NCBI GenBank assembly: GCA_002419385.1
Contig: DIFZ01000024.1
Coordinates: 749 to 64,748, forward strand
Direction: 5' to 3'
Length of the DNA stretch: 64,000 nt
From: Geobacter sp. UBA5735
Lineage (GTDB): Bacteria > Desulfobacterota > Desulfuromonadia > Geobacterales > Geobacteraceae
Shown here: positions 1 through 64,000 of the stretch, one piece after another
Position numbering within the stretch: the stretch's first letter is position 1
Layout: each line of letters begins with the position of its first letter
Position numbers and translations under genes: made by a program
Notes under the pieces: model-generated
Told to the model about the DNA's origin: nothing
Databases searched by the model: none
The model's input: the letters and a program-made list of their open reading frames with translations, nothing else

Positions 1-356
1 CGAAACCGCTCCAGCTGGCCAAAGGAGTTGAACACCAGGTGGTTGGATATCCGCAAAAGCTCCCTGACGTCGCTCTCCTTGAAGGCAGCTGCAAAACTGT
101 GCACCTCGCCGCCGAATTCCTCGAAACCCAGCCGCGCCTCCCATGGCGAACTGGCGCAGACGCCGTGCAACGTACGACGAATGATCGGGAAGACGCTCCA
201 CATGGCAAATGCCTTCAGCGCCATGAGGATCTTCGCCCCGCTCCGCTGCTGCACTTCGTCGAGGATGGCCAGGTTGTGGCGCAATCTCCCCAGGTCCACC
301 ACATAGGCGGGGGACGGCGCGAGACGCACTATTTTTTCGATGTCGATTCCGGTCAT
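1..356 (-). CDS. nspC: carboxynorspermidine decarboxylase, N-terminal ~118 codons (gene continues past the left window edge)
   Basis: Absent from the ORF track because no stop codon lies in the window. Hand translation of the minus strand from the ATG at 356-354 gives MTGIDIEKIVRLAPSPAYVVDLGRLRHNLAILDEVQQRSGAKILMALKAFAMWSVFPIIRRTLHGVCASSPWEARLGFEEFGGEVH... This is colinear with the N-terminus of NspC (PLP-dependent ornithine/DAP decarboxylase fold). There is a TAATG stop/start overlap with the upstream gene. Confidence 0.8.
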   Translation of the reverse strand, partial: MTGIDIEKIVRLAPSPAYVVDLGRLRHNLAILDEVQQRSGAKILMALKAFAMWSVFPIIRRTLHGVCASSPWEARLGFEEFGGEVHSFAAAFKESDVRELLRISNHLVFNSFGQLERF

Positions 357-1549
357 TACAATTCCGGCCATTCCCCTTCCACCACCACGTGCGGCAGGCC
401 CATCACCGACAGCCTCTCCAGGAACGGCTCCGGATCGAACTGCTCCATGTTGAACACTCCCTGGCCGCGCCACGTTCCGGTGAGCATCATGATGCCGCCA
501 ACCGCCGCCGGTACACCGGTGGTGTAGCTGATTGCCTGGGAATTGACCTCGCGGTAGCATTCTTCATGGTCGCAGATGTTGTAGATGTAGACCTGCTTCC
601 TCTGGCCATTCCTGATGCCGCGGGCAATGACGCCGATGCAGGTCTTGCCCTTGGTGAGCGGCCCCAGGCTGCCCGGGTCGGGGAGCACCGCTTTCAGGAA
701 CTGGAGCGGAATGATCTTCTGGCCGTTGTATTCCACCTCATCGATCCGCGTCATCCCAACGTTCTGCAGCACCTCCAGATGCTTCAGGTAATTGTCCGAG
801 AACGTCATCCAGAACTGTGCCTTTTTGATGGTCGGAATGTGCTTGACCAGCGACTCCATCTCCTCGTGGTACATGCGGTAAATGCTCATGGGCCCGATCC
901 CATCGGGGAAGTCGAAGGTCCGTTTGGTGGCCAGTGCAGCGGTCTCCACCCAGCCACCGTTTTCCCAATGGCGGCAGGGTGCCGTGACCTCGCGGATGTT
1001 GATCTCCGGGTTGAAGTTGGTGGCAAAGGGCTGGCCGTGGGAGCCGGCATTTGCGTCGATAATGTCCAGTTCGACGATCTCGTCCAGGTAGTTCTTTGCT
1101 GCCAGCGCGGTATAGACGTTGGTCACACCCGGATCGAATCCGCTGCCCAAGAGGGCCATAAGCCCCTTCTCGCGGAAACGGTCATGATAGGCCCACTGCC
1201 AGCTGTACTCAAATTTAGCCGTGTCGCGCGGCTCGTAATTGGCAGTGTCCAGGTAGTCAATTCCGGTCTCCAGGCAGGCATCCATGATGGTCAGGTCCTG
1301 GTACGGCAGCGCCACGTTGATGACCAGCTTCGGCTGTTCCCGCTTCAGCAGGTCGACCAGTTCCGGAACATTATCGGCATCTACCCTGGCGGTCTTGACC
1401 GGAAATGATATTTCCGCAGCAATTGCCCTGCATTTTGACTCGGTGCGGGACGCCAGGGTTATTTCCGTGAAAACGTTCGAAGCCTGGGCGCATTTGTGCG
1501 CCACAACACGGCCGACCCCACCTGCTCCAATGATAAGAATTTTGCTCAT
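356..1549 (-). CDS. carboxynorspermidine synthase (saccharopine dehydrogenase family)
   Basis: 397-aa ORF. It has an N-terminal Rossmann motif (ILIIGAGGVGRVVAHK). Blocks such as GFDPGVTNVY, FATNFNPEINIRE, LPDPGSLGP, ISYTTGVPA and GVFNMEQFDPEPFL are colinear with Vibrio carboxynorspermidine dehydrogenase as I remember it. It is directly coupled to nspC. Confidence 0.85.
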   Translation of the reverse strand: MSKILIIGAGGVGRVVAHKCAQASNVFTEITLASRTESKCRAIAAEISFPVKTARVDADNVPELVDLLKREQPKLVINVALPYQDLTIMDACLETGIDYLDTANYEPRDTAKFEYSWQWAYHDRFREKGLMALLGSGFDPGVTNVYTALAAKNYLDEIVELDIIDANAGSHGQPFATNFNPEINIREVTAPCRHWENGGWVETAALATKRTFDFPDGIGPMSIYRMYHEEMESLVKHIPTIKKAQFWMTFSDNYLKHLEVLQNVGMTRIDEVEYNGQKIIPLQFLKAVLPDPGSLGPLTKGKTCIGVIARGIRNGQRKQVYIYNICDHEECYREVNSQAISYTTGVPAAVGGIMMLTGTWRGQGVFNMEQFDPEPFLERLSVMGLPHVVVEGEWPEL

Positions 1550-1652
1550 TTCAGGCTCCCCTTCTTATGATTCCTTACCTGCAGCGGTACAGATGTGCAT
1601 ACTCTATTTCGATTCACTGCAACCCGTATCCGCTGATCATGGGCTTCATCAA

Positions 1653-2201
1653 TCAATAATCAAACGTCGGCGGTGTCACCACCCAGAGAATCCCGGCCTC
1701 GGTCTTACCGGGGTTTTTCACCGCATGCTTCCGGTCGGAACTGAAGTAGAAGCACTCGCCCTTCCTCACCGTGTAGCACTGATCGTCAAGGCACAACTGG
1801 ATACGACCCAGGAGGACGTAACCGAACTCTTCGCCCTCGTGGTATCCCTGTTCTTCCATCTGCTCGCCGGGCTTGATGGTAACCAGCACGGGATCCATTT
1901 CCCGGTTCTGGGCACCGGGGATCAGCAGCTCGACCTTTATGCCGTCGTTGTCGCCGGTGGACTGCACACGGGCGTCCGCCCCGAAAACAACGTCCTCATC
2001 CCGCGACTTTTCGGCGAAAAACTCTTCCATGGTGATGCCGAAAACATCAACGATGTCTTTCAACGTGGCAATGGACGGCGAAGTGGCATCGTTTTCCAGC
2101 TGGGAGATGTACCCCTTGGTCAGATCGGCCCTGCTCGCAAGCTCTTCCTGGGTCAGGGAGTTGACCATCCTCAGCCGCTTTAACCGTTCGCCGATCTTCA
2201 C
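1653..2201 (-). CDS. XRE-family HTH plus cupin transcriptional regulator
   Basis: Track ORF 1653..2213. It has an HTH_3 segment (LTQEELASRADLTKGYISQLENDATSPSIATLKDIV) and a C-terminal cupin barrel (GEEFGYVLLGRIQL...GECFYFSSDRKHAVKN). I moved the start to the GTG at 2201, which has GGAGGG 4-5 nt upstream. Confidence 0.8.
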   Translation of the reverse strand: MKIGERLKRLRMVNSLTQEELASRADLTKGYISQLENDATSPSIATLKDIVDVFGITMEEFFAEKSRDEDVVFGADARVQSTGDNDGIKVELLIPGAQNREMDPVLVTIKPGEQMEEQGYHEGEEFGYVLLGRIQLCLDDQCYTVRKGECFYFSSDRKHAVKNPGKTEAGILWVVTPPTFDY

Positions 2202-2211
2202 ACAGCCCTCC

Positions 2212-2232
2212 AAGTTTAGTAATGGTAAACTT
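2212..2232. promoter_or_regulatory. operator-like palindrome AAGTTTA-N7-TAAACTT (copy 1)
   Basis: Read directly: aagtttagtaatggtaaactt. It lies immediately upstream of the regulator start codon. Confidence 0.5.
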
Positions 2233-2243
2233 TTTGTTTAATG

Positions 2244-2268
2244 TAAAGTTTAGCATTTCTAAACTTTA
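2244..2268. promoter_or_regulatory. operator-like palindrome TAAAGTTTAG-N5-CTAAACTTTA (copy 2, same AAGTTTA-N7-TAAACTT core)
   Basis: Read directly: taaagtttagcatttctaaacttta. Its centre is 34 bp from copy 1. A third related perfect palindrome, atgtttaataaacat, follows at 2268..2282. Confidence 0.5.
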
Positions 2269-2439
2269 TGTTTAATAAACATGAAACAGGGAGCGGTTTA
2301 TACTACATATATTTTCGCTTGTCAACATCTTTTCCCCAGCATGTGCCATGAAAACACTCGGGAAAGCAGCTGAAAGGACGGAAAGGAATGGCGGTATCGG
2401 CAATGAAGGGCCGGACAGAAAACTCCGGATGCCATAAAG

Positions 2440-3129
2440 TCAGCTCGCCAGCTCCAGGCCGGCGCTGCGAAGGGGAGGGAAGACGTGCATTTTTTTCCTG
2501 CCCTGTTCCAGGAACAGTATTTCGTCGGCCAGCTTCTGCATCTCCCGGCGGCTGTGGGTCACCAGCACGAAGGGTATCTTCCACACCTGCTGCAACTGTT
2601 TCAGTTCGGCCTGGAGATTTATCCGGTTGCGATGGTCCAGCGCGGACAACGGTTCGTCCAGCAGCAGGAGATCCGGTTCCACCATCAGTGCTCGGGCCAG
2701 GGCGATGCGCTGTTTCTCGCCGCCGGAGAGCTGGCAGGGGTACCTATCCTGGAGATGGGCCACCTTCAGCATGTCCATCACATCCATGGCGCCGATGCGG
2801 AAGTTCTTGCCCTTCTTGCAGGAGCGCGGAATGCCGTACATGACATTCCCCTTGACGGTCAGGTGTGGAAAAAGCGCATAATCCTGAAAAACATAGCCGA
2901 TTCGCCGGTTCCTTGCCGGTGTGCTGATCCCGTCACCAGCGGAAAAGAACAGCCGGTCGTCCAGGGAAATTCTGCCCGTATCCGGCTGCTGGAGGCCGGC
3001 GATGCAGTTCAGGACAGTAGTTTTCCCCGATCCCGATGGCCCGAAGAGAACCAGGATGCCCCTGTCGAACTCGAATGCTATGTCGACGGTGAAACCGGGA
3101 TGTTTTTTAAGAATCTCCACTTTCAGCAT
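2440..3129 (-). CDS. modC: molybdate-type ABC transporter ATP-binding protein (short form, no C-terminal TOBE/Mop domain)
   Basis: 229 aa. It has Walker A (GPSGSGKTT), the signature LSGGEKQRIALARAL and Walker B (LLLLDEP). It overlaps the end of the ModB-like permease gene by 23 nt. Its length leaves no room for the regulatory TOBE domain of E. coli ModC. Confidence 0.7.
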   Translation of the reverse strand: MLKVEILKKHPGFTVDIAFEFDRGILVLFGPSGSGKTTVLNCIAGLQQPDTGRISLDDRLFFSAGDGISTPARNRRIGYVFQDYALFPHLTVKGNVMYGIPRSCKKGKNFRIGAMDVMDMLKVAHLQDRYPCQLSGGEKQRIALARALMVEPDLLLLDEPLSALDHRNRINLQAELKQLQQVWKIPFVLVTHSRREMQKLADEILFLEQGRKKMHVFPPLRSAGLELAS

Positions 3130-3817
3130 GGGCAGGACTCCCTTTCTTCCAGGAGTGTATCTTGTTCCTGGACCACCAGTTAAGCCAGAACACCGCAGCG
3201 AATGACAGGATCGTAATCACCACTACCAGGTTCCGGGCAGCAGTCGTATCACCCGATTCCACGGCAAAGTAGATCGCCAGCGGAATGGTCTGGGTCTTGC
3301 CGGGAATGTTTCCCGCAACCATGAGTGTGGCGCCGAATTCGCCCAGCGCGCGCGCGAAGGAAAGCACCAGTCCTGCCAGGATTCCCGGCCAGGCCAAGGG
3401 CAGGGTCACGGTCAGGAATATGCGCAGTTCCCGTGCCCCCAGGGTACGTGCCGCCTGTTCGAGAGACACGTCAACGGCGGCGAATGCCGCCTTGGCGCTC
3501 TGGTACATGAGCGGAAAGGACACGACCGCCGATGCTATGACCGCTGCCCACCACGTGAAGACCAGCTGCGTGTCAAAGATTTCCAACAGGAAAGAGCCGA
3601 CCGGCCCCCGCTTGCCGAGGAGGATCAACAGGCCATAGCCGAGCACCGTCGGCGGAAGCACCATGGGAAGGATGATAAGCGACTCCACCAGGTTCTTGCC
3701 CGTAAATTCCTTGCGGGCCATGGTGCGCGCAACTGCCAGGCCGATGACAAAATCCACCGCAACGGCGACCAGCGCAACTTTCAAAGACAGGATTACGGGA
3801 TCGAGCATGGTCTCCAT
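3107..3817 (-). CDS. modB: molybdate ABC transporter permease
   Basis: 236 aa, polytopic. It has ModB-like blocks (ILPMVLPPTVLGYGLLILLGKRGPVG) and the EAA loop (EQAARTLGARELRIFLTVTLPLAWPGILAG). An alternative ATG lies at 3808. Confidence 0.75.
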   Translation of the reverse strand: METMLDPVILSLKVALVAVAVDFVIGLAVARTMARKEFTGKNLVESLIILPMVLPPTVLGYGLLILLGKRGPVGSFLLEIFDTQLVFTWWAAVIASAVVSFPLMYQSAKAAFAAVDVSLEQAARTLGARELRIFLTVTLPLAWPGILAGLVLSFARALGEFGATLMVAGNIPGKTQTIPLAIYFAVESGDTTAARNLVVVITILSFAAVFWLNWWSRNKIHSWKKGSPAHAESGDS

Positions 3818-3931
3818 TCCAGGTTTATTGCTCTGTAGTCATTCATGAATTAATAAATTATCACGAGTACCCTCCCTTGCGGGGAGGCCCGGGATGAGAA
3901 GGAAACAGCACACCCCCCATGGTTTTCTGTA

Positions 3932-4582
3932 TCAAGACAGGGAGCAGCCGGGCAAGCAGTGAAACGGCCTGATGTTGACGGCATCCACCCGCAGCGATCC
4001 GTTCGCCCTGGCGAGAAGGTTGAGGCAACCGTACTCCTGGCCCAGCAGAAAAAGGTTTTTCAGCGGCATGCCCAGGACATGGCAAAGGATCACCCGGTTG
4101 ACCCCGGCATGACCGACCACCAGGATCGTTCCCTCTTCCCGCTCCGCGATGTCCCGTAGAACCGGGACAACCCGATTCTGAAGATCCGCGAAGCTTTCTC
4201 CTCCGGGTGGACGATGGTGCTCAGGGTTCAATCCCCTGTCTGCGTACTCCACCGGTTGACTGTCACATAAGTCCGCCATTGCCAGGCCTTCCCAGCTCCC
4301 CATGGAGAGCTCCCTCAGCCCTGGATGAGGGGTGATCAATGCCTCGCTCCCGACCATGACGATCCCTGCGGTTTCCAGCGAGCGCTTAAGGTCGCTGCAG
4401 AAAACATGGCTGAACCGGGTGGAGGAGAGTTTGGAGCGCCACCAGTCGGCCTGTTCCCTGCCCCGATCGTTGAGAGGGTCATCGGATTGCCCGATATACC
4501 TCTTCACTGTGTCCTTCCTGGAATCTCCGTGCCGCAGGAGGAAAATCGGCCCGGTTTGAGCTTTGCCAGGTACGATCTTCAT
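3932..4582 (-). CDS. histidine phosphatase family protein (PGAM/CobC-like)
   Basis: 216 aa. It has the catalytic RHG motif (FLLRHGDS) and a later ...VGHAGVNR... block. There is an ATGA start/stop overlap with the upstream gene. Confidence 0.75.
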   Translation of the reverse strand: MKIVPGKAQTGPIFLLRHGDSRKDTVKRYIGQSDDPLNDRGREQADWWRSKLSSTRFSHVFCSDLKRSLETAGIVMVGSEALITPHPGLRELSMGSWEGLAMADLCDSQPVEYADRGLNPEHHRPPGGESFADLQNRVVPVLRDIAEREEGTILVVGHAGVNRVILCHVLGMPLKNLFLLGQEYGCLNLLARANGSLRVDAVNIRPFHCLPGCSLS

Positions 4583-5730
4583 AGACAGCCGTTTTCCGGG
4601 CTGCCCAGCCCGTCTTCCACCATCACCTGGACGACGGGGCAGCCCAACCGGCGCTCGATGCGCCCGCGCACCGACAGGGCATTTTCAAGCCTTCCCCGGG
4701 CCGCCCTGCCCGCCTCGGCGTCGGACTCGAGGGAAAGGAGACGGGGTGCGAACCGTTGCTCTACGGTAACGTACCTGTCCCTCTGCGTCATCTTGTCCGC
4801 CAGATAGAGCACTTCGCTTTCGCCAATGGAAGCGCCGCTCTCCAATACGATATCCATATGGACAGCCACTACTTCGGCAACGGGGCCGTATCCGAGTCCA
4901 GCCAGAAGTTTTGCGCCTTCACGGGCATGATCCTTCCTGCCCCTGGCGGCATCGTGCAGCAGTGCCGCGGCAGCCAGAAGATCGAGGTCCAGGCTGCAGC
5001 CGACATGGTTCAGCCTGCGCGCCAGGGAAAGTGCGAGCCTGGACACGGCGCGGCTGTGCTTTAGCAGCGGCGCCTCCGCTGCAAACTTCTTCACCAGAAG
5101 GTCCTCGCATTCCCGTACCGATGGAATTCCACGCCTCCGCATGATGGCATTGAGGCGATCGTAGTCCTCAGGAGTGTCCATGTCGTGGAGAATGCCCTCG
5201 TCATCCGTCTCCAAATCGCAGGAATCGTCGTAGTTGCGTGCCAATACGGGCTTCAGCCCGCCTTCTCCACTCCATTCCAGGATCACGTCACGATAGCGCG
5301 CAGCTATTAGCGGCGGATGGCCGCGCTTACCCTTGCAGACAGGATACAGGATGCCGCAGGTACCGTTTCGAAAAGCCCGCACCAGGGTGGAAACGGTCTC
5401 GACCCTGACCAGCGGAATGTCCACCGGCAGCAGAAAAAACGCCTCCACATCATCATCGAGGCTTGCGACACCGGCAACAATGGAACTGAACATGCCCTCC
5501 CGGTAACGGTCATTCACCACCGGGCGAACCTGCATGCATTTCAGCACCGGCAGCAGGTCTTCCGCCCGGTGCCCGACAACGACACGGATATCGTCGATGC
5601 CGGCATCGCGAAACAGGTCAACCGCCCGTTCCATTACGGTCGAATCACCCAGGGAAAGGAGCGGCTTGAACTCCCTCATGCGGGAAGAGTAGCCAGCCGC
5701 GAGGATTATGGCCGAGATCCTTCCATCCAT
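4579..5730 (-). CDS. MobA/MocA-like nucleotidyltransferase fused to an HD phosphohydrolase domain
   Basis: 383 aa. The N-terminus SAIILAAGYSSRM...KPLL is typical of molybdenum cofactor cytidylyl/guanylyl-transferases. The C-terminal half carries HD motifs (ALLHDAARG...KDHAREGAKLL). From memory this fusion is annotated as a DVU_1551-type NTP transferase, which I could not verify. Confidence 0.75.
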   Translation of the reverse strand: MDGRISAIILAAGYSSRMREFKPLLSLGDSTVMERAVDLFRDAGIDDIRVVVGHRAEDLLPVLKCMQVRPVVNDRYREGMFSSIVAGVASLDDDVEAFFLLPVDIPLVRVETVSTLVRAFRNGTCGILYPVCKGKRGHPPLIAARYRDVILEWSGEGGLKPVLARNYDDSCDLETDDEGILHDMDTPEDYDRLNAIMRRRGIPSVRECEDLLVKKFAAEAPLLKHSRAVSRLALSLARRLNHVGCSLDLDLLAAAALLHDAARGRKDHAREGAKLLAGLGYGPVAEVVAVHMDIVLESGASIGESEVLYLADKMTQRDRYVTVEQRFAPRLLSLESDAEAGRAARGRLENALSVRGRIERRLGCPVVQVMVEDGLGSPENGCL

Positions 5731-5731
5731 C

Positions 5732-6784
5732 TCAAAAACCTATCTGAGATCTCACCAGGATAAGCTGGGCGACGATACTGACTGCGATTTCCTCGGGCGT
5801 TTCAGCATGGATATCAAGCCCGATGGGATTGTGCACCCGTTTCAGGTCATCTTCCGTGAAGCCTTTGCCAAGCAGTTCCTCATAAAGCAGATGCTGTTTC
5901 CGCTTGCTGCCGATCATGCCTATGTAGCCCGCCTTCGTGCGCAGTGCCTGCTCCAGCACGGTCTTGTCATGGAGATGCCCACGCGTGACGATAACCAGGT
6001 AACTGTCCCCTTCGATCTCGAGCCCGTCGAAGAGGTTTTCATAGGAAGGGATAACGATGATCTGGTCCGCTTTGGGAAAACGCTCCTTGTTGGCGAATTC
6101 CGCCCGGTCATCAAGAACCACGGTGCGGAAATCAACCGTGGACGCCAGGTCCGCAACCGGGCGTGACACATGTCCGGCTCCGAACAGATAGACCGTACCG
6201 GGCAGAAAAGTGGGCTCTACGAAAAATCTGTTCCCTTCCAGAGAAACGGTTACCGGGCTCTTCTTCAAAGCCGACTCCCCGGTCAGACGAGGAATCCAGG
6301 ATTCGGTCCCCGGGAAACTTCCCAGATCCAGCTTGTCTCTCCGCACCAGGCAGTATTCCATCCGGGACACGCTGTCCCCCTTGGTATCAAGGGACTTGAT
6401 GAGATAGCCCTTTTTCCCTTCCTGGAGGGATGTTACCAGCTTGCGGAACTCGCTTGCCCCCTCATGCGAAGCAGTCAGATATTCCACCAGGAACTCAAGG
6501 CGGCCGCCGCAGATCATCTGATCGGTGGTGGCTGCATCCTCACCGGTGAGATCGACGGTCACAATCCGCGCCTTCCGGCTGTCGAATATTTCACGGGCCA
6601 GCTTCTGCATCTCGAACTCCACCAGGCCGCCGCCGATGGTGCCGATGATCGAACCATCCCGGCGGGCGAACATCTTTGAACCTACGGAACGGGGGGTCGA
6701 ACCCGCATGCTTGATAATGGTGGCCTGGACCAGGTCTTCGCCGCCTTCCAGAATATGGCAAATCCCTTGCAGTTGCTTGAGCAT
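5732..6784 (-). CDS. XdhC/CoxI family molybdoenzyme maturation protein
   Basis: Track ORF 5732..6976. I trimmed it to the ATG at 6784 (MLKQLQGICHILEGGED...). The upstream 64 codons overlap the ligase gene and look non-coding. It has an XdhC_CoxI N-domain and a Rossmann-like C-domain (VYLFGAGHVSRPVADLA). Confidence 0.8.
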   Translation of the reverse strand: MLKQLQGICHILEGGEDLVQATIIKHAGSTPRSVGSKMFARRDGSIIGTIGGGLVEFEMQKLAREIFDSRKARIVTVDLTGEDAATTDQMICGGRLEFLVEYLTASHEGASEFRKLVTSLQEGKKGYLIKSLDTKGDSVSRMEYCLVRRDKLDLGSFPGTESWIPRLTGESALKKSPVTVSLEGNRFFVEPTFLPGTVYLFGAGHVSRPVADLASTVDFRTVVLDDRAEFANKERFPKADQIIVIPSYENLFDGLEIEGDSYLVIVTRGHLHDKTVLEQALRTKAGYIGMIGSKRKQHLLYEELLGKGFTEDDLKRVHNPIGLDIHAETPEEIAVSIVAQLILVRSQIGF

Positions 6785-6789
6785 AAGAT

Positions 6790-8124
6790 TTATCTCTCCT
6801 CTCGGCTGTCGATTATTTTTCTCTTGATACTGCCGGTCGATATCCAGTTCTCGGAACTGGCGCGAATGGGCGCGATGGCAAGGAACCCGTTGTCGATTGC
6901 CGTCCGGATGGCCGGGATCGCTTCCAGCTTTTTCGCAGCCTGACTGCAAAGGTTCTCCGCATGGATATCTGCGCAATAGAGGGTTACACGAATGATTTGC
7001 ACATCACTCTCGCTTGCCAGTTCGACCCGGAAATTGAGCAGGCCGGGCAGAGGAAACAGCGCCTCGTCAAGGTCAGCAACGGTCAGATTCGCTCCTCCGC
7101 CCAGCCCGACTCCTCCCTGCAATCGGCCTCTCACCCACTCCAAACGCTTCAGGACCGTACCGCAGGGACACGGTTCCGGAATGAACCGCGACAGGTCGCC
7201 GGTGCGGTAGCGTACCAGCGGCATGCCTTTGCGGGTCAGCGTGGTGAACACCACTTCGCCTGGTTCTCCGTCAGGAACGGGTCGGCCCGTGTCCGGGTCG
7301 ATCATCTCGAAAAAGAGATCGGCTTCCCTGATGTGATACCCGTGGAGTGCACTGCAGTCCACCGCAGCGCCAAGCCCCATTTCGGTCATGCCGTAGTGGT
7401 TGAAGACCATGCATCCCCATGCGCTCTCGATCTCCCTCACGATGGCCGCCGGGACATAATCAGCACTCAACAGGACACTCCTGATCATTCCCTTCGGTAT
7501 GGACACGGCGTCCCGGTGGCGAACCAGGCTCAGCACCTGGACCGGAATGCCGATGAGGCAGTCAACCTCATGCTCCACGATCCCGGCAATGGTCTTCCCG
7601 CTGTCCAGGACTATCCCGTGCGGAATACCCTGTACATCCATGCGCCGCAGCGCCTTGACCATCAGGTTTCCCACAGTGCCGTGCCGGTCTGCGGGCATGA
7701 GTATGAGCACCTTTCCGCCCGGCCGGACCAGGGCTTTCATGCCGTGGTGGAACAGGTCGGTGGTCAGTTCGAGATCTTCCTCAGTGAAATGGATCCGCTT
7801 GGCATGGGTGGTGGTGCCGGAAGTGTTCAATGTCACGATGCGGGAAATCTCGTCCCGTGAAACGCACAGGAAGCGGAGATCATTCTCCTGGATGTCTTCA
7901 GCGGCAGTGAAAGGAAGGGATGCGATGTCTGTGAGTCCCTTCAGGTCACAGCCATGCACTCCCGCGAAAAGTTGACGGTAAAAGGGGCTGCGTGTCCGGA
8001 CGTAGTCGACCGTTTCACGCAGCTTCCCCAACTGATGCAGATCGATTTCCTCCCGCAGTTCAGCTCCTGTGGCGGAAGTGCCCAGTTTTTCCCTTATCCA
8101 TGGCTCTAAAGGGGTTATTTCCAT
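6790..8124 (-). CDS. PaaK / coenzyme F390 synthetase-like AMP-dependent ligase
   Basis: About 444 aa. It has an adenylate-forming core (TSGTTTHAKRI, YGMTEMG, YRTGD). The start was set at the ATG at 8124 (AAAGG upstream); the track start at 8142 is a TTG. From memory it resembles the DVU_1553-type ligase family. Confidence 0.75.
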   Translation of the reverse strand: MEITPLEPWIREKLGTSATGAELREEIDLHQLGKLRETVDYVRTRSPFYRQLFAGVHGCDLKGLTDIASLPFTAAEDIQENDLRFLCVSRDEISRIVTLNTSGTTTHAKRIHFTEEDLELTTDLFHHGMKALVRPGGKVLILMPADRHGTVGNLMVKALRRMDVQGIPHGIVLDSGKTIAGIVEHEVDCLIGIPVQVLSLVRHRDAVSIPKGMIRSVLLSADYVPAAIVREIESAWGCMVFNHYGMTEMGLGAAVDCSALHGYHIREADLFFEMIDPDTGRPVPDGEPGEVVFTTLTRKGMPLVRYRTGDLSRFIPEPCPCGTVLKRLEWVRGRLQGGVGLGGGANLTVADLDEALFPLPGLLNFRVELASESDVQIIRVTLYCADIHAENLCSQAAKKLEAIPAIRTAIDNGFLAIAPIRASSENWISTGSIKRKIIDSREER

Positions 8125-8187
8125 TGCATTACCTTTATTCAACGTTGCCGATTGTCATACCGGCTTCTCATCAATCATCATAGGCCA

Positions 8188-8220
8188 AGACCTGCCAGGT
8201 TTTCAAAACCTGGCAGGTCT
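8188..8220. repeat. perfect 33-nt palindrome between two genes of the operon
   Basis: agacctgccaggtttt c aaaacctggcaggtct: 16-nt arms that are perfect reverse complements. It lies in the 113-nt gap between the radical SAM stop and the ligase start. No U-tract follows on the transcribed strand. Confidence 0.6.
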
Positions 8221-8237
8221 GCGTCAACGTTCACTCT

Positions 8238-9614
8238 TCACAACTTTTCCCGGTACAGCCTCTCTCCCTTTGCTGACGTCAGGTTATAGAGACAGAACGG
8301 TATCATCCTGCCATCCGGGGCCACAACATGGATGCAGCAGTCCTTCGTCCGCTCCAGGTCCAGGTTCCAGGCATCCTGGAATGCCATGCACGAAACCGAC
8401 AGCATGTTCGTCCTGACCCGCTCGAGGAATCCGTCAAGAGAATCCACACCCGGCGCATTGGCGGAGGATTCGCAGCAGCGACACTCCGACACTTTGGCCG
8501 CAGGTGGCGCTGACCACTGTCGGGCCGTGAAGGAGACAGCATGGGCATCGCCACTTTCCGCGTCACCGCAACAGCCGCCGCCATGCCCGGTAAGAGCCTG
8601 CAGTCCGCCGTCCGGCTTCGGGATAAAGGTGCCGTGAAATGAACAGAGGGTATTTTCCCACCCCGGGGGTGTGAAGTCCCCGACGCGCATCAGCCCGTCC
8701 GTCTGTTCCTCGATCGCCAGCATGATGTCGGGCAGGGTGAGTCGACGGCTGTTGTCGGGAGCGTCCGGACAGCGGCCGAAGTAACCCACCGGCTGGAAAT
8801 GCACCCCCCGCACGCCGGGAGACAGTTCCAGGGCCAGCCTGATCATGGCGCCGATATTGTGGTGATTGACACCGGGAACAATGGTCGGCACCAGTACCAC
8901 GCCGATGCCGTTCTCCACGCACCGCTCTATGGCACGCCGTTTTTCGCCATAGAAAGCGCGCCCTCTCAGCTTCCGGTAGATTTCGTCTTCCGTCCCGTCG
9001 AACTGGAGAAAGACTGAAGCGGCACCGGCCTGCCGCAGCGCGGAAGCGTAATCCTCTTCCAATGCAAGCCGTAAGCCGTTGGTATTCACCTGGATGAAGG
9101 GGAAACCCAGGGAGCGCCCCATCTCGATAATGGCCGGGAGATCGTCCCGAACCGTCGGCTCGCCCCCGGACAGCTGGATAATGATGTCGGAACCGTATGC
9201 CCGGAGCACCCGCCGATACCATTCGGCGATCTCCTCCAGCGGAGGATCGGAAGCAGCTTCCGAGCCGGCATCGGCAAAACAGACAGGACAGCGCAGGTTG
9301 CAACGGCAGGTAACCTCGAGAACGGCCGTACAGGCATTCTTGCGGTGCGTCGGACAGATCCCGCAGTCAAACGGGCAGCCCCGCTCCGCAAGCGTCTGGG
9401 ATTCGCTGGTCCGCATCACGTTGGGCTGTCTTTTCCACCCTTGGAACTGCGGCCCGCCACGCCAGATGATGGTGCGGAACTCACCGTGCTCGGAGCACTT
9501 CTTTACCAGGTAAACATCATCACCATTGGCCTCCCTGACAGCAGGAATCCGCGCAAGACAGTGAGGGCAAAGGCTCTCGGTTCGAAAAGCCCCCCCGCAA
9601 TCGCAACCACCCAT
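8238..9614 (-). CDS. radical SAM protein with N-terminal zinc-ribbon
   Basis: 458 aa. It has the CxxxCxxC motif (CNLRCPVCFA), preceded by CPHC...C...H and CPFDCGIC Cys clusters. There is a TAATG overlap with the upstream gene. Confidence 0.8.
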   Translation of the reverse strand: MGGCDCGGAFRTESLCPHCLARIPAVREANGDDVYLVKKCSEHGEFRTIIWRGGPQFQGWKRQPNVMRTSESQTLAERGCPFDCGICPTHRKNACTAVLEVTCRCNLRCPVCFADAGSEAASDPPLEEIAEWYRRVLRAYGSDIIIQLSGGEPTVRDDLPAIIEMGRSLGFPFIQVNTNGLRLALEEDYASALRQAGAASVFLQFDGTEDEIYRKLRGRAFYGEKRRAIERCVENGIGVVLVPTIVPGVNHHNIGAMIRLALELSPGVRGVHFQPVGYFGRCPDAPDNSRRLTLPDIMLAIEEQTDGLMRVGDFTPPGWENTLCSFHGTFIPKPDGGLQALTGHGGGCCGDAESGDAHAVSFTARQWSAPPAAKVSECRCCESSANAPGVDSLDGFLERVRTNMLSVSCMAFQDAWNLDLERTKDCCIHVVAPDGRMIPFCLYNLTSAKGERLYREKL

Positions 9615-10051
9615 TACCTGCCCTCGAACAGGTTGAATTCGTTTTCCATCAGAATTTCCATGACCTTCCGGTAGGTCGCGGCAACCACACCGCCGCAGCG
9701 CTCGTTCCGGAGCGCACCCTCCTCTGATATGGCATCGCAGCTGATTCCGCCGTACTGTCCCGAATAGGTTGCCCGGAACCAGTCGCCCAATTCATGGAGC
9801 ATACCCATGAGACGGCAATGCTCTTCCTCATCATTCGTACCCTTTCCCGCATAAAGCGACAGGATGCAGGCGCCGCCCGTCAGAGCGCCGCAGACATCAC
9901 CGATTCCGACGCCGAAGGCCAGTCCGGCCATGGCACGAACGAGGTCGGGGTTGGTCTTTTCCTGGCTCTCCAGGGTAAGGAGCATCATGATCTGGCTGCA
10001 GTAATATCCCTTGGCTTTCAAATCCATCATGCGAAACATCAAATCATCCAT
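9614..10051 (-). CDS. C_GCAxxG_C_C family protein
   Basis: It carries the signature CSQ...GDVCGALTGGACIL...CRL...CD..C. The start was set at the ATG at 10051, which has AAGGGGGAG upstream and forms ATGGATGA with the methyltransferase stop. Confidence 0.75.
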   Translation of the reverse strand: MDDLMFRMMDLKAKGYYCSQIMMLLTLESQEKTNPDLVRAMAGLAFGVGIGDVCGALTGGACILSLYAGKGTNDEEEHCRLMGMLHELGDWFRATYSGQYGGISCDAISEEGALRNERCGGVVAATYRKVMEILMENEFNLFEGR

Positions 10052-10814
10052 TGAGACGCTCCCCCTTTTTCGAATTTCGTGCAACCAGCAAAAAATAACC
10101 GGGTGAAAACAGCCTGGAACCGGGCAAGCTGCCGCACCATGAATTCAAGATAGTGCGATATTCATGGATTTCAGTATGGGGTTCACTGCTGAGAATCAGT
10201 TGCGCCGCCAGTTCCTTGAGGTACCGTGTATGATCTTCCCACACCAGCAACTCGAACCCGGAATCTCCCAGAAGCTTTTCAATGAAAGTCCGTGTCTGAA
10301 GCATGGAAGAACATCCGCAGTACATCACCGGTTCCCTTGAACCGCCACAGTCCGGCTGGCGGTCATATATGTCGCTCAAAATCAGGACACCGTCGGCGCG
10401 AAGAACACGCAAAAACTCTCTTAGAGCCCGTTGAGGTTCCGTTACCAGTGAAAGCACACACTCGCACAGGATTACGTCGCAGCAGCAATCAGCAAAAGGA
10501 AGCTCTTCGGCCCGCGCCAAAGCCAGGGGAAGCGATTCAGCGCTCCCGGATTCGCGGAACAGGCATCCAGACACATCGACACCGAAAGCCCTGAAGCGGA
10601 GCTTGTTCCGCAAGTACTCGACCGTAGCTCCGGTCCCGCACCCCACATCGAGGACCCGAACCCCAGGGCTGAATCCACCAAGGGCAAGCCCCCTTTCAGT
10701 CAGCCGGAAACCTCCGGGCCTGAGCGCCGGGCCGGTCACCGCACGCAAGGAAGCCGATTCATGCAGTGCTGAGAGCGCCTGAATCGGCGTCTTGCCTTCC
10801 CTACTTGTCTTCAA
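10044..10814 (-). CDS. class I SAM-dependent methyltransferase
   Basis: It has the motif VLDVGCGTGATVEYL and a post-I acidic residue. The track start at 10970 adds a W/R-rich N-terminus that overlaps the Zn-ribbon gene in another frame. I placed the start tentatively at the TTG at 10814; the exact start is uncertain. Confidence 0.65.
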   Translation of the reverse strand: MKTSREGKTPIQALSALHESASLRAVTGPALRPGGFRLTERGLALGGFSPGVRVLDVGCGTGATVEYLRNKLRFRAFGVDVSGCLFRESGSAESLPLALARAEELPFADCCCDVILCECVLSLVTEPQRALREFLRVLRADGVLILSDIYDRQPDCGGSREPVMYCGCSSMLQTRTFIEKLLGDSGFELLVWEDHTRYLKELAAQLILSSEPHTEIHEYRTILNSWCGSLPGSRLFSPGYFLLVARNSKKGERLNG

Positions 10815-11004
10815 GGATTCGTTCTGCTTCCGCCATCCTCCCCAGAGCCAGGCTCTCCGGGACCAGGACGAGATCGCACGCCGGGCAGGCGGGCAGGTCC
10901 ACCTCGAAATTCCCTTTTTCGTATGAAAAGAATACCTTGGTGAGTTGAAGCTTTCCTCCGCAGGATGCACAGGTCCAGGCTTCGGCCTCTTGAGAGAAAT
11001 TCAT
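10801..11004 (-). CDS. small zinc-ribbon protein (CxxC...CxxC)
   Basis: 67 aa: MNFSQEAEAWTCASCGGKLQ...DLPACPACDLVLV. There is an ATGA overlap with the upstream oxidoreductase stop. From memory it matches a small 'redox protein' family named after DVU_1557. Confidence 0.6.
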   Translation of the reverse strand: MNFSQEAEAWTCASCGGKLQLTKVFFSYEKGNFEVDLPACPACDLVLVPESLALGRMAEAERILEDK

Positions 11005-13331
11005 TTCTTGATCCCCACGATTTTCATTCTGTGACAGTATGCATTCAGTACCGTGAAGCCATCGCCCTCAAGCTGATACTCCACCCAGAACGTCACGTTC
11101 GCCGGTTGCAGATATGCCAGGAAATTGCCGCTTTCACTGCACTGCATCCTCATGCCGCTCGATTCGGCATGCAAAATCACTTTCCTGATATCTTCCTCGA
11201 GGATCCTGCGCTCGTCGACGCGTTTGCGCACCTCGGGCGACATGACCAGCGCCAGCTTTTCGTAGTGCTCCAACTGAGGCTCCTTCCCCTCGCCAAGTTC
11301 AGCAAGGACAGATTCCTTGACGCGTACGCGGCCATCGCGGCGCTCCGACCAGGATATCCAGCCGCGGGCGGCGGGATCGGCGCCCGCGACAACGGGGAAA
11401 AGATGCTCGATGATATGGGATATGCGTTTCCCGACAAAGGCGAAGTTGTCCCTGCACATTGCGCAATACGCCAGGTAGTCGTTATCGCTCGCCGTTGTCC
11501 TCCTGGCAACCACGTCCCGTGCCAGGGTCGGGTTCGCGTTGTACATGAGCCCCCCGTAGCCGCAGCATTCCGGCTTCTCTCCGCTCAGTGGAAGCTCCTC
11601 GATGCCCATGCCGAGGGATTCGAGAATCCTGCGGATGCCCTGCTGCTCCTCCTGTTTCTGGCGGGACGCACAGGGATCGACAACCGATACGGTGACTTCC
11701 CCGGCCCCGGACACCCGTACCGAAACGGGCAACCCTGCATCAAGGATGGTACTCCAGAGAGAAACCGGTTCCGTTTCCGGCAGGTGTTCCTGGAACATAT
11801 TCAGGCAGGTAGTGCAGGCAGTGATGATCCGGGGTTTGCCCATCTTCTCCCAGCAACCCCGTATTTCGTTCAGCGCCTGACTGAACAGGTCTTCCCGTCC
11901 TGCCCAGAAAGCGGGGGCACCGCAGCAGTGGAGCAGGATGCCCACACCGCCGGTCAGCTTCTCCCTCAGGTAATGGTAGGAGGACAGGACCTCGCCAGGC
12001 GCGGATCCGCACAGCTGACAGCTGGGGAAATAGAGCCAGGCGCTCTCGCTTTTCCCAGGTTCACGGCGGCACAGGCTGAAAAGATCGCTGTTGCTGAATG
12101 CCATGTCGTCAAGGGCGAATTCGTGGAAGGAAGCCGGCATGATTTTCTGCTTCAGCAGGGTGCGGCGCGCCTCAAGACACATGTCGGCCATGCTGAAATC
12201 GTTCGGGCAGATGGTCTCGCACAGGCCGCAGGTGCTGCAGGAATTCGTGAAAACGTTGTACTGGTGGGCAGCACCCAGGAGGATACGTTCATTATTGAAG
12301 ATCTCCCGTGCGTATTTCTTCGGATACGCCTTGTAGCGTTCCAAAAAGAGGCATTTTTTCACGCACTCCCTGCATTCGCACTGAATGCAGCGCTTCGCCT
12401 CCATGTGCGCCTCTTCTTCCGAATAACCCTTTACGGAATCAGCAGGCACGACCCTCGGCAGCGGATCGATTCCTTCAAGGCTGGTGAAAAGCCGGGAACT
12501 GCATGGGCCCTCGTTTTCCCTGCCGAATTCCAAACCGACCTTCTGCATCAGGCGTTCTATGGAGAGGGCCGGCTTTCTTCCTTCCAATGTCTCCATGACC
12601 GGCGAAAAACCGCCTCGGAAGCGGGTACCGCCACCGGCGAACACCCCATCCCTGCCTGTGGCTCCCGTTGAAGGTGTAACAGCGATGAGGCCGTCGCCAT
12701 CCAGTTCGAGAGGAAGAGCACACCCATGGAATGAATCACGATCCAGAATCACGGCTGCGTATTCTTCACAAACCTGTTCAAAAAATGCCTTGTCAAGCCG
12801 GACTCCAAGGTGGATGTCCGCCATCATACTTTCAAGGACCAAGAGTTCCTCGGCGAGAATTTCCCGTGGCAGTATCCGCTCCGGAAGATCCCAAAGCGGC
12901 CCGCCAAGCCGCTCGCCCGATTCAAAAACGGAAACTACAAACCCTTTCTTGAGAAGATCCCAGGCGGCGGTTACACCGGCCAGACCCGCCCCGAGAACAG
13001 CGATGCGGTGGTTTTTGCGAGGCAGCAGCTGGACACGCTTTTTCCCGGCAAACTTCTCAACGCAGAGCCGTTCCAATGATCCGATGGCCAGGGGACCACC
13101 CACGGGGCCCCGCTTGCACCGCTCCTCGCAAGGATGGTCGCAGATGCGCCCCAGGATGCCGGGAAAAGGCATGGTCTTGTTCAGGACCTTATAGGCAGCG
13201 TCCCAGTCACCCTTGCGGATCTCCTTCAGAAAAAGCCTGGCATCGACATGGAGCGGACAGGCCGACGTACATTCGGGAGATTCCTCCTGGATGCATTTGT
13301 TTTCCCATGCAATGAGTTCGTTCTTTTCCAT
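11001..13331 (-). CDS. multidomain flavo/FeS oxidoreductase: GltD-like N-terminus, NAD(P)/FAD Rossmann, 2x[4Fe-4S], HdrD-type CCG domains
   Basis: Track ORF to 13409; I set the start at the ATG at 13331 (GAAGG upstream). Domains read in order:
- CPLHVDARLFLKEI...ICDHPCEERC, a glutamate-synthase small-subunit-like FeS domain.
- IAVLGAGLAGVTAAWDL, a dinucleotide-binding motif.
- CIQCECRECVKKC and CSTCGLCETICP, ferredoxin-type clusters.
- Two Cys-rich CCG-like regions (LHCCGAP, PECCGYGG). Confidence 0.75.
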   Translation of the reverse strand: MEKNELIAWENKCIQEESPECTSACPLHVDARLFLKEIRKGDWDAAYKVLNKTMPFPGILGRICDHPCEERCKRGPVGGPLAIGSLERLCVEKFAGKKRVQLLPRKNHRIAVLGAGLAGVTAAWDLLKKGFVVSVFESGERLGGPLWDLPERILPREILAEELLVLESMMADIHLGVRLDKAFFEQVCEEYAAVILDRDSFHGCALPLELDGDGLIAVTPSTGATGRDGVFAGGGTRFRGGFSPVMETLEGRKPALSIERLMQKVGLEFGRENEGPCSSRLFTSLEGIDPLPRVVPADSVKGYSEEEAHMEAKRCIQCECRECVKKCLFLERYKAYPKKYAREIFNNERILLGAAHQYNVFTNSCSTCGLCETICPNDFSMADMCLEARRTLLKQKIMPASFHEFALDDMAFSNSDLFSLCRREPGKSESAWLYFPSCQLCGSAPGEVLSSYHYLREKLTGGVGILLHCCGAPAFWAGREDLFSQALNEIRGCWEKMGKPRIITACTTCLNMFQEHLPETEPVSLWSTILDAGLPVSVRVSGAGEVTVSVVDPCASRQKQEEQQGIRRILESLGMGIEELPLSGEKPECCGYGGLMYNANPTLARDVVARRTTASDNDYLAYCAMCRDNFAFVGKRISHIIEHLFPVVAGADPAARGWISWSERRDGRVRVKESVLAELGEGKEPQLEHYEKLALVMSPEVRKRVDERRILEEDIRKVILHAESSGMRMQCSESGNFLAYLQPANVTFWVEYQLEGDGFTVLNAYCHRMKIVGIKK

Positions 13332-13380
13332 CGGGACCTTCTTTCGTCGGGAATCATGGAGAATGACAACAGAAAACGAT

Positions 13381-13407
13381 GGAGAGCCGGTGATGCGGTG
13401 ACTCTCC
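13381..13407 (-). promoter_or_regulatory. 5'-proximal stem-loop of the accessory-operon mRNA
   Basis: The minus-strand RNA GGAGAGUC-ACCGCAUCACC-GGCUCUCC forms an 8-bp stem including one G.U pair. That pair would be a C/A mismatch on the other strand. It is followed by AUCGUUUUCUGUUGU and lies between the ModE box and the start codon. Confidence 0.4.
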
Positions 13408-13435
13408 ATCGTTATAACATAAAATACATTACGAT
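13408..13435 (-). promoter_or_regulatory. ModE-type operator (box 1)
   Basis: The minus strand reads ATCGTAATGTA-TTTTAT-GTTATAACGAT. This is an 11-6-11 palindrome of the ATCGnTATATA-N6-TATATAnCGAT type. It sits about 75 nt upstream of the oxidoreductase start. Confidence 0.7.
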
Positions 13436-13499
13436 TAAAGTGTTATGGAGCCGGCCGGGTCATGCACCGGCTCCAAGAGCTTGAAACAGCCACTTTCTG

Positions 13500-16304
13500 C
13501 TATTTTTTCGGTGGCGCGGAGTTTACATCCTGGCATACATAACCCTGGGCCAGAGCGTCGGACACGTCGAAAGCCTTCTTCGGCGACTTGAGCGCCGCGA
13601 GGATCTTCTCGGGGTATGCCGGCAGGTGACGGATGCGTGCGCCGCATGCGTTGTCGATGGCGTTGATGACGGCGCAGTGAGGAGCGGACAGCGGAAGTTC
13701 GCCGACGCCGCCGGCGCCGAAGGCGCCCAGTTCACGAGGCTTGGTCACATAGATGATTTCGAGATCGTCGGTGATGTCCTTGCAGAACGGGAAGCCCGCG
13801 CCGATCATGTTGGAGTGCGCCTTGATCATCTCGAAGTCTTCGGTAAGGGCCAGTCCGATACCCTGGGCCAAACCGCCGTAGATCTGGCCGTCAACGACCA
13901 GTTGGTTGGTGATGGTGCCGACGTCGGCCACATGGGTCATCTTGTAGCAATGAGCCTTGCCGGTGGTAATGTCGACTTCGACTTCCGCCAGGAACAGACC
14001 GTACATGTAAATACAGAACGGTTCGCCCTTGCCGGTCTCGACGTCGCACGGCGTGCACGGCGTGGTCCATTTGCCGTATACCTGGGTTTCGATTCCTTCC
14101 TTCACCATTTCGTCATAGGTGCGATAGGTGCCGTCAGCTTTCCTCATGGCCGCAAGCAGGTTCTCGCAGGAAACCCTGATGGCGTTGCCGGTGACGACGT
14201 TGTTGCGGCTGCCGCCGGACGGGCCGCTGTTCGGGGTCAGACTGGTGTCGTTCAGGCAGAGGTGGATCTGGGACGGTTTCAGCCCGAGGGGCTTGAGGGT
14301 TTCATGGGCGAATGCAAGGGTGCCCATATCGGAACCCTGGCCGTGATCCTGCCAGCTGTTGCCCATCATCACTTCGTTGTTGGGCAGGAGTTTAGCCCAG
14401 CTTTCGGATGTGTCGGGGCCGTCGAGGCCGCAACCGTAGATGCCGAGGGAAACGCCGACGCCGCACTTCACGGTGTCGGTGCTTCTCAGTTTTGCGTTTG
14501 CAACGGCTCGCTCGTATTTCGGACGGAGCGCTTCGAACTGCTCAGGGAATACGAACACTTCCGGAGTCTGCTGAGTCGGGGTGGTTGCGCCGGGGCGGTA
14601 GCAGTTGATTTCGCGGAGTTCGAACGGGTCTTTCCCCATTTTCTTGGCCAGCTCGTCGATAAGGGACTCGGAGGCGAAGAAGGCCTGCGGAGAACCGTAT
14701 GCGCGGAAAGGGGCGCCCCAGCAGTGGTTGGTGCAGACTGTCCGGCCTTCACCGCGCATGTTCGGGATGTCGTAGCCTGCGAAGGCGTACTGTAAACCAC
14801 GAACGGTGAGGAGGTCGCCGAACTCGGAGTAGGGACCGTGGTCGACGGACCAGTCGGTTTCCGTGGCGAGGAATTTGCCGTCTTTGTCAGCGGCAATCCT
14901 GGCCTTGAACCAGAACGGAGAGCGCTTGCCGGTGTAGAACTGCAGTTGAGCCCAAGAGCAGGAAAGGTGAACCGGTTTGCCGCCGACCGCCATGGTGGCA
15001 ACCGCGAGCAGGGCTTCGTTGGAAGGACAGAATTTGTAACCGAAGGAGCTGCCGCAGGGGTTCTGTACGATGACCAGGTTTTCCAGTTCGACGCCGACAC
15101 CCGGGGCGATCATTGCCTGGTGCAATTGCAGACAAATGGACTTGGAATGGACGACCACCTTGCCTTCATCATTGATGTACGCGAATCCGACGTCCGGCTC
15201 GACGGGCATCTGGGGTTGACGGCCGAGATAGTACTCGCCTTCCACAACATAGGCGGCTTTTTCCATGATCGGCTTGGTGTCCTCACCCTTGACCAGATTC
15301 TGGGTGAAGTAGACGTTCGGGGTGCCGGGGTGAATTTCAATTGCGTCCGGAGCCATGGCTGCCGGCGCGTTCATGTAGTGCGGCAGCACTTCCAGGTCGA
15401 ACTTAACCAGCTTCGCAGCGGCATCGGCATGCGCTTTTGTGTCGGCAATTACGAGAGCAATGGCGTCCCCATACTGGAAGACCTTCTGGTCGTTGAGAAT
15501 CGGGCGGTCCCATCCGTCACCCTTATTGGTGGGGAAGGTAATCAGACCGGTGATGCGGTTCTTGCCCTTGACGTCCTTGTGGGTTACAACCTTGACCACG
15601 CCCGGCGCCTTCTCTGCTGCGGAGGTGTCGATCCCCTTGATGTTTGCATGGGCCACATCGGCGTACGCGATGGCGGCATGGAGGGTGTCTTCGGGGAGCT
15701 GGTCGGCCTTATCGTTGCCGAAATCCCAGAGTCCGCAGACCTTGGCAACGGATGTGGGACGCGGATACCGTGTTCCGTAAACCCTGCCGTCCTCAGGGGC
15801 CTTGTAATCAAATACGGATGCGGACATTTCGCCGCGCAGAACCTTGGCGGCGTCCATCACTGCGTCAACGATGGAGATGTAACCGGTGCAGCGGCAGGCA
15901 TTCTTGTACTGGTGGAACCAGTCACGCACTTCTTCACGGGTCGGGTTCGGGTTGGAATCGAGGAGCGCCTTGGCGGAGACTATGAAACCAGGGGTACAGA
16001 AACCGCACTGAAGTGCGCCGTGGTGGATGAAAGCCTTCTGGAGGGGGTGGAGGTTAATCGGTGTACCGATCCCCTCGGTGGTGGTAATCGTCGACCAGTT
16101 TTCGACCCGCTTCATCTTCATGGTGCAGGTGCGAACGAGCTTGCCGTTCAGGATGACATTGCAGGCGCCGCATGTGCCGGTCGCGCATCCGACCTTGACA
16201 CTGGTCAGGTGTAACTGTTTCCGCAGAACATCGGACAGGAGAGCTTCCTGGTCAACGATCAGCGTCCTCTCGACACCATTTACTTTGAGAACCTTTTTAA
16301 TCAT
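13500..16304 (-). CDS. mop: aldehyde oxidoreductase, xanthine-oxidase family, MOP type (2x[2Fe-2S] plus molybdopterin domains in one chain)
   Basis: Start set at MIKKVLKVNG (AAAGGAGGAGG upstream). The N-terminus KVNGVERTLIVDQEALLSDVLRKQLHLTSVKVGCATGTCGACNVILNGKLVRTCTMKMKRV is near-colinear with Desulfovibrio gigas MOP as I remember it. The second 2Fe-2S motif is CGFCTPGF, followed by about 750 aa of molybdopterin-binding domains. Confidence 0.9.
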   Translation of the reverse strand: MIKKVLKVNGVERTLIVDQEALLSDVLRKQLHLTSVKVGCATGTCGACNVILNGKLVRTCTMKMKRVENWSTITTTEGIGTPINLHPLQKAFIHHGALQCGFCTPGFIVSAKALLDSNPNPTREEVRDWFHQYKNACRCTGYISIVDAVMDAAKVLRGEMSASVFDYKAPEDGRVYGTRYPRPTSVAKVCGLWDFGNDKADQLPEDTLHAAIAYADVAHANIKGIDTSAAEKAPGVVKVVTHKDVKGKNRITGLITFPTNKGDGWDRPILNDQKVFQYGDAIALVIADTKAHADAAAKLVKFDLEVLPHYMNAPAAMAPDAIEIHPGTPNVYFTQNLVKGEDTKPIMEKAAYVVEGEYYLGRQPQMPVEPDVGFAYINDEGKVVVHSKSICLQLHQAMIAPGVGVELENLVIVQNPCGSSFGYKFCPSNEALLAVATMAVGGKPVHLSCSWAQLQFYTGKRSPFWFKARIAADKDGKFLATETDWSVDHGPYSEFGDLLTVRGLQYAFAGYDIPNMRGEGRTVCTNHCWGAPFRAYGSPQAFFASESLIDELAKKMGKDPFELREINCYRPGATTPTQQTPEVFVFPEQFEALRPKYERAVANAKLRSTDTVKCGVGVSLGIYGCGLDGPDTSESWAKLLPNNEVMMGNSWQDHGQGSDMGTLAFAHETLKPLGLKPSQIHLCLNDTSLTPNSGPSGGSRNNVVTGNAIRVSCENLLAAMRKADGTYRTYDEMVKEGIETQVYGKWTTPCTPCDVETGKGEPFCIYMYGLFLAEVEVDITTGKAHCYKMTHVADVGTITNQLVVDGQIYGGLAQGIGLALTEDFEMIKAHSNMIGAGFPFCKDITDDLEIIYVTKPRELGAFGAGGVGELPLSAPHCAVINAIDNACGARIRHLPAYPEKILAALKSPKKAFDVSDALAQGYVCQDVNSAPPKK

Positions 16305-16511
16305 ACTTCCTCCTCCTTTGGGTTTTATGTAACCGGGCAATGCCCGGCTACGAGGGATGAAACAAACCCTTCATCGCTCCTGTGGAGAGGATGGCGCTGA
16401 AGGACGGCGAACCAACAAGAATGCCGATAACAGTTCATTCAGACCCACTACCCTGCCTGTGGATGAGACAGGGGTGCTAAAAAAAAGACATGCCGAAAGT
16501 TGTCCATACCT

Positions 16512-16557
16512 GAAAAAAGGCCCCTCACTCCGCCAGTGGAGGAGACAGGAGTGAGGG
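16512..16557 (-). terminator. intrinsic terminator after the MoeA-like gene
   Basis: Minus-strand RNA: CCCUCACUCC-(16 nt)-GGAGUGAGGG followed by GCCUUUUUUC. Confidence 0.65.
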
Positions 16558-16581
16558 AAGGTGGAATGACAAACTTTCTTT

Positions 16582-17607
16582 CTACCCCTTGCCGAAACTG
16601 CAGGCGGGGTAGCGGCACGCTTCACAGTCGAGACAGTAGCCGCCATGACCCAGTGCGACTATGTCTGCGCGACTTACGCGCTCACCTGCAAGTATTCTCG
16701 GTACGATCAGTTCAACTATCGTTGCCTTGTGATACATGGCGCATCCGGGAACGCCGATGATCGGCACATCGCCGATGTAGGCAAGCATGAACATGGACCC
16801 CGGAAAAGTGGGCGCCCCGTACGTGACGACGTCAGCTCCACTAGCCTTGATTGAAGCGGGGGTGCGGTCATCAGGGTCAACCGACATCCCGCCGCTTGCA
16901 ACGATCATTTCTGCACCTTCTGCCAGGAGCTGCCGGATGGACGCAACAATCACCGACGGGTCATCGGGGGTGAATATCTGCCGCATGACGGTGCTGCCTA
17001 CCTCGGCAAACTTGGCACGCAGGACCGGGCCGAACCGGTCTTCGATCCTGCCGTGGAACACTTCGTTCCCGGTCGTGACGAGGCCGACTTTCAGGGAACG
17101 GAACGGTTTTATTTTGACAACAGGCCCGTATTCCCCGCAGATCCTTTCAACGGCGAGGATCCGGTCGTTGTCGGTATAAAGGGGTATGATGCGTGTACCT
17201 GCGACCGGCATGTCAGCTGAGACCTGCTGATCGGAATGAAGGGTTGCAAGGACGATCTGCTCTATGGAATTAATTTCCTGGAGGGCGGCTGAGTTGACTT
17301 TGATGAGACCATTACGGGCAGAGACCAGCTTGACCTTTCCTTCGGACGGCTCAGAAAAAACGATGCCCTCCCCCGCAGCCGCCCGCGCTATCCGGAGTGC
17401 GGCGTCATTTTCATGCACGAAACCTTCCTTGAGATCAAGGACATATATGTTGTCTTTGCCCAGCTTCAGCAGTTTCGGGACATCTTCTTCCTTTATGACG
17501 TGCCCCTTTTTGAACGCACGCCCCTTGAATTCTCCCGGGACGATGCGGGTTATGTCATGGGAAAGAACCCTGCCGACTGCTTCCTGGACGGGGATGGATT
17601 TCATCAT
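16582..17607 (-). CDS. MoeA-like molybdopterin-binding protein (MoeA N-domain plus MoCF_biosynth domain, Cys-rich tail, no MoeA_C)
   Basis: Start set at the ATGATG at 17607 (AGGAG upstream). It has IPVQEAVGRVLSHDI (MoeA-like) and LKVGLVTTGNEV...ASGGMSVDPDDRTP (MoCF domain). The C-terminal tail is GHGGYCLDCEACRYPACSFGKG. Confidence 0.7.
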   Translation of the reverse strand: MMKSIPVQEAVGRVLSHDITRIVPGEFKGRAFKKGHVIKEEDVPKLLKLGKDNIYVLDLKEGFVHENDAALRIARAAAGEGIVFSEPSEGKVKLVSARNGLIKVNSAALQEINSIEQIVLATLHSDQQVSADMPVAGTRIIPLYTDNDRILAVERICGEYGPVVKIKPFRSLKVGLVTTGNEVFHGRIEDRFGPVLRAKFAEVGSTVMRQIFTPDDPSVIVASIRQLLAEGAEMIVASGGMSVDPDDRTPASIKASGADVVTYGAPTFPGSMFMLAYIGDVPIIGVPGCAMYHKATIVELIVPRILAGERVSRADIVALGHGGYCLDCEACRYPACSFGKG

Positions 17608-17715
17608 CCTCGGATTTCTCCTTTTGATTTTAAGCTTTTTTCCGCGGTAGCGCGGCTCCAGCCGGCTGGTTTTCCCGCACAGTCTGCACAGAGGGAGACC
17701 GGTTTCTTCTCCAGA

Positions 17716-17761
17716 ATGAAAAACCCGCATCAATACTGAATTCATTCAGTATCAATGCGGG
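17716..17761 (-). terminator. intrinsic terminator/attenuator inside the MoeA-like leader
   Basis: Minus-strand RNA: CCCGCAUUGAUACUGAAU-GA-AUUCAGUAUUGAUGCGGG then UUUUUCAUUC. The arms are 18 nt and contain two G.U pairs. Those would be C/A mismatches on the plus strand, so the hairpin is strand-specific. It sits about 110 nt upstream of the start codon and about 150 nt downstream of the predicted promoter. Confidence 0.7.
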
Positions 17762-17802
17762 TTTCGTTAGGTCCGCACGGTGCGGAGGACGAAATCGGCG
17801 CT
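17757..17802 (-). promoter_or_regulatory. conserved structured leader motif, copy A
   Basis: Minus-strand RNA: AGCGCCGAUUUCGUCCUCCGCACCGUGCGGACCUAACGAAACCCGC. It has an outer helix UUUCGU/ACGAAA and an inner hairpin UCCGCA/UGCGGA. Its 3' CCCGC is the first part of the terminator stem. A second copy lies at 22185..22229. Confidence 0.6.
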
Positions 17803-17914
17803 TTGATCTATCCGGCTAGCTTCAACAGGTGTCGAGATGTTTCATCGGATCGCTTGTCGTGAGGTTCCCTGTTTCCGGTGAAGCATGGCATATCGGGTAC
17901 AACGCTGCAGAGGT

Positions 17915-17948
17915 ATCGTTATTTATCATGTTATATAACCATATGCAA
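17915..17948 (-). promoter_or_regulatory. ModE-type operator (box 2) overlapping a sigma-70-like promoter
   Basis: The plus strand reads ATCGTTATTTA-TCATGT-TATATAACCAT (17915..17942), with 2 mismatches to the ATCGnTATATA-N6-TATATAnCGAT pattern. On the minus strand, TTGCAT (17948..17943) is followed by a 17-nt spacer and then TAAATA (17925..17920). The box therefore covers the spacer and the -10. Confidence 0.75.
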
Positions 17949-18202
17949 GAAATTTTTTCCTCATCGAAACGTGGCCGAAAAAAGATATTTTTCTTGCAAA
18001 GCGAAAAAAAAGCTGTCTCCCGGTCAAAAACCTCGCCGACGAATACATGAAGCTCGTGCACCATATCCCCGCTGCCTGTATTCCGTCATTCCGACGACAA
18101 CCCGAATCCTGTAATTTCAATTATATGCGGAAGTACCTCACCCCGATTTCCAACGGGTGAAGATTTTTTCGAACCGACACGGTGAGTAAGTAAACTTTTT
18201 TC

Positions 18203-18236
18203 TTGCATTTCGTTATTTAATTTGTTACATAACGAG
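18203..18236 (+). promoter_or_regulatory. ModE-type operator (box 3) overlapping the promoter of the modE-like gene
   Basis: TTGCAT (18203..18208) is immediately followed by TTCGTTATTTA-ATTTGT-TACATAACGAG (18209..18236). TACATA sits 17 nt after the -35. The geometry is the same as for box 2. Confidence 0.7.
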
Positions 18237-18346
18237 TGGATATTCTCCCATATCCATTCTTTCCTTGGCCCCATGTTGCCCAGCATGGGGCCTCCCTTTA
18301 ACACCTTTCAGAAACTTCGGCAGTATACGGAAAAAGGATTCCTCAC

Positions 18347-18703
18347 ATGGACAACAAAAGAATAGACATGTCCGGCAAAATCTACCTCCACCTGAAAGAC
18401 TGCAAACCCCTTGATATGGAAAGCATAGCGCTTCTAGAAAAGGTCGACATCCACGGGTCGATAGCCCGCACTGCGAGAGAGATCGGCATCAGCTATCCGA
18501 AGGTATGGCATACTATCGACACGTTGAACAGACTGTCATCCAAGCCCCTGGTGGTAAAACTGGCCGGTGGCAAAGGCGGCGGCGGCGGCACATTCCTCAC
18601 TGAAGAGGGCAGAAAGTTCATCAAACGTTTCAAGTCAATACAGCGGACCCACGAAAGGTTCATCCGGCAGCTCGAAGACAAATGGCACGGGAGCCGCAGG
18701 TAA
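18347..18703 (+). CDS. modE: ModE N-terminal-domain-only winged-helix regulator (no molybdate-binding Mop domains)
   Basis: 118 aa. The block LLEKVDIHGSIARTAREIGISYPKVWHTIDTLNRLSSKPLVVKLAGGKGGGGGTFLTEEGRKFI is the ModE/LysR-type HTH with the characteristic Gly-rich loop. The ORF ends where the di-Mop domain of full-length ModE would begin. Confidence 0.8.
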   Translation: MDNKRIDMSGKIYLHLKDCKPLDMESIALLEKVDIHGSIARTAREIGISYPKVWHTIDTLNRLSSKPLVVKLAGGKGGGGGTFLTEEGRKFIKRFKSIQRTHERFIRQLEDKWHGSRR

Positions 18704-18834
18704 GGGCCTCGCGGGAGGAAAACTCCGGCTGCCCTTCACCCTAGCTCCTCTGCCTGCTCCATGCAGCGGGAGTACACAGCCCGTCCACCAATCGGCAATA
18801 CCCGCGGACAGGCCGTTAATCACTGGTCCCCAGC

Positions 18835-19242
18835 TCAATCCAGGTCATCATGGGAGTGATCGCACCCGCCGCTGCCATCCCCGCAACGGCCTGCCTCTGC
18901 ACTGCATTGCTTTTTCACTTCCGGCAGCTCCTGCCTGCCGAACAGTTCCGCATTTTCCCTGACGCTTTCCGATTGCGCCTCGTAGACCATGAATCCCATC
19001 ATGTTCAACAGTTCCAGGAGGTTGTCGCCTATTCCGCCGACGACCACTCCGTCCAGTTCGCTGCCGGCCAGGGCTTTGAACGGATTGCACCCAGCCTCAG
19101 GGGCGGACCTGTCTTGGTTGGGGACGGCCGATGTTGCTTCGGTTTCGGTATCAACCAACAAAAAGTGGGGCGCTGAAGCGAAGTGGCCGTAAATACGGCT
19201 TTCCATCCCCTCATCCTCGATTACGGGAAAACATACTTTCAT
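18835..19242 (-). CDS. NifB/NifX-type (dinitrogenase FeMo-cofactor-binding domain) protein, orange-protein-like, with Cys/His-rich tail
   Basis: Start set at MKVCFPV. The blocks HFASAPHFLLVD...DGVVVGGIGDNLLELLNMMGFMVYEA fit the Nitro_FeMo-Co fold. The tail is CSAEAGRCGDGSGGCDHSHDD. Confidence 0.7.
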   Translation of the reverse strand: MKVCFPVIEDEGMESRIYGHFASAPHFLLVDTETEATSAVPNQDRSAPEAGCNPFKALAGSELDGVVVGGIGDNLLELLNMMGFMVYEAQSESVRENAELFGRQELPEVKKQCSAEAGRCGDGSGGCDHSHDDLD

Positions 19243-19330
19243 ATCCAAAAACCTCCAATGAGATAACGGGCAGTCCATGCCCGGACAAAAACTGAATGCC
19301 TGCCGTCAAGCCGGCTGACACCGCCAGTAC

Positions 19331-20680
19331 CTACGGAGCTTTCATTTCTTCCATGACCAATGCCTTGCCCACCAGGTCCATCACGCCGCCGCACACCGTA
19401 GCCCCCATGCCGTAATGCTTCAGGACAAGGGGGAGTTGTGCTTTGCAGCTGGCACAGGGCGCAGCGACATAATCCAGCGGCTGAAGCGCTTGTATCTGCC
19501 GAGCTTTCATTTTTCCGAACTGCATGCGCAAATCGTGCATTTCGTCCATGAGCAGACCGGAACCGCCCCCGCAGCAGAAATTGCGCTCCCGGTTGGGGGA
19601 CATTTCGACGAATTCTTCTACGCAGGCCTTGACGATCTGCCTCGGCGAATCCAAAAGTCCTGTCCCTCTGCCATAGTTGCAGGAGTCGTGGAGCGTTGCC
19701 CTCAGGGGCAGCCGGGTGAGATTCAGCTCCGGGAGCCGTTTCGCCACGTAATCCAGGACATGTTCCAGATGAAAAGGAACGGGGCCGTTCGCACCTTCGG
19801 CATACATCCGGGCTGCACGCCAGCCATGGCCGCACTCTCCCAGAATCACATGCCTGGCACCGACCGCCGCCGCAGCCGTCCGCATACGTCGGTCATGCTT
19901 TTTAAGAATCTCCACATCGAAGTGAAGGCCGTAGTTCGCAGCCTCAAGCATGACCGAAGAGAGAGTCCAGTCGACTCCCAGTATGTGGAAGACCTTGGCT
20001 GCCCCCAGCAGTGTCTCCACATTGGTAAAGAGTTCTGATGATGACGGCAGGAACAGGACTTCGGTGTGCGGTTTGTCAACCGGAATCCTGATGTCGATGC
20101 CGGTTTCATCGCGCAATTCGTCTTCCAGAAAGGAGCAGCTGTCGATGATGGCCGGCTTGAGAATTCCGCTGTTGTTTCCCGTCTGGAGTTCATTGCGGCC
20201 GATAGTGACCAGAAAGCTCGGTGCAATCCCCATCCGGAGCAGGATGTTGCGCCCGGCAAGGACGATTTCTCCCGTGTCGATACCGCAGGGGCAATAAACG
20301 GCACAGCGGCGGCACACGGTGCACTGGTAAAAGTAGCTCGCCCACGTGTCGAGAGTATCGGCATCGAACTCCCGTGCGCCGGCAAAACCGCGGAACAGTC
20401 TGCCGGACCAGGTGAAATACCTCGCGAATATGCTGCGCAGCAGACCGGCCCGTGCTGCGGGCAGGTTATTGAAATCGTCCGTCCCCAGGTAACTGTGGCA
20501 GGCTTTGGCACACGCCCCGCACCTGGTGCAGGTTTCCAGCATGACCGAAAACGACCTGGCAAATTTCCTGAACTCATCCAGCAGGTCGAGAGTCCGTTCC
20601 TTCATGGAAGACTCGTCGACCTGTTCGATGCCGAGATGGTGCAAATCCTCCTTTTTCGCCGGATGATAGGGCAGGTTCAC
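19331..20680 (-). CDS. dsrK: DsrK/HmeD-like FeS protein with CCG domains
   Basis: 449 aa. It has CTRCGACAKACH...LLRSIF and CTVCRRCAVYCPCGID (2x[4Fe-4S]), plus C-terminal CCG motifs (HDSCNYGRG, NFCCGGGSG). There is a GTGA overlap with the DsrM-like stop. Confidence 0.75.
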   Translation of the reverse strand: MNLPYHPAKKEDLHHLGIEQVDESSMKERTLDLLDEFRKFARSFSVMLETCTRCGACAKACHSYLGTDDFNNLPAARAGLLRSIFARYFTWSGRLFRGFAGAREFDADTLDTWASYFYQCTVCRRCAVYCPCGIDTGEIVLAGRNILLRMGIAPSFLVTIGRNELQTGNNSGILKPAIIDSCSFLEDELRDETGIDIRIPVDKPHTEVLFLPSSSELFTNVETLLGAAKVFHILGVDWTLSSVMLEAANYGLHFDVEILKKHDRRMRTAAAAVGARHVILGECGHGWRAARMYAEGANGPVPFHLEHVLDYVAKRLPELNLTRLPLRATLHDSCNYGRGTGLLDSPRQIVKACVEEFVEMSPNRERNFCCGGGSGLLMDEMHDLRMQFGKMKARQIQALQPLDYVAAPCASCKAQLPLVLKHYGMGATVCGGVMDLVGKALVMEEMKAP

Positions 20681-21498
20681 GTCTGCCCTCCCCTATCCAC
20701 CGGTCCCTGTGCAGCTGCGTGAAGGGCAGCATGAACCCTGCGTGCCGCAAAGCGCGACCGGGGAGCGGCGCCTTCCGCGGTCGGACTGGCCGGGGGAGCT
20801 TCCATGAGCATCGCCCGGTTGACGATGGAACCGGCAGCGTGGAGCAGGCGTGAAAAGGGGAAATACAGCAACAGGATGTTCGCCAGCAGAAAATGGCTGA
20901 CGAACATCGGGCTGTCGGGCAGCGCCGCGGAACGGAACATGATGAGATCGCTCATGTAAGCCCTGACGGCGGGGAGATCCGCTTGAAAACCGGGCAGGTA
21001 CATCATGATTCCCGAGACGGCAAGCGCCATGAGCAGCAGCAGGTTGAAAAAATCTTCCGCCACGGAAAGCTTCCTGACCTCCGGATTGACGATTCTGCCG
21101 ATGAGAAGCGCGTAAAGCGAGAGCACCATCACGCCACCCGACAGCCCTCCCAGCAATTTTGACATGAATCGGCTCGTTCCAGGGCTCACGCCGACAAGGG
21201 TAAACTGGTCACGAAGACAGTATATCCCGACCACATGGCCTGCGATAACCAGCCCCAGAGACAGGTGGAACAGCCAGACCCGAAGCCAGAGTGCCTTGTC
21301 TTCGCGGAAAATGCGGCCGCAGAAAAAAAACTCCCCTGCGAGAGCCGCGACCTTTCCCATCGTGTTCCGTGGTGCGGGAAAAAGCGTGATGTGGAACGGG
21401 ACAGGCTTTTTCAACCATCCCGCGATCTTCATAACCGTTCCGGAGATGAAGACAGCACAAGCCGTATAGGGAAGAAGTGCTCCCAGCAGAAACTCCAT
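20677..21498 (-). CDS. dsrM: DsrM/NarI-like membrane cytochrome b
   Basis: 273 aa, about 5 TM helices. The start resembles nitrate reductase gamma subunit family proteins (LLPYTACAVFISGTVMKIAGWLKKPVPF). Conserved His residues lie in the helices. Confidence 0.7.
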   Translation of the reverse strand: MEFLLGALLPYTACAVFISGTVMKIAGWLKKPVPFHITLFPAPRNTMGKVAALAGEFFFCGRIFREDKALWLRVWLFHLSLGLVIAGHVVGIYCLRDQFTLVGVSPGTSRFMSKLLGGLSGGVMVLSLYALLIGRIVNPEVRKLSVAEDFFNLLLLMALAVSGIMMYLPGFQADLPAVRAYMSDLIMFRSAALPDSPMFVSHFLLANILLLYFPFSRLLHAAGSIVNRAMLMEAPPASPTAEGAAPRSRFAARRVHAALHAAAQGPVDRGGQT

Positions 21499-21520
21499 GC
21501 ATCATCCTTGCTGCATCGTG

Positions 21521-21838
21521 TTACAGGCAACCTGCCGGCTTGGGAAGGCCTGCCACTTTGCAGGCTCCTTTCGCGGGACCGGGTGGGAACAGATCCTCGA
21601 TCTCCTTCAAGGCCAGCCCGGTATCCTTGCAGAGCTTCCGGATCATCGGAGCAATGCGGAACCGCTCATAATAATCACGCAGGTAGTAGATCACCCGCCA
21701 GTGATTGTCCGTAAACTCTGCAATGTTCACCAGTGCCCCGTATGCCCTGGCCACATCCTCGCTCCATTCTTCCGGATGCACGAGAAAACCATCTTCGTTG
21801 AGTTCAACAAGTTTTCCGTTAACCTTGAGATACGCCAT
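21521..21838 (-). CDS. dsrC: DsrC-type sulfur carrier (TusE/DsrC/DsvC family) with both C-terminal cysteines
   Basis: 105 aa. It ends ...GPAKGACKVAGLPKPAGCL, which has the penultimate Cys plus a second Cys 10 residues upstream. This is nearly identical to the Desulfovibrio DsrC tail as I remember it. Confidence 0.85.
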   Translation of the reverse strand: MAYLKVNGKLVELNEDGFLVHPEEWSEDVARAYGALVNIAEFTDNHWRVIYYLRDYYERFRIAPMIRKLCKDTGLALKEIEDLFPPGPAKGACKVAGLPKPAGCL

Positions 21839-21947
21839 GACATTACAGCCCTGAATTCACGTTGTCCCAGTGAACTAGTTTATGGTAAAAGTCTTGCGCG
21901 GTGTTCCCGTCGCGGGGCAGGAGGCTGCCAACCGGTTGCGTCCAGGT

Positions 21948-22118
21948 TCAGCTGCCGTATATATTGCTCAGGGTATAGGTAAGACACTTGGTGCATTGCC
22001 ATTTGTATTGGCCCAAATGATCATGGCAGAACCATGCACCACATTTCGAACATTTCTTGTTCAGGTAGTACTCGGTATCTATCTCTTTGTTGCATGTGGC
22101 ACATTTTTCAATCGACAT
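21948..22118 (-). CDS. small Cys-rich zinc-ribbon protein (hypothetical)
   Basis: This is the internal ATG of the track ORF 21948..22256. Sequence: MSIEKCATCNKEIDTEYYLNKKCSKCGAWFCHDHLGQYKWQCTKCL. AAGGG lies 7 nt upstream. It sits right after the leader motif and terminator (copy B). Confidence 0.4.
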   Translation of the reverse strand: MSIEKCATCNKEIDTEYYLNKKCSKCGAWFCHDHLGQYKWQCTKCLTYTLSNIYGS

Positions 22119-22140
22119 GGGTATCCCTTTCAGATTCCGG

Positions 22141-22188
22141 AAAAATAAACGCACCCCTGAAATGCCGGTATAAGCGGCTCTGGTGCGG
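22141..22188 (-). terminator. terminator-like hairpin plus U-run after leader motif copy B
   Basis: Minus-strand RNA: CGCACC-(26 nt with an inner GCCG/CGGC stem)-GGUGCG followed by UUUAUUUUUCC. It is weaker than copy A. Confidence 0.45.
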
Positions 22189-22229
22189 GTTTCGTTGGGT
22201 CTGCTGAAGCAGAGGACGAAATGTGCGCT
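22185..22229 (-). promoter_or_regulatory. conserved structured leader motif, copy B
   Basis: Minus-strand RNA: AGCGCACAUUUCGUCCUCUGCUUCAGCAGACCCAACGAAACCCGC. The outer helix and flanks are the same as in copy A. The inner hairpin is UCUGC/GCAGA, with a compensatory C:G to U:A change relative to copy A. Confidence 0.6.
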
Positions 22230-22302
22230 CTGGCTGTTGTGTGGAATGGCCGACAAAAGGATCGGAGTGCACGGAGATTGCCTTGCAGCGATGGAACATA
22301 AC

Positions 22303-22476
22303 CTACTTGAATGTTTCGGTTTTCTCTATATAGCTGACCCCTCCGTCCTTGAAGGAAATGACCACTTTCCCGGAAAAATTGTCCGGAATTATGTTCAACT
22401 CCGAAAGAGTGTCGGAAACTTTCCTCTTCCAGACCGAATTCGGCACCCTTATGTCTGTGACGACTTGCCTTCGCAT
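22303..22476 (-). CDS. YezD/DUF2292-like small protein
   Basis: This is the internal ATG of the track ORF 22303..22545. The C-terminus GKVVISFKDGGVSYIEKTETFK matches the remembered DUF2292 pattern (G-x-V-x-I-x-x-x-D-G-x-V-x-x-I-E-K-T-E). Confidence 0.5.
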   Translation of the reverse strand: MRRQVVTDIRVPNSVWKRKVSDTLSELNIIPDNFSGKVVISFKDGGVSYIEKTETFK

Positions 22477-22719
22477 GAAATTTTTCGATGCCCCCCCGAA
22501 AGCCCATGGCCATGGAAATTCCGTACCAGCACCGGCATTTTCCATGCGAAGCCTCCGCTTCCCGTTTCCTCTTGGAATGTACTCAGTGAATGAATTGCTG
22601 CGTGGTGTTCAGGCATTGCGGCTTAGTGGCAAACAGAGCCAGGCCTGAGGTTTTCAATCGACAACGCAGTTCAACCAGTCAGAAAAAAAAGCTGTTTCCG
22701 GATGGAAATCACCTATCGT

Positions 22720-22761
22720 TTGCACCATTCGTTATATATATTATTAAACAACGGAGTGCAA
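22720..22761. promoter_or_regulatory. ModE-type operator (box 4) bracketed by inverted -35-like hexamers
   Basis: TTGCAC (22720..22725), then ca, then TTCGTTATATA-TATTAT-TAAACAACGGA (22728..22755), then GTGCAA (22756..22761). The left half-site is near perfect and the right half has 4 mismatches. It lies in the divergent region between the yezD-like gene and the MOT1-type transporter gene. Confidence 0.6.
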
Positions 22762-22958
22762 GAGAATTTTTCTGCCCGGCACCCATGGTCATCCCGCAAA
22801 TCCCGTAAACATTCTTGACGATGCGCGACCGAACGGGTAACCTTGCACATCGGCGTGATGGTCACTTACCGCGGACGGCCATGCTCCCGCGAACCTCCAG
22901 AAAAGATTCAAACGAGCAAATCGCCCCGGCCGACATTACAACCTGGATATTGAAATAC

Positions 22959-24119
22959 ATGAGAATCGGTTCATTCGAATTCAACCTTCGCGAGCTTTCC
23001 GGATCTCTCGGCGACATGGGCACCTTCGTGCCGCTGGCAGTCGGGTACATCGCGGTCTGTGGCATGGAGCCCGCAGGGATCCTGCTGATGATGGGCCTGG
23101 CGAATATTGCCACCGGCCTGTACTACCGGCTGCCAATTCCCATCGAACCGATGAAAGTCATCGCCGCCGCGGCAATTGCGCAGCAGTGGCCGCCGTCGAT
23201 GATCCTGGCATCAGGATTCTCCATGGGCATCATCTGGATGCTCATTGCCGCTACAGGGGCGGCCTCCCGTGTAGCGAACCTGACTCCTTCTGCGGTTGTT
23301 CGCGGCATCCAGGTAGCGTTGGGAATTCTTCTGGCAATTGAGGCCGGAAAACTGCTTTCCACCTCCTGGCTTCTGGGCGGACTGGGCCTTGCGATCGGCA
23401 TCGGCTTTCGGAAATGCCGCCATGCGCCGGCGGCCGTTGTGCTGGTTCTGCTGGGAGTCGCGATCATGATGATCAACGGCACGTTCAGCCAGGTCATGAG
23501 CCCGGAGATTACCCTTCCTCACCTTGCCACCTTCAGCCTCGGGGAAGTCTGGCAATCCCTGGTCCAGGCGGGATTTGCCCAGATACCGCTCACCGTGACC
23601 AATGCCACCATCGCCACATCGTGTCTCATTTCCTCCTACTGGCCCGAACGACAGGTCAGTCCGCAGCGGCTTTCCGTCAGCCAGGGGATTATGAACCTGT
23701 TTTCTCCTTTTTTCGGCGGCATGCCCATGTGCCACGGTGCGGGCGGCTTGGCCGGCCAGTACTATTTCGGAGCACGGACCGGCGGCACGAACATAATCGA
23801 AGGAATTATCGAAATCATTCTCGGACTCTTCTTCGCCGCTTCGGTGGCTGGGCTGTTTGCTTCTTTTCCCCAGGCCGTGACCGGAACCATGCTGATGCTC
23901 GTGGGATTTGAGCTCATAAAGTTTGCCCGTGACGTGCGTGGCTCGCGGGACACACTTGCCATGGCAATGACCGTTGCGGTATCCCTGGCGTCAAATATGG
24001 CATTCGGCTTCCTTGCAGGCTTGCTGGTAAACCGAATGCTGCCGTATATGAACACTGAAAAACAGCATCCGAAGAAACCCCGTCAATCTCCCCAAAGATC
24101 ATCCGGGAACGGAGAGTGA
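22959..24119 (+). CDS. MOT1-family (sulfate/molybdate transporter-like) membrane protein
   Basis: Start set at MRIGSFEFNLRELSGSLGDMGTFVPL (the track start at 22815 adds a non-membrane R-rich leader). It is polytopic. The GD(M/L)GT and ...MPMCHGAGGLAGQYYFGARTGG blocks are typical of the putative molybdate transporter family as I remember it. Confidence 0.7.
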   Translation: MRIGSFEFNLRELSGSLGDMGTFVPLAVGYIAVCGMEPAGILLMMGLANIATGLYYRLPIPIEPMKVIAAAAIAQQWPPSMILASGFSMGIIWMLIAATGAASRVANLTPSAVVRGIQVALGILLAIEAGKLLSTSWLLGGLGLAIGIGFRKCRHAPAAVVLVLLGVAIMMINGTFSQVMSPEITLPHLATFSLGEVWQSLVQAGFAQIPLTVTNATIATSCLISSYWPERQVSPQRLSVSQGIMNLFSPFFGGMPMCHGAGGLAGQYYFGARTGGTNIIEGIIEIILGLFFAASVAGLFASFPQAVTGTMLMLVGFELIKFARDVRGSRDTLAMAMTVAVSLASNMAFGFLAGLLVNRMLPYMNTEKQHPKKPRQSPQRSSGNGE

Positions 24120-24258
24120 TGCATCCGGAAAAACGCGGGCAGGCAAAGCCCCGCCCCTCGTTCTCACGTCGTCACTAACAGGCTGTCACTGTTGGAAAAA
24201 ATATGATAGAAAAGAAACAGAAAATACAGATCCTGCACCAAAACCGGAGGGAATTTAC

Positions 24259-25071
24259 ATGCTGAAGGGAAAGAAAATCGGCTTTATCGGCGGCGGCAAC
24301 ATGGCCGAAGCAATCGTAAAAGGCCTGCTTGCCGGGGGAGTTGCCACACACGACATAACCCTCGCCGAACCGGTTGCGCAACGCCGGGACTACCTGCTGG
24401 CCAGCTATGGGGTCACTGCGGTCGACGACAATGGCAGCGCCCTTCAGGCGGCCGACATCGTCATCCTGGCAGTAAAGCCCCAGGTCTGCATGACTGCGCT
24501 CCGATCACTGCCGGGCGATGCGTGTTCAGGAAAGCTCTTCATCTCCATCATGGCCGGAGTAACGACCCAGGCGATTGAAAACGCCCTGGCAAAGGGGGTG
24601 CGCGTGATCCGGGTTATGCCCAACACACCCGCCCTGGTTCTTCAGGCGGCATCAGCCATTGCCCCTGGCACCAGCGCAACCGCCGGTGACCTGTCCCTGG
24701 CTCTTGAAATATTCAATCTGCTGGGCACCGCCTGCACCGTGGAAGAGAAACTTCTGGACGCAGTGACAGGCCTTTCCGGAAGCGGCCCCGCCTATGTGTT
24801 CACGTTCATAGAAGCGCTCTCGGACGCAGGGGTCAAAAACGGCCTTCCGCGGGACAAGGCAACCCTGCTGGCAGCCCAGACCGTGCTGGGTTCCGCCAAA
24901 ATGGTGCTTGATACGGCTGAACATACGGGAGTCCTGAGGGACCGGGTGACCTCGCCGGGGGGAACGACCATCGCCGGCCTGCACGCCCTTGAGCAGGCGG
25001 CTTTCAGGGGCGCGATCATGAATGCCGTTGACATGGCGACAAAGAGATCGGAAGAACTGGGCAAATCCTGA
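24259..25071 (+). CDS. proC: pyrroline-5-carboxylate reductase
   Basis: 270 aa. It has IGFIGGGNMAEAIVKGL and the C-terminal dimerisation block VTSPGGTTIAGL. Confidence 0.9.
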   Translation: MLKGKKIGFIGGGNMAEAIVKGLLAGGVATHDITLAEPVAQRRDYLLASYGVTAVDDNGSALQAADIVILAVKPQVCMTALRSLPGDACSGKLFISIMAGVTTQAIENALAKGVRVIRVMPNTPALVLQAASAIAPGTSATAGDLSLALEIFNLLGTACTVEEKLLDAVTGLSGSGPAYVFTFIEALSDAGVKNGLPRDKATLLAAQTVLGSAKMVLDTAEHTGVLRDRVTSPGGTTIAGLHALEQAAFRGAIMNAVDMATKRSEELGKS

Positions 25072-25078
25072 CAGGCTG

Positions 25079-25927
25079 CTAAAACATGAGACCGTATTCC
25101 CGCTCCAGGTACTGGAACGCCCTCTTGATCCGGGTTTTCAGCGTCACCTCGTTGACCGGCTTGAAAATGCAATCGAAGAAACCCTTGCCAAGCGCTTTGG
25201 CCTCTTCCTCTGTTTCGTTGCTGCCGGCCATCAGAATGAACGGAATATACCGCATTTCCGGCAGATTCCGCAGAGCATCGAACAGGCTGTATGCGTCAAG
25301 CTTCGGCACCATCTTTTCAGTCACGATAACCTGTGGCATCTCGGATATTGCGGTCTTGTAGGCCTCCATCCCATCAGCGGCAACCTTGACCCGATAACCT
25401 TCCTTGACAAGTATCTGATTCCACATCGTTGCCAGCAGGCTGTCTTCCCCGACGAGCAGAAGCGTTTTCTCCTGCTGGAAAGAAGGTTCCTTGCCCAGGT
25501 AGTGCCTGCAGATCGCCTCAGTTATTTCCTTTCTGGTGCCGATAAAGGGGATCACCTTCAGTCCATGATTGGCTGCGATATTGGACACGATTCTGGTCTC
25601 CGTCGGGTCCGCCATTGCCAGAGCAAGTCTGCCATTCTCGATTTTCAGGGGAAACAGCATGTTCTGCATCGCCACGTCCGCAGGAATGATGGCGAGCAAT
25701 TCGGCTGAGAAACTGTGCCGGGCGAAACTTCCGACCACCTTGTAGCCGTACTGTTCCGCAAGAGCCGCGGCAAGCTCTTCGCCGGTTATCAGTTCCGTCT
25801 CTTCAAGCAGGGCGCCCAACCGTTTCTTCAGCCTCTTGGATCGTGCAAGAGTCCTGAGCATGGTCTTTTCCGTAATGAGCCCCTGTTCAATGAATATCTC
25901 ACCCAGCAGCTTTCTCTTCGCCATCAT
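25079..25927 (-). CDS. MshEN (T2SSE_N-type) domain fused to a response-regulator receiver
   Basis: The N-terminus LLGEIFIEQGLITEKTMLRTLARSK...RLGALLEETELITGEELAAALAEQ resembles the tandem MshEN motif. The C-terminal half has LLVGEDS...D...KPV receiver features. Confidence 0.7.
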   Translation of the reverse strand: MMAKRKLLGEIFIEQGLITEKTMLRTLARSKRLKKRLGALLEETELITGEELAAALAEQYGYKVVGSFARHSFSAELLAIIPADVAMQNMLFPLKIENGRLALAMADPTETRIVSNIAANHGLKVIPFIGTRKEITEAICRHYLGKEPSFQQEKTLLLVGEDSLLATMWNQILVKEGYRVKVAADGMEAYKTAISEMPQVIVTEKMVPKLDAYSLFDALRNLPEMRYIPFILMAGSNETEEEAKALGKGFFDCIFKPVNEVTLKTRIKRAFQYLEREYGLMF

Positions 25928-26228
25928 CTCTCCCCGTTGCACGAATCTGTCTATTTCTCATCTTAGTTGCGTATTGTAACCCGAACAGGCCAACAAATCC
26001 ACCAGCAATGAATTCGCAGGCACCTCGACCGCCGCACAAAGTGCGCGTTCCATCCAGCGCATCCAGGAACCTCATCCATGACCTGCTGCAAACGCACAGG
26101 TCATTCCTGCCCGTGCTCTTTGGGGCCCGTCAATGCCAATCCGCAAAGAGTACTGATCGGCCGGACCGCAAAAAACTTTACCGCATTCGGTCAGAGCCCG
26201 TTTCTTGCCGACGACGCATCGGCCGCGG

Positions 26229-26408
26229 TTACCCGCTGTCCCGCGGCTTGTTGCATGACTCGTACAACTCGATCTGTTCCCTGAGCGAAAGCTTGCGCTT
26301 GCGGCAACAAGAATTCCCGCTGCGGAGACACATCCGGCACCTTGCGTCACTGCACCACTGGCAGGACCGGCAATCGGGACACGGGTGTTTTTTGACTTCG
26401 TCACTCAT
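26229..26408 (-). CDS. small cysteine-rich protein (hypothetical)
   Basis: MSDEVKKHPCPDCRSCQWCSDARCRMCLRSGNSCCRKRKLSLREQIELYESCNKPRDSG, with 10 Cys in 59 aa. Its ATG is embedded in the kinase stop (ATGAGTGA). Confidence 0.45.
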   Translation of the reverse strand: MSDEVKKHPCPDCRSCQWCSDARCRMCLRSGNSCCRKRKLSLREQIELYESCNKPRDSG

Positions 26409-28449
26409 CCGCCGATGCCTCCTCCGCTGCATTCACCCCGGCAGCTCCCCCAGTACGTTCGGACTGAGGCGGAGTGTCAAGCGCAGCCCTCACTGCCATC
26501 AAGAGTTCGCCAGGCTTAACCGGTTTCGACAAGAGCGGGACATCCCCTGCATCACACCCATGGGCAGACAGGATGTCACGAGTGTGCCCGCTCATAAAGA
26601 TGATCTTGACTTCCGGCCTGATCTTCCTGATTTCGCACATGATCCGGGCACCGTTCATCTTCGGCATGACAACGTCGCAGAGCAGCAGCCGGATATCGTC
26701 GGCATGTTCCCGGAATTTTTCCAGCACATCCTCTCCATCAGCAGCATCGATCACCTGGTACCCGTACTTTGTCAGGATATGCTTTGTCAGCATGCGGACG
26801 AACCGGTCATCCTCGGCAACAAGTACGGTCTCCCGGTTCCCTGCGGGAAGAAACAGGTTTTCATCCTTTTTACGCTCGATCGTGCCATCGATCAACGGCA
26901 GGTAAACAGAAAAAACCGTTCCTTTTCCCGTCTCGCTCTCAACCTCGATATATCCCTTGTGCTGGGTCACTATACCGAATGCCATCGACAGACCCAGGCC
27001 GGTCCCTTTACCGACTTCCTTGGTGGTAAAGAAAGGGTCGAATATCCTTTCCCTGGTATCCGGATCGATGCCGACGCCCGTATCTGCAACCGAAAGCCTG
27101 GCATACACGCCCGGGCAGTTTTTTTGCGTCTCATCCCCAGGGGAGGGAGAAACTTCGACCATTTCCGTCGTCATGGACAACCGCCCGCCCTGGGGCATCG
27201 CATCCCTGGCATTTGTCACAAGGTTGATGATTATCTGGTCGATCTGCAGCTCATCGGCCATGATGACCAGGTCATCAGTCGACAGCGCGATGCGAAAATC
27301 GATATTCTCCCCCACAAGCCTTTTCAGCAACAGACTGATGTCGCTGACGACAGAATTGAGGTTAACTGCCTTGGGATTCAGGATCTGGCTCCTGCTGAAG
27401 GCAAGCAGCCGCTTTGTCAGCTCCCCTGCCCTGCCCGCAGCTGCGATGATCTGCTCGACATAACTGCGGATGGAACTCTTGGCCTTGATACGACCTTGAA
27501 GCAGCTCTGCGCAATTTTCGATTACGGAAAGGATATTGTTGAAATCATGGGCCACCCCTCCCGCCAGCGTACCAACTGCTTCCATCTTGTGCGCCTGCCG
27601 CAGCTGATGCTCCAGGCGTTCCTGTTCCCTGTCCCTGATCTGGAGCGAATCCGTCATGGTATTGAACGCAGTAGCAAGCTTGCCGATTTCATCCCCAGTC
27701 TCCACCGGCACCTTTTCAAGGGTCGCCCCCGTTCCCATCATCCTGACTCTTTCCGTCAGCCTGTTGAGGGGCCGGGTTATCCCCTTGACGACAAAAAAGA
27801 CGATTACGGTCGCGGCAAGCAGGAAGAAGAGGCCGATGAGGCTGCTGTTCACAATCAGCTTGCCAAGAGATCGATTGAGGATGTTCTTGTCAAACACTAT
27901 CCGGACAAAACCTATCGTCCGATCCCTGTTGCCGAACATGCGGTCAGAGAAAAACAACGCCTCGTCTGTCGTCGTGTCCGGACCGGCCATCACGGGCGCC
28001 CAGAAGTCCACCATGTCCCTTTTTCGATCAATGGACAGGAATTGCCCCACCCTCCTCAGCCGGTTCAACGTTTCCCGTCTTTCCTGTTCAGGAATAGTAA
28101 ACTCCGTCTTCTTGCCTGAAATCCTCTGTTTGGTGTTTTCCGCCAGCACGACGCCTTCCTGGTTGTAGATGGAGACATACAATACTTCCTTGCCCTGCAG
28201 GACGCTGTCGACCGGACCCTTCAGCATGTCAGGGTTCTCCGCGAAGACACCCAGCCGAGCCGTGTCGGCAAGCAGTCTCGTCAGCACTTCGCCCTGCCAG
28301 TCCAGGTATTCCGTCTGTGACCGCCACTCCCTGAAAACAAAGTATCCGGTCAAGGACATGGAGAGAACTACAATGGATACTATGCTCACCAGGAATATCT
28401 TGGCAGCAAATGTTTCACTCAGCATCTTTGGCAAGTTTCTCATATTCAT
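26401..28449 (-). CDS. hybrid sensor histidine kinase/response regulator (2 TM, periplasmic domain, HAMP, HisKA, HATPase_c, REC)
   Basis: 682 aa. It has an H-box (VAHDFNNIL), N/G boxes (NLVTNARDAM, DTGVGI, GTGLGLS) and a C-terminal receiver (VLVAEDD...DVVMPKMNG...KP). Confidence 0.9.
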   Translation of the reverse strand: MNMRNLPKMLSETFAAKIFLVSIVSIVVLSMSLTGYFVFREWRSQTEYLDWQGEVLTRLLADTARLGVFAENPDMLKGPVDSVLQGKEVLYVSIYNQEGVVLAENTKQRISGKKTEFTIPEQERRETLNRLRRVGQFLSIDRKRDMVDFWAPVMAGPDTTTDEALFFSDRMFGNRDRTIGFVRIVFDKNILNRSLGKLIVNSSLIGLFFLLAATVIVFFVVKGITRPLNRLTERVRMMGTGATLEKVPVETGDEIGKLATAFNTMTDSLQIRDREQERLEHQLRQAHKMEAVGTLAGGVAHDFNNILSVIENCAELLQGRIKAKSSIRSYVEQIIAAAGRAGELTKRLLAFSRSQILNPKAVNLNSVVSDISLLLKRLVGENIDFRIALSTDDLVIMADELQIDQIIINLVTNARDAMPQGGRLSMTTEMVEVSPSPGDETQKNCPGVYARLSVADTGVGIDPDTRERIFDPFFTTKEVGKGTGLGLSMAFGIVTQHKGYIEVESETGKGTVFSVYLPLIDGTIERKKDENLFLPAGNRETVLVAEDDRFVRMLTKHILTKYGYQVIDAADGEDVLEKFREHADDIRLLLCDVVMPKMNGARIMCEIRKIRPEVKIIFMSGHTRDILSAHGCDAGDVPLLSKPVKPGELLMAVRAALDTPPQSERTGGAAGVNAAEEASADE

Positions 28450-28461
28450 GGTCGTGTTCCG

Positions 28462-29415
28462 TTACCTGACAATTCGTGCCCTGGCCCTCACATCATCGCT
28501 CATTTTGAGCCGCAGTTTTTTCGAGACTGTTTCATTGACGGTCAAGACCGTATGCTCAGCCTCAGCTGCCTGCAAATCAGCCGTCTTTGCGCCGGACAAA
28601 ATTCTGGCAGCCATTTCTCCCGCCTGGCGCCCCATATCAAAGGGGCTCGCATCAACCGACATCAAGGCGCCGACACCAACGTACTTGGCGGAAAACGCGC
28701 ATACCGGAATGCCGTTTCTCATGGAAAAAAGCATCATTGTCTCAACCGTATCAGGAGTTATCGCCGTTGTGTCCGGAATCATCCAGATTGCATCGACCGT
28801 CCCTTTCATGGCATGCAAAGATTGGGGAACCTCTCGCGGATTGGTCACTTCCTTTGTGCGGATCTCCATCCTGAGCGCCCTGGCCGATACAACGGCCCTT
28901 CTTACGAATTCTCCCGATTTGTCCGGATCATAAACAACACCGATTCTGCGGGCATCAGGCAGCACTCTCCTCATGGCGGACAACTGCTTTTCCGGGGAAA
29001 CCACCATGCTGACGCCGGCAACATTTCTTTCATGAGATAGAATCGAATGCGGATTCAGGACCATGAGGTAGACGAGGGGAATATGATGGTATTTCTTCAC
29101 CTTCCGCAGAGCTTCGGCCCCAACAGCCAGGATCAGGTCCGGCTTGCGCTCCCTGATGGCCTGATCCGCTTCATTGACCCCGAGGACCGCATAAACGGCT
29201 CCCCGGCCATTGCCCTCAAGGGCGGTCCTGAACCCTGCGACAGCCTCGTTGTAAGGGGTGATTCCCATACTCTGTACAACCAGCAGGTATGGATGGTGAG
29301 CCCTGGAATTAACACTGGGAATAATGAGAAAGAAAAGTATGAAGACAATAATACGAAGCATAATCCGGTTCGTATGGACAAATGAGATACGTTTTGATAC
29401 GTTACCTTGCATCAA
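28462..29415 (-). CDS. ABC_sub_bind-type periplasmic substrate-binding protein (sensor partner)
   Basis: 317 aa with a signal peptide (an alternative start MLRIIVF lies at 29361). The fold pattern resembles the putative ABC substrate-binding family that is often found beside sensor kinases. Confidence 0.6.
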   Translation of the reverse strand: MMQGNVSKRISFVHTNRIMLRIIVFILFFLIIPSVNSRAHHPYLLVVQSMGITPYNEAVAGFRTALEGNGRGAVYAVLGVNEADQAIRERKPDLILAVGAEALRKVKKYHHIPLVYLMVLNPHSILSHERNVAGVSMVVSPEKQLSAMRRVLPDARRIGVVYDPDKSGEFVRRAVVSARALRMEIRTKEVTNPREVPQSLHAMKGTVDAIWMIPDTTAITPDTVETMMLFSMRNGIPVCAFSAKYVGVGALMSVDASPFDMGRQAGEMAARILSGAKTADLQAAEAEHTVLTVNETVSKKLRLKMSDDVRARARIVR

Positions 29416-29551
29416 GCCGCAACCCGATTGTTTCAGGTCAAGAGAAATTGTGCCGGCGTCAGGAGAATCTGAGCAGGCATGATTACCGGTCCGGGTTCCC
29501 TATTCGAAACATGGCACATCCGAACGCGCTTTTGAGGTATAGAAATTCATT

Positions 29552-31438
29552 ATGCACAGCTTTGCATTAAAAACAAGCCTGGTTTTGGCATGCCTTGCAC
29601 TCGGTCTTTTTCTGCGGGTCGGAAATTTGCACGCGGCCGAAGGCGACGAAATGGGTGTTCTCGAATTGTTTTATGACGAGAAAAATCTTGTGGTTACACC
29701 AACGAGGACTGCAAAATCCATTTCGCAAATCGCAGAAAACATCACTGTAATTACCGCTGAAGAAATCAAGGGCATGAACGCTCACTCTGTTGCCGAAGTA
29801 GTGAACAATGTCACCGGGATTCAGCTGTTGAATGCCTACGGCCCCGGAAGCAGCCCGGAAGTCCTCGTCCAGGGTGCGGAATCCCGTCATGTGCTCGTGC
29901 TCATCGATGGAGCAAGCCAGAACAATCTCAGCGACGGTTTCCCGGATATCGGCACAATGCGCGTTCAGCATATCGAACGCATCGAAATCGTGAAGGGGCC
30001 GGCATCCTCTTCCTGGGGATCATCGCTTGGAGGAGTGATCAACATCATCACCAAATCCCCTGATGACACCGGAAAGTTCGGCGGAACGCTCGTAACGTCC
30101 ATAGGAGAGCGAAACACCGGCGACTACCGGGGAGAGGCTTCCGGAACGATCGGATCCTTCGGTTACTATCTTTCAGGCGGCGGATTCCTGACCGACGGGC
30201 TGCAATCGAACACCGACCTGCGAAGCGGCAACATCTATTCGAAACTCGAATGGAGACCGTTGAATGACACCGTTTTTACCTTGACAGTGGGATACGATAC
30301 GGGATCCCGGGGTATCGGTGTTCTATCGCTCCCGTATGACAGCATTCTATTCCGAAATCGTTACGACAATTTTTTCTCGTCCCTGTCGCTGAACCAGAGG
30401 ATCAGCGACAGTCTCAGCCTGGATGTTGCCTTCCGCAGCTCGTATCGAAAAATCGCATTGACAATGAAAGAAGCACAAACAGGCATTGCAAGCGAGTATT
30501 CCAGCGGCAAAGACGTAACCCTCGGCGGAAATGCCCGCCTCAGCTGGGAAAAGGGACGAAACAACCTGGCACTCGGAACGGACTTCGATTTCGGTACCCT
30601 GGATTCGCCCAATATCGCCGACGGTCATCAAAGACTGGACAAATGGGCAATCTACTCCAATGACACCATCAGGCTGGGGAGATTCTCCCTGACTCCCGGT
30701 CTTCGATACGATTACACCAGCACTAACGGCGATTTCATAAGTCCGAGCATCGGCGCCACCTGCACCATTGCCGACTCCACGATAATCAGGGGATACATTG
30801 CCAGGGGATTCAACACTCCACCACTCGGTTACACTTTCGGCAGCACGTTGTTCATGGTGCCGAATCCGGATCTGAAAATGGAAAAAGTCTGGTCCTACTC
30901 TGCCGGTTTCGAATCGGCGGCTATCTCCCACCTCTGGGTCAAGGCCACCTTCTTCCATCACGATGTTTCTGATGCCCTGGCGACGAGCATCTTGGCGAGT
31001 GGGTACGCCATCACGGTCAATGCGGGCAAACAGACGAGGGAAGGCGTGGAAGTCGAACTGAAGACGACGCCGGTATTTCACCTGTCGCTGACGGGAGGTT
31101 TCACTTTCATCAATACCAAAGACCGGGCCACCGACGAAGTTCTAAAGAACGTTCCCCGCTATGTCTATGACGTGGGAATTCAGTACGACGACAGCAGGTT
31201 TCTGCGGGCGCTCCTGAAAGGACGGTATATCGACTATAACACCGATCCCGGCAATAACGGCAAATACTCAGCCATGATCTGGGACCTCAATCTGTCGAAG
31301 GAATTCCAGGTCAGCCGAGGGATGACTGCTGAGGCGTTTTTCACCGCACACAATCTGTTCAATGGCGACCAGTATTTCCTGGATGTCTACAAGAACCCCC
31401 GGCGCTGGTTCGAAGGCGGCCTGCGCTTTTCTTTCTGA
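29552..31438 (+). CDS. TonB-dependent outer-membrane receptor
   Basis: 628 aa. It has a signal peptide, a plug (ENITVITAEEIKGMNAHSVAEVVNNVTGI, IEIVKGPASSSWG) and ends in an aromatic residue (...LRFSF). Confidence 0.9.
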   Translation: MHSFALKTSLVLACLALGLFLRVGNLHAAEGDEMGVLELFYDEKNLVVTPTRTAKSISQIAENITVITAEEIKGMNAHSVAEVVNNVTGIQLLNAYGPGSSPEVLVQGAESRHVLVLIDGASQNNLSDGFPDIGTMRVQHIERIEIVKGPASSSWGSSLGGVINIITKSPDDTGKFGGTLVTSIGERNTGDYRGEASGTIGSFGYYLSGGGFLTDGLQSNTDLRSGNIYSKLEWRPLNDTVFTLTVGYDTGSRGIGVLSLPYDSILFRNRYDNFFSSLSLNQRISDSLSLDVAFRSSYRKIALTMKEAQTGIASEYSSGKDVTLGGNARLSWEKGRNNLALGTDFDFGTLDSPNIADGHQRLDKWAIYSNDTIRLGRFSLTPGLRYDYTSTNGDFISPSIGATCTIADSTIIRGYIARGFNTPPLGYTFGSTLFMVPNPDLKMEKVWSYSAGFESAAISHLWVKATFFHHDVSDALATSILASGYAITVNAGKQTREGVEVELKTTPVFHLSLTGGFTFINTKDRATDEVLKNVPRYVYDVGIQYDDSRFLRALLKGRYIDYNTDPGNNGKYSAMIWDLNLSKEFQVSRGMTAEAFFTAHNLFNGDQYFLDVYKNPRRWFEGGLRFSF

Positions 31439-31507
31439 AAAACAGAAAAGCCTTCAGGCGATTCCAGGAGTGAAGCACCATGAAGACACCCTGACCGGAA
31501 AGCTACT

Positions 31508-32608
31508 GTGCCGAAACATACCCTAACAACCGGGTTCTGCTCTTCCAACGATCCCGTGCTCCGTTTCACGCCGACCTGTGATCCTCTCGCGACACATGTT
31601 CATCTGTACAACCTCCTGACCCCCGGGGTTATCCGGGACCGATGCCTTCAACGACATATCGAACGCCTGCGCCACCGTTTCCGGAACTACGCTGCGTGCT
31701 ACCCCTACGGGCTTTGGGCGCCAAGGCTCGTGGTGAACGATGAGATGAGATCGTTAACGGAAACCTATCTGCCCCTGGAGGAAATGGATTCGGCCTTCCG
31801 ACGCCTGTTTGAGCTGGCTCTCAGATATCGTCCGACACCGCTGGCAACGATAGCCGTCTCAGCCACAGACTGGCTCGATTTCCTTACGCAGCACCGGTCA
31901 ACCGTTTCATCAGCCAACCCGGCACACCTGCTGCAGAGCCTTTGCGACAATGAAACGTTCCGCGTCAGCTTCCTGTTCGAGCATTTCCTGCCACGGCGCA
32001 ATGGCGGCGGATTCAACCGCTATCCCCGCCAGTTGGGGTTTCTGAAATGCCATCTCGAACAGAAATTCCGCGGTGACGGAGATGTAATCCGCTGCCTGGA
32101 CGCCGCCTGCGGGACCGGCGAAGGGACTTACGATCTCGCCGGGCTGCTCAGGGACTGCGGGATTCCCGTCGCACGGCAGGGTATCAACGGCTCAACCATC
32201 GAACCTCTGGAGCTCTTCGCCGCAGCCCACGGTTTTTTTCCCCATGACCCGGCAAGGCAATCGAACTTCAGGAGCGTCATGCGATCGCTTATGGATGATA
32301 ATGTGCTTGAAGGAGTGGGGTTTCAGCTTGAGGACATAGCGCTCCCGGGCGGAAAAGACGCAAGCGCCTACGACGTCATCGTGTGCAACGGCCTGCTGGG
32401 AGGCCCGGCCCTTCACGTGGAGGACGATGTGATGCGGACGGTTGCCGCTCTTGCAGGACGGCTTCGGCCCGGCGGCATTTTCCTGGCCGCTGACCGCTTC
32501 CACGGCGGCTGGAAGAAAACCATGCCACCTGCGTGCCTGATGGAAATGGTGTCGCAATGCGGGTTGAATGCAATCATTGCCGGAGAGGGGATCGCTGCCG
32601 TGAAATGA
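31508..32608 (+). CDS. SAM-dependent methyltransferase with an unknown ~180-aa N-terminal domain
   Basis: It has motif I (IRCLDAACGTGEGTYDL) and VIVCNGLLGG. The start is a GTG and is uncertain. Confidence 0.6.
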   Translation: MPKHTLTTGFCSSNDPVLRFTPTCDPLATHVHLYNLLTPGVIRDRCLQRHIERLRHRFRNYAACYPYGLWAPRLVVNDEMRSLTETYLPLEEMDSAFRRLFELALRYRPTPLATIAVSATDWLDFLTQHRSTVSSANPAHLLQSLCDNETFRVSFLFEHFLPRRNGGGFNRYPRQLGFLKCHLEQKFRGDGDVIRCLDAACGTGEGTYDLAGLLRDCGIPVARQGINGSTIEPLELFAAAHGFFPHDPARQSNFRSVMRSLMDDNVLEGVGFQLEDIALPGGKDASAYDVIVCNGLLGGPALHVEDDVMRTVAALAGRLRPGGIFLAADRFHGGWKKTMPPACLMEMVSQCGLNAIIAGEGIAAVK

Positions 32609-32642
32609 ACGCCGAAGCGTTCACACGCCGCGGATTCAGGAA

Positions 32643-34574
32643 TTACTTCAGGCAGATCCTGCGAATTTCGTGGATGTCGGTCAGGTGCTGAAAAACCTTC
32701 AGGATGCCGTCCTGTTTCAGGGTGGTCATGCCGCAGCCGACGGCAAGGTCCCTGATCTCCGCGGTCTCGGGCTTTTTCTTGATCAGGCTCTTCATGGCAT
32801 CGTTGCAATCCAGCAACTCATGTATGCCGAGGCGGCCATGGTAACCGGTATTGTCGCACAAATCGCACCCCACCGGTTCGGCAATGGTGATATCTTCCTT
32901 CGACAGGCCGGTTTCCTGGAACGCAGCGCTGCCGTATTCATCGATTATTTCATCAAGTTCACGCTCTGTCGGCTTGTAGACCCTTTTGCACCCCTTGCAC
33001 AATCTCCGTGCAAGCCTCTGGGCAAGGATGCAGATGAGCGAATCCGAAAAGCTGAAGGGGTCGAGCCCCATCTCAAGCAGCCTCGTGACCGTTTCCGCTG
33101 CACTGTTGGTATGCAGCGTGGACAGCACCAGGTGACCGGTCAGGGATGCCTCGATGGCAATGGACGCTGTTTCCTCGTCCCGCATTTCGCCGACCATGAT
33201 CACATCCGGATCCAGGCGCAGAAACGAGCGCAGCGTTGCGGCAAAAGTCAGCCCGATCCGCGGGTTGACCTGCACCTGGCGCAATCCCCGCTGGGTGATT
33301 TCAACCGGGTCCTCGGCAGTCCAGATCTTCGTTTCAGGAAGATTTATCTTGGTTATGGCCGAGTGGAGCGTGGTGGTCTTGCCCGAACCGGTCGGTCCGA
33401 CCACAAGGATGAGGCCGTACGGCTTCAATACGGCACGCTGGAACACTTCCATGTTCCTTGGAGCAATGCCCAGATCGTCGAACGCAATGGGATCACCGGT
33501 ATGGAGCAGACGGATGACGACATCCTCCAGGTGTCCCACTGTCGGCATCGTCGCGACCCGCAACTCAACATCAATGGGGCCGAAGCGCCTGAAATTGATC
33601 TTGCCGTCCTGCGGCTTCCGGCGCTCGGCTATATCCAGCTCAGACATTATTTTGATGCGTGAAGGTATGGCATACTTGTATTTGTAGGGGATTTTCTGAT
33701 ACACCTTGCAGCGTCCGTCGACGCGCATCCTCACGATGACGTCCCGTTTGCCCGGATACGGCTCGATATGTATGTCCGATGCCCGGTTCTGGTAGGCATC
33801 ATAGATGATCTTGTTGACCAGCTTGACGATGACGCTGTCCCGCTCGGTGACTTTCTTGACTTCGTCTTCAATTTCCGGCTCTTCCGAGAAGTCCACCCTG
33901 GTCAGAATCTCAGCAATGCTGTCCGGAATATTCAGCTCTTCTTCTTCGTCCCTCTGGCTGACAGGATGAATGCCGTTACGGTACAGCCGCTGCTGGGCAG
34001 CCAGGATTTCCGATTCCTTCGCAATGACCGGTATTACCTTGAGACGCGTCGCGGCCTCAAGCTCCATCAACTCGTGAAGCTTCACCGGAGAGGCCATGGC
34101 GAGGGTCATGGTGCTCCCGATCTTGGAAATGGGGACCACCCGCTGCCTGCGCGCATAACTGGCGTTGAGTACACGGGCAAGCGAGGAATCGATCGTCAGG
34201 TTGTCCAGGGAAGCGAAGGGCAGATCGTACTGGATGGAAATGGCCCTGGCTATCTGGTTCTCAGACAGAAACGACAATTTGAGAAGCGACTTTTCAAGCG
34301 GAATCCCGTCCTTCCGGCTCAGCACGCGGGCCTCTTCGAGACGTTTTTCGTCCAGCTGGTATTCATACTGCAGGATATCCACCAGCTTTTTCCGCTTGCC
34401 CGACTGCTCGAGAACATAGTTGAGGTCCGATTCCCGCAGAAACCCGAGCCTGCACAACAGCCTGCCCACTGTCTCGCCCGGAGAGGTTTCCTGCAGCTTG
34501 AGAGCCTCGGCAAGCTGCTGCTCGTTGATGAGCTTGTTTTCAATAAGGATTTCGCCAAGTCTTTTTTTCGACAT
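32643..34574 (-). CDS. GspE/PilB/MshE-family secretion ATPase with N-terminal MshEN-type domain
   Basis: 643 aa. It has Walker A (GPTGSGKTTT), Walker B (IMVGEMRD), a His box (TGHLVLSTLHTN) and a tetra-Cys motif (CKGC...CDLC). The N-terminus is RLGEILIENKLINEQQLAEALKLQ...LGFLRESDLNYVLEQ. Confidence 0.9.
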   Translation of the reverse strand: MSKKRLGEILIENKLINEQQLAEALKLQETSPGETVGRLLCRLGFLRESDLNYVLEQSGKRKKLVDILQYEYQLDEKRLEEARVLSRKDGIPLEKSLLKLSFLSENQIARAISIQYDLPFASLDNLTIDSSLARVLNASYARRQRVVPISKIGSTMTLAMASPVKLHELMELEAATRLKVIPVIAKESEILAAQQRLYRNGIHPVSQRDEEEELNIPDSIAEILTRVDFSEEPEIEDEVKKVTERDSVIVKLVNKIIYDAYQNRASDIHIEPYPGKRDVIVRMRVDGRCKVYQKIPYKYKYAIPSRIKIMSELDIAERRKPQDGKINFRRFGPIDVELRVATMPTVGHLEDVVIRLLHTGDPIAFDDLGIAPRNMEVFQRAVLKPYGLILVVGPTGSGKTTTLHSAITKINLPETKIWTAEDPVEITQRGLRQVQVNPRIGLTFAATLRSFLRLDPDVIMVGEMRDEETASIAIEASLTGHLVLSTLHTNSAAETVTRLLEMGLDPFSFSDSLICILAQRLARRLCKGCKRVYKPTERELDEIIDEYGSAAFQETGLSKEDITIAEPVGCDLCDNTGYHGRLGIHELLDCNDAMKSLIKKKPETAEIRDLAVGCGMTTLKQDGILKVFQHLTDIHEIRRICLK

Positions 34575-34655
34575 GAAACACTTCCGCCTACCTGATTAGT
34601 GCATCCGGGCAACCGACATCGTCAGCAGTCGGTAAAAAAGGCCCACGAGCAAAAG

Positions 34656-36152
34656 CTATCTGCCGAGCACATCATACCCCATGAAACCCAGGAGATCCCT
34701 GGTCAGGGGATCGATTCCGACATCGGTCACGAAGACGGCGCCCCCTTTTCGCCCGGCGGCAGCTATCTCCACACCCGACATCCGCATGGCAAACGGCGCG
34801 TTTTTCGGGCTCCACAGATCATGGGAGCCATAGCGGGCAGGCTTTTTCAAGACCGGCGACAGCTTCCCGGAAATCGTTCTGAGGCTGTCTGACGGAAGAA
34901 TGCTGACAACACTGTATCCGCGCTGCTGCAGGAGCTTCAGCAGCCCATGCCGGACCGGGTCCTGCTGCGAGAAGGACACGACGACCTTTTTTCCGCTTTC
35001 CCGGAAATAACGGTCCGCCCTGACTGCCAGGACGACACCGCTCTTCGAACCGTCATCGAGCTGTATGTCCCGATCCTTTTCGAACTCCACCGATGCCGCG
35101 GTCAAGAGAGAATCCACCGTTTCCCGCTGATCCGAACCCTTGACGCTGTAGAGCCGGTTGATCCTTCCCATCGGCCGGCCCGGGTCAGTGGGCACGGCAT
35201 CGATCACCTTGAAACCCTCCCGATCGAGCAGCGAGCAGAGCGCCGAAGGCAATCCCATCAAGTGGTCCGACACATTGAGCAGCACGATATCATGGTTCAG
35301 GAGGCTGTCTGCTTTTTTTTCAACCTTGAAGTCGGCGTTGACCGTAACGACCGGATCCAAACCAAAGGAAAAACGGAATCCCTCCTCCACGGAATAGAAT
35401 CGTGCAGAATCCAGCAAGGCGGCATAGAAACGCCGCGGATCGGCTGGATCAGCTGTCACGATATGTACCGTGGAATCGTTTTCCTCGATGATGGACTTCA
35501 CCTGTGGAGAAAGGGCGCCCCTGGAATCGACAACTATCCTGCCGCCCTCACTGTCGTGGAATACCGGATAGACAGCCGGGTCGAGTGAAAGGGAAAAACT
35601 CCGGTCCCGCAGCGCAAGTCCGTCGTCCTTCTCCGTTTCGCCGGAAACCATCTTCTCCCAGACATCCCTTGCCTGCAGCAGTCTTTCACCGCGGTCGACG
35701 TTGGTCGTTACCGGCATTCTGAAAGAAAGGCTCAAAGACCGCGAACCGCTCAGGCTGGCCCCAACGGGAGACCTGCGCCGAGCATACTTTGGCGTCCTTT
35801 TCCTCGTGCCATGCCGGGCGCTTTTGACTGTCCGGCCCATACGGTGTCGAGCTTTACCCCTGCCGGAAGATGCAGTGACCCGCCGGCCAGACGTGCGCTT
35901 CGATACTGCAGCAGACGTTGCGGATTTTTTTCCCGTGGCGGGAGCAGTCGCGGCAGCCCCTGCAGACGGCAGGCGCTGTTTGCTGTCCCCGGAATCCCGG
36001 TCGTTCCCGTGCGTCTTTTTCCCTCCCGGTCGAAGCTGCTTGAGGTCGATGTCATACGTGGGATCGATGGCAAGGGTCACGTCGGCATGACCGGCCAGAA
36101 ATCCAAAAAGAATGCCGAAGACTGAATAGCGGATCCATGGAGCGAGCTTCAT
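34656..36152 (-). CDS. hypothetical membrane-anchored/exported protein with a Lys/Arg/Ser/Ala-rich basic tract
   Basis: 498 aa. It has an N-terminal hydrophobic segment (SVFGILFGFLAGHADV), then about 100 aa of low-complexity basic sequence (KKSATSAAVSKRTSGRRVTASSGRGKARHRMGRTVKSARHGTRKRTPKYARRR), then about 350 aa with no motif I recognise. Confidence 0.6.
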   Translation of the reverse strand: MKLAPWIRYSVFGILFGFLAGHADVTLAIDPTYDIDLKQLRPGGKKTHGNDRDSGDSKQRLPSAGAAATAPATGKKSATSAAVSKRTSGRRVTASSGRGKARHRMGRTVKSARHGTRKRTPKYARRRSPVGASLSGSRSLSLSFRMPVTTNVDRGERLLQARDVWEKMVSGETEKDDGLALRDRSFSLSLDPAVYPVFHDSEGGRIVVDSRGALSPQVKSIIEENDSTVHIVTADPADPRRFYAALLDSARFYSVEEGFRFSFGLDPVVTVNADFKVEKKADSLLNHDIVLLNVSDHLMGLPSALCSLLDREGFKVIDAVPTDPGRPMGRINRLYSVKGSDQRETVDSLLTAASVEFEKDRDIQLDDGSKSGVVLAVRADRYFRESGKKVVVSFSQQDPVRHGLLKLLQQRGYSVVSILPSDSLRTISGKLSPVLKKPARYGSHDLWSPKNAPFAMRMSGVEIAAAGRKGGAVFVTDVGIDPLTRDLLGFMGYDVLGR

Positions 36153-36253
36153 GGAAATCCCTCCTTGATAGGTTTAAACGCCAGCCACGTTCGCACTCGC
36201 GCCAGCACTGGGGGGCTGCCGGCCAGAGAGCCGGAATGATGCAACGGCACGTT

Positions 36254-37444
36254 TCAGGGAAATACAATGACAACGGCACGAATCGTACGGCTGTCGCTCT
36301 CCCTGTAGGTGACCGTTTCGGCAGATCCTTCAAGCACGCCTTTTTCCATGAGGAACCCATCCCTGGGGAGCGCTTGTCCAGCCCGCGCGGGAACCGGATA
36401 CCCAAGCGCTCTGAAGACGGACGCCAGGTACGGCTCCGAAAGCGACTGGCCTTCCGGCGCAAGGATCTGAAGGGCCTTCATCGTGCCGCCGTTCCTGAAG
36501 AGCCGGAAGTCCGCCTGTGCAGACACATACCGCTCCCACCCCGGATGCCGGGAGGAATAGGCCTGATCACGCCATTCGGAGTGGATGAACGACGGCAGCC
36601 CTTCTCTCACCGTGCGGCGGAACAGCTCGCGGTCCGCCTGCGCGGCCGGGAGGGCCGTCTGTGCCGTTTCCCTGCCAGGTGCTGACGGCAATGATACCCT
36701 GTTTTCCCTGATCAGCAAGACATAAACCGATCCGGCAACCGCTCCCGCAAGGGCGAGCAGCAGCAGCGCCCTTCTCAACCTGCCTGTTCCGCGTCTCCCG
36801 CTCTCTGCTCCATCGGCCGGAAAAGCAACCTCAAGGTCCGTGCCATATGATGCGGATACAACTCCCTGGCCATCCGGGCCCTGGACGGGCACTGCGGCCA
36901 TCTCTGGCTGTGCGGGTTGCCCCGCCTCTTCCCGAAGGGGGTCGTCACCAGCATCGGGCAGCCGCCTTATCGATTCTCCACCGCCGGCGCCTGCAATCAG
37001 CGCAGGAGCAGCATTCGCGAGATCCCCGACAGTATCGGACTTCTCCCAAACCGTTTCTTTGATATCCTCCAGCCAGTCGTCAGGATACAGCCGAGCGACA
37101 AGATCGGCGAATTCATCCTGAAACTGCTGCTGGGAAACGGGCATGCGCATCCATTCATCGCACCAGGCCGCGTTTTTCCTGAGTTTCGGCCCGGTCTCGT
37201 CCAGGTAGACGATCTTCGGGGAAGCCGAGCCGAGAAGCGACTTGATATGACGGGCGGCCGTCTCACCGGAAACCGAATGTATCGAGTTCTGGATGAAAAC
37301 CAGGGCAGGCCGATTCTCGAAAACCTCCTTCAGTCCGTGATCGAAGTTGTCAGCCCAGCGGATCTTCGACCTGAAACGAGGTTGGAAATACTCAATGAGC
37401 CGCGCCACCCTGACGTCATTGGAAATGAAAAAGATATTGAGCAT
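36254..37444 (-). CDS. hypothetical single-pass membrane protein with receiver-like N-terminal domain
   Basis: 396 aa. The N-terminus MLNIFFISND...ALVFIQNSI...KIVYLDE looks CheY-like but lacks the phospho-acceptor Asp (my reading). It continues with a Pro/Ala-rich linker, a TM helix (ALLLLALAGAVAGSVYVLLI) and a C-terminal domain of about 150 aa. Confidence 0.55.
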   Translation of the reverse strand: MLNIFFISNDVRVARLIEYFQPRFRSKIRWADNFDHGLKEVFENRPALVFIQNSIHSVSGETAARHIKSLLGSASPKIVYLDETGPKLRKNAAWCDEWMRMPVSQQQFQDEFADLVARLYPDDWLEDIKETVWEKSDTVGDLANAAPALIAGAGGGESIRRLPDAGDDPLREEAGQPAQPEMAAVPVQGPDGQGVVSASYGTDLEVAFPADGAESGRRGTGRLRRALLLLALAGAVAGSVYVLLIRENRVSLPSAPGRETAQTALPAAQADRELFRRTVREGLPSFIHSEWRDQAYSSRHPGWERYVSAQADFRLFRNGGTMKALQILAPEGQSLSEPYLASVFRALGYPVPARAGQALPRDGFLMEKGVLEGSAETVTYRESDSRTIRAVVIVFP

Positions 37445-37590
37445 ATGACCCCTCTTCAGCCGCGTATCATCACATGCAAGACTCTATATTGTCAATAGTT
37501 TTCGCCGGGGAGCACTACCTGGACCATGCCTTGCCGAAAACAGTGCAAGCAACCGGTCACCGTATATGTTCAAGAATGGCATGAGGGGTC

Positions 37591-37614
37591 AATGTGCTGC
37601 ACTGCCAGCACATT
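37591..37614. promoter_or_regulatory. 9-bp inverted repeat AATGTGCTG-N6-CAGCACATT
   Basis: Read directly. It lies about 150 nt upstream of the 396-aa gene start. No U-run follows, so it looks more like an operator than a terminator. Confidence 0.3.
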
Positions 37615-37720
37615 CGGGCACGTTTGGAAAGGGGCCTGATGGAGCGCGGAAATCAGGCAGACAGCTTCTCAGCAGCGCACACGCTGCCAATTGCCGCGAA
37701 TTGAAAGAGCTTCGGAACAG

Positions 37721-38539
37721 TCAGATTCGTGAGGATGCTTCGGCTTGGGCCAATATATCAAGCATATCCCGGTGAATCAGCCCATTGCTGGCCACTATGC
37801 GATGATCATCCAGGTGGTGGGGACTACCTGCAAAGTTGCTCACGCCCCCCCCGGCCTCCTCGACCAGGAGCTTGCCGGCGGCCACATCCCATGGGTTCAG
37901 CTTGCATTCCCAGAAACCGTCAAGCCGGCCGGCAGCCACGTATGCCAGGTCCAGAGCTGCGGCGCCGGCACGCCGCACTCCCCGTGCCGCCAGCTGAAAG
38001 CGGATGAAATGGTCGAAATTGTTCTCGTTGCTACACGTCCTGTCGTACGGGAAGCCGGTCGCCAGCAGGCATGACGCGAGGGGGGTGCGGCTGGAAACGC
38101 AGATCCGTTTTTCGCCAAGCCACGCCCCTCCGCCCCGGACCGCATGGAAAACCTCGTCCATCATCGGGTGATAGATAACTGCCAGTTCAAGGGCACCAGC
38201 TCTTTCCAGCGCGATGGAGACGGCAAACCAGGGGAAACCGTGGGCATAATTGGTCGTGCCGTCGAGAGGGTCGATAATCCAGCGGAGCGGTGAGCCGGAA
38301 TACACGGCACCTCTTTCCTCAGCGAGGAAATCGCAGCCCGGGCAGGCCGCAGCCAGCAGATCGATGATGATCTGCTCTGAGGAACGATCCACGTCGGTCA
38401 CGATATTGCGCTCACCTTTGAAATCGAATCCGCAGACGCTCCACAATTTTTCCCGTTGCATGCTGCCGGCAGCCCTTGCCGCCCGAACAGCCGCATCCAG
38501 ACAGTCCCTTCTGTTCATGCCGACGGCTCCCATTGTCAC
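37721..38539 (-). CDS. inositol monophosphatase family protein (SuhB-like)
   Basis: It has the motifs FLAEE, WIIDPLDGTTNY and AAGAAALDLAYVAAGRLDGFWE. Confidence 0.85.
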   Translation of the reverse strand: MTMGAVGMNRRDCLDAAVRAARAAGSMQREKLWSVCGFDFKGERNIVTDVDRSSEQIIIDLLAAACPGCDFLAEERGAVYSGSPLRWIIDPLDGTTNYAHGFPWFAVSIALERAGALELAVIYHPMMDEVFHAVRGGGAWLGEKRICVSSRTPLASCLLATGFPYDRTCSNENNFDHFIRFQLAARGVRRAGAAALDLAYVAAGRLDGFWECKLNPWDVAAGKLLVEEAGGGVSNFAGSPHHLDDHRIVASNGLIHRDMLDILAQAEASSRI

Positions 38540-38572
38540 TTCACCCTGCGGCGCCCCCCGAAGGCCTGCCTG

Positions 38573-39067
38573 TCAAAGCTCCCTGAGATTGCTGAACTCT
38601 GCCCATGCCAGGAAATACTCCGGCTTGGAAGCGAAGTCATAAAGGTTTTCCACGACGTTGTAATGCTTTTTCTCCTCGCCAAGAATCTTCAGCAGGACCT
38701 TCCGTGATGCGGCATCGTTTTCGACTGCTGCAAGCTTCTCATAGTAGCGCAAGCTCTCATCCTCCATCGCGAGGGCAAGCCGGTATCCATCCAGGTCGTT
38801 CCTGAGCGAGCCGGCCACATCCTCGTCACCAACGAAACTGGCGACCATTTCTCGTGCAGTCTCAAGCACTGTCGAATCCGTCAGGAGTTCGGGGTACGTG
38901 CCGCTCTTCAGTGCCAGCACCATTTCGTAATGCTTTTCCTCATCCCGCGCCAGAAGCGAAAAAATGGTGCGGATACCGACCAGTGAGCTTTCCCTGGCAA
39001 TCTTTTCATAACAGGATTTCATCTCAAGCTCTTTGGATGCGGCAACATCGAGAACATTCATAACCAT
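38573..39067 (-). CDS. ferritin-like / rubrerythrin-family di-iron domain protein
   Basis: Start set at MVMNVLD. It has two E-x-x-H pairs (ARDEEKHYEMV, LGEEKKHYNVV). Confidence 0.65.
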   Translation of the reverse strand: MVMNVLDVAASKELEMKSCYEKIARESSLVGIRTIFSLLARDEEKHYEMVLALKSGTYPELLTDSTVLETAREMVASFVGDEDVAGSLRNDLDGYRLALAMEDESLRYYEKLAAVENDAASRKVLLKILGEEKKHYNVVENLYDFASKPEYFLAWAEFSNLREL

Positions 39068-39331
39068 CCCTCCTTCCTCGTTGCTGACATGAGTCCTCTG
39101 GACAGGCCCGGACGTGCCGGACACAGGGGCTCTCCCGCTCCCTGCCAGCAATCCCTGCCTGCAGCCTGCCACTCGAAACAAGGCATATCGCGCGATTACT
39201 ATCAAATCGTATCAGATAACCCGTAACCCGCAACGTGTGCGTCTTTTACAGAGGACAAGAGCTGAATGAGCCAGGAAATGCCGATCTCCGCTCCGGAAGG
39301 AATGTTTTCTGTGTGAAGCAGGATTGATGAG

Positions 39332-40069
39332 CTACTGGTGAGCGCTCTTGGGAAACAAAAGGATAAAGCTGGTGCCTTTGCCCAGTTCGCTCGTCACCTC
39401 GATCCTGCCTCCGAACCGCTCGACATGGGTCTTCGTGACGAACAGTCCGAGTCCCGTCCCTTCCCCCGGATCTTTCGTCGTGAAAAAGGGATCGAATATC
39501 TTTCCCCTGATTTCCTCGGGGATGCCCGATCCCGTGTCCCTGAATACTATTCTGACCAGCCCGTCCACAGAAGAAGAAGCGGCGATGGCAAGCTTCCCAC
39601 CCTGTTCCATGGCCTGGAGCGCATTGACGACAAGGTTGATGAATACCTGTTTCAGATGATTTGGATTGGCCGCGATGAGAGGGAGACACGATTCCAACTC
39701 CTCCACGACCTGCACGGAGCGCCTCCGGATCTCATACTTGAGCAAAAGCAGCACATCCCGTAGTACCATGGAAACGGCTGTGTCCTCAACAGATGAGTCC
39801 TCGTGCCGGGAAAAGACGAGGATGCTCCTGGTGAGCTGGGAAAGCCGATGGACCTCCTGATAGATCCGTTCCGCCATTTCGGCGACCTGGTCGGAAAGGC
39901 CATTTTCGTTCAGTATCATCTGCGAAGCAGCCGCTATGACCGACAGAGGAGTATTTATTTCATGGACGATACCCGTCGACAGCCTCCCCAGTTCCGCCAT
40001 CTTCTCGTTTCCGGCCAACAGCTTCAGCAATCTCTCAGCTTCATCGGCCTTGTACGGCAGGCGTTCCAC
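39332..40069 (-). CDS. soluble histidine kinase core (HisKA plus HATPase_c only, no sensor domain)
   Basis: 245 aa. It has an H-box (IVHEINTPLSVI) and N/G boxes (NLVVNALQAM, DTGSGI, GTGLGL). There is no TM or sensor domain. It lies directly downstream of amt. Confidence 0.85.
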   Translation of the reverse strand: MERLPYKADEAERLLKLLAGNEKMAELGRLSTGIVHEINTPLSVIAAASQMILNENGLSDQVAEMAERIYQEVHRLSQLTRSILVFSRHEDSSVEDTAVSMVLRDVLLLLKYEIRRRSVQVVEELESCLPLIAANPNHLKQVFINLVVNALQAMEQGGKLAIAASSSVDGLVRIVFRDTGSGIPEEIRGKIFDPFFTTKDPGEGTGLGLFVTKTHVERFGGRIEVTSELGKGTSFILLFPKSAHQ

Positions 40070-40204
40070 TAGTGGTCTCTCCTTGTCGTGTCACGGTGAA
40101 AGAAGCGCGGCTGCCCGTCGGCACGCGGGAAGCCACCCGTGCCGGGCGGCTTCCCGTTTCTGCCCGTTATTCGGATTGGTGTTTTTTCCGGGTCACCTCG
40201 CCAT

Positions 40205-41584
40205 TCAGAACAGGTTGTAGCCAGATTCCGAGTGCTGCGTCTGGTCGAGGCCCATGATCTCGTCTTCCTTCTCGACACGCAGGCCGACGGTCTTGTCCAG
40301 TATGAACGCCAGAATGCAGGTGACGATGAAGGCATAGGCACCGGCCGCGCCAACCGCAACCAGCTGGGTCATGAACTGGCCAGTGTTGCCGGCAATCAGG
40401 CCGGTCGCGCCGACCGTTGCAAATGCTCCGGTTGCAATGGCGCCGAAGGTACCGCCCACGCCATGGACACCGAAGGCATCCAGGGAGTCATCATATTTGA
40501 ACTTGGCCTTCACCAGGATTGCGCAGTAGCAGACCAGACCTGCACCCACACCGATAACCAGTGCCCAGGCCGGTGTCACAAACCCGGCTGCGGGGGTAAT
40601 GCCGACCAGGCCGGCAACGACTCCGGAGGCGAATCCGAGGGCGCTCGGCTTGCCTGAATGGATCCACTCGGCAAACATCCAGGTAAGGCCGGCGGCAGCC
40701 GGAGCTATGGTGGTTGTCGTGAAGGCAAGAGCAGCAAGGCCGCCGGCAGCATCGGAAGTATTCACACCGACGATAGCGCTGCCGGCATTGAATCCGTACC
40801 AGCCGAACCAGAGCAGGCCTGTCCCGATGAGCGTCAGCGGCAGCGAATGTGGTGCCATCCTTTCATGGGGGAAACCGTGCCGCTTGCCGAGAAAGATAAT
40901 CAGTGCCAGGGCGGAGATACCCGATGACAGGTGAACTACCGTGCCGCCGGCAAAGTCGAGAGCCCCTTTCTTGAACAGCCAACCGTCCACCATCCAGACC
41001 CAATGTGCCAGAGGATCATAAACCAGGGTCGTCCAGAGGAGGACGAACAGACAGAAAGCCGAGAACTTGATCCGTTCAGCGACCGCACCGGAAATGAGGG
41101 CTACGGTAATCATGGCGAACATGCACTGGAACATGGCGAAAACATACTCCGGCACTGCTCCCGGCTCGGTAGCCACGTTCTGGAACAGCGTGTAGACGGG
41201 GGTACCATCCTTGATCGCGATCAGGCCGTCCATCATTGCCTTGCCCATCCCGCCCAAGAAGCCGCCGCCGATGTCAGCCCCGAATGACAGGGAGTATCCG
41301 ACGACAAGCCACTGGACCGCGACGATTCCCATGGCGACAAAGGAATGCATCATGGTCGACAGGACGTTCTTGGAGCGCACCATGCCGCCGTAGAAGAGCG
41401 CCAATCCGGGCAGCATCAGGAGCACCAGGGCAGAAGAGATGAGCATCCATGCCGTATCTCCGGTGTTGAGCACCGGATCAACCGGCGCAGGAGCCTTGGA
41501 AACTTCCTCTGCCAAGGCGACAAGTGGCGTCATAATTGCCGCCGTACAGCCCATGACTATTGTCACGAAAGCTTTGAACCTCAT
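40205..41584 (-). CDS. amtB: ammonium transporter
   Basis: Start set at MRFKAFV (GGAGG upstream). It has a signal peptide and then Amt blocks (DTAWMLISSALVLLM, FAGGTVVHLSSG, GVHGVGGTFG). Confidence 0.9.
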   Translation of the reverse strand: MRFKAFVTIVMGCTAAIMTPLVALAEEVSKAPAPVDPVLNTGDTAWMLISSALVLLMLPGLALFYGGMVRSKNVLSTMMHSFVAMGIVAVQWLVVGYSLSFGADIGGGFLGGMGKAMMDGLIAIKDGTPVYTLFQNVATEPGAVPEYVFAMFQCMFAMITVALISGAVAERIKFSAFCLFVLLWTTLVYDPLAHWVWMVDGWLFKKGALDFAGGTVVHLSSGISALALIIFLGKRHGFPHERMAPHSLPLTLIGTGLLWFGWYGFNAGSAIVGVNTSDAAGGLAALAFTTTTIAPAAAGLTWMFAEWIHSGKPSALGFASGVVAGLVGITPAAGFVTPAWALVIGVGAGLVCYCAILVKAKFKYDDSLDAFGVHGVGGTFGAIATGAFATVGATGLIAGNTGQFMTQLVAVGAAGAYAFIVTCILAFILDKTVGLRVEKEDEIMGLDQTQHSESGYNLF

Positions 41585-41656
41585 ACCTACCTCCATTGTC
41601 GTGCTGCTTTTTTGGTGTATTTGCCTTTCAGTCCTCAGCTCAGGAACAGGGTCCGC

Positions 41657-42409
41657 CTAGAAAATGAATGCAGCCTTGAAACCGAAGAGACTTTCGTCGT
41701 TTATGCCGAGGCCTGCACCTCCCAACTGACGCGCCTTGTGGCTGATCGCGTTGGAGTAGGTATAGGAAGCAGAAAGTTTGACATTGTCATTCACTGAATA
41801 ATCCAGGCCTGCACTTAACTCATAGTTGTTCCAGTTGCTGAAGTCTTCGCTCACTGAAAAGTTCTGCTGGTTATAGCTGACGAGAGCGCCGAGATTCAGG
41901 CCGAGTCCCTTCACCAGTTCAAAGGTATGGCCAAGCGAAAACGTGTAGAAGAGCCCTGTCTCTTCCGACTGATCCCAGTCCCAGTAGAGTGACAAGGTAG
42001 GTGACAGAAGGGTATTGAGGGTTGTTTTCAGATAAATTTCGTTCGTGTCCTCAGCATTTTCCAGAGAGTAAAAGGTGTTGCCGAGATTGAATGTCAGCAA
42101 CTTTACGGGCGTAAAACTGTAGTTCAGGGTGACATCAGTTTCGCTGATGTCACCTGAGTCGAATGCGGTACCTGCAATGTCGTGGGTAAGAAGATTGCTC
42201 CAGTAGCTCAGAGTAAAGCCCTTGTAGCTGAGATCCGCACCGAACTGGGAAACCCACTTGTTGTCGCTCAGGTCTATGCCGCGAAAAAGATACTTGCTGT
42301 ACATACCCGCGTAAACGTCACCGGAAACCTTGACTTCTGCCCTCGCTGCGGAAACCGTGTAGCCGAGACAGAGGGAAATGACAATAGCCAGCAATACCGA
42401 TTTTTTCAT
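41657..42409 (-). CDS. outer-membrane beta-barrel protein (TorF/Gcw_chp-like putative porin)
   Basis: 250 aa. It has a signal peptide, alternating beta-strand pattern, SKYLFRGIDLSDN near the N-terminus and a terminal F. Confidence 0.6.
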   Translation of the reverse strand: MKKSVLLAIVISLCLGYTVSAARAEVKVSGDVYAGMYSKYLFRGIDLSDNKWVSQFGADLSYKGFTLSYWSNLLTHDIAGTAFDSGDISETDVTLNYSFTPVKLLTFNLGNTFYSLENAEDTNEIYLKTTLNTLLSPTLSLYWDWDQSEETGLFYTFSLGHTFELVKGLGLNLGALVSYNQQNFSVSEDFSNWNNYELSAGLDYSVNDNVKLSASYTYSNAISHKARQLGGAGLGINDESLFGFKAAFIF

Positions 42410-42441
42410 TACGCACTCCTTTTCAGTTCAATAGAATTTTC

Positions 42442-42783
<342 letters not shown>

Positions 42784-42903
42784 TTATCCCCCTTTTCTGT
42801 AATCCCTGTTCCGGGCCGGCCCGGAACAGCCTGCCGAGGTTGTCATATACGACGATGCATGCCCTGCAGTGCATGATCGTTTCACTCATATGTCAGGTAA
42901 TGA

Positions 42904-42918
42904 GCATCAGTTGTGCCA
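42904..42918 (-). promoter_or_regulatory. sigma-54 promoter (-24/-12)
   Basis: The minus strand reads TGGCACAACTGATGC. GG and GC are at the canonical spacing, about 120 nt upstream of the glnK start. Confidence 0.65.
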
Positions 42919-43366
42919 ACAGTCGCAATTAGTTTTACAAACAAGTCATATCAACTACTTAGTCGCCACATGCCACCACAGAAGCAGTAAATTTCCGCAA
43001 CTGCTGTTTTTCATGCCCACTATTTAGGCATTTGCATGATCTACGGGTAAAGAACCATAGCTCGTTCCGGATTGAAAACTGCAGACGTGTCGATCCGGAC
43101 TTTCCGGATGGGAAGCAGCTATCAGGATCTTCATGGATTCGTGGTCAAGGTGAGCTGACGGGTGTCGCTTCCGGCCCCGGCAGAGTGGCTTCAGCTGCGC
43201 TGGTTGCTCCACGGTTCATGCCGGAGACGCGAGACAGACGGGAGGAAGATGCAGGGAAGTGACCTGGGCACAGTGGACAAGCAGCAATGAACACTATTCA
43301 TCCATGCACCTCTCCACTGAGTTGATCAGCCGTGACAGTGCTGCTGCCCGGCATGCAGCGGGAAGG

Positions 43367-44095
43367 CTATCGCCCGCCGAAGGGGACCGTGAGGAATTGG
43401 GAGATCGAGGTGAGGTAGTTGGTGAAAATCAATACGCCGACGACAATGAGAAACATTCCGGTGATGATCTCAAAGATCCTGATGGCCTTTTTGAAGCGGT
43501 TGAAGATATCGAGGAATTTGTGCAGAGCCAGGGAAGCCATGAAAAAAGGTGTTCCCAGTCCCAGGGAGTAGGCAAGGAGAAGAGCCATGCCTTTGTACAC
43601 CGTGTCTTCGGCTGCGGCGATCATGAGGATAGATGCGAGGATCGGGCCTATGCACGGTGTCCAGCCGGCCGCGAACGCAAGGCCCACCATGAAGCTGCCC
43701 GCGTAGCCGGCGGGTTTCCTGTGGACTTTCACGCGCCGTTCCCCCAGCAGCAAAGCGAGCGGTACGAGACCCGTTACATGGATCCCGAAAATGACAACCA
43801 GTATTCCGCCGATCTTGCGAAGCACTCCCATGTACTCCTGGAGAAATGTCCCGACAATTGTGGCGGAAGCCCCGAGAAAGATGAAAACCGCGGTGAAACC
43901 CGCAATGAAAAGCAGCGAGTGGGCCATGGTCTTGCGTCGGACCGCATGGGAAGGATGTTCTTCACGCAGGTCGGCAAAGGAAAGCCCGGTAATGAACGTG
44001 ATATAGGAAGGTATGAGAGGCAGAACACAAGGGGACAGGAAGGAAAGCAGCCCTGCCAGAAATGCGCCTGCAAAGGTTATGTGGGAAGATTCCAT
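43367..44095 (-). CDS. ccdA: cytochrome c biogenesis thiol-disulfide transporter (CcdA/DsbD family)
   Basis: 242 aa, polytopic. It has LSPCVLPLIPSY and a second Cys in WTPCIGP. Confidence 0.85.
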   Translation of the reverse strand: MESSHITFAGAFLAGLLSFLSPCVLPLIPSYITFITGLSFADLREEHPSHAVRRKTMAHSLLFIAGFTAVFIFLGASATIVGTFLQEYMGVLRKIGGILVVIFGIHVTGLVPLALLLGERRVKVHRKPAGYAGSFMVGLAFAAGWTPCIGPILASILMIAAAEDTVYKGMALLLAYSLGLGTPFFMASLALHKFLDIFNRFKKAIRIFEIITGMFLIVVGVLIFTNYLTSISQFLTVPFGGR

Positions 44096-44146
44096 AGTTC
44101 CGGGTCCTAGCGTTTCCCCTCGTCAGGCGGCACAGCAGACACCGTA

Positions 44147-45115
44147 CTACCGGTGTCGCGTGACGACATAATCAGCCAGTTCGAGCAAGGCACGCTTCTC
44201 GGGAGAGTCCTGGAACGGTTCCAGGCGTGCTTTTCCCCGCTCCACATACGTGCGCGCCTTATCAACGGCATACTCTATGCCACCGTACGCACGGACAAGA
44301 GAGATCACTGTCTGGAAATCCTCTACCATCAGCGTATCACTCATGATAACGTCAGAAATGGCTTTTCTCTCGGCCGGGCTGCAGCACCGCAAGGTGTGGA
44401 TGAGCGGGAGGGTGATCTTTCCTTCCTCGAGATCATGGCCGATGTGTTTGCCGAACTGCTCCTCGCTGGACACATAATCGAGCGTATCATCGATGAGCTG
44501 GAACGCAATGCCCAGGTCCATGCCGAATTCGCGCAGGGACTCCTCCATCTCTCCTGCCGCCTTGCCCAGAATTGCCCCTGCCTGACAGGCCGTGGCGAGG
44601 AGGATCGCCGTCTTGCTCTTCACCACATCGACATATCTTTCCTCGGAAACGTCCAGGTCGCTCATGCAGACCAGCTGGACAACCTCCCCTTCCGCTATCA
44701 TGGTAGTTGCCGCGGAGATGACGCGCAGGATATCCAGGTCCCCGTCCTGCACCATGATGGAAAAGGATTTCGAGAACAGATAATCGCCGACCAGCACCGA
44801 AGCCTGGTTCCCCCACAGCGTATTGGCGGAGGCTATGCCGCGTCGCAGCGACGCGTTATCCACCACATCGTCATGCAGCAGCGTAGCGGTGTGAATAAAC
44901 TCGATAACACTGGCCAGCGAAACGTGACGACTCCCCCGGTATCCGCACATCCTGGCAGACAGAAGCAGCAGCGCCGGACGGATCCTCTTGCCGCCGCTGG
45001 AGAGTACGTATTCACCCACCTTGCGGATGAGAGGCACCTCAGAGTGCAGATCATTCCTGAACTGCTGCTCTACGCTTTTCAGTTCCGTCTCGATGAGTGA
45101 TAAAGCAGATTCCAT
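44147..45115 (-). CDS. ispB: polyprenyl diphosphate synthase (octaprenyl-type)
   Basis: It has DDVVD (first Asp-rich motif) and DDTLD (second). Start set at MESALSL. Confidence 0.8.
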   Translation of the reverse strand: MESALSLIETELKSVEQQFRNDLHSEVPLIRKVGEYVLSSGGKRIRPALLLLSARMCGYRGSRHVSLASVIEFIHTATLLHDDVVDNASLRRGIASANTLWGNQASVLVGDYLFSKSFSIMVQDGDLDILRVISAATTMIAEGEVVQLVCMSDLDVSEERYVDVVKSKTAILLATACQAGAILGKAAGEMEESLREFGMDLGIAFQLIDDTLDYVSSEEQFGKHIGHDLEEGKITLPLIHTLRCCSPAERKAISDVIMSDTLMVEDFQTVISLVRAYGGIEYAVDKARTYVERGKARLEPFQDSPEKRALLELADYVVTRHR

Positions 45116-45182
45116 GCGGAAACCTCGGTCGAATTCACGGGGCAATAGTAAAGGAACGGTTTCTGATTTGTCAAAGCATTTG

Positions 45183-45902
45183 TCAAGAGTACTTTATCAG
45201 ATCCACCATATCCCGGACAGCGCGGTCCAGACCGACGAGGACCGCCCTGGATATGATAGCGTGCCCGATGTTGAATTCCTCGACCCCGCCCAACGCGGCG
45301 ACTTTTTTGATATTGCCGTAATTGAGACCATGGCCCGCGTTGACCCCAAGTCCGATCTTTGCGGCGAGCCGTATTCCGTTCTCTATCTTGATGATCTCGC
45401 GATCTTCGGCCTTCTGGCCGGCTGCATCGGCAAAAGCCCCGGTGTGGATCTCGATGCAGTCGGCGCCGATCCGATGGGCGGCCTTTATCTGGTCCGGATC
45501 CGGATCAATGAAGAGACTCACCGCGAGCCCGCCGTCCTGGAGCCGCGAGATGGCCTTTTCGAGAGCCTGTGCGTGCAGCCTGACGTCCAGCCCTCCCTCC
45601 GTGGTCAGTTCCTGGCGTTTTTCAGGGACGAGGGTGCACATGTCCGGTTTCACCGCCAGGGCAATGAAAACCATTTCGTCGGTAGCGGCCATCTCGAGGT
45701 TGAGCTTGGTCCTGACCGTCTGGCGCAGGAGCTTGAGATCCCGATCCTGGATGTGGCGCCGGTCTTCCCGCAGGTGGATGGTGATGCCGTCGGCGCCGGC
45801 CAGTTCGGCAATGGCCGCTGCCGCAACGGGATCGGGCTCTGCGCCCCCGCGCGCCTGGCGAATGGTTGCAACGTGATCGATATTGACTCCCAACCTGGCC
45901 AT
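45183..45902 (-). CDS. pdxJ: pyridoxine 5'-phosphate synthase
   Basis: [19 protein letters not shown]...HLREDRRHI...[12 protein letters not shown]. Confidence 0.95.
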
Positions 45903-45906
45903 CCCG

Positions 45907-47265
45907 TTACCCTCCGATCCGCTTCCGCACCAGGTCCGCGATTTCTTCGGACCACGATTCGATCACACCCCTGTCCCTGCCTTCCAGCATGATCCGGAGC
46001 AGGGGCTCGGTACCTGAATAGCGGATGAGTACCCTCCCCTCATCCTTCATCTTTTCATCGATGGTCGACAGGAGCGAGGCGACCTCCGGAAACGCTGCTA
46101 TATCCTTCCTCTTCTTGACCCGCACGTTGACCAGCACCTGGGGCAGCGGTTCCATTATCCCGGCAAGCTCCGAAAGGGGGCGCTGCCGGCGCCGCATGAC
46201 GGCAAGGACCTGCAGGGCGGACTGGATCCCGTCACCGGTCGTGTTGTAATCGAGAAAGATCAGGTGTCCGGATTGCTCGCCGCCGAAATTGTATCCGCCG
46301 CGCATCATCTCCTCGACAACGTAACGGTCACCTACCGCGGTCTTGACAATCCTTCCGCCGGCCTTCCTGATGGCTATGTCCAACCCCATGTTGCTCATGA
46401 CAGTAGCCACAAGGGTATTCTTGCGGAGTTTCCTTCTTTTCAGCATGTCCGTGGCACAAATGGCCATGATACGGTCACCGTCCACCTGGTTGCCATACTC
46501 GTCGACAAAGATGACCCGGTCGGCGTCACCGTCAAGAGCAATGCCCAGGTGAGCGCCATGGCTCCTGACCGCCTCACTGACGACCTCGGGGTGGAGTGAC
46601 CCGCAACCTGCATTGATGTTGGAGCCGTTCGGCTTGACCGACAGCGGAATGACTTCGGCGCCGAGCTCTTCGAAGACCGCCGGAGCAACCTTGTAGGCTG
46701 CCCCGTTTGCGCAGTCCAGGGCTATCTTGAGCCCCGAAAGGTCAAGTTCCTTGGGGAAGGTGCTCTTGAGGAACACCACATACCTGCCGACAGCGTCGTC
46801 GATCCTGAACGCCTTGCCGACTTCAGTGGCTATGGGACGGAGAGAGTCTATACCCTTGGAGAAAATCAAATCTTCGATGGTGAGTTCAACGGCATCGGGA
46901 AGCTTCACCCCGTCACGGGAAAAGAACTTGATGCCATTGTCCTGGAAGGGATTGTGGGATGCCGAGATGACCACGCCGGCATCGGCGCGCATGGACGAGG
47001 TGATATTGGCAATGCCCGGCGTGGGCAGGGGGCCCACCAGCAGCACATCTACACCCATCGAACAAATCCCGGCCGCGAGCGCGTTCTCTATCATGTAGCC
47101 CGAAAGCCGGGTGTCCTTGCCGATGACTATGCGGTGTCTCCGCGTGTCTCCATCCTTCTTGAAGATATAGGCAGCGGCCCGTCCGATCTGCATGGCCATT
47201 TCAGTGGTCATGGGATAGACATTGGCTACGCCCCGCACTCCATCGGTTCCAAAGAGTTTTTTCAT
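45907..47265 (-). CDS. glmM: phosphoglucosamine mutase
   Basis: Start set at [12 protein letters not shown]. The active-site block is ISASHNP, followed by GDGDADR. Confidence 0.95.
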
Positions 47266-47383
47266 ATCAAGCGTTCCTCGTGTTGGTTGAATTGATTGTG
47301 GTGAAGCACCCTGAAATTCCGGAAGCATGCCGACCCGGGCGGGATGGGATGAAACAGTAAAAACCGCCTGGCTTCAAACGACT

Positions 47384-47764
47384 TCACTGCCGCGCAAGTG
47401 TCAGCTTGATGGTCGCCGGATAGACTCTGAGGACGCTGATTTCCGGCGGAAGCGCCAGACGCTTCTCCATGCCGCTGAAGACAACGGTCCCCTCACCCAG
47501 TTGTGCGGCATCAAGCTCCAGGGAAAGCCGTTCCGGATGGAATCCGACAAACCTGATCCGCGAACCCGCAACGCTGACCATGATGCTTGCGGGAAGTTTC
47601 CCGCGGACCACCAGCCCGCCGGAGACATTCCGCAACGTGAGGGGCACCGTTATGTCCATCTCCACGGTGGTGAATCCCTTGGCCAGCATCCAGAGGGCCA
47701 CCGCAAGAAGCAGGGCCAGCAACTTGATGGCCAGATTGCCGGATAAAAGGCGCCACGCTATCAC
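47384..47764 (-). CDS. cdaR: YbbR-domain protein (CdaA regulator-like), short
   Basis: The GTG start forms GTGA with the cdaA stop, and GAGGTGG lies upstream. It has a TM helix and then a single YbbR-like repeat. Confidence 0.6.
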   Translation of the reverse strand: MIAWRLLSGNLAIKLLALLLAVALWMLAKGFTTVEMDITVPLTLRNVSGGLVVRGKLPASIMVSVAGSRIRFVGFHPERLSLELDAAQLGEGTVVFSGMEKRLALPPEISVLRVYPATIKLTLARQ

Positions 47765-48540
47765 AGGAACCACCTCTTCTGTTTCAGATGGATGAGACGC
47801 TTCAGCATCTTGCGCAAGGCATTCTGGTCGACTCCCCGCGTTATCCTGCCCCTGTGGGCCAGTGAAATCGCCCCTGTTTCCTCCGAAACCACCAGGACTA
47901 CGGCATCCGTCACCTCTGACAGGCCTATCGCCGCCCTGTGCCTGGTCCCGAGAGTCTTGCTCAGTTCCGGATTGCGGGAAAGCGGCAGGAAACATCCCGC
48001 CTTGGTGAGCTTGCCGTTCTGGATTATCACTGCCCCGTCGTGAATGGGCGAATAGGGGAGGAAGATCGACATGATGATTTCGCTGGAAACCTTCGCGTCG
48101 ATCTCCGTTCCGACCTCCAGGAAATTCTCCACTTCCACGTCACGCTCGAGCACGATCAGTGCGCCGATCTTCCTTCCGGAAAGGAGTTCGGCAGAGGTGA
48201 CCAGTTCTTCCACCAGCGTTGATACGCCATCAGCCTGTTCCCGGAAGAAACCGCTCCGGCCCATCGCGGACAGGGCGCGCCGGATATCGTGCTGGAAAAC
48301 CACGATCAGAATGAGGATGATGCCGTTGAAAAACCCGCTCAGAATCCAGTCGAGCGTGCGCAGGCCGTAGAGGTGGGAAAGGAAATAGACGCAGGAGAGC
48401 CCCACGAGACCGATCAGCAGGCGAATGGCGATGGCCCCTTTAATGAGAAGCATGAACTGGTAGAGGAATACTGCGACAAGTATGATGTCGAGCAGGTCCA
48501 GCCAACCAACTGTTCCCAAAGGAGTCATCATCGAAAGCAC
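47761..48540 (-). CDS. cdaA: diadenylate cyclase
   Basis: 259 aa. It has three N-terminal TM helices and a DisA_N domain (GALIVLERD, HDGAVII, GTRHRAA). Confidence 0.9.
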   Translation of the reverse strand: MLSMMTPLGTVGWLDLLDIILVAVFLYQFMLLIKGAIAIRLLIGLVGLSCVYFLSHLYGLRTLDWILSGFFNGIILILIVVFQHDIRRALSAMGRSGFFREQADGVSTLVEELVTSAELLSGRKIGALIVLERDVEVENFLEVGTEIDAKVSSEIIMSIFLPYSPIHDGAVIIQNGKLTKAGCFLPLSRNPELSKTLGTRHRAAIGLSEVTDAVVLVVSEETGAISLAHRGRITRGVDQNALRKMLKRLIHLKQKRWFL

Positions 48541-48597
48541 CAGGAAATCCCCGGGAGGGGATTGATGGGATATTCGGCATGCTGCCGGAACCAGGAG

Positions 48598-49569
48598 CTA
48601 TCCACCCCCACCCGAAGGAGCAGGGGAGCAGGGGAGAGCAGTATCCTGACCATTCCGGCCACTTCCTATGGCATGGGCCATCAGAGCCGCGTCACGCATC
48701 TCGCGCACATCATGCACTCTCACGACAGCAGCGCCGTTTGCGACAGCCACGGCAACAGTCGCCGCTGTTCCGAAGAGCCTGTCACCCGCAGCGCGGCCCA
48801 GAACACTGCCGATGAAGGATTTCCGCGAAGTGCCGACGAGGACGGGACGGCCGAGGGCGGCAAACTCTCTGAGACGTCGCAGAATTTCAAGATTTCCCGC
48901 AAGGTTCTTGCCGAAACCGATCCCCGGGTCGGCCACGATGCGGGACGGCGGGATACCGGACGACACCAGGCTGGCAATCCTGTCCCGGAGGAATGCTATG
49001 ATCTCCGGTACAAGAGCCTGGTAAGAGGTTTCGTTCTGCATCCGGTCAGGTCTGTTCCGTGTATGCATCACAACAAGGCCGGCCCCAGCCTCAGCCACAA
49101 CCTCCGGCATTGCCGGATCGAAGGTGCAACCGCTAATATCGTTCACGATGCAGGCACCGGCATTGAGCGCCTCGCGAGCCACGACAGACTTGTATGTGTC
49201 TATTGAAACAGGGACATTAAGCCTGCCGGAAAGGCGCTCGATAACGGGCACAACCCTCTTCAACTCTTCGGCGGCGTCAACCGGAGCGGCATAGGGGCGG
49301 GTGCTTTCCCCTCCGATGTCAACGATGTCCGCTCCCTCTTCCTGCATTTCCAGCGCCCGGTCCACGGCACGCTCAGGATCGAGGAAAAGTGCCCCGTCGG
49401 AAAAAGAATCCGGGGTGACATTCAGCACTCCCATGATATGGGGGCGAAGCGACAGGTCGATGACGTTTCCGCCAACCCGCCAGATGCAGGTTTCGAAGAG
49501 CGGCGTTCCGGCCGCTCCCCGCGTATCCGTTGATGAATGGTTGTGCATGGGCGTTTGCGGCTTGATCAT
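48598..49569 (-). CDS. folP: dihydropteroate synthase
   Basis: [24 protein letters not shown] and GFGK blocks. There is an ATGA overlap with the ftsH stop. Confidence 0.9.
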
Positions 49570-51401
49570 TCCCCCGTCAAATCATCGGGCTGAAGGGAAC
49601 AGGAAGGAGTTTCAGCACTGCAACTGACGATTTCATCAACCTCGGCGCCGCTCAGGTTTTCTTTTTCGATGAGCAGCAGGGAGAGTTTGTGCAGTGTTTC
49701 AAGGTTGTCCACAAGCAGTGTCCGGGCACGCTGGTAGTTTTCCTCGACGATACGGCGGATTTCCTCGTCGATCTCCACGGCAGTCGACTCACTGTAGTTC
49801 TTGGACACCGACATTTCGCGGCCGAGGAAAATCTGCTCGTCTTTCTTGCCGAATGTCACCGGTCCGAGGCGGTCGCTCATGCCCCATTCGCAAATCATCT
49901 TGCGGGCAATTTCCGTGGCATGCTCGATGTCGTTGCCGGCGCCGGTGGTCATGGTGCCGAAGACGATTTCCTCGGCAGCCCGCCCGCCCATGAGCACGGC
50001 GATCCGGGCGAAGAGCACTTCCTTGGAATAGGAATGCTTGTCTTCGATGGGAAGCTGCATGGTGATGCCCAGCGCCCGTCCGCGCGGGATGATGGACACC
50101 TTGTGAATCGGGTCGGTGCCGGGAATGAGCTTCGCCACCAGGGTATGACCGGCCTCGTGGTAGGCAGTGTTGCGCTTCTCCTCTTCCGAGATGACCATGC
50201 TGCGCCGCTCAACGCCCATGAGGACCTTGTCCTTGGCGTCGTCAAGGTCCTGCATCTCGACGAAATTCTTGTCTTTGCGGGCCGCCAGAAGCGCCGCTTC
50301 GTTGACCACGTTGGCAAGGTCGGCGCCGGAGAAGCCGGGTGTGCCGCGGGCGACCAGGGAAAGATCCACGCTGGGCGCCAGTGGAGTCTGGCGGGAATGC
50401 ACCTTGAGAATCGCCTCCCTCCCCTTCACATCCGGCCTGGGTACGACCACCTGCCGATCGAAGCGGCCGGGGCGCAACAGAGCCGGGTCGAGCACATCCG
50501 GGCGGTTGGTCGCGGAGATCAGGATGACCCCTTCGTTTGATTCGAAGCCGTCCATTTCCACCAGGAGCTGGTTGAGCGTCTGCTCCCGCTCGTCATGTCC
50601 GCCGCCGAGACCGGCTCCGCGATGACGGCCGACAGCATCTATCTCATCGATAAAGATTATGCACGGAGCATTCTTCTTGCCCTGCACGAACAGGTCGCGC
50701 ACCCGGCTGGCCCCCACACCCACAAACATTTCCACGAAATCGGAACCGGAAATGGAGAAGAAGGGAACGCCCGCCTCGCCGGCTATGGCCCGGGCCAGCA
50801 GGGTCTTGCCGGTACCGGGAGGGCCGACCAAAAGCACGCCTTTCGGCAGCCGACCGCCCAGCTTGGTAAACTTCTTCGGATCCTTGAGAAAGGAGATGAT
50901 CTCTGCCAGTTCTTCCTTGGCCTCGTCCACGCCCGCGACATCCTCGAAAGTTATTCTCCCCTGAGCTTCGGTCAGAAGCTTCGCCCGGCTCTTGCCGAAG
51001 GCCATGGCCTTGCCGCCGCCGGACTGCATCTGGCGCATGATGAATATCCAGACGCCCACCAGCAGAATGAGGGGGAACCAGGTGAGGAACATGGAAAGCC
51101 AGGAGATCTTTTCCTCGGCAGGCTTTGCGTCGACTGCCACGTTCTTTTCGAGGAGCTTCTGCGTCAGCCCCGGATCTTCGGGCTTGTAGCTCCTGAAAGA
51201 CTTTTTGTCGGTGTACTTGCCGATGATATCGTCGCCCTGCAGTGTCACCGAGGCTATCTTGCCCGCTTCGAGAGCGGCAATGAATTCGGTGTAGGTGGTC
51301 TTGACTTCCGTGGTTTTGGACTTGCCCAGGATGTTGATCAGCAATATTGCCATAAGGCTGATGACCAGCCAGAGCGCGAGATTCTTATAAAACTGGTTCA
51401 A
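49566..51401 (-). CDS. ftsH: ATP-dependent zinc metalloprotease FtsH
   Basis: 611 aa. It has Walker A (GPPGTGKT), an SRH region and HEAGH. Confidence 0.97.
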
Positions 51402-51509
51402 TTCTACCCCCGGATAAACGGCGGGCGGTGGTGACCAACGCCCATAAGTGCTGAAAATGGTGCGACATCATTAACGAAATACCACACGGGTGACTCTTTT
51501 ACAAGTAAT

Positions 51510-52916
51510 TTAAGACGTCGTTCCCCGAATTTCAACTTCCAGAGCTTCCCGGCTCCCGGGCCGCACACGGGCTTCCTCGGCCAGCCGCAGGCCGCCGACC
51601 CAGAGAAGAGTCCCCCCGGAGAACAGGAGCGGAAGGCATCGGCGCTCACCGGCCGGAATCTTTTCATCGATGAACAGATCTTTGACTTTTTTCGACCCTG
51701 TCATGCCAAGGGGCCTGAAACGGTCACCGGCACGGAATGTCCTGACCAGCAGGGGAAACGCAGCTGCCACCGGGTCAAGGTATGCCCTCGTGGCCGGCGC
51801 CGATCCCAGGTTCACCGGCGGAGGGCCCACCGAAAGCGACAGCGAGGAACCGTCAGGCAGGAGATAGCATCCCGGCCCCTCCAGCAGCATCTCCCATCTG
51901 CCCGGATCAGACGCCTCCCCGGGCGGAGAAAAGAAAAGCTGGTCATAGCGCCTGAGCACTTCGAGCCCTCCGGGCAGGCAAAGCTTCCCGTTAACGCGAC
52001 CGGAACGGGACAGGTCCTCGATCTGCCGCAGGTGAACCAGGGCAATCCTGGCCAGGCTGCCGCTCGCGTCCATCAGGGCGCGACGGTACAGGCGGAAGCG
52101 GATGCCGGAATGGTGCTGCAGAACCTTGCTGATTGCCAGGACGACCCCATCAGGGCCGGTAGCGGCAACATCATGGAACACCCCCTCCACCACGGAATCC
52201 AGGACCTCCTCGTCAGCGGCCAGGATCTCGGCGGCATCGCCCAGCCGCCGGGAAATTGCCGGGTTGTAGGTCCTGAGCTGGGGAAGGAGTTCATGCCGGA
52301 TGCGGTTGCGGAGAAACAAGGTGTCATCGTTGCTGGTGTCATTGCGGAAAGGAAGCCCCTTCTCCCGGAGGTAGGCCGTTATAGCGGCGCGGTCAACGCA
52401 CAGGAGCGGCCTGGCGTACCTGCCGACCGCAAGGGGGCGCATACCGGCAAGCCCCGTTGTACCGGCACCCCGCAACAGCCGCATCAGAACCGTTTCCGCC
52501 TGATCGTCCCCATGATGGCCCACGGCGATTCTGGCCGCCCCATGTTTTTTCGCCACTGAATCCAGCCAACGATAGCGGGCAGTGCGTCCAGCCTCCTCCA
52601 GGGACATGCCCCATTCCCGGCTGAGAGCCCTGACATCCGCTGCGCCAAGCTCGAAAGGCACTCCGTAGCGACCGGCCAGGTCTGCAACGAAAGCTGCATC
52701 GGCGTCAGACTCGGCGCCGCGGAGGTTATGGTTCAGGTGGGCAACGACCAGTTCCAGCGCAAGGCCTGCCAGGATATCCAGCAGCGCCACCGAGTCGGCT
52801 CCGCCGGAAACGGCCACCACCACCTTTTCCCCATTGCGGAACATGCGATGCTCTTCGATGAATGCGGCTATCCTTTTCAACAATGGTTTCGTGGCTTCCG
52901 GCTCCTTCAGGGTCAT
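51510..52916 (-). CDS. tilS: tRNA(Ile)-lysidine synthetase
   Basis: It has a PP-loop (VAVSGGADS), and the TilS substrate-binding and C-terminal domain lengths fit. Confidence 0.9.
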   Translation of the reverse strand: MTLKEPEATKPLLKRIAAFIEEHRMFRNGEKVVVAVSGGADSVALLDILAGLALELVVAHLNHNLRGAESDADAAFVADLAGRYGVPFELGAADVRALSREWGMSLEEAGRTARYRWLDSVAKKHGAARIAVGHHGDDQAETVLMRLLRGAGTTGLAGMRPLAVGRYARPLLCVDRAAITAYLREKGLPFRNDTSNDDTLFLRNRIRHELLPQLRTYNPAISRRLGDAAEILAADEEVLDSVVEGVFHDVAATGPDGVVLAISKVLQHHSGIRFRLYRRALMDASGSLARIALVHLRQIEDLSRSGRVNGKLCLPGGLEVLRRYDQLFFSPPGEASDPGRWEMLLEGPGCYLLPDGSSLSLSVGPPPVNLGSAPATRAYLDPVAAAFPLLVRTFRAGDRFRPLGMTGSKKVKDLFIDEKIPAGERRCLPLLFSGGTLLWVGGLRLAEEARVRPGSREALEVEIRGTTS

Positions 52917-52975
52917 TCCACCTGATACCCGTCTTCACGGACATGACGATGGTTATGCGAATGCAGCTGCCTGCA

Positions 52976-53013
52976 TGAAAACAAAAACCCCTCGTTTCCG
53001 AAGAAAGAGGGGG
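52976..53013 (-). terminator. intrinsic terminator ending the RND operon
   Basis: Minus-strand RNA: CCCCUCUUUC-UUCG-GAAACGAGGGG (UUCG tetraloop, one bulge) followed by UUUUUGUUUUC. Confidence 0.75.
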
Positions 53014-53136
53014 ATCGTGCACAAAATATGCGCTCGATGATTACCTCTGTGCTGTCGGATCACTATAGCTTATTTCATCGGAAAAGTATAGCGGCTCACA
53101 GCACCCCAGACATATCACTTGGATAAGCACGCGCCC

Positions 53137-53601
53137 CTATTTCACGACATACCAGAACTTGCTGCTCCTCACCTTGCCGTCCTTGACCTTGAACTTGCAC
53201 ATCACTCCGTACTTTCCTCGCTTCGCCATGACAATATCGGCGCCGAAATGCCCTTCCATGCCCATCAGGTCTTTGGTCTGTTCCGATTTGTCCGGGTTGA
53301 CCATTTTCACCTTCACCTCGCCTTCGGTCAGCGGCTTGCCGGATCCGGCGTCGGCAAACTCGGCCATGAGATGGTGGGTCTCCTTAATCCCCGCGGGCAT
53401 TCCCATGCCCTTCATATCCATGATCCTGAACGTGACCTTCACGCCATCGACCACCTGCTGGTGGACAACCTTGCCCATCTGTGCCATCTGGCTGCCATGA
53501 CCTTCGTGCATGGACCCGTGATCGTGTTCAGCCGCCGTTACCGCCAGAGGCGCAGCCATTGTCATCATCAGTACCGCTATCAGTGCTGCCGTTTTCTTCA
53601 T
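53137..53601 (-). CDS. periplasmic His/Met-rich putative metal-binding protein
   Basis: 154 aa. It has a signal peptide, then AEHDHGSMHEGHGSQMAQMG and MDMKGMGMP...HHLM...MGMEGH. It is the last gene of the RND operon. Confidence 0.6.
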   Translation of the reverse strand: MKKTAALIAVLMMTMAAPLAVTAAEHDHGSMHEGHGSQMAQMGKVVHQQVVDGVKVTFRIMDMKGMGMPAGIKETHHLMAEFADAGSGKPLTEGEVKVKMVNPDKSEQTKDLMGMEGHFGADIVMAKRGKYGVMCKFKVKDGKVRSSKFWYVVK

Positions 53602-53635
53602 TCCGTATTCTCCCTTTTGTGGTTTTCCCTCCGCA

Positions 53636-56600
53636 TCAATGCTTCATTCCCGAGTATTTCAGTTTCCCCTTCTTCAGGTCATGCTTCTTCATCAGTACGA
53701 AAATTACCGGTGTCATGATCAGAACATGGATCGCCGACGAAATCATCCCGCCGATCATGGGCGCGGCAATGGGTTTCATCACGTCCGCGCCCGTTCCGCT
53801 GGACCACATGATGGGCACCAGGCCCAGGAGCGCCACCGCCACGGTCATGAGCTTGGGACGGAGCCTGAGCACGGCGCCCTCGAATGTGGCGTCATAGATG
53901 TCCTGCTCGGACACCGGCCCGGCAATCAGTTTTTTGTCCAACGCTTCATGAAGGTAGATGACCATGACAACCCCGGTCTCCACTGCCACGCCGTACAGGG
54001 CGATGAATCCCACCCAGACCGCAACGGAAATGTTGTAGTTCAGAAGCCAGACCAGGTAGACGCCGCCCACCAGGGCAAAGGGGACAGACAGCATGACCAT
54101 GCTCGCCTCCAGTGCTGAATGGAACGTGAAGAAGAGGAGGATGAAGATGATCAGGATACCCAGCGGAACCAGCAGTTGCAGGCGTTTCTTGGCCCGGATC
54201 TGGTTTTCCCACTGACCAGACCAGGCGACATAGTACCCGGCAGGCAGCTTCAGCTGCTTTTCCAGCACCTGCTTGGCATCGTTGACGAAGCCGCCCATGT
54301 CGCGGCCGCGCACGTTGAGGAATACCAGGGAGCGGAGCAGCCCTCCCTCGCTGCTGATCTCCGGAGCGCCGGTCGACACGCTGAGCTTCGTCACCTGCGA
54401 CAAGGGGATCTGCACGCCGTTCATGCCCGAGACGAGCATCTTCCGGATTTCGGGAATGTTGTCACGGTAGTCGCGCAGGTAACGGATGCGGATTGGGAAC
54501 CGGCCCCGTCCCTGGACAGCCGTGGTCACCGTTTCGCCTCCCAGGGCCGTTTCGATCACCTCCTGCACGTCTCCCACCTGGATGCCGTAACGGGCAGCGG
54601 CTTCCTTGTCCACGTCGATGTCGATGTAGTTGCCGCCGGTGACGCGCTCCGCCACCACGTCAGCAGCCCCCTTTACGGTCTTGAGAATACCCTCGGCCTG
54701 CACCGCCAGATCCTTGAGCGTGTTCAGGTCGCTGCCGAAAATCTTCACTCCCAGGTCGGTGCGGACACCGGTGGAAAGCATGTTGATACGGTTGATGATC
54801 GGCTGGGTCCAGCCGTTGCGCACCCCAGGGATCTGCAACTTGCCGTCCAACTCGGCCACAATGTCCCCCTTGGTGATGCCCGGCCGCCACTGGTCCTTCG
54901 GCTTGAGGATAATGATGGTCTCGAACATGGAGACCGGCGCCGGGTCGGTTGCGGTTTCGGCGCGGCCGACCTTGCCCAGGACATGCTCGACTTCGGGCAC
55001 GTTCTTGATGATCGCGTCCTGCACCTGAATCAGCCGTTTGGCTTCGGAGATGGACACGTTGGGCAGGGTGACCGGCATGTAGAGCAGCGAACCCTCGTCC
55101 AGGGGTGGCATGAACTCGCTGCCCATGGTGATGAACATGGGAATGGCAATGGCCAGTGCGATGATGTTCAGCGCTATGGTGGTCTTCTTCCATTTCAGTA
55201 CCCAGCGTATGACCGGGGAATAGAGCCTGATGAAAAACCCCGATAGGGGGTTCGAACTTTCCGGCGGCATCGTGCCCCGCATGAAGAAGTACATGAGCAC
55301 AGGCACCAGCGTAATGGCGATCACCGTCGAGCCCACCATGGCGAAGGTCTTGGTGAAGGCCAGGGGATGGAACAGCTTCCCTTCCTGCCCCTCAAGGAGG
55401 AAGACCGGCACGAAGGAAAGGATTATGATCGCAAGCGAGAAAAAAATGGCCCGCCCCACCTGCTTGGCGGATGAGATGATTACCTCCAGACGCTTTTCCT
55501 TCCGCTCCTCCGCAGGCAACTCGGAAAGGTGGCGGTAGCAGTTCTCCACCATGATGACCCCGGCGTCCACCAGCACCCCGATGGCGATGGCGATCCCGCC
55601 CAGGGACATGATGTTGGAGGTCACGCCCAAGAGCTTCATGGAGATGAAGGAAAACAGCACCGCGATGGGCAGTGTGAAAACGATGACCAGGGCACTCTGG
55701 AAGTGGAGGAGGAACAGAAGCACCACCAGGGAGACGATCACGGATTCCTCGGCGAGGGTCCGTTTCAGGGTGTCGATGGCGCGTTCGATCAGCTCGGAAC
55801 GGTCGTAGGAGGTCATGATCTTCACGCCGGGAGGAAGGCCCTTTTCGAGCGCCGCGATCTTTTCCTTCACCCGGTCGATGACGTCCTTGGCGTTTTCGCC
55901 GTAGCGCATGACGATGATGCCGCCCACCGCCTCGCCTTCGCCGTTCATGTCCAGGAGCCCCCGGCGGATGGCGCCGCCCAGCTGCACAGTCCCCAGGTTT
56001 TTCAGGTAAACCGGCGTGCCGCGCATATCTGCGCCGACAGCAATCTCCTCAAGGTCCTTGACGGACTTCACGTACCCCTGGCCGCGGATCAGGTACTCCG
56101 CATCGGCCTGTTCCATGAGCCTGCCGCCTACGTCCCTGTTGGACCTCCGCAGCGCCTCCATCACCTGGCCGACCTTGATATTGTAGGACCAGAGCTTCGC
56201 CGGGTCCAGGTCGACCTGGTACTCCCGAACGAAACCGCCTATGGAAGCGACCTCCGCAACGCCCGGAACGGTGTTCAGCTGGTAGCGCACGAACCAGTCC
56301 TGCAGGGTGCGCAGCTGCTCCAGGTCATACCCCTTGCCCTGGATGGTGTACCAGAACACGTGGCCGACGCCGGTGCCGTCCGGCCCCAGGGTCGGGCTCA
56401 CGCCCGTCGGGAGCAGGGATGCAGCGTAGTTGAGCCGTTCCAGGACGCGGGTCCGTGCCCAGTAGATATCCGCCCTGTCATCGAAGATGACGTAGATCAT
56501 GGAGAAGCCGAAGGCGCTGGAGTCGCGCACGGCCTTCACGCGGGGCAGCCCCTGCAGGTTGACCGCCAGGGGATAGGTTATCTGGTCCTCCACCACCTGC

Positions 56601-56773
56601 GGAGAACGGCCCGGATACTCGGTCAGAACGATCACCTGGTTGTCGGACAGGTCCGGGATCGCATCCACGGGTGTCCGGTAGACCGCCCAGATCCCCCAGG
56701 CGATGACCAGGGCGAACAGCGCCAGGATGATGGTACGGTTTTTCGCTGAATATTCGATGATGCGCTCTATCAT
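53636..56773 (-). CDS. CusA/CzcA-family heavy-metal efflux RND transporter
   Basis: Start set at MIERIIEYSAKNR. It is about 1045 aa with 12 TM topology. HME-RND blocks are present throughout. Confidence 0.9.
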   Translation of the reverse strand: MIERIIEYSAKNRTIILALFALVIAWGIWAVYRTPVDAIPDLSDNQVIVLTEYPGRSPQVVEDQITYPLAVNLQGLPRVKAVRDSSAFGFSMIYVIFDDRADIYWARTRVLERLNYAASLLPTGVSPTLGPDGTGVGHVFWYTIQGKGYDLEQLRTLQDWFVRYQLNTVPGVAEVASIGGFVREYQVDLDPAKLWSYNIKVGQVMEALRRSNRDVGGRLMEQADAEYLIRGQGYVKSVKDLEEIAVGADMRGTPVYLKNLGTVQLGGAIRRGLLDMNGEGEAVGGIIVMRYGENAKDVIDRVKEKIAALEKGLPPGVKIMTSYDRSELIERAIDTLKRTLAEESVIVSLVVLLFLLHFQSALVIVFTLPIAVLFSFISMKLLGVTSNIMSLGGIAIAIGVLVDAGVIMVENCYRHLSELPAEERKEKRLEVIISSAKQVGRAIFFSLAIIILSFVPVFLLEGQEGKLFHPLAFTKTFAMVGSTVIAITLVPVLMYFFMRGTMPPESSNPLSGFFIRLYSPVIRWVLKWKKTTIALNIIALAIAIPMFITMGSEFMPPLDEGSLLYMPVTLPNVSISEAKRLIQVQDAIIKNVPEVEHVLGKVGRAETATDPAPVSMFETIIILKPKDQWRPGITKGDIVAELDGKLQIPGVRNGWTQPIINRINMLSTGVRTDLGVKIFGSDLNTLKDLAVQAEGILKTVKGAADVVAERVTGGNYIDIDVDKEAAARYGIQVGDVQEVIETALGGETVTTAVQGRGRFPIRIRYLRDYRDNIPEIRKMLVSGMNGVQIPLSQVTKLSVSTGAPEISSEGGLLRSLVFLNVRGRDMGGFVNDAKQVLEKQLKLPAGYYVAWSGQWENQIRAKKRLQLLVPLGILIIFILLFFTFHSALEASMVMLSVPFALVGGVYLVWLLNYNISVAVWVGFIALYGVAVETGVVMVIYLHEALDKKLIAGPVSEQDIYDATFEGAVLRLRPKLMTVAVALLGLVPIMWSSGTGADVMKPIAAPMIGGMISSAIHVLIMTPVIFVLMKKHDLKKGKLKYSGMKH

Positions 56774-56873
56774 GATAACCCCGGGCACAAGGAAAAACCC
56801 TGACGATGTGCACCTTTTCAATATAAACTACTTTTACAAGGGAGACACGAACTTATCGGCGCTTTCATCTCGC

Positions 56874-56930
56874 GCCTGCTTGTCTTTCAGCCTTTCCCTG
56901 TGCCTCGTGCCCCGCGCCTTGTGCCTGCCG
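56874..56930 (-). repeat. intercistronic purine-rich (on mRNA) element, copy 1
   Basis: It starts right after the adaptor-gene stop. mRNA sense: CGGCAGGCACAAGGCGCGGGGCACGAGGCACAGGGAAAGGCUGAAAGACAAGCAGGC, with three GGCAC(A/G)(A/G)GG units. Confidence 0.6.
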
Positions 56931-58307
56931 TTATTCCATTTTCATGTCATCCATGCTCATGTCGTCTTTCTTCGGGGAAACCGGCGCCGCTCCGCCAACC
57001 GGCCTCTTCTTCGAAGACACCCCGCCGTGCCCGGCGTGCCCGCCGCCGGAAACGCCTTTGAGCTGGGCCTCGGAGTCGATCAGGTAGCCGCCCGACGCAG
57101 CGACCTTGTCGCCGCGCACCAGCCCCGAAAGTATCTGCAGCCGGTCGCCGACCCTGGCCCCCACCCGGACGTCGCGGGGCTCGAACATCCCCGGTTCGGT
57201 TTCCACCCAGGCCACCTTGTTCCTGCCCGTGTCCATCACGGCGGTAACCGGCACCACCAGCGCCTCGCCCAGCGACGCCTTCAGGGAGACATTGACGAAC
57301 ATATCAGGCTTGAGCCTCAGGCCGGGGTTGGCGATCTGGACGCGCACCTTGACCGTCCTGGTTTTCGGGTCGAGGAAGGGGTAGACGAACGAAACCTTGC
57401 CGGAGAAGGTCTTGCCCGGATAGGACTGGGAGAAAATCTCCGCTTTCTGGCCGATTTTTACGGAGGGGAAATCGGCCTCGTACACCTCGGCCTCCACCCA
57501 GACACTGGACAGGTCGGCTATGTTGAAGAGCGGATCCCCCACATTGACATATTGTCCCTGCAAAGCGATTTTCTCTATGACGACCCCGGACAGGGGTGTG
57601 TAGATGGAAAGGAGGATGGTGGGCTGGCCCGATCTCTCCAGTGCCCGTATCTGGGAATCCCTGACTCCCAGCAGCTTCAGCCGCTGGCGCGCCGACGACA
57701 CCAGTCCGTCGCCTCCCTGGGAAATGGCCTGGATCGGGGAGTCCCTGAACTGCTCGCGGCTTTTGAGGGCCAGGAGATATTCCTGCTGCGCAGAGACGAG
57801 ATCGGGGGAATAGACCTCGGCCACCGGTCTTCCCCGGGAAACATGGGCTCCGACAGTATCGACATACAACCTGTCGATGCGGCCCGCCACCCAGGCAGTC
57901 ACCCGAGCCTGCCGCGACTGGTCGTACTGGACGATGCCCACAGCGCTGATCTCCTTGTCAAGCAACGCGCTGTCCACTGTCACCGTGGCGACGTTGGCCA
58001 TGACCATCTGGCTCGGCGAGAGCGAGACATGCTCCGGCATTTCAGGCGACTGTTCTCCAGCCCGACCGGAACCGGCCTGTTTCACCGGCACCAGGGACAT
58101 GCCGCAGATGGGGCAGGCCCCCGGCTTGTCCTTCATGATGAAGGGGTGCATTGGGCAGGTGTACTGCGTCGCTCCCTGTGCCTCCTTCTCATCATGCCCA
58201 TGGCCGCCGGGATGGAAATGTCCGTACCACCAGAAACCGCCTCCGGCAGCAGCGATGAGGACCAGTGCAGCGGAAACGATAATCAATGTTTTTCTCGAAA
58301 ATTTCAT
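56931..58307 (-). CDS. efflux RND periplasmic adaptor (CusB/CzcB type) with N-terminal heavy-metal-binding CPMHP domain
   Basis: 458 aa. It has YTCPMHPFIMKDKPGACPICGMSL followed by an HlyD-like barrel-sandwich/beta-barrel region. Confidence 0.9.
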   Translation of the reverse strand: MKFSRKTLIIVSAALVLIAAAGGGFWWYGHFHPGGHGHDEKEAQGATQYTCPMHPFIMKDKPGACPICGMSLVPVKQAGSGRAGEQSPEMPEHVSLSPSQMVMANVATVTVDSALLDKEISAVGIVQYDQSRQARVTAWVAGRIDRLYVDTVGAHVSRGRPVAEVYSPDLVSAQQEYLLALKSREQFRDSPIQAISQGGDGLVSSARQRLKLLGVRDSQIRALERSGQPTILLSIYTPLSGVVIEKIALQGQYVNVGDPLFNIADLSSVWVEAEVYEADFPSVKIGQKAEIFSQSYPGKTFSGKVSFVYPFLDPKTRTVKVRVQIANPGLRLKPDMFVNVSLKASLGEALVVPVTAVMDTGRNKVAWVETEPGMFEPRDVRVGARVGDRLQILSGLVRGDKVAASGGYLIDSEAQLKGVSGGGHAGHGGVSSKKRPVGGAAPVSPKKDDMSMDDMKME

Positions 58308-58367
58308 GGCACTATCCTGACTATGCAGTTTTTTCTTCAGCCCTCTACCTTGTGCCCTTTGCCTTTT

Positions 58368-58425
58368 GCCCGCTTGCCTTTCAGCTTTTCTCTTGTGCCT
58401 TGCGCCCAGTGCCTTGTGCCTGCCT
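58368..58425 (-). repeat. intercistronic purine-rich element, copy 2
   Basis: It starts right after the outer-membrane-factor stop. By hand alignment, 48 of 58 columns are identical to copy 1. Confidence 0.6.
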
Positions 58426-59694
58426 TTACAATTCCTTCCCCACCAGCGCTTCCAGTTGCGCTTTCTTCATCTGGTAATCAGCGATGGAATCGAAATATTC
58501 CCGATCGTAGTTGAACAGGGTGACACTGCTGTCCAGCAGGGCCAGGAAGTCGATCCTGTTGACCCGGTAACCGATCGTCGCGGACTCAAGCGACTGCCGG
58601 GCCTGGGGCAGTATGCCGGTCCTGTAGAGGTCAGTCAGTTTCCGGCGCCGCTCCAGTTGGGCCAGGAGGTCCGCGATCCCCGCCCTTATGGTATTTCGCT
58701 GGATGTTCAGCTCCTCTACAGCCATCCTGACCTCGGCGTTGGACTCCGCAACCGCTGCCTGCCGTCGCGACCTCTGCACCGGCAGGTTGAAGGTGAGGCC
58801 CAGCGAATACATATCGGAACCGTCACTGCCCATGGCCGGGTCACGCTGCATGTACTCGAACGCCACGTTGAAGTCGGGGAGATACTCTTTCTTCGCCAGC
58901 TTCAGCCCGGCGTCCGCTTTTTCCACAAGAGCCCGGCTGCCTCTCAGCAAGGGGCTGTTGTCGTCGGCAATGGCGGCAAGCTCCTCCGCTGTTGCCGAAA
59001 AGGGTTGAATCTCGACATCCGCTATGCTGCCTACCGGTGTGCCGGCCGGCCTGTTCAGAAGAGCATTGAGGGCAGCTTCCTGCGATTTGCGCTGCTGCTC
59101 CAAGGTAATGCGCATATCCAGCAATTTGGATCGTTCCACCTGGGCCTTGAAGACGTCCTGTTGCAAACCCTGTCCGACAGCGTACTTGGTCTGGGCAAGA
59201 GTGATGAAATCATCGAATATCCTTATGCTCCGGTCCACTATGGCACGCGACCGGTCGACATAGAAAATCTGAAAAAATGATTCCTTGACCATGCGCGCCA
59301 GTTCCAGCTTGCGCTCTTCCAACGCCCATTTGTACGATTCCGCCTCTTTCTCCGCCACCTCGCCCTTCAGCACCCGTTTCCCCCAGAAAGGAATCTGCTG
59401 GCTTATGCCGATCACCTTCTGGGTCATGGAGTCCTTGCTGAAACTGAACGGCTCCCTGACCAGACCGTTCTGGATCTTCAGCATCAGCATCGGGTCTTCA
59501 AATGCCTGCGCCTGTTCGACCTTGTTCCGAAACATTTCCCAACGAGCCTGCGAAGCCTTCAGTTCAGGGTTGTTTTGGAGGGCGAGCGAAACCATACCTG
59601 CGAGATCCTCGAAGGACGGTGATTCAGCAGCCACTGGGGAATTCGTAAAGAAAGCCAACCCCGACACCATTACACCGACTAACCATTTTCTCAT
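58426..59694 (-). CDS. TolC-family outer-membrane efflux protein (CusC/CzcC type)
   Basis: 422 aa. It has a signal peptide and two OEP repeats. Confidence 0.85.
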   Translation of the reverse strand: MRKWLVGVMVSGLAFFTNSPVAAESPSFEDLAGMVSLALQNNPELKASQARWEMFRNKVEQAQAFEDPMLMLKIQNGLVREPFSFSKDSMTQKVIGISQQIPFWGKRVLKGEVAEKEAESYKWALEERKLELARMVKESFFQIFYVDRSRAIVDRSIRIFDDFITLAQTKYAVGQGLQQDVFKAQVERSKLLDMRITLEQQRKSQEAALNALLNRPAGTPVGSIADVEIQPFSATAEELAAIADDNSPLLRGSRALVEKADAGLKLAKKEYLPDFNVAFEYMQRDPAMGSDGSDMYSLGLTFNLPVQRSRRQAAVAESNAEVRMAVEELNIQRNTIRAGIADLLAQLERRRKLTDLYRTGILPQARQSLESATIGYRVNRIDFLALLDSSVTLFNYDREYFDSIADYQMKKAQLEALVGKEL

Positions 59695-60018
59695 AAGTCA
59701 CTCCCGAAACATCAGACAAGCTAAAAACGCACGCATCATGCCATGTCCACAACGTACTGATTCAACCTCACAAGCTGATTGAAACCTATTGAAAAGACTG
59801 GTTTCCGGCTTTGCGCCACCGCTAAAGCTCCGGCGACACGCGGTCGCCGGAATGACGGATTAACGTTGTATTGGACTTTTTGCGAGAGGATCAATGTTGT
59901 TTGTCAGTTGTTGATTTTACCACGATTTTTTGTTCTGTAATGTGGCGGTCATTCGTCAATCGCTGAATATTTTTTTCTTTTCGCATTATCCCCTGAGCAT
60001 CGAAAACAGCTTCAGCAT

Positions 60019-60074
60019 AAAAAAAACCCCTTTCCGGTGTGCGCAATGTGTGCGCAGTCCCGAAAAGGGGTTTT
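60019..60074 (-). terminator. intrinsic terminator after the tRNA
   Basis: Minus-strand RNA: AAACCCCUUUUCGGG...CCGGAAAGGGGUUUUUUUU. Confidence 0.7.
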
Positions 60075-60119
60075 CAGCTGCTCAGCCAAACAGTTGACGT
60101 GTTGGCCGTTATGGAAGAT

Positions 60120-60196
60120 TGGTGGCGGTGCAGGGACTTGAACCCCGGACACTGCGGATATGAGCCGCATGCTCTAACCGGCTGAGCTACACCGCC
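60120..60196 (-). tRNA. tRNA with CAT anticodon (elongator Met by default; lysidine-modified Ile2 not excluded)
   Basis: The reverse complement GGCGGTGTAGCTCAGCCGGTTAGAGCATGCGGCTCATATCCGCAGTGTCCGGGGTTCAAGTCCCTGCACCGCCACCA folds as a cloverleaf. It has a 7-bp acceptor stem, a GCTC/GAGC D-stem, a TGCGG/CCGCA anticodon stem, a CTCATAT loop, a TTCAAGT T-loop and an encoded CCA. It is not initiator-like: G1-C72 is paired and the anticodon stem has no GGG/CCC. Confidence 0.9.
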
Positions 60197-60505
60197 TTGA
60201 ACGATTACTTGAATACTGCACGGTAAAAAATGCCTCCATGGCAATACCAAAGAGGCGAGATTCTTCCTGAGGACACCGCCGGTTTCCAGGAATCAGCCTG
60301 CTGAGTTTTCTGTCGGAAACAGACAGCCTCACGTGCCCGTTTCTTATATAGCACAATTCTCCCGAAGTCAAGCGAAAAGGAGGAACAGCGTTGCGCAGTC
60401 CCCGCACCCGAGCCTGCCGTCGCGGCATGTCCGGGAGAGCTGCGTGCCGTGCGACACACTTACCGCAGCCTCACACACTTTTTCAACAACACGCCCGTTC
60501 TGCTG

Positions 60506-60796
60506 CTACCCGTCAACTGCCGGGGATTGCCCGGCATTCTCCCGGTCGATCCGGACATACTCCTCACCCCGCTTCTGGTGGCACTCCTCCGGGAGAAGCC
60601 CTGCTTCGGCCAGAGCACTCTCCACATCATGCCGGATCGCTTCGGCATAACGAATGGCAAGGCCGCAATCGGAACTGAGGACGCGGGGAGCCGGAATCAG
60701 GATAATTTCCAGCCGACGCTCTTTCAGAAGTTTTTCCGCCTTCATGACCCGGTGAATGCTATTGAAAACCGCGACCAGATCCCCATCGCGAACCAT
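60506..60796 (-). CDS. DUF3343-like small protein (putative S/Se carrier-like fold)
   Basis: Start set at MVRDGDLVAVFNSIHRVMKAEKLLKERRLEIILIPAPRVLSSDCGLAIRY, which matches the remembered DUF3343 pattern. AGAGGGG lies upstream. Confidence 0.6.
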   Translation of the reverse strand: MVRDGDLVAVFNSIHRVMKAEKLLKERRLEIILIPAPRVLSSDCGLAIRYAEAIRHDVESALAEAGLLPEECHQKRGEEYVRIDRENAGQSPAVDG

Positions 60797-61116
60797 GCAG
60801 CCCCTCTTTCCCCGGCAAATTACCCTTATTCTACACAGCGCGACCCAGCTTTTCAACAAGTATGAGCTTCCGAACATTCATGAGGGGAAATCACCCCACT
60901 ACCGCGATGTGGAAACCACCCCTCTCCCCCAGGATTGGCCTGATAACATGAAAACAACAATCTTTTCTTTTTTTGTTCTTATTATTTTGTTAAACTGTTT
61001 TTCATCGTTCACATTAATTTTCTGATATCTGCCCCAGTCGCACCGGGTTTTTCAATGGAATCCTTGCACACTGCTCATGGACCACAGGCGACCGGTACCG
61101 GCACAAGGAGAAATAA

Positions 61117-63297
61117 TTGGACACTGCACACTCCAGCAGAATCGATTCCGGGCAACTATCCGACATCATTCACGAGCTGAACATTTCCCGTAATCATGTT
61201 TCAGCATACCCGAAAGGACATCCGGTCATAGCATCATCCTGCGAAAGGCTGGCCCTGCGGTTCCGCCCATTGCTGGCTCTGCATGAAGAGATTGCAGTGG
61301 GTATTACTAAGGATTCGCTGATCGTTCAGGACTTCCCCGCGGGGCGCAACAGTTTCGCCTTGAAAGAGTTTGCCGCAACCCTTTTCCGTCATGGAGTAGC
61401 CGTAATCACATTCCGCCAGGGATTGACACCGGATGAAATCGTCAGATTCAACGAGGTGCTGCTGGAAAAACGCGAGCACATCCGGGAAAAGGGCGGAATC
61501 GAACAGGCTATCACACTGAGCGGAATACAAGGGATCAGAATTTCTCAAGTACGGTATGATGAATTTCAACTGACTGAGCAGGAAGCGCTCTCACCTCCGA
61601 CAAGATGGGATCCGGCATCATCCCCGTGGGACATCTTCGTGACCAGGCTTTTGACGCCGGTTGCCGATACGTGCAAAGATGTTGGCTGCGGAACCGATCC
61701 CGGAATTCTCGCGGAGAAGATAAACAAACTGTATGATACGTCTTCATTCAGGAAAGGCACACCCCTGTCCGCTTCCCTCGAAACATTCCTTGCCGAACTT
61801 GCCGCCGCCGATCTTTCTTTCGCAGCCCAAACGGATTTTTTCAGGAAAATCGGAGAATTCGCCGGGCATCTGCAACCGGAACTGCTGCACCAGTTCATCG
61901 TGACGGCAATCAAGGCATTCGGCACAAAACAGCGTGACTGTAGCGACGGCAGCCAATCCCCTCCAGATGAAAGTACCAGGCCGCAGACAAGGTATGACAT
62001 CATCGGCAACGCTGCCCTGCCGCCACTGGTCATGAACCTGGTCGACACCCTGGCAAAACATGCTGCGGCAGAAAGCGATCCGGCCAGCACTCCCATCATC
62101 AATCAGTCGGAACTGCGGGAACTGGCGCCGAAGCTTACGCTCCTGTTCCGGGAGGACAGAACCGATGATTTCGTGCCGCCGCAATACCTCAAAGCCTTGA
62201 GCATGATCGTCAACTCGGATTCTTTCCTGGAAGGAAACCGGGAAGACCTGCATGACCTGTCCGCTGCCCTGGACAATGACTGCCTCGATTATGCCGTGGG
62301 CGAAATAATCATTGAAATCGTGGATTCGGGAATGATCGAGAACCCGGATAAAATCAGGGAAACACTGCTCGAGATATTCAGGTATTGCCTTCAGACAGGG
62401 GATTACGCATCGCTGATCAAACTGATCGAGCGGACCGTGCAGCACGACAGATCGGCAACTGACAAGGCAGGGCACATCAGAAGCGAACTTATTGCCTTCT
62501 TCGAAAGTGACGACTTTGTCGAGGAAATCATAATCGGCCTCGACACGTGGGGAAAGGACAAATACCACGATATCGGCCTGATCATCCGCAAAGTCGGGAA
62601 AGCATTCATTGAGCCGCTGCTGGACAGGCTGGCGGATGAGCAGAACCTTTCACGGAGACGCTACTACCTTTCTCACCTTATCGAACTCGCACAAGAAGCG
62701 AAAGAGCCTGCCATCAGGAGACTCGGGGACTCGCGCTGGTATGTGCTGCGGAATCTGGTACAGATCCTGCGCAGATCCGGCGACGCCACTGTCATGCGGC
62801 ACCTGAAGAGGCTCGCCGACCACCCGCACCCCAAGGTCCGGCAGAATGTCCTTGAAACGCACCTCCATTTTAATTCTCCTGACAGCGTTCGTCTGCTGCT
62901 GCGGGAAATGAATGATTCTGATCCGGAAACGCGCATCAACGCGATCCAGCTTGCAGGCAAGAGCACCAGTCACGAAATAGTTTCCAGTCTCCTCTGTCTT
63001 CTGCAGCGCAGGAGGATTGCGCCAAGCCATCTGGCCGCCCGAAAAGCAGCCGTCGTGGCGCTGGCCGATATTGGAAACAGCACGGCCATTCCGGTGCTTG
63101 ATGCCATCATGTCAAAAAGAAAGAACCTGTTCCGACCCGGGCTTGTCCAACTGCAGGTCGACATCATTACTACACTTGACCGCTATCCTTGCCACGCCGC
63201 CCGTTTGCTCCTGGAGAAGACCGCCCGTTCCGGAAATGCAGTGCTTGCAAAAACAGCAACGGAAAAGCTTCAATCAATGGAGGGCAGAGGAGCGTGA
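61117..63297 (+). CDS. HEAT-repeat protein with an unknown N-terminal region
   Basis: 726 aa. It has a TTG start with AAGGAG 6 nt upstream. The C-terminal third has HEAT/PBS-lyase-like repeats (DSRWYVLRNLVQIL, HPHPKVRQNVLETH, DSDPETRINAIQLAG, ARKAAVVALADIG). Confidence 0.7.
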   Translation: MDTAHSSRIDSGQLSDIIHELNISRNHVSAYPKGHPVIASSCERLALRFRPLLALHEEIAVGITKDSLIVQDFPAGRNSFALKEFAATLFRHGVAVITFRQGLTPDEIVRFNEVLLEKREHIREKGGIEQAITLSGIQGIRISQVRYDEFQLTEQEALSPPTRWDPASSPWDIFVTRLLTPVADTCKDVGCGTDPGILAEKINKLYDTSSFRKGTPLSASLETFLAELAAADLSFAAQTDFFRKIGEFAGHLQPELLHQFIVTAIKAFGTKQRDCSDGSQSPPDESTRPQTRYDIIGNAALPPLVMNLVDTLAKHAAAESDPASTPIINQSELRELAPKLTLLFREDRTDDFVPPQYLKALSMIVNSDSFLEGNREDLHDLSAALDNDCLDYAVGEIIIEIVDSGMIENPDKIRETLLEIFRYCLQTGDYASLIKLIERTVQHDRSATDKAGHIRSELIAFFESDDFVEEIIIGLDTWGKDKYHDIGLIIRKVGKAFIEPLLDRLADEQNLSRRRYYLSHLIELAQEAKEPAIRRLGDSRWYVLRNLVQILRRSGDATVMRHLKRLADHPHPKVRQNVLETHLHFNSPDSVRLLLREMNDSDPETRINAIQLAGKSTSHEIVSSLLCLLQRRRIAPSHLAARKAAVVALADIGNSTAIPVLDAIMSKRKNLFRPGLVQLQVDIITTLDRYPCHAARLLLEKTARSGNAVLAKTATEKLQSMEGRGA

Positions 63298-63308
63298 TAT
63301 CGGACAGA

Positions 63309-64000
63309 ATGAGACGAATACACGATTTTACCCGCAACATGGTCTCGGCCATTGCAAACGTGTCGCTCTACGCACCCGATCACCGTCAGGTCCACCGACT
63401 GTGCTCGAAAGCACACGAAAACCTGCACGATGCCATGGCTGGCGAAAAGGAACTGTTTTTTCTGCGGATCGAAGACGAACTGATATTCAACAACACCCCT
63501 TTGGAAAGCAGCATGTCTCTGGGCAAATTCAACCAGATACTGGCTTCCCGCGGAATCGGACACATCAAGTTCCTGTGCGATGTCTCCCCGCAGGAAATCC
63601 GAACCCTCGCGGTCAGTCTTTCGGGACGGATAGCTTTCAGCGACGGGGTGCGGTCAACGGAGCACATCCGACTCGGGAAAATCGACATCCCGTCTTCCAA
63701 TGACGATGACGACCTGAATGAACAGGAAGATCGGCTAAGAATTGCGCTCGAAGATATCCCGATGTATGAAGTCAAAGCATTCGCCGACATGCATGAAAGC
63801 ATCAGGAAGAATGAAAAGATTTCGGTCAACGGAATAAGCAGCATCGTCGATTCTTTGATCGGACACTTCCGCCAGACGGCAATGCCGCTTCTCGCCATAG
63901 CTCCGCTGCGCCTGCTCGACGAATACACCTATACCCATTCCACCAATGTCTGCATACTCAACATTGCCCAGGCCATGTCGTTCGGCGTCAGAGGCTCCCT
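63309..64000 (+). CDS. HD-GYP-type phosphohydrolase, N-terminal ~230 codons (continues past the right window edge)
   Basis: Absent from the ORF track because no stop lies in the window. Hand translation from the ATG at 63309 gives MRRIHDFTRNMVSAIANVSLYAPDHRQVHRL...LLDEYTYTHSTNVCILNIAQAM. The last block is the typical entry into the HD motif region. Confidence 0.65.
   Translation, partial: MRRIHDFTRNMVSAIANVSLYAPDHRQVHRLCSKAHENLHDAMAGEKELFFLRIEDELIFNNTPLESSMSLGKFNQILASRGIGHIKFLCDVSPQEIRTLAVSLSGRIAFSDGVRSTEHIRLGKIDIPSSNDDDDLNEQEDRLRIALEDIPMYEVKAFADMHESIRKNEKISVNGISSIVDSLIGHFRQTAMPLLAIAPLRLLDEYTYTHSTNVCILNIAQAMSFGVRGS

Follow-up and report, generated by a model that had tools for sequence, protein, structure and literature searches.

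The genes for a DsrC protein and a DsrMK membrane complex normally belong to sulfite respiration, and their presence inside a molybdenum island of an uncultured Geobacteraceae genome (Geobacter sp. UBA5735) raises the question which process they serve there. In the stretch of 64,000 nucleotides that was analysed (the window), they form a cassette behind a Moco-II RNA leader. We propose that this is a DsrAB-independent DsrC/DsrMK system, derived from a dsrAB-dsrMK-dsrC sulfite-reductase operon, which in Geobacterales was recruited into the regulon of Moco-II RNA and ModE boxes that also controls a MOP-type aldehyde oxidoreductase system. Because the sulfite reductase is missing here and the RNA leader is Moco-associated, the cassette was probably repurposed for a molybdenum enzyme.

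The operon runs on the minus strand (22229→18835) in the order Moco-II RNA leader, a gene for a small zinc-ribbon protein (ZnR), dsrC, dsrM, dsrK and a NifX-fold gene (Table 1). The first-pass annotation had described four co-oriented and tightly spaced genes, and dsrC, dsrM, dsrK and the Nitro_FeMo-Co gene are all present on this strand, with 22 nt between dsrC and dsrM, a GTGA start/stop overlap between dsrM and dsrK, and 88 nt between dsrK and the Nitro_FeMo-Co gene; the 56-aa zinc-ribbon ORF (22118→21948) inside the described span had been left out. For the NifX-like gene the most likely start is 19242 (135 aa, GGAGG ribosome-binding site), which independent gene calls also give, and not 19278. 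The surrounding molybdenum island, likewise noted earlier, is real: it contains genes for a MOT1-family transporter, an N-terminal-only ModE, MoeA-like, MOP aldehyde oxidoreductase, XdhC and MocA-like proteins as well as modBC-like genes, and as a whole it is syntenic across four Geobacteraceae species. The ModE-N gene is convergent with the dsrC operon and syntenic in L006-L009. A second CCG-domain flavoprotein (FAD/CCG) is encoded directly downstream of MOP. The window contains an 'XdhC family aldehyde oxidoreductase maturation factor'; no NifS gene was found within it.

Table 1. Features of the dsrC operon and its molybdenum-related surroundings (window coordinates)
Feature	Position	Strand	Evidence or description
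MOP partner operon	11001..17607	-	MoeA-like, MOP, NAD(P)-binding flavoprotein with CCG domain
NAD(P)-binding flavoprotein with CCG domain	11001-13331	-	NF045663, 996 bits
MOP-type aldehyde oxidoreductase	13500-16304	-	NF045668, 1568 bits
MoeA-like gene	16582-17607	-	MoCF_biosynth, 77 bits
Moco-II RNA copy A	17757..17802	-	RF01713, 53.6 bits; leader of MoeA-like/MOP operon
ModE N-terminal (HTH) protein without Mop/TOBE domains	18347..18703	+	TIGR00637, 83.5 bits (below cut-off of 98.5); HTH_1, 32.9 bits
NifX/MTH1175-fold protein	18835..19242	-	PF02579 (Nitro_FeMo-Co), 54 bits
DsrK-like catalytic subunit	19331..20680	-	Fer4_8 and CCG domains; NCBIfam DsrK, 381 bits (cut-off 400)
DsrM-like NarI-type di-heme b membrane subunit	20677..21498	-	PF02665 (Nitrate_red_gam), 76 bits
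DsrC, two-cysteine sulfur/redox carrier	21521..21838	-	PF04358, 117 bits; TIGR03342, 106 bits
56-aa zinc-ribbon protein (ZnR)	21948..22118	-	CxxC…CxxCx4CxxH…CxxC, invariant HLGQYK.QC
Terminator-like hairpin and U-run	22141..22188	-	CCGCACC…GGGGTGCG, U-run TTTATTTTT; read from sequence
Moco-II RNA copy B	22185..22229	-	RF01713, 53.4 bits, E = 1e-6; leader of ZnR-dsrC-dsrM-dsrK-nifX-like operon
Small conserved ORF (orf80)	22303..22476	-	just upstream of Moco-II leader
Predicted ModE-like operator palindrome	22730..22753	.	zero-mismatch, CGTTGTTTA-N6-TATATAACG

The C-terminal tail of the window DsrC, GACKVAGLPKPAGCL, has the arrangement Cys-x10-Cys-Leu with both cysteines kept, which together with the Pfam and TIGRFAM matches bears out its initial description as a bona fide two-cysteine DsrC. 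Comparison with crystallised DsrC (2xsj_C, 2v4j_C) gave 102-107 bits as against 38 bits for the TusE-type protein 7syb, and by these scores it is of the DsrC type, not the TusE type. At the base of the arm it shows clade-specific changes (GCV to GCL; FPSGP to FPPGP or FSCKT). Domain matches also agree with the earlier assignment of a NarI-like DsrM and a CCG-domain DsrK. The DsrM has four conserved histidines (H78, H88, H202, H220) at NarI spacing, equals Thermosinus DsrM in size and groups with the DsrMK-only ('DsrM-1') type, a class argued to keep a usable, accessible NarI-like quinol site (10.64898/2026.08.25.746951, a 2026 cryo-EM preprint); with the NCBIfam DsrM model it scores 98.8 bits, under the cut-off of 300. 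By motif, DsrK carries two [4Fe-4S] motifs and one CCG/non-cubane cluster domain. In a set of 90 DsrK sequences, 59 positions reach at least 97% conservation, and the window protein has the conserved residue at every one of them, including C283-x-H285, H331-D332-x-C334, C369C370 and C409. The CxH pair was described as strictly conserved and probably functional, and the window protein also keeps the non-ligating cysteine that was seen persulfurated in the cryo-EM structure (10.64898/2026.08.25.746951). Judged from its residues, DsrK is catalytically intact.

The NifX-like family has H20, C52 and a C-terminal AGRCG…GxCxH tail (Cys-x6-8-Cys-x-His) as invariants. Its sequence matches in the PDB are MTH1175 and TM1290, while the AF2 model (pLDDT 83) gave Foldseek matches to TM1290, TM1816 and ORP 2wfb (E = 1.6e-6 to 4.9e-6). 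With a TMq of 0.68 against 2wfb, the model suggests that the proposed likeness to orange proteins holds at the level of the fold. That this gene is operonic with dsrCMK fits the tight spacing in the window but not all relatives, some of which have ZnR-NifX-like without dsrCMK in between, and in Pelobacter a GCAxxG gene occupies the position. ZnR, the first gene after Moco-II, shows 51-98% identity in 20 loci with an intact Cys/His pattern. The real orf80 protein is probably of 57 aa (MRRQVVTD…GKVVISFKDGGVSYIEKTETFK); it shows 48-92% identity in about 20 loci and adjoins Moco-II copies, upstream or downstream. Neither small protein has a Pfam match.

Leader motif copy B of the first-pass annotation turned out to be a Moco-II RNA (22229→22185; Rfam gathering score of RF01713, 35), the inner stem of which covaries. 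The hairpin of copy B shares sequence with the conserved ACCCGC on the 3' side of Moco-II; it is presumed to be an attenuator. The computed fold instead pairs the upstream GCGCAC with GUGCG, and the terminator case for copy B is weaker because a simple terminator scan left the hairpin undetected. Copy A has a clear terminator of 20 bp at the same position (17721-17764); its fold z-score is -6.2. From the genes that it precedes we infer that the leader is Moco-responsive. The region termed ModE-box 4 proved to contain a perfect palindrome, located between the divergent MOT1 transporter gene and the small ORF/dsrC operon; the search pattern (CGTTRTNTA-N6-TATATAACG) gave four ModE-like sites in the window against a chance expectation of 0.04, with boxes at the promoters of both the dsrC and the MOP operon.

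Moco-II lies ahead of the dsrC operon in the window, L006, L009, L010, L086 and 8-11 metagenome loci, and is found before the operon or in its upstream region in 13 of the 13 clade loci with upstream sequence; in Pelobacter propionicus and L010 it precedes the operon with no Mo gene adjacent. The first-pass annotation had considered that the link to molybdenum genes might be conserved in no relative, which does not hold: the link is conserved in relatives, in regulation as well as in position. A metagenome pattern scan placed 11 of 56 Moco-II copies ahead of a dsrC operon, and most others before a MoeA-like/aldehyde-oxidoreductase operon, a NifS-like cysteine desulfurase or a formate dehydrogenase. 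NifS-like genes (Aminotran_5, 275 bits) follow six of these 56 copies and, in an Rfam scan, the copy in L141; L129 has Moco-II, NifS and then XdhC, and in L127 and L140 NifS adjoins the ModE-N/orf80/ZnR island. The original description of Moco-II associates it with 'MoeA' and 'nitrate reductase' genes (Weinberg et al. 2010, Rfam RF01713). The leader of the P. propionicus dsrC operon is one of the eight original alignment seeds, and what was published as a 'nitrate reductase' association corresponds to the DsrM-like gene in the dsrC-dsrMK operon. The present scan extends the regulon to MOP, NifS-XdhC, formate dehydrogenase, methyltransferase and NifX-like genes. From lineage to lineage, orf80, ZnR, NifX-like, MoeA-like, MOP, FAD/CCG, GCAxxG and DsrC/M/K change places between two Moco-II operons; some relatives have ZnR-NifX-like-MOP-FAD/CCG without dsrCMK at the same locus, and L010 has the operon alone.

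In a neighbor-joining tree of 90 DsrK sequences (100 bootstrap replicates), the window protein falls in a clade of 15 sequences from the window, Geobacteraceae, Pelobacter propionicus and metagenome loci, which is monophyletic in 100/100 replicates and in 100/100 joins a sister group formed by dsrAB-dsrMK-dsrC sulfite-reductase operons of Negativicutes, Planctomycetes and Nitrospiraceae. In these sister loci (L012-L017, L088) the order is fdx-dsrA-dsrB-dsrM-dsrK(-dsrC), with dsrAB immediately upstream in seven of seven, yet none of the 15 members of the window clade has dsrAB within 10 kb. The view that the module stands apart from DsrAB is upheld by this phylogeny and by the missing linkage. 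The reported absence of dsrAB from the window also holds, tblastn having found none there; scanned window ORFs of at least 150 aa matched no sulfur-respiration family. Given the sister-clade origin, the lack of dsrAB nearby, the conserved leader and the shared regulon, the link to molybdenum is a conserved one, and the cassette is likely to have a function independent of DsrAB. We have good, though not full, confidence that it works for the Mo regulon and not for DsrAB respiration.

Transcription would start upstream of the small ORF, at the ModE-box promoter, and the Moco-II attenuator would gate read-through into ZnR-dsrC-dsrM-dsrK-nifX-like. DsrM, with its four heme-ligating histidines and the NarI-like quinol site reported for its class, could exchange electrons with menaquinone, and the single non-cubane [4Fe-4S] site of DsrK would act on the Cys-x10-Cys arm of DsrC, which may diffuse in the cytoplasm and serve the Mo-enzyme system as its thiol/disulfide (or persulfide) partner. 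In the version that we favour, DsrC would shuttle reducing equivalents between the MOP-adjacent CCG-domain flavoprotein and membrane DsrMK and so couple the menaquinone pool to aldehyde oxidation or to NAD(P)H, by analogy with heterodisulfide reductases, in which soluble and membrane forms share one disulfide carrier. This electron shuttle in particular is a tentative proposal to which we give somewhat less than an even chance, and it is at least as plausible as a relay for the sulfido ligand. The DsrC-FAD/CCG link consists of neighbourhood and a shared regulon, some relatives keep the MOP and FAD/CCG genes at a locus devoid of dsrCMK, and MOP cluster families of the D. vulgaris type (DVU_1551-1559) occur in organisms in which DsrC also serves DsrAB. 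DsrK moreover keeps features proposed for trisulfide/persulfide chemistry, and these suit the carriage of sulfur no less than a simple disulfide shuttle.

The earlier model was a persulfide relay for Mo-S chemistry. Worked out in detail, a Moco-II-regulated NifS-like cysteine desulfurase would load sulfur on CysA of DsrC, DsrC would give sulfide to XdhC-bound molybdopterin cytosine dinucleotide to form the terminal Mo=S (or handle thiomolybdate with the NifX-like protein), and DsrK, supplied with electrons from menaquinol through DsrM, would regenerate DsrC from the resulting disulfide or trisulfide. DsrC/TusE proteins are sulfur carriers, and the two-cysteine DsrC, the persulfurable cysteine of DsrK, the XdhC factor, the ORP-like fold with its invariant Cys/His set and the NifS genes in the regulon all suit such a relay. 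NifS and XdhC are, however, expected for MOP maturation with or without DsrC, the window has no NifS gene, and the NifX-like gene occurs without dsrCMK and is replaced by GCAxxG in Pelobacter. To our knowledge, Moco sulfuration in the studied systems proceeds without DsrC or a membrane complex; a di-heme quinone-linked reductase would be unusual and seemingly excessive for a low-flux cofactor step, and thermodynamics disfavours electron transfer from menaquinol to a plain disulfide. We give the relay a somewhat lower probability than the electron shuttle.

Ordinary dissimilatory sulfite reduction would require dsrAB elsewhere in the host genome, with the cassette as the only or a second dsrC-dsrMK and the Mo context due to a mosaic make-up of the island or to some indirect requirement, such as one for Mo-dependent thiosulfate, polysulfide or tetrathionate reductases yielding sulfite or sulfur. 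DsrC, DsrK and DsrM are fully canonical at catalytic positions, the nearest outgroup operons are true dsrAB operons, and the dsrAB searches covered the window and the 10-kb flanks. The contrast in dsrAB linkage between clade and sister loci nevertheless argues against it, as do the rearranged order with dsrC first, the substitutions at the DsrC arm base and the retention of the Moco-II leader even at loci with no nearby Mo gene. Geobacter and Pelobacter are, as far as we know, not sulfite or sulfate reducers, and the absence of Desulfuromonadales names among the top DsrB relatives listed (all with at least 70% identity) is weak evidence in the same direction. In the DiSCo paper a DsrK match from P. 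propionicus appears beside DsrAB organisms, the presence of DsrAB not being stated there. Taken together, sulfite reduction appears improbable. The same low probability is assigned to a stand-alone cytoplasmic persulfide/sulfane-sulfur reductase, in which DsrC would take sulfane sulfur from S0/polysulfide respiration or persulfide stress and DsrMK would free H2S, with secondary Mo control that might, for instance, curb the sulfide-driven formation of thiomolybdate under Mo scarcity. The chemistry of DsrK is the release of sulfide from sulfur bound to DsrC, many Desulfuromonadales reduce S0, and the isolated operon of L010 would fit; but no TusA, DsrE, rhodanese or polysulfide reductase gene was seen adjoining any cassette copy, and such a function would not directly explain why the Moco-II leader is strictly conserved.

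Among the known systems close to the cassette is the two-subunit DsrMK-DsrC ('DsrM-1' type) of Gram-positive/Negativicute sulfite reducers, for example in the fdx-dsrAB-dsrMK-dsrC operon of Thermosinus carboxydivorans; in the DsrK tree it forms the sister clade (56-61% identity, bootstrap 100). Subunit sizes (271-273 and 444-449 aa), catalytic Cys/His, the four heme histidines and the Cys-x10-Cys arm are the same, whereas the window cassette lacks the upstream dsrAB and ferredoxin genes, has the order dsrC-dsrM-dsrK instead of dsrM-dsrK-dsrC, carries Moco-II RNA and a ModE-like box ahead and a NifX-like or GCAxxG gene behind, and has Leu for the terminal Val of DsrC besides other clade-specific substitutions. 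DsrMKJOP of Desulfovibrio and Archaeoglobus likewise combines a catalytic DsrK with a NarI-type DsrM and presumably acts on oxidised DsrC, but the window has no dsrJOP, DsrK identity is only 35-39%, and DsrM (98.8 bits, cut-off 300) falls short of the NCBIfam model for the JOP-type DsrM, as DsrK (381, cut-off 400) does of the NCBIfam DsrK model.

The TusA/TusBCD/TusE and XdhC-NifS4 pathways of E. coli and Rhodobacter capsulatus resemble the regulon in uniting a DsrC-family protein, a cysteine desulfurase and XdhC, which in concept amounts to relaying persulfide to a cofactor, but the window protein is DsrC-type (107 vs 38 bits), no TusA/TusBCD genes were seen, and we know of no counterpart of membrane DsrMK there. 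The NifX-like protein shares its fold (Pfam Nitro_FeMo-Co) with ORP of Desulfovibrio gigas, which holds its cluster non-covalently, and with MTH1175/TM1290 (COG1433); its identity with ORP is only 20%, with no sequence match at E below 0.01, and it has its own invariant residues and no orp-type neighbours. Both Moco-II copies score 53 bits against the Rfam gathering score, and copy A has the typical terminator. The genes at 4579-16304 match the NCBIfam families of the Desulfovibrio vulgaris DVU_1551-DVU_1559 cluster above their cut-offs (NF045668, NF045663, NF045667, NF045669, NF045646 (TrsS), NF045666, NF045664, NF045665). The DsrC of D. vulgaris is the respiratory one; in the window, by contrast, the cluster comes together with a dsrC-dsrMK cassette of its own and with control by Moco-II/ModE.

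One RNA leader precedes five head-to-tail genes on the minus strand, from position 22229 to 18835, which encode a small zinc-ribbon protein (ZnR), DsrC, a DsrM-like and a DsrK-like protein and a protein with a Nitro_FeMo-Co domain (NifX-like). The successive gaps from ZnR to the NifX-like gene are 109, 22, -4 and 88 nt, the dsrM/dsrK overlap being GTGA. Across a divergent promoter lies the gene of a MOT1-family molybdate transporter, a family whose better-known hosts are plants and algae; this gene is kept in two related Geobacteraceae-type loci (L006 and L009). The convergent gene at the other end encodes just the N-terminal domain of ModE; it is the sole ModE-like gene of the island and lacks the molybdate-binding Mop/TOBE domains. 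Past it follow a second RNA leader (copy A), a MoeA-like gene and a MOP-type aldehyde oxidoreductase. Downstream of MOP is a cluster of the families of Desulfovibrio vulgaris DVU_1551-1559 (NCBIfam), composed of a CCG-domain NAD(P)-flavoprotein, a methyltransferase, a GCAxxG protein, the radical SAM protein TrsS, an AMP-ligase, an XdhC-type AOR maturation factor and a MocA-like NTP transferase; these genes are a conserved aldehyde-oxidoreductase accessory system. modBC-like genes round off the molybdenum island, which carries four ModE-box-like palindromes where 0.04 would be expected by chance in the window. The rest of the window consists of housekeeping genes, and no sulfur-respiration genes were present among the window ORFs scanned. 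The first-pass annotation had described a four-gene dsrC cluster inside a molybdenum island; since the gene identities are backed by Pfam and NCBIfam, with minor corrections, and the island is real, this observation is confirmed.

Features of the molybdenum island (positions in the window)
Feature	Position	Strand	Evidence or remarks
Genes 3' of MOP	4579-13409	-	NCBIfam DVU_1551, 1553, 1555, 1556; TrsS (radical SAM (seleno)protein); 'diclust_near_Sec'; XdhC-type AOR maturation factor
Flavoprotein with CCG domain (FAD/CCG)	11001-13331		
MOP aldehyde oxidoreductase	13500-16304		NF045668, 1568 bits
ModE-box-like palindromes	13410-13433, 17917-17940, 18211-18234, 22730-22753		CGTTRTNTA-N6-TATATAACG; promoter regions
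Moco-II copy A with 20-bp intrinsic terminator	17721-17802 (motif 17802->17757)	-	53.6 bits; fold z-score -6.2
ModE N-terminal-domain-only protein	18347-18703		convergent with dsrC operon
Nitro_FeMo-Co (NifX-like) gene	19242->18835	-	Pfam 54 bits
dsrK-like	20680->19331	-	Fer4_8 + CCG; NCBIfam DsrK 381 bits (cut-off 400)
dsrM-like	21498->20677	-	Nitrate_red_gam 76 bits
dsrC	21838->21521	-	DsrC Pfam 117 bits
ZnR ORF, 56 aa	22118->21948	-	eight Cys/His ligands CxxC…CxxCx4CxxH…CxxC; invariant HLGQYK.QC; no Pfam family
Moco-II copy B	22229->22185	-	RF01713 53.4 bits
Small conserved ORF, probably 57 aa	22303-22476	-	C-terminal GKVVISFKDGGVSYIEKTETFK; no Pfam match
MOT1-family molybdate transporter	22815-24119	+	PF16983 184 bits; across divergent promoter from dsrC operon

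The DsrC protein scores 117.2 bits against PF04358 (cut-off 24.9) and 106.4 bits against TIGR03342 (cut-off 53.5), as compared to merely 63.9 bits against the TusE equivalog, with a cut-off of 191. Likewise, it aligns to the crystallised DsrC proteins of Desulfomicrobium and Desulfovibrio with 102-107 bits and to a TusE-type protein with 38. Its tail, ACKVAGLPKPAGCL, carries both redox-active cysteines of the arm (Cys-x10-Cys-x) and departs from the AGLPKPTGC-type motif of DiSCo by a single substitution, T to A; this motif tolerates one mismatch (DiSCo paper). Clade-specific changes affect both the base of the arm and its tip (GCV to GCL, FPSGP to FPPGP or FSCKT, VDEDGF to LNEDGF).

DsrK has the conserved residue at 59/59 positions with at least 97% conservation among 90 DsrK sequences, including C51/54/57/61, C120/123/126/130, C283-x-H285, H331-D332-x-C334, C369C370 and C409; C412, invariant in 20 close relatives, completes a CxxC. 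The residues for two [4Fe-4S] clusters and one CCG/non-cubane site are thus in place together with the non-ligating Cys and His, which in the cryo-EM structure of DsrMKJOP from Archaeoglobus fulgidus were described as strictly conserved, the His lying nearby, and probably functional (10.64898/2026.08.25.746951). DsrM (PF02665, 76 bits) is a NarI-fold membrane protein with four predicted heme-ligating histidines, H78/H88 and H202/H220, conserved with NarI spacing across 44 DsrM sequences. It groups with the DsrMK-only type, for which retention of an accessible quinol site has been argued (10.64898/2026.08.25.746951). Both proteins stay below the NCBIfam equivalog cut-offs (DsrK, NF045796, 381.4 against 400 bits; DsrM, NF038037, 98.8 against 300 bits); these models are named after DsrMKJOP subunits, and the JOP-type sequences behind them may account for the shortfall. 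A PDB sequence search with DsrK, in a sequence set that lacks the DsrMKJOP structures, gave a single match, the distant CCG protein 9ojn. Pairwise comparison of DsrK with the FAD/CCG protein gave 28 bits, a generic Fer4/CCG likeness that speaks neither for nor against a shared substrate.

The same DsrK protein, identical in sequence, occurs on hydrocarbon-metagenome contigs and in the MAG GCA_002347465.1, and the nearest genomes are those of uncultured Geobacteraceae, with identities of 85% for DsrK and 96% for MOP. Phylogenetic analysis was done with 90 DsrK sequences from the fetched loci, using neighbour joining as the sole method with 100 bootstraps and a distant DsrM/DsrK-like pair of Anaerospora hongkongensis as outgroup. 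That pair (25-31% identity; locus L015, 13610-16116) is a second one in its locus, 2 kb downstream of the organism's own dsrAB-dsrMK-dsrC operon. In the neighbour-joining tree the window DsrK and 14 others, from MAGs of Geobacteraceae and Desulfuromonadales, from Pelobacter propionicus and from metagenome contigs, are monophyletic (100/100) and nested in the DsrMK-only group of the DsrK radiation. Their sister clade, with the joint node again at 100/100, comprises Thermosinus, Anaerospora, Selenomonadales, Nitrospiraceae and Planctomycetaceae. All sister loci have the order fdx-dsrA-dsrB-dsrM-dsrK, then dsrC where the locus reaches far enough; the order in the window's clade is dsrC-dsrM-dsrK. 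A tblastn search with Thermosinus DsrA and DsrB found no dsrAB in the 64-kb window nor within at most 10 kb in the 15 loci of the clade. The simplest reading of these comparisons would be that dsrMK-dsrC was captured from a sulfite-reductase operon, with loss of DsrAB and strong purifying selection since.

The leader, a hairpin with an internal loop, belongs to the Moco-II RNA family (Rfam RF01713), with covariance-model scores of 53.4 and 53.6 bits for copies B and A (gathering threshold 35). It lies directly 5' of the operon in the window, in three further loci (L006, L009 and L010) and in P. propionicus (L086). In L010 none of the eight flanking ORFs scanned (0/8) has a molybdenum-related domain; as Moco-II is kept before the operon even there, the conserved link is the RNA leader itself, beyond mere neighbourhood. 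The original description of the family used eight seeds, among them the copy from P. propionicus (position 1639928 in CP000482), and named 'MoeA' and 'nitrate reductase' as associated genes (Weinberg et al. 2010). The gene listed there as 'nitrate reductase' encodes the NarI-family DsrM of the dsrC-dsrM-dsrK operon. Another seed, from Thiobacillus denitrificans (NC_007404.1/2557036-2556993), was presented as a 'diverged' beta-proteobacterial example (Weinberg 2010). It lies after the stop of dsrC (…AGLPKPTGCI*) and before the start of a membrane protein resembling DsrM, so that it is also a dsrC/dsrM intergenic hairpin.

A motif-pattern scan of metagenome contigs gave 56 Moco-II copies in 53 loci. 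The inner stem covaries among the 52 distinct copies, with one pair occurring as U-A, C-G or U-G and another as G-C or A-U. Downstream of the motif lies (ZnR-)dsrC-dsrM-dsrK(-NifX-like or -GCAxxG), truncated ones counted, in 11/56; a MoeA-like gene, mostly with MOP after it, in 15/56; the 57-aa ORF and then a MoeA-like gene in 3/56; and MOP directly in 5/56. A NifS-like cysteine desulfurase (Aminotran_5, 275 bits; XdhC next in L129) follows in 6/56, a TylF-like methyltransferase with a NifX-like gene in 4/56, a SAM-methyltransferase with a TonB receptor and a binding protein in 4/56, a formate-dehydrogenase operon in 2/56 and a short or unknown sequence in 6/56. This downstream gene set makes the dsrC cassette a regular member of a regulon for molybdoenzymes and cofactor maturation. 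The linkage to molybdenum genes, whose lack of conservation the first-pass annotation had named as one finding that would count against its reading, is therefore conserved in relatives.

Among the individual loci, Moco-II stands directly 5' of NifS-like genes in L129 (338-2717), L127, L140, L141, L136, L091 and L123; after NifS comes XdhC in L129, and NifS adjoins a ModE-N/small-ORF/ZnR island in L127 and L140, which suggests that genes for sulfuration of the molybdenum cofactor belong to the regulon. The formate dehydrogenase of L092 and L137 is NAD-linked (NuoEF-like with FdhA). The SAM-methyltransferase, TonB-dependent receptor and periplasmic binding protein occur in L095, L100, L111 and L126, and the TylF-like methyltransferase with a NifX-like protein in L099, L104, L114 and L101.

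The MoeA-like/MOP operon has copy A as its leader. The terminator of copy A overlaps the 3' conserved AAACCCGC of the motif, an arrangement which suggests that the terminator may compete with the helix of the motif itself. At copy B, before dsrC, a weaker large-loop hairpin with a U-run was read by eye (fold z-score -0.9); a simple scan detected no terminator 3' of this copy. No Moco-II or other riboswitch besides the two copies was found in window positions 1-32000 at E up to 1.

ZnR is conserved in 20 loci and is the first gene 3' of Moco-II in most operons of the dsrC type and of the ZnR-NifX-like type; it may act in regulation or as a chaperone for a metal or cofactor. In many loci the 57-aa ORF directly adjoins a Moco-II copy, on its 5' or 3' side; a published P. 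carbinolicus seed is one of these. The whole island is found in the same order in four Geobacteraceae species. Five other loci (L096, L098, L118, L125 and L132) have the order orf-ZnR-NifX-like-[Moco-II]-MoeA-like-MOP, with FAD/CCG next where the locus reaches, and lack dsrCMK. Pelobacter-type genomes have a separate Moco-II operon, dsrC-dsrM-dsrK-GCAxxG, with roughly 20 kb between it and the MoeA-like copy. Two co-regulated operons thus exchange one common parts list across lineages. One locus (L130, 19-2002) has Moco-II-ZnR-DsrC-NifX-like without dsrMK and another (L103, 239-1065) a decayed dsrC, a 58-aa remnant between ZnR and the NifX-like gene; these variants point to probable gain and loss of the cassette within an older ZnR-NifX-like unit, into which dsrCMK looks to have been inserted. 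The possibility that the NifX-like gene belongs intrinsically to the Dsr cassette was rejected, because ZnR-NifX-like occurs without dsrCMK in relatives and GCAxxG is present instead in Pelobacter; these arrangements make it a regulon member which dsrCMK joined.

What was computed, namely intact proteins, an origin from a Dsr operon, flanks without dsrAB and a conserved Moco-II leader and ModE-like box, has to be weighed against several roles. Ordinary sulfite respiration would need dsrAB to be unlinked, elsewhere in the genome, and we regard it as improbable. When Thermosinus DsrB was compared with a database of 5.8 billion proteins, the best 120 matches listed were all at least 70% identical and from Firmicutes/Negativicutes; no Desulfuromonadales names occur among these 120, a saturated list that is not evidence of absence. 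The regulon common to the cassette, MOP, NifS, XdhC and formate dehydrogenase is likewise a computed result. A stand-alone persulfide reductase also seems improbable. With slightly better than even confidence, we propose that DsrC and DsrMK have a role outside dissimilatory sulfur metabolism, as a molybdoenzyme accessory of Geobacterales that is switched by a Moco-associated RNA and would either supply sulfur and electrons for the Mo=S ligand of an aldehyde oxidoreductase or form a new electron chain from aldehyde to menaquinone with a protein disulfide as carrier. Electron exchange of menaquinone with the cysteine arm of DsrC would run through DsrMK, and the client of DsrC would be a cytoplasmic molybdenum-enzyme system.

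Within this accessory role, DsrC may be a disulfide carrier between the CCG flavoprotein encoded downstream of MOP and the membrane-bound DsrMK, so connecting the quinone pool with aldehyde oxidation or with NAD(P)H, a version to which we give somewhat less than even weight. It would explain the use of a respiratory-type complex, and also why a system of the DVU_1551-1559 type would need a co-supplied DsrC where the host has no respiratory one; DsrC is abundant in D. vulgaris. The first-pass annotation had instead proposed a thiol/persulfide relay for Mo-S chemistry. In such a relay persulfide would pass from NifS via DsrC to the XdhC-bound cofactor to give Mo=S, with DsrMK recycling DsrC. The nature of DsrC as a sulfur carrier, the persulfide chemistry of DsrK and the place of NifS-XdhC within the Moco-II regulon speak for it. 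No NifS was found in the window. We rate this version as somewhat less likely than the disulfide carrier.

In genomes and metagenomes, DsrC and DsrMK serve as marker genes for calling sulfite or sulfate respiration, and a DsrAB-less clade in a molybdenum regulon, if true, would lead to false sulfur-cycling calls. The 'bacterial heterodisulfide' would then also be open to re-use in other chemistry. The orphan Moco-II RNA gains a clearer regulon (MOP, MoeA-like, NifS-XdhC, formate dehydrogenase and DsrC-MK), and the 'nitrate reductase' link published for it is corrected. The handling of the terminal sulfido ligand or of electrons for MOP-type enzymes in anaerobes can be tested in the cultured P. 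propionicus DSM 2379.

The components belong to known families: DsrC, two-subunit DsrMK, the Moco-II RNA and COG1433/ORP-fold proteins. In the literature searched we found neither a description of a DsrAB-less DsrC-DsrMK clade in a molybdenum-cofactor regulon nor a paper on DsrC-MK in Geobacter or Pelobacter; the DiSCo paper mentions a P. propionicus DsrK match just in passing. The NifX-like family appears small (a word-limited search gave 129 proteins with E <=1e-8), and the few matches with organism names are all from Geobacteraceae or Desulfuromonadales. Its invariant H20, C52, C127 and H129, with the nearly invariant C120, suggest a putative metal or cluster site. The AF2 model (pLDDT 83) resembles TM1290, TM1816 and the orange protein ORP (2wfb) about equally (TMq 0.6-0.68); for ORP, Foldseek gave E = 4.9e-6, TMq 0.68 and TMt 0.76, with other COG1433 proteins equally good. 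ORP shares 20% identity with the NifX-like protein and gave no match at E <0.01 in a PDB sequence search, and the neighbours of the NifX-like gene are dsrK and ModE-N rather than an orp operon. In sequence, the NifX-like protein is similar to MTH1175 and TM1290, unlike ORP.

Follow-up and report, generated by a model that had tools for sequence, protein, structure and literature searches.

The window analyzed here is a 64,000-nt stretch of contig DIFZ01000024.1 from Geobacter sp. UBA5735 (GCA_002419385.1), in which a first-pass annotation, made from the DNA letters alone, had described two copies of a leader motif. Both RNAs that it quoted are present exactly as given on the minus strand, at 22229..22185 (45 nt, hereafter copy B) and 17802..17757 (46 nt, copy A). 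The genes around them are also on the minus strand, except for a divergent gene for a MOT1-type molybdate transporter (22815..24119). Upstream of copy B is sp57, a conserved 57-aa orf (22303..22476; the mechanical ORF extends to 22545) that ends 74 nt before the motif; the window's own small orf also occurs in the genome of an uncultured organism assembled from a hydrocarbon metagenome. Copy B is followed first by a gene that encodes a 56-aa Cys-rich Zn-ribbon protein (21948..22118), which is not called by public gene callers and is preceded by a possible ribosome-binding site (AAAGGGA). It is followed by a gene for a DsrC-type protein (21521..21838; PF04358, 5.6e-34; TIGR03342), whose C-terminal arm contains both redox cysteines in a Cys-X10-Cys arrangement and ends in ...GACKVAGLPKPAGCL. 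The next two genes encode a DsrM/NarI-like membrane cytochrome b (20677..21498; PF02665; NF038037 DsrM at 98.8 bits, below the cut-off) and a DsrK/HdrD-like iron-sulfur protein with a CCG domain (19331..20680; PF13183 and PF02754; NF045796 DsrK at 381 bits, slightly below the cut-off of 400). The last recognizable gene of this operon is NifX/NifB-C-like, with a Nitro_FeMo-Co domain (18835..19278; PF02579, 1.6e-14), a gene that recurs in Zn-ribbon-type and TylF-type operons elsewhere in the family. A 72-aa orf lies at 18304..18086.

The first gene after copy A encodes a 341-aa MoeA-like molybdopterin-binding protein (16582..17607; PF00994), and beyond it is the gene for a MOP-type molybdopterin-dependent aldehyde oxidoreductase (13500..16304; NF045668 at 1567.8 bits, cut-off 1100). 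A strong terminator-like hairpin lies between these two genes, at about 16556..16516, so the control of MOP by copy A is uncertain in the window. Further genes, from 13409 to 2440, encode an 802-aa flavo/CCG protein, a methyltransferase, a GCAxxG protein, a radical-SAM enzyme, an AMP-ligase, XdhC, a MocA-like cytidylyltransferase, a phosphatase, and an ABC permease and ATPase. Both copies of the motif thus sit inside a molybdenum gene island, each upstream of molybdenum-cofactor-related genes. The first-pass annotation had called the copies unlinked; in fact both are on one strand at a distance of 4.4 kb, and the operons that they head are neighbors. The same tandem order, in which a Zn-ribbon- or DsrC-led operon lies directly upstream of a second motif and a MoeA-like/MOP unit, was found in at least 10 other loci.

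Identity of the two leader RNAs

We scanned the whole window against Rfam at curated thresholds, which returned three matches: one tRNA and copies A and B, the latter two to the Moco-II RNA (RF01713). Both Moco-II matches are full length (model positions 1-46 of 46), with E-values of about 1e-6 and with scores of 53.6 bits for copy A (17757..17802) and 53.4 bits for copy B (22185..22229), the gathering score being 35 bits. Our own covariance model, R1, built from 90 family members, scored them at 66.7 and 66.5 bits, respectively (E about 1e-16). When R1 was run on the 64 kb with filters off, there was no third or degenerate copy, the next best match scoring 11.7 bits (E 0.85), and an Rfam scan of positions 1..26000 at E ≤ 1 gave nothing further. 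The motif is real, occurs exactly twice in the window, and is far beyond chance. The two elements belong to the Moco-II RNA, a candidate cis-regulator that Rfam had already catalogued; the functional cis-regulatory RNA class proposed in the first-pass annotation does exist, and its interpretation of the locus is supported. That annotation had overlooked that the class was published in 2010 and that both leader types are already in the seed alignment.

Moco-II was described by Weinberg et al. (2010) from eight sequences, seven of them from Pelobacter/Geobacter genomes and one, a doubtful case, from Thiobacillus (PMC2864571). The original description reported a terminator that is usually adjacent, modest covariation, and an association with MoeA and "nitrate reductase", and its authors were skeptical of a riboswitch in view of the simple structure, noting that molybdenum cofactor (Moco) is too unstable for easy testing (PMC2864571). 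Both copies in the window share with RF01713 the conserved core GCGCNNAYUUCGUCCUC...GACNNAACGAAACCCGC, the adjacent terminator, and the bacterial order, and nothing structural in either copy differs from the published description. The genomic contexts of the seeds are likewise familiar. The P. carbinolicus seed at 278681 shows, in this order, a small orf (sp57) ending in ...GGISYIEKTETFK, the motif, a terminator, and a Zn-ribbon orf; in the P. propionicus seed at 1639928, the motif precedes a DsrC-like gene; and in three further seeds it precedes MoeA-like genes. The Thiobacillus seed is flanked by the C-terminus of DsrC and by a gene whose fragment matches DsrM, and for this reason the published "nitrate reductase" association is probably, from these flanking sequences, a gene of the DsrM/NarI family. 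We found no paper on Moco-II later than 2010 in the literature searched. Given that the RNA family was catalogued and that the context was already in the seed alignment, the novelty here is low; what the present analysis adds is a proposed closing helix with symmetric loops, about 100 copies versus 8, a wider target set, and the re-reading of "nitrate reductase".

The Moco/Tuco riboswitch (RF01055) is likewise a leader RNA ahead of molybdenum- and tungsten-cofactor genes (PMC2408646), but it is a large multi-stem RNA, whereas Moco-II is a 45-nt hairpin. The two also differ in their targets: RF01055 controls genes for cofactor synthesis and transport, and the putative targets of Moco-II encode cofactor users and maturation factors. 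There was no RF01055 match in the window at the gathering threshold, nor at E ≤ 1 in positions 1..26000. In P. carbinolicus, Moco/Tuco riboswitches lie ahead of the tungsten-dependent aorA1-3 genes (PMC3543383); the two RNA classes thus coexist and presumably report different things.

Conservation, terminators, and target genes of the family

To define the family, we combined an exact-pattern scan of genomes, in which the 3' tail was fixed and the 5' flank left free, with an exact-pattern scan of metagenomes, in which the 5' GCGC was fixed and the tail left free, and supplemented both by searching the fetched loci with the model. The collection came to about 100 distinct true copies, and every copy with a named source is from the Desulfuromonadales; the true matches in the genome collection are labelled Desulfuromonadales, Geobacter, Pelobacter, or Syntrophotalea. 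Matches in Streptomyces and other GC-rich genomes lacked both the 5' flank and the terminator and were discarded as chance. The leader closest to that of the window is L056, in Geobacter sp. GAC1.

The motif consists of an outer helix, P1, with a UUCG/CGAA core, and a variable inner hairpin, P2. In copy B, P1 pairs U22221-U22216 with A22195-A22190, and P2 pairs U22213-C22209 with G22204-A22200. Covariation supports only the inner hairpin. The C:G pair of copy A that is replaced by U:A in copy B, which had been read as a compensatory change, is the most often covarying pair among the 90 distinct members, being UA in 61, CG in 25, and UG in 4; the further covarying pairs of the inner hairpin are GC in 84 and AU in 5, and CG in 65, UA in 6, and UG in 5. 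This covariation, confined to the inner hairpin, agrees with the modest covariation reported previously (PMC2864571). The outer helix showed none: the columns of P1 and of the closing helix described below are invariant in the 90 sequences, partly because the search patterns fixed TCGTCCTC, GAC, and CGAAA, and their pairing is therefore neither supported nor refuted by covariation. Among the variants found by the model, one change (A44 to G) still allows a wobble pair, and another (U15 to A) breaks a pair, namely U15:A41 of the Rfam model, in 5 variant copies.

The flanks of the core are conserved as well. When the 5' flank was left free, 50 of 53 members had GCGC at a distance of 5 nt before TCGTCCTC; when the tail was left free, it was CCCGC in 43 of about 47 members, the variants being CCCGU, in which a G-U pair is retained, one ACCGC (L145), and one CUCGC (L160). 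The 5' GCGC is conserved to the same degree as the tail, and its GCG can pair with the CGC of the tail in a manner that excludes the terminator. The minimum-free-energy folds of the isolated motifs of copies A and B both hold this helix together with P1 and P2, and RNAalifold predicted it independently from the 90 sequences. Because both isolated folds and RNAalifold agree and both partners are conserved like the core, these predictions suggest a 3-bp closing helix, P0, formed by the 5' GCG and the 3' CGC, which is absent from the Rfam consensus structure; in copy B, the proposed P0 pairs G22228-G22226 with C22187-C22185. An outward extension of P0 was rejected, as column 2:52 pairs in just 27 of the 90 sequences. 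A pairing of the copy-B 5' flank GAGCGCAC with GUGCGUUU, which appeared in the minimum-free-energy fold, was also dropped after reading the other Zn-ribbon-type leaders, where it is not conserved.

With P0 included, the motif reads GCG-CYYA-YUUCGU-CC-P2-CYYA-ACGAAA-CC-CGC. From the pattern of conservation, we read this as two C-Y-Y-A/C-C internal loops (CACA/CC and CC/CCCA in copy B) related by a pseudo-two-fold axis through P1, a reading of conservation that falls short of a structural proof. Position A9 is A in 89 of the 90 sequences, A40 is A in 87, and the YY positions are pyrimidines in 80-87. The variable dinucleotides of the two loops showed no correlation with each other, as 195 of 2000 shuffles reached the observed value.

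Both copies are directly followed by a terminator (copy A) or terminator-like hairpin (copy B) that overlaps the motif. The intrinsic terminator of copy A (17716..17764, including the U-run) has a perfect 20-bp stem (17764..17721; -28 kcal/mol), whose 5' arm begins with AAACCCGC, the tail of the motif; the stem is followed by the T-run (U-run), and the ATG of the MoeA-like gene, at 17607, is about 110 nt further on. The terminator-like platform of copy B (22141..22187) is a two-tier hairpin, weaker than that of copy A (-14.6 kcal/mol), in which a CGCACC/GGUGCG base (22187..22150) surrounds an inner hairpin, GCCG/CGGC. The 5' arm of the platform overlaps the tail of the motif, and the hairpin is followed by UUUAUUUUU; positions 22149..22141 read TTTATTTTT, and then come AAAGGGA and the ATG at 22118. 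The same two-tier hairpin, with changes in the inner stem, was found in the Zn-ribbon-type leaders L025, L045, L056, L061, L138, L154, L164, and L171.

The terminator is a family-wide feature. Of the 101 distinct members for which 60 nt or more of downstream sequence was available, 96 have a hairpin that starts inside AAACCCGC, overlapping the 3' tail, and is followed by a U-run (median -25 kcal/mol); 72 of these 96 start at the first A of AAACCCGC. The two exceptional tails behave differently: in L145 (ACCGC), the 3' arm of the terminator carries a compensating GCGGU, and L160 (CUCGC) is without a terminator. The leaders of the TonB-receptor class have atypical platforms and tandem motifs.

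Downstream of the motif, the first gene is most commonly MoeA-like (26 distinct copies), followed by Zn-ribbon (21), MOP (9), a SAM-methyltransferase with a TonB-dependent receptor (8), a NifS-like cysteine desulfurase, sometimes with XdhC (8), sp57 (6), a TylF-type methyltransferase with a NifX-like gene (5), DsrC-like (4), FDH-like (3), NuoE-like (2), and XdhC (1). Neither moaABCDE nor modABC occurs among the downstream genes of the collected copies. In 25 distinct copies, the motif is followed first by an operon that begins with Zn-ribbon or DsrC, which supports the suggestion that the dsrC/dsrMK operon is coupled to the same signal as the MOP unit.

These data also bear on whether the element is a sensor at all. 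It might instead be a dispersed repeat (REP/MITE), a DNA operator, or just the 3' end and terminator of the upstream small gene; the near-invariant core, the TTTCGT..ACGAAA inverted repeat, and the presence of sp57 shortly upstream in about a third of the copies would fit such an origin. However, even with filters off the 64 kb contains just two copies, and the element always precedes, in the sense orientation, genes of a single functional set. Moreover, the spacing of the conserved halves varies with loop length while P2 covaries, the G-U pairs, which would read A-C on the other strand, fix the strand of the motif, and most copies have no gene ending upstream. We consider a non-sensor element highly improbable, and the dispersed-repeat objection raised in the first-pass annotation does not hold.

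Proposed attenuation mechanism and direction of control

In folding predictions, the conserved fold competes structurally with the expression platform: P0 and the 3' end of P1 share AAACCCGC with the 5' arm of the terminator. This segment can pair either with the 5' strand of the motif (P1 and P0) or with GCGGGUUU, the 3' arm of the terminator. Appending the terminator to the motif in silico removed P0 and shortened P1. We propose, with moderate confidence, that Moco-II is a transcription attenuator that acts as an ON switch reporting molybdenum-cofactor status. The nascent RNA would fold into P2, P1, and the 3-bp P0, the helices being parted by the two internal loops in their pseudo-two-fold arrangement about P1. 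The P1/P0 3' strand AAACCCGC would double as the bottom of the terminator 5' arm, which pairs next to the U-tract. When the effector is absent, the far stabler terminator would oust P0, and transcription would stop; when the effector clamps P0/P1, the base of the terminator would be blocked, and RNA polymerase would read through. The candidate effector is Moco, a pterin or metal form of Moco, or, less likely, a protein. Copy A would control the MoeA-like gene and perhaps MOP, and copy B the Zn-ribbon/DsrC/DsrMK/NifX-like operon. Against this scheme, P0 has just 3 bp and does not extend, no covariation backs P1 or P0, the U15:A41 pair is broken in some variant copies, and the leaders of the TonB-receptor class depart from the usual platform.

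The ON direction we infer from the architecture and from the logic of the target genes. The pairs adjoining the U-tract are essential for intrinsic termination; because the contested pairs are those that adjoin the U-tract and there is no intermediate antiterminator, stabilizing the conserved fold should prevent termination. The pbuE adenine and crcB fluoride riboswitches are transcriptional ON riboswitches in which the aptamer directly overlaps the terminator and ligand binding is proven. As would be the case in Moco-II, the 3' strand of their conserved fold serves as the terminator 5' arm, and they have no intermediate antiterminator element; the likeness is one of working principle, not of family membership. 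Given that the targets are cofactor users and maturation factors rather than pterin makers, the target set also fits induction when the cofactor is available.

The opposite direction deserves consideration, as the best-known molybdenum-cofactor RNA, the Moco riboswitch of E. coli moaA, represses (PMC2408646), whereas the architecture of Moco-II suggests activation. In an OFF switch, P0 and P1 would form the default antiterminator, and the effector would shift the 5' GCGC or the loops and free CCCGC for termination, as cofactor feedback or as repression by tungsten. The isolated motif does fold into P0, P1, and P2 without ligand, and the targets include uptake operons with a TonB receptor, for which repression at a high supply of the metal would be the more natural response. 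However, the alignment shows no conserved alternative partner for GCGC inside the motif, and there is no separate anti-antiterminator, the conserved tail itself being the terminator arm. In addition, the targets include no moa synthesis or mod transport operons and are mostly cofactor-using enzymes. An OFF switch thus seems unlikely to us, and the effector-stabilized ON switch remains the preferred reading.

The signal could also be carried by a protein, in an antitermination of the HutP/PyrR type. A small, probably dimeric protein might clamp the symmetric loops, block the terminator, and convey a molybdenum or tungsten signal, with sp57 or the Zn-ribbon protein as the candidate. The stop of sp57 lies 2-135 nt before the motif in all 19 Zn-ribbon-type leaders, all five TylF-type leaders, and 11 of 26 MoeA-type leaders, and sp57 holds the same place in two P. 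carbinolicus seeds. The gene order of regulator, terminator, and structural genes fits sp57 in about 36% of the copies. HutP of the B. subtilis hut operon binds UAG repeats as a hexamer, and the order of its system (small regulator gene, intercistronic terminator, structural genes) resembles that of sp57, Moco-II with its terminator, and the operon, but sp57 is unrelated to HutP in sequence. sp57 is very highly conserved, has a basic N-terminus, and is confined to the order in which the motif occurs: it has 92 homologue clusters, whose named sources are all Desulfuromonadales except for one metagenome bin labelled Syntrophus. The pair of equivalent C-Y-Y-A/C-C loops, with its two-fold symmetry, would suit a dimer, and the hairpin is simple, as its original authors remarked (PMC2864571).

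Against a role as the partner, neither an RNA-binding domain nor a structural relative was detected for sp57: no relative was found in Pfam, NCBIfam, or PDB sequences, no Foldseek match was better than E 2, and the predicted model is only a helix and a beta-hairpin (pLDDT 78). In six loci, the Zn-ribbon gene directly follows sp57 with no motif between them, and about 60% of the motif copies have no sp57 upstream. Furthermore, two subtypes of sp57 go with an RNA that is itself invariant, and sp57 could be simply another member of the gene cluster. We regard protein-dependent antitermination as the main rival reading, though a rather unlikely one. A presumed resemblance of sp57 to YezD/DUF2292 found no Pfam support even at E ≤ 10 with 31 members. 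Ribosome-coupled attenuation through a fixed distance between the sp57 stop codon and the motif was rejected, because this distance ranges from 2 to 135 nt.

The ON switch that we prefer can be extended by asking what the clamp would be. It might be a dimer of the upstream 57-aa protein, or two cofactor-derived ligands, one for each loop, in a molybdenum-responsive ON system that co-induces MOP, the factors that sulfurate its cofactor, and the DsrC/DsrMK module. This more specific version is speculative, and we consider it rather unlikely as a whole.

Implications for DsrC-type proteins

As a discovery, the two RNAs matter little, since any Rfam scan labels both copies. Sixteen years after its publication, however, Moco-II has only eight published examples, and the survey yields a larger set of members, their target genes, a model of competition between antiterminator and terminator, and a candidate protein partner. 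The target set, made up of cofactor-using and cofactor-maturing genes, predicts induction.

From the conserved leader that they share, the Zn-ribbon/DsrC/DsrMK operon appears to be co-regulated with the molybdenum aldehyde oxidoreductase across the Desulfuromonadales. There are two possible rationales for this link. The module may provide a thiol-disulfide route for electrons from MOP and the neighboring CCG flavoprotein to the quinone pool. Alternatively, it may relay sulfur towards a sulfurated cofactor, a possibility suggested by the NifS-like and XdhC genes that are also targets. If the reading with a protein clamp or two ligands is true, a DsrC/DsrMK thiol-disulfide electron module would be co-induced in bacteria that do not respire sulfate. 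The co-regulation itself is a lead on the role of DsrC-type proteins outside sulfate reducers.

Molybdenum genes around the two motif copies

Both copies of the Moco-II leader RNA motif (RF01713), copy A (17757..17802, minus strand) and copy B (22185..22229, minus strand), sit within a molybdenum gene island (further genes at 2440..13409 on the minus strand and 22815..24119 on the plus strand). The plus-strand interval is a MOT1-type molybdate transporter gene. The minus-strand members are XdhC (6976..5732), an HD-domain-containing MocA-like cytidylyltransferase (5730..4579), and a radical-SAM enzyme (9614..8238) whose zinc ribbon is that of the HMPTM enzymes, which methylate pterins, together with a SAM methyltransferase, a GCAxxG protein, an AMP-ligase, and an ABC permease and ATPase, all within 2440..13409. 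The pairing of the radical-SAM enzyme with the methyltransferase hints at a modified pterin. A tRNA gene was also found in the window at 60123..60196 on the minus strand (RF00005, 66.4 bits).

The MoeA-like gene that follows copy A is separated from the molybdopterin-dependent aldehyde oxidoreductase gene (MOP) by a gap (16305..16581) containing a strong terminator-like hairpin (~16516..16556, minus strand; CCCUCACUCC...GGAGUGAGGGG, with UUUUUU next) ~200 nt from the MOP start. Because this hairpin lies between the two genes, the control of MOP by copy A in the window is uncertain. A gap of ~280–300 nt between these genes was seen again at other loci.

Small ORFs flanking copy B

The first gene 3' of copy B is a 56-aa Zn-ribbon ORF (21948..22118, minus strand), which is also the first gene after 20 further Moco-II copies and is uncalled as a gene in all four public contigs bearing its locus. 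Directly upstream of about one-third of Moco-II copies is sp57, a strongly conserved 57-aa ORF (22303..22476, minus strand; RRQVVTDIRVPNSVWKKK...FSGKVVISFKDGGISYIEKTETFK). It occurs in Desulfuromonadales and is also present at L015, L036, L038, L094, L155, and other fetched loci, and the Zn-ribbon gene adjoins it even at loci without the motif. Searches of Pfam, NCBIfam, PDB, and Foldseek assigned sp57 to no family or fold.

Leader architecture and gene associations across the family

The leaders of NifS-like genes (L009, L034, L043, L080, L129, and L172) carry conserved TGGTATATA and GTAAACAAC boxes ~75–90 nt 5' of the motif, suggesting a common promoter and ~75 nt of additional 5' leader. 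The leaders of methyltransferase/TonB-dependent-receptor operons have atypical platforms (the terminator hairpin region directly 3' of the motif) and contain two tandem motifs (L005, 3292..3414; L047, 4258..4380; L003, 1137..1259; L088, 1948..2074; and L127). In some, both motifs are complete, with a spacing of 74 nt; in others, the first motif is complete and the second is degenerate, with its 5' GCG contributing to the 3' arm of the preceding hairpin.

Outside the window, the doubtful Thiobacillus seed sequence of RF01713 (NC_007404.1/2557036-2556993) is flanked by a DsrC C-terminus (...LPKPTGCI*) and a DsrM gene. The published association of Moco-II with ‘nitrate reductase’ probably stems from the NarI-family annotation of DsrM-like genes.

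Follow-up and report, generated by a model that had tools for sequence, protein, structure and literature searches.

The window that we analysed is a 64-kb stretch of DNA from Geobacter sp. UBA5735. Three co-oriented open reading frames lie on its minus strand between positions 32643 and 37444, and all of them have the sizes first described:

36254..37444, minus strand: p3 gene (396 aa, ORF confirmed), encoding a bitopic inner-membrane protein of an uncharacterised family
34656..36152, minus strand: p2 gene (498 aa, ORF confirmed), encoding a predicted periplasmic protein of an uncharacterised family
32643..34574, minus strand: ATPase gene (643 aa, ORF confirmed), encoding a hexameric ATPase of the PilB/GspE/MshE family

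The genes are separated by 101 nt (p3–p2) and 81 nt (p2–ATPase). Such short gaps, which narrow to an overlap in locus L025, suggest co-transcription of p3, p2 and the ATPase gene. The neighbours of the unit in this genome are Amt and inositol-phosphatase genes. Platform, prepilin, peptidase and secretin genes had been reported missing within 10 kb of the unit, and this extends to the whole 64-kb window, which contains no platform, pilin, peptidase or secretin gene. No T4P or T2SS gene is present among the 40 ORFs scanned with Pfam, which comprise the large ORFs of the window and the neighbours of the three-gene unit; the gene calls for the identical contig contain none either, and the prepilin motif is absent from every reading frame searched.

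The ATPase is the only one of the three proteins with a recognised family, and its domains are arranged as follows:

34401..34562, minus strand: tandem MshEN_N-type c-di-GMP motif pair, residues 5–58 (NF053729 and relaxed-motif scan)
33975..34229, minus strand: N1E/MshEN_C α/β subdomain, residues 116–200 (PF05157, E = 4e-19)
32658..33845, minus strand: catalytic N2E + CTE region, residues 244–639 (T2SSE match and motif positions)

The Pfam T2SSE family matches residues 244–639 with 391 bits, and every motif of the catalytic set that the original prediction called full is located (Asp box at 306, Walker A at 393, Walker B at 455 and His box at 480). CxxC pairs at positions 526 and 570 make up a tetracysteine zinc site. 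The NCBIfam models for PilB and GspE score 545 and 479 bits, below their cut-offs of 675 and 630, respectively. The closest solved structures are those of Geobacter PilB (5zfr and 5tsg), which together with 6olj match residues 96–641 with about 407 bits and come from the same lineage. Both proteins have an MshEN-like motif at the N-terminus as well as the tetracysteine zinc site; however, the ATPase is about 55–75 aa longer at its N-terminus and stays under the PilB equivalog cut-off. The genomic settings also differ, since the pilB gene belongs to a pilB-pilT4-pilC-pilS-pilR-pilA cluster (PMC8557921), whereas this ATPase gene sits with p3 and p2.

The N-terminal residues of the ATPase form a putative c-di-GMP-binding tandem MshEN-type motif. 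The NCBIfam motif model NF053729 matches residues 5–57 with 62.9 bits (cut-off 38). When scanned with a relaxed 24-residue pattern taken from PMC5013675, motif I (residues 5–28) shows one mismatch and motif II (residues 35–58) shows two, and the spacer between them has six residues compared with five in the published pattern. The deviations from the canonical motif are a Lys at motif position 10 and a Thr at position 1 of motif II. In 15 orthologues the residues of the motif either stay the same or are replaced conservatively, in line with the tandem motif as first proposed. This organization recalls two T4P/T2SS ATPases that bind c-di-GMP and have an MshEN domain, MshE of V. cholerae and PA14_29490 of P. 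aeruginosa: there too, the tandem 24-residue motif is followed by an N1E-type subdomain and a full catalytic core (PMC5013675). The alignment of MshE with our protein is shifted. MshE (5htl) covers residues 61–167 and not 5–58; the motif pair here is an extra N-terminal copy placed before a second, degenerate helical MshEN_N-like segment (residues 61–115), in which the relaxed-motif scan finds no Gly-containing motif and which lies ahead of the N1E subdomain. Unlike this ATPase, which has no such partners in the 64 kb, MshE is encoded in the MSHA pilus operon with the platform protein MshG, pilins and a secretin. Residues 5–58 can also be aligned with the c-di-GMP domains of PilF from T. thermophilus, another ATPase with more than one MshEN-type N-terminal unit; PilF has several, not all of which bind c-di-GMP (PMC11731258). 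PilF differs in being a bona fide Thermus T4P motor of 900 aa with three GSPII domains.

The second protein, p3, spans the inner membrane once, as had been proposed, and has the following parts:

37049..37444, minus strand: cytoplasmic pseudo-receiver domain, residues 1–132 (AlphaFold2 and Foldseek)
36707..36784, minus strand: transmembrane helix, residues 221–246 (AlphaFold2 helix)
36257..36640, minus strand: periplasmic α/β domain, residues 269–396 (pLDDT 89–96)

Structure prediction bears out the receiver fold lacking an acceptor Asp. Residues 1–132 match receivers with a Foldseek E-value of about 1e-6, a probability of 1.0 and a TM-score on target of 0.72–0.80, and a viral library search returns the same fold. 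The acceptor Asp at the end of β3 is absent; Gln52 and Asn53 occupy this place, and Gln52 is near-invariant in 38 sequences. Residues 58–72 form an invariant block, VSGET..RHIKSLLG. The top receiver match is the pseudo-receiver of M. xanthus FrzS (2i6f and 2gkg, TM-score on target 0.72–0.75), a rank that does not discriminate, as its E-values lie within 10-fold of those of many ordinary receivers. FrzS also lacks a functional phospho-acceptor, and a role in motility or envelope regulation would be common to both. The two differ in build: FrzS is a soluble protein carrying a coiled-coil tail, but p3 is tied to the membrane and has a periplasmic domain. An acidic, disordered linker (residues 133–218, pI 4.1) leads to the transmembrane helix, and the Arg-rich flank RRGTGRLRR points, by the positive-inside rule, to an N-in, C-out topology. 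The periplasmic domain is novel. It has no relative among solved structures in a PDB profile search, carries the invariant motif LP..(W)..HPGWERY and is retained in the distant locus L029 and in the G. metallireducens-like versions. Homologue searches returned 49 and 58 clusters, with every member about 390–410 aa long. No Pfam or NCBIfam family matches p3 significantly, nor does any T2SS, T4P or FliL family; weak Response_reg matches occur in 6 of 38 family members (best E = 0.017).

The third protein, p2, was initially described as anchored, with a basic tract and a large unrecognised domain. Its features are:

36069..36152, minus strand: signal peptide, residues 1–28 (family alignment; predicted cleavage after TLA)
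35703..36029, minus strand: basic disordered tract, residues 42–150 (composition and pLDDT)
34659..35699, minus strand: conserved C-terminal region, residues 152–498, about three tandem α/β modules (AlphaFold2)

First, the anchor gives way to a probable signal peptide. In the family alignment, the N-terminal hydrophobic region is 13–15 residues long with small residues at −3/−1, and the AxA-type site is conserved, with the junction A|[IML]DPxF[DE]LD. Because the hydrophobic region is this short and the site is conserved, p2 is probably cleaved and exported to the periplasm. The predicted cleavage would expose a conserved IDPxFDLD motif, and distant relatives keep an FDIDxKELD motif, sometimes in duplicate. 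Second, the basic tract is real: its approximately 110 residues contain 25% Lys + Arg and 3% Asp + Glu, with a pI of 12 and a pLDDT below 50. Among the 16 homologues scanned with Pfam/NCBIfam, LysM is the sole family to turn up; six have this domain at the position of the tract and the ten others have a similar basic composition without a LysM match, which makes 11 of the 17 family members when this p2 is included. LysM also occurs in distant relatives of p2. FimV and TsaP, T4P-associated periplasmic proteins that bind peptidoglycan, combine LysM with a linker and other domains and fasten an envelope machine to the wall. The LysM of 6 of 17 p2 homologues and of the distant relatives gives p2 a putative likeness to them; this p2 differs in having the basic disordered tract in place of LysM, and neither its sequence nor its fold gave a match to either protein. 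Lastly, the C-terminal 347 aa do form an unrecognised region. Neither p2 as a whole nor this region matches any Pfam or NCBIfam family, and a PDB profile search finds no sequence relative in solved structures, while the family extends to 17 close homologues and 375 representative clusters at E ≤ 1e-3. The model (pLDDT mostly 80–90) contains repeated β-α-β-β-β-α-β elements, and modules 2 and 3 are related to one another (hhalign E = 5e-5). In fold searches only PrgH of type III secretion comes up, through weak matches to its ring-building domains (Foldseek E = 0.012, probability 0.44), and the idea that p2 forms a ring comes solely from these matches. Taken through Pfam, NCBIfam, PDB profile and fold searches, neither p2 nor p3 matches a T2SS or T4P component.

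To follow the unit beyond this genome, we compared related loci. Among the ATPase relatives with 61% identity or more, 17 are full-length and have an upstream sequence that can be read, and p3 and p2 lie directly upstream in all 17; an 18th locus, L033, ends inside p2 and is outside this count. The orthologues are 61–92% identical, all belong to Geobacteraceae and every such locus keeps the order p3–p2–ATPase, with p2 always between the other two. The pair is absent from all 77 more distant PilB/GspE loci scanned. On a G. metallireducens-like contig the unit lies between czcD and pheA, and this difference from the Amt/inositol-phosphatase context points to selection acting on the unit as such. 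The G. sulfurreducens counterpart of the ATPase is likely the unstudied GSU2609, one of five PilB homologues in that species, listed as an unassigned 'PilB/PulE/GspE family ATPase' and expressed in anode biofilms (PMC8557921). In the approximately 25 loci examined, pilus genes never stand beside the unit. Within the 64-kb window the ATPase remains an orphan, and as a T2SS or T4P the module is incomplete. The description 'minimal machine' is too narrow, since relatives have larger clusters and p3–p2 is also found with no ATPase beside it. Many relatives have an additional convergent PilT-like ATPase with a c-di-GMP motif (an MshEN–PilT fusion), and many add two periplasmic TPR proteins resembling YbgF, of which one carries DUF11 repeats and the other LysM. 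In L021, L027 and L028, p3–p2 has no adjacent ATPase; the flanking genes are the same, and between them the two ATPases are cleanly either present or absent. In the distant locus L029 the pair is retained without a PilB-like ATPase and adjoins a lytic transglycosylase gene. A PilT-like ATPase and a PatA_N protein are encoded close to a distant p3–p2 pair, and more distant relatives of p2 occur without p3. The loci with p3–p2 and no ATPase indicate that the pair is the core.

We tentatively read the unit, with a probability of roughly 0.45, as a Geobacteraceae-specific envelope module built around a PilB-family c-di-GMP-sensing ATPase, in which p3 would couple the motor to a periplasmic p2 scaffold. 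It most plausibly works like the GspE–GspL–GspM/GspC subcomplex, in which a cytoplasmic hexameric ATPase meets a bitopic docking protein with a periplasmic α/β domain and, through it, a periplasmic partner. As the functional analogue of GspL, p3 would use its pseudo-receiver to dock the hexameric ATPase, by the N-terminal domains of the latter, at the inner membrane, and its periplasmic domain would hold p2, perhaps via the N-terminal IDPxFDLD of p2. In turn, p2 may attach to peptidoglycan or another anionic envelope polymer, the wall-binding element being LysM in some lineages and the basic disordered tract here, followed by the three α/β modules. Binding of c-di-GMP at the ATPase N-terminus would gate ATP-driven conformational work, which p3 would relay across the membrane to the scaffold, so that an envelope or surface structure would be controlled from the inside out. 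The p3–p2 pair would be the older core, joined later by the ATPase and, in many relatives, by the PilT-like ATPase. The likeness to type II secretion is one of arrangement: GspL has an actin-like cytoplasmic domain where p3 has a receiver fold, no GspF, pseudopilin or secretin accompanies the unit, and Pfam and NCBIfam find no sequence or profile similarity of p2 or p3 to GspL, GspM, GspC, PilM, PilN, PilO or PilP. The pseudo-receiver is equally conserved in loci without an adjacent ATPase, so docking is not the sole role of p3 unless an ATPase is encoded elsewhere. In addition, PilB-family motors act via a polytopic platform protein (GspF/PilC), and we know of no precedent for one working without it, which counts against the proposed module. 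A pilus-type motor with two uncharacterised envelope partners suggests an unstudied use of this motor family.

The main competitor, which we consider rather unlikely, makes the ATPase an auxiliary c-di-GMP-controlled extension motor for a T4P or T2SS encoded elsewhere, with the MshEN–PilT protein of many relatives as its retraction-type pair and with p3 and p2 as accessory docking or landmark factors comparable to FrzS and FimV/TsaP. The kinship with Geobacter PilB agrees with this, as do the wall-binding features of p2 homologues, the distant pair close to a PilT-like ATPase and a PatA_N protein, and the company of PilB-like and PilT-like ATPases in related clusters, which resembles antagonistic pilus motors. 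Motor sharing between pilus systems is established for the MSHA and competence pili of V. cholerae. A T4aP cluster and two T2SS-like clusters occur in Geobacter. The extra PilB homologues of G. sulfurreducens have been treated as possible back-up motors (PMC8557921; PMC4974642); however, each pilus or T2SS cluster there has its own ATPase (PilB GSU1491, GspE GSU0328 and PulE GSU1783; PMC8557921). The lack of pilus genes beside the unit and the scores below both equivalog cut-offs also speak against an auxiliary motor. The pilB gspE and pilB mshE double mutants matched the pilB single mutant (PMC4974642), but the 'mshE' of that study is GSU0435, another gene.

Less probable still is that p3 and p2 are a self-sufficient envelope or signalling pair, such as a wall-associated sensor or scaffold, which the ATPase adjoins in one sub-lineage without mechanical coupling. 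The clean presence or absence of ATPases in L021, L027 and L028, the pair in L029 and the p2 relatives that lack p3 would all fit; seen from the ATPase, however, linkage is complete in the 17 readable loci and in at least two genomic contexts, and the short gaps suggest co-transcription. It is very improbable that p2 is a novel peptidoglycan-remodelling enzyme targeted by its LysM or basic tract and controlled from the cytoplasm by p3 and the ATPase: LysM is typically fused to wall hydrolases, the first module is rich in invariant polar residues (DGG, FYSVEE, DFKxEK) and a lytic transglycosylase gene adjoins the pair in L029, but Pfam, NCBIfam and PDB searches give no hydrolase-family similarity, Foldseek gives no consistently supported enzyme match, and distant relatives retain the last module alone, with few polar invariants.

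Two features lie upstream of p3:

37591..37614, no strand assigned: inverted repeat, perfect 9 + 9 bp with a 6-nt loop
37466..37495, minus strand: sigma-70-like promoter candidate just upstream of p3 (TTGACA, 18-nt spacer, TG-GATGAT)

The repeat exists with perfect arms, and it had been put forward as a possible operator. The comparison does not support this role, since the repeat is missing from 17 related loci (a scan that left out the fetched L022) and in L112, a relative with 85% identity in p3, it has decayed with no compensating changes beside an identical promoter block. It is one of 11 comparable inverted repeats in the window and is probably incidental or a stem-loop of the upstream gene, outside the system. 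The promoter candidate matches 10 of 12 consensus positions in a consensus scan. Between L112 and the window, roughly the final 66 nt ahead of the ATG are near-identical, with two substitutions, and the rest of the spacer has diverged.

PilB/GspE-type ATPases are normally read as the motors of pili or of type II secretion, and 'orphan' copies are usually ignored or taken for spare motors. Here, the orphan ATPase has two dedicated and conserved partners of no described family, and the unit is best filed as a real, conserved PilB-family ATPase with a c-di-GMP motif and non-canonical dedicated partners. As the original prediction held, the three genes are co-oriented on the minus strand, with their ORFs spanning 32643-37444:

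37466-37495, minus strand: sigma-70-like promoter candidate upstream of p3 (consensus scan), with TTGACA, an 18-nt spacer and TG-GATGAT
36254-37444, minus strand: p3, ORF of 396 aa, single-pass inner-membrane protein
34656-36152, minus strand: p2, ORF of 498 aa, predicted periplasmic protein of an uncharacterised family
32643-34574, minus strand: ATPase of the PilB/GspE/MshE type, ORF of 643 aa

The genes are separated by 101 nt (p3/p2) and 81 nt (p2/ATPase), and a consensus scan of the minus strand finds no terminator-like site in either gap. The promoter candidate ends 22 nt before the p3 start codon. The last ~66 nt before this codon, promoter candidate included, show two substitutions between the window and L112, a closely related locus whose p3 is 85% identical. 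The 9-bp inverted repeat at 37591-37614 (AATGTGCTG-gcagtg-CAGCACATT), which had been proposed as the operator, is present, but we reject that role: the window contains 11 perfect inverted repeats of at least 9 bp in 64 kb, 17 related loci do not have the repeat upstream of p3, and both of its arms are changed without compensation in L112. It is therefore not counted as part of the system. DNA identical to the window is found in contigs of hydrocarbon-degrading enrichment metagenomes and in the genome bin GCA_002347465.1.

The neighbours of the unit are housekeeping or unrelated genes. One flank carries inositol monophosphatase, rubrerythrin, histidine kinase, Amt and P-II genes, and the other a 366-aa unknown protein, a TonB-dependent receptor and a sensor-kinase cluster. 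We scanned 40 window ORFs with Pfam (the large ones and the neighbours of the unit, a few medium-sized ORFs being left out), together with the called genes of an identical contig, and found no GspF/PilC platform, pilin, prepilin peptidase or secretin; the absence first noted within 10 kb thus extends, for these ORFs, over the 64-kb window. All reading frames of the window lack a prepilin cleavage motif, and platform, (pseudo)pilin, peptidase and secretin genes are not found across ~25 related loci either. The gene set of a T4P or T2SS system, in which the ATPase is encoded with a platform, pilins, a peptidase and, in diderms, a secretin, does not occur within the window. Among the defence-system models of PADLOC, p2 and p3 match none, and the ATPase has a P-loop-level match to mad8 alone (21.7 bits). 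The 366-aa ORF (31508-32608, plus strand) is convergent with the unit, its stop codon lying 34 nt from that of the ATPase; its similarity to SAM methyltransferases stays below threshold (CheR-type SAM-binding region, E ~1e-3), and it is present in L112 and absent from more distant loci.

The catalytic part of the ATPase is complete, as had been read from the sequence. The Pfam family T2SSE (PF00437) covers residues 244-639 with 391 bits, and the Asp box (306), Walker A (393), Walker B (455) and His box (480) are all present. Two CxxC pairs, CKGC at 526 and CDLC at 570, make up a tetracysteine zinc-binding site, which is typical of the extension-type (PilB/GspE) members. The four catalytic motifs lie in an N2E and CTE core and place the protein in the PilB/GspE/MshE secretion-ATPase superfamily. 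Within NCBIfam it comes nearest to PilB and GspE, with scores below the cut-offs of both equivalog models, at 545.5 bits against 675.65 for PilB (TIGR02538) and 479.4 bits against 630.25 for GspE (TIGR02533). By NCBI criteria, its sequence classifies as a family member, yet as neither PilB nor GspE. The closest solved structures are those of Geobacter PilB.

The MshEN c-di-GMP domain is composed of two tandem 24-residue RLGxx..Q motifs in a unit of ~53 residues (PMC5013675). The N-terminus of the ATPase scores 62.9 bits against NF053729, the NCBIfam model of this motif (cut-off 38). Compared with the relaxed 24-residue motif of Wang et al. (PMC5013675), motif I (residues 5-28) deviates once, by Lys at position 10, and motif II (residues 35-58) twice, at positions 1 and 7; between them lies a spacer of 6 residues where the pattern has 5. 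Across 15 orthologues (61-100% identical overall), each constrained position is either invariant or replaced conservatively. The tandem motif recognised at the outset is upheld by these matches, and the N-terminus fits an MshEN receptor domain that is predicted to bind c-di-GMP. Since the alignment with V. cholerae MshE (5htl) covers residues 61-167 of the ATPase, the motif pair at 5-58 is an extra unit at the N-terminus; behind it come a second helical segment, which is degenerate, and the N1E subdomain (MshEN/N1E by Pfam, residues 116-200).

Outside the clade, the nearest relatives of the catalytic core are 69% identical over residues 219-643, and a GAF domain replaces the motif pair. In L038 (3921-6275, plus strand), such a relative is a 784-aa GAF-N1E-ATPase adjoining a class-II cAMP-phosphodiesterase-like metallo-beta-lactamase gene, and a scan of its neighbours finds no pilus genes; L035 is similar. 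Given the GAF fusions and the position of L038 away from pilus genes, the wider clade looks like a group of sensor-fused motors outside pilus operons.

From the N-terminus on, the AlphaFold2 model of p3, built on 38 sequences, shows a confident alpha/beta domain (residues 1-132), an acidic linker without order (133-218, pI 4.1), one TM helix (221-246) with an Arg-rich flank before it, and a very confident periplasmic alpha/beta domain (269-396, pLDDT 89-96); the single-pass topology assigned earlier agrees with this model. In Foldseek, the N-domain matches receivers with E ~1e-6 and TM-scores on target of 0.72-0.80, the FrzS pseudo-receiver being first among them; many receivers are matched with probability 1.0, at TM-scores on target of 0.66-0.80. 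It has the (beta-alpha)5 fold of CheY-like proteins, with a loop for helix alpha4. The end of beta3 is Q52-N53, with no Asp, and Q52 is nearly invariant in the 38 sequences; the K-P after beta5 is absent from both the model and the family alignment. The phospho-acceptor Asp and the conserved Lys of PF00072 are both lacking in p3. The acceptor position was assigned by the secondary structure of the model, not by residue-level structural alignment, and hhalign of the N-domain profile against single canonical receiver sequences gave no usable alignment, so the missing Asp rests on the model and the family alignment. On this model, the N-domain is a pseudo-receiver, in line with the original view of a receiver fold lacking its acceptor Asp. 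The most conserved surface of p3 is the VSGET..RHIKSLLG block at residues 58-72, and an HPGWERY motif is invariant in the periplasmic domain.

Pfam and NCBIfam recognise nothing in p3 and its 37 homologues save a weak Response_reg match in 6 of the 38 members (best E 0.017), and repeating the profile search adds almost no new members. The periplasmic domain has no sequence relative among solved structures, and Foldseek against a viral structure library returns receivers alone, with nothing for the C-domain. Several p3 homologues bear the JGI name FliL. This assignment is not supported: no FliL match is obtained with Pfam for the 38 members, and the sole PDB match (9hmf, E 0.76) lies over the TM segment.

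The N-terminus of p2 is a short hydrophobic region with small residues at -3 and -1, and an A|[IML]DPxF[DE]LD junction is strongly conserved directly past the predicted cleavage site. From these features, p2 is most likely cleaved and periplasmic, not anchored as first proposed. The basic tract of ~100 aa that had been noticed is located at residues 42-150 (25% K+R, 3% D+E, pI 12) and is predicted to be disordered. In 6 of 17 p2 homologues, LysM takes the place of this tract, and 9 of 10 distant relatives that were scanned have LysM too, weakly in most; the p2 of the window has none. The basic tract may be a substitute attachment to the wall or to an anionic polymer. Residues 152-498 are predicted by AlphaFold2 to fold confidently into about three beta-alpha-beta-beta-beta-alpha-beta modules, and the detectable relation between modules 2 and 3 (hhalign E 5e-5) supports an internal repeat. 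This large domain was described as unrecognised, and it stays so in PDB profile searches, full-length and domain-only, which return no sequence relative. In Foldseek, the modelled fold has no matches but weak ones, to the tandem ring-building domains in the periplasmic part of PrgH (E 0.012, probability 0.44, TM 0.12/0.25), a likeness that we treat as a lead only.

An exhaustive profile search with p2 gathers 375 representative clusters at E<=1e-3. The distant relatives consist of a signal peptide, FDIDxKELD, LysM, a Pro/Ala-rich linker and one copy of the last module. FDIDxKELD follows the signal peptide throughout the family, and its duplication in some distant members (for example P0173 and P0189) suggests a short linear docking motif. 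The genomic contexts of the distant relatives P0220 and P0166 are uninformative.

Regarding known machines, profiles of GspL, GspM, PilM, PilN, PilO, PilP and GspC find no match at E<=1 among 38 p3 and 17 p2 family members, and no assembly-platform protein among the NCBIfam models corresponds to p3 or p2. PDB profile searches with full-length and domain-only p3 gave nothing significant, as for p2. By profile searches and structure prediction, both proteins thus stay outside the families of known T2SS and T4P components, as had been supposed. The periplasmic domain of p3 is unrelated to the p2 modules, and neither these modules nor the p3 C-domain is related to the N1E domain of the ATPase, a comparison prompted by a stray Pfam MshEN match (E 0.18). 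GspL docks GspE at the membrane; p3 would dock the ATPase likewise via the pseudo-receiver, which would offer a concrete alternative to the docking of such a motor by GspL/PilM.

We surveyed related loci and found the order p3-p2-ATPase kept in 14 genome-bin loci (found with p3), as well as in L025/L026, in L112 and in a G. metallireducens-like contig, where the unit lies between a cation-efflux gene and pheA, a context that differs from that of the window. All named relatives are Geobacteraceae. A metagenome scan seeded with the ATPase, whose patterns mostly gathered generic PilB/GspE, contains true orthologues at three loci only; these are full-length relatives of 61-64% identity, two with p3 and p2 directly upstream and the third on a contig that ends inside p2. 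As a negative control for the linkage, 77 more distant PilB/GspE loci from the same scan have neither p3 nor p2. The ATPase is 61-92% identical between loci, far above p3 and p2 (~30-66%). The p3-p2 pair also occurs without an adjacent ATPase in L021, L027 and L028, between the same flanking genes as the full cluster in L025, and L029 holds a distant p3-like and p2-like pair, also without ATPase. The pair forms the core of the system, to which the ATPase has been added in tight association.

The flanks common to L028 and L025 are an inositol phosphatase and a TPR-DUF11 gene upstream and B12-radical-SAM genes downstream, and the two loci differ by a clean presence/absence of two ATPases and a fasciclin gene. 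In L029 (3357-14100), the p3-like protein has 498 aa and the p2-like protein 403 aa with LysM. Around this pair lie genes for an Hsp70/MreB-like ATPase of the actin fold, accompanied by four small genes of unknown kind, for a lytic transglycosylase, for a PilT-like ATPase of 356 aa and for a protein with a PatA_N domain.

In many relatives, two envelope proteins are encoded upstream of p3, one of ~730 aa with YbgF/CpoB-like TPR and DUF11/Ig repeats and one of ~220-290 aa with LysM and TPR, and a convergent PilT/PilU-family ATPase of 527-565 aa is encoded directly downstream of the PilB-like ATPase:

L012, 4687-6897 and 6988-7662: the two upstream envelope genes (also in L013, L014, L019, L024, L025, L027 and L028)
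L012, 12699-14291, and L025, 14810-16393, minus strand: PilT/PilU-MshEN ATPase (also in L019 and L024)

The downstream ATPase scores 408 bits against TIGR01420 (cut-off 319) and is fused to a near-canonical MshEN c-di-GMP motif (53 bits); it is probably the gene type called 'mshE' (GSU0435) in Geobacter papers. The TPR-DUF11, LysM-TPR and PilT-like genes have no homologue in the window.

What the analysis shows is the domain make-up of the three proteins, a gene order kept across loci and the lack of the usual partners; from this we build a mechanism, to which we assign a probability of roughly 45%. The p3 pseudo-receiver would tether the ATPase to the inner membrane, p3 would contact p2 on the periplasmic side, p2 would bind the wall, and the motor would be gated by c-di-GMP, so that signalling in the cytoplasm would alter a structure in the periplasm or at the surface. 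The module is a candidate c-di-GMP output at the cell envelope, and it is present in model electroactive genera, the G. metallireducens-like contig included. The main rival, which we consider less likely, is that the ATPase and the PilT-like partner of the relatives work for a pilus or T2SS whose genes lie elsewhere, p3-p2 being a FimV/TsaP-like landmark; the closeness to Geobacter PilB is compatible with such a role. We give a somewhat lower probability to a PilB-family motor that operates without pilins or a GspF/PilC platform, in which a c-di-GMP-gated hexamer would dock on the pseudo-receiver membrane adaptor and drive or switch a wall-bound periplasmic scaffold of a new repeat domain, opposed in many relatives by the MshEN-PilT partner. 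If true, it would mean a new branch of type IV filament-derived machines, confined to Geobacteraceae and perhaps connected with the biology of their surface and biofilms, and a motor acting without a platform protein would widen the role of the ATPase family. Smaller possibilities are that the p3-p2 pair functions independently of the ATPase, as the loci with the pair alone might suggest beside the many with all three genes, and that p2 is a new wall-remodelling enzyme, where LysM in its relatives is to be set beside a domain of no recognised family.

G. sulfurreducens is reported to encode five PilB homologues, of which PilB, GspE and PulE lie in pilus or T2SS clusters, and GSU0435 and GSU2609 are named only 'PilB/PulE/GspE family ATPase' (PMC8557921). 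The Geobacter 'mshE' is GSU0435, adjoining pilT3 (PMC5065972). This gene, which is probably PilT-like, is a different one from the ATPase gene of the window. GSU2609, which we take to adjoin pheA in the G. sulfurreducens genome, agrees with the synteny of the related locus L006, and we infer that GSU2609-2611 are the G. sulfurreducens counterparts of the unit. The literature searched contains no match for GSU2610 or GSU2611 and has GSU2609 in one table only; as far as it shows, the three-gene unit is unstudied. Genetics are at hand in G. sulfurreducens, and the roles of its extra PilB homologues in pilus/nanowire biology are disputed.

Elsewhere in the window, at 7 kb from the ATPase, a 287-aa protein (25079-25942, minus strand) is a second candidate for a c-di-GMP receptor. 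Its N-terminus has a tandem MshEN motif, whose two copies depart from the relaxed pattern at 1 and 2 positions and are separated by 5 residues; it also has an N1E subdomain and, at the C-terminus, a receiver with what looks like Glu at the acceptor position (VTEKMVP). Its architecture resembles that of Bdellovibrio Bd2402 (mentioned in PMC5013675). Other loci show no linkage of its gene to the three-gene unit; in the window, the genes upstream of it encode a HAMP hybrid histidine kinase (26401-28449) and a periplasmic-binding-like protein (28462-29415). A CdaA-type diadenylate cyclase (47761-48540, minus strand; DAC and CdaA_N) adjoins folP, ftsH and tilS, and one 64-kb window thus holds a c-di-AMP synthase and two c-di-GMP-motif proteins. 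Lastly, a molybdenum and iron-sulfur oxidoreductase gene cluster occupies 11001-21498. One of its products (13500-16340) is a molybdopterin enzyme of the xanthine-dehydrogenase family with fused 2Fe-2S domains; the cluster also has a heterodisulfide-reductase-like CCG/4Fe-4S protein, a NarI-like membrane subunit and the maturation genes XdhC and MobA-like, and a MOT1-type molybdate transporter is encoded at 22815-24119.
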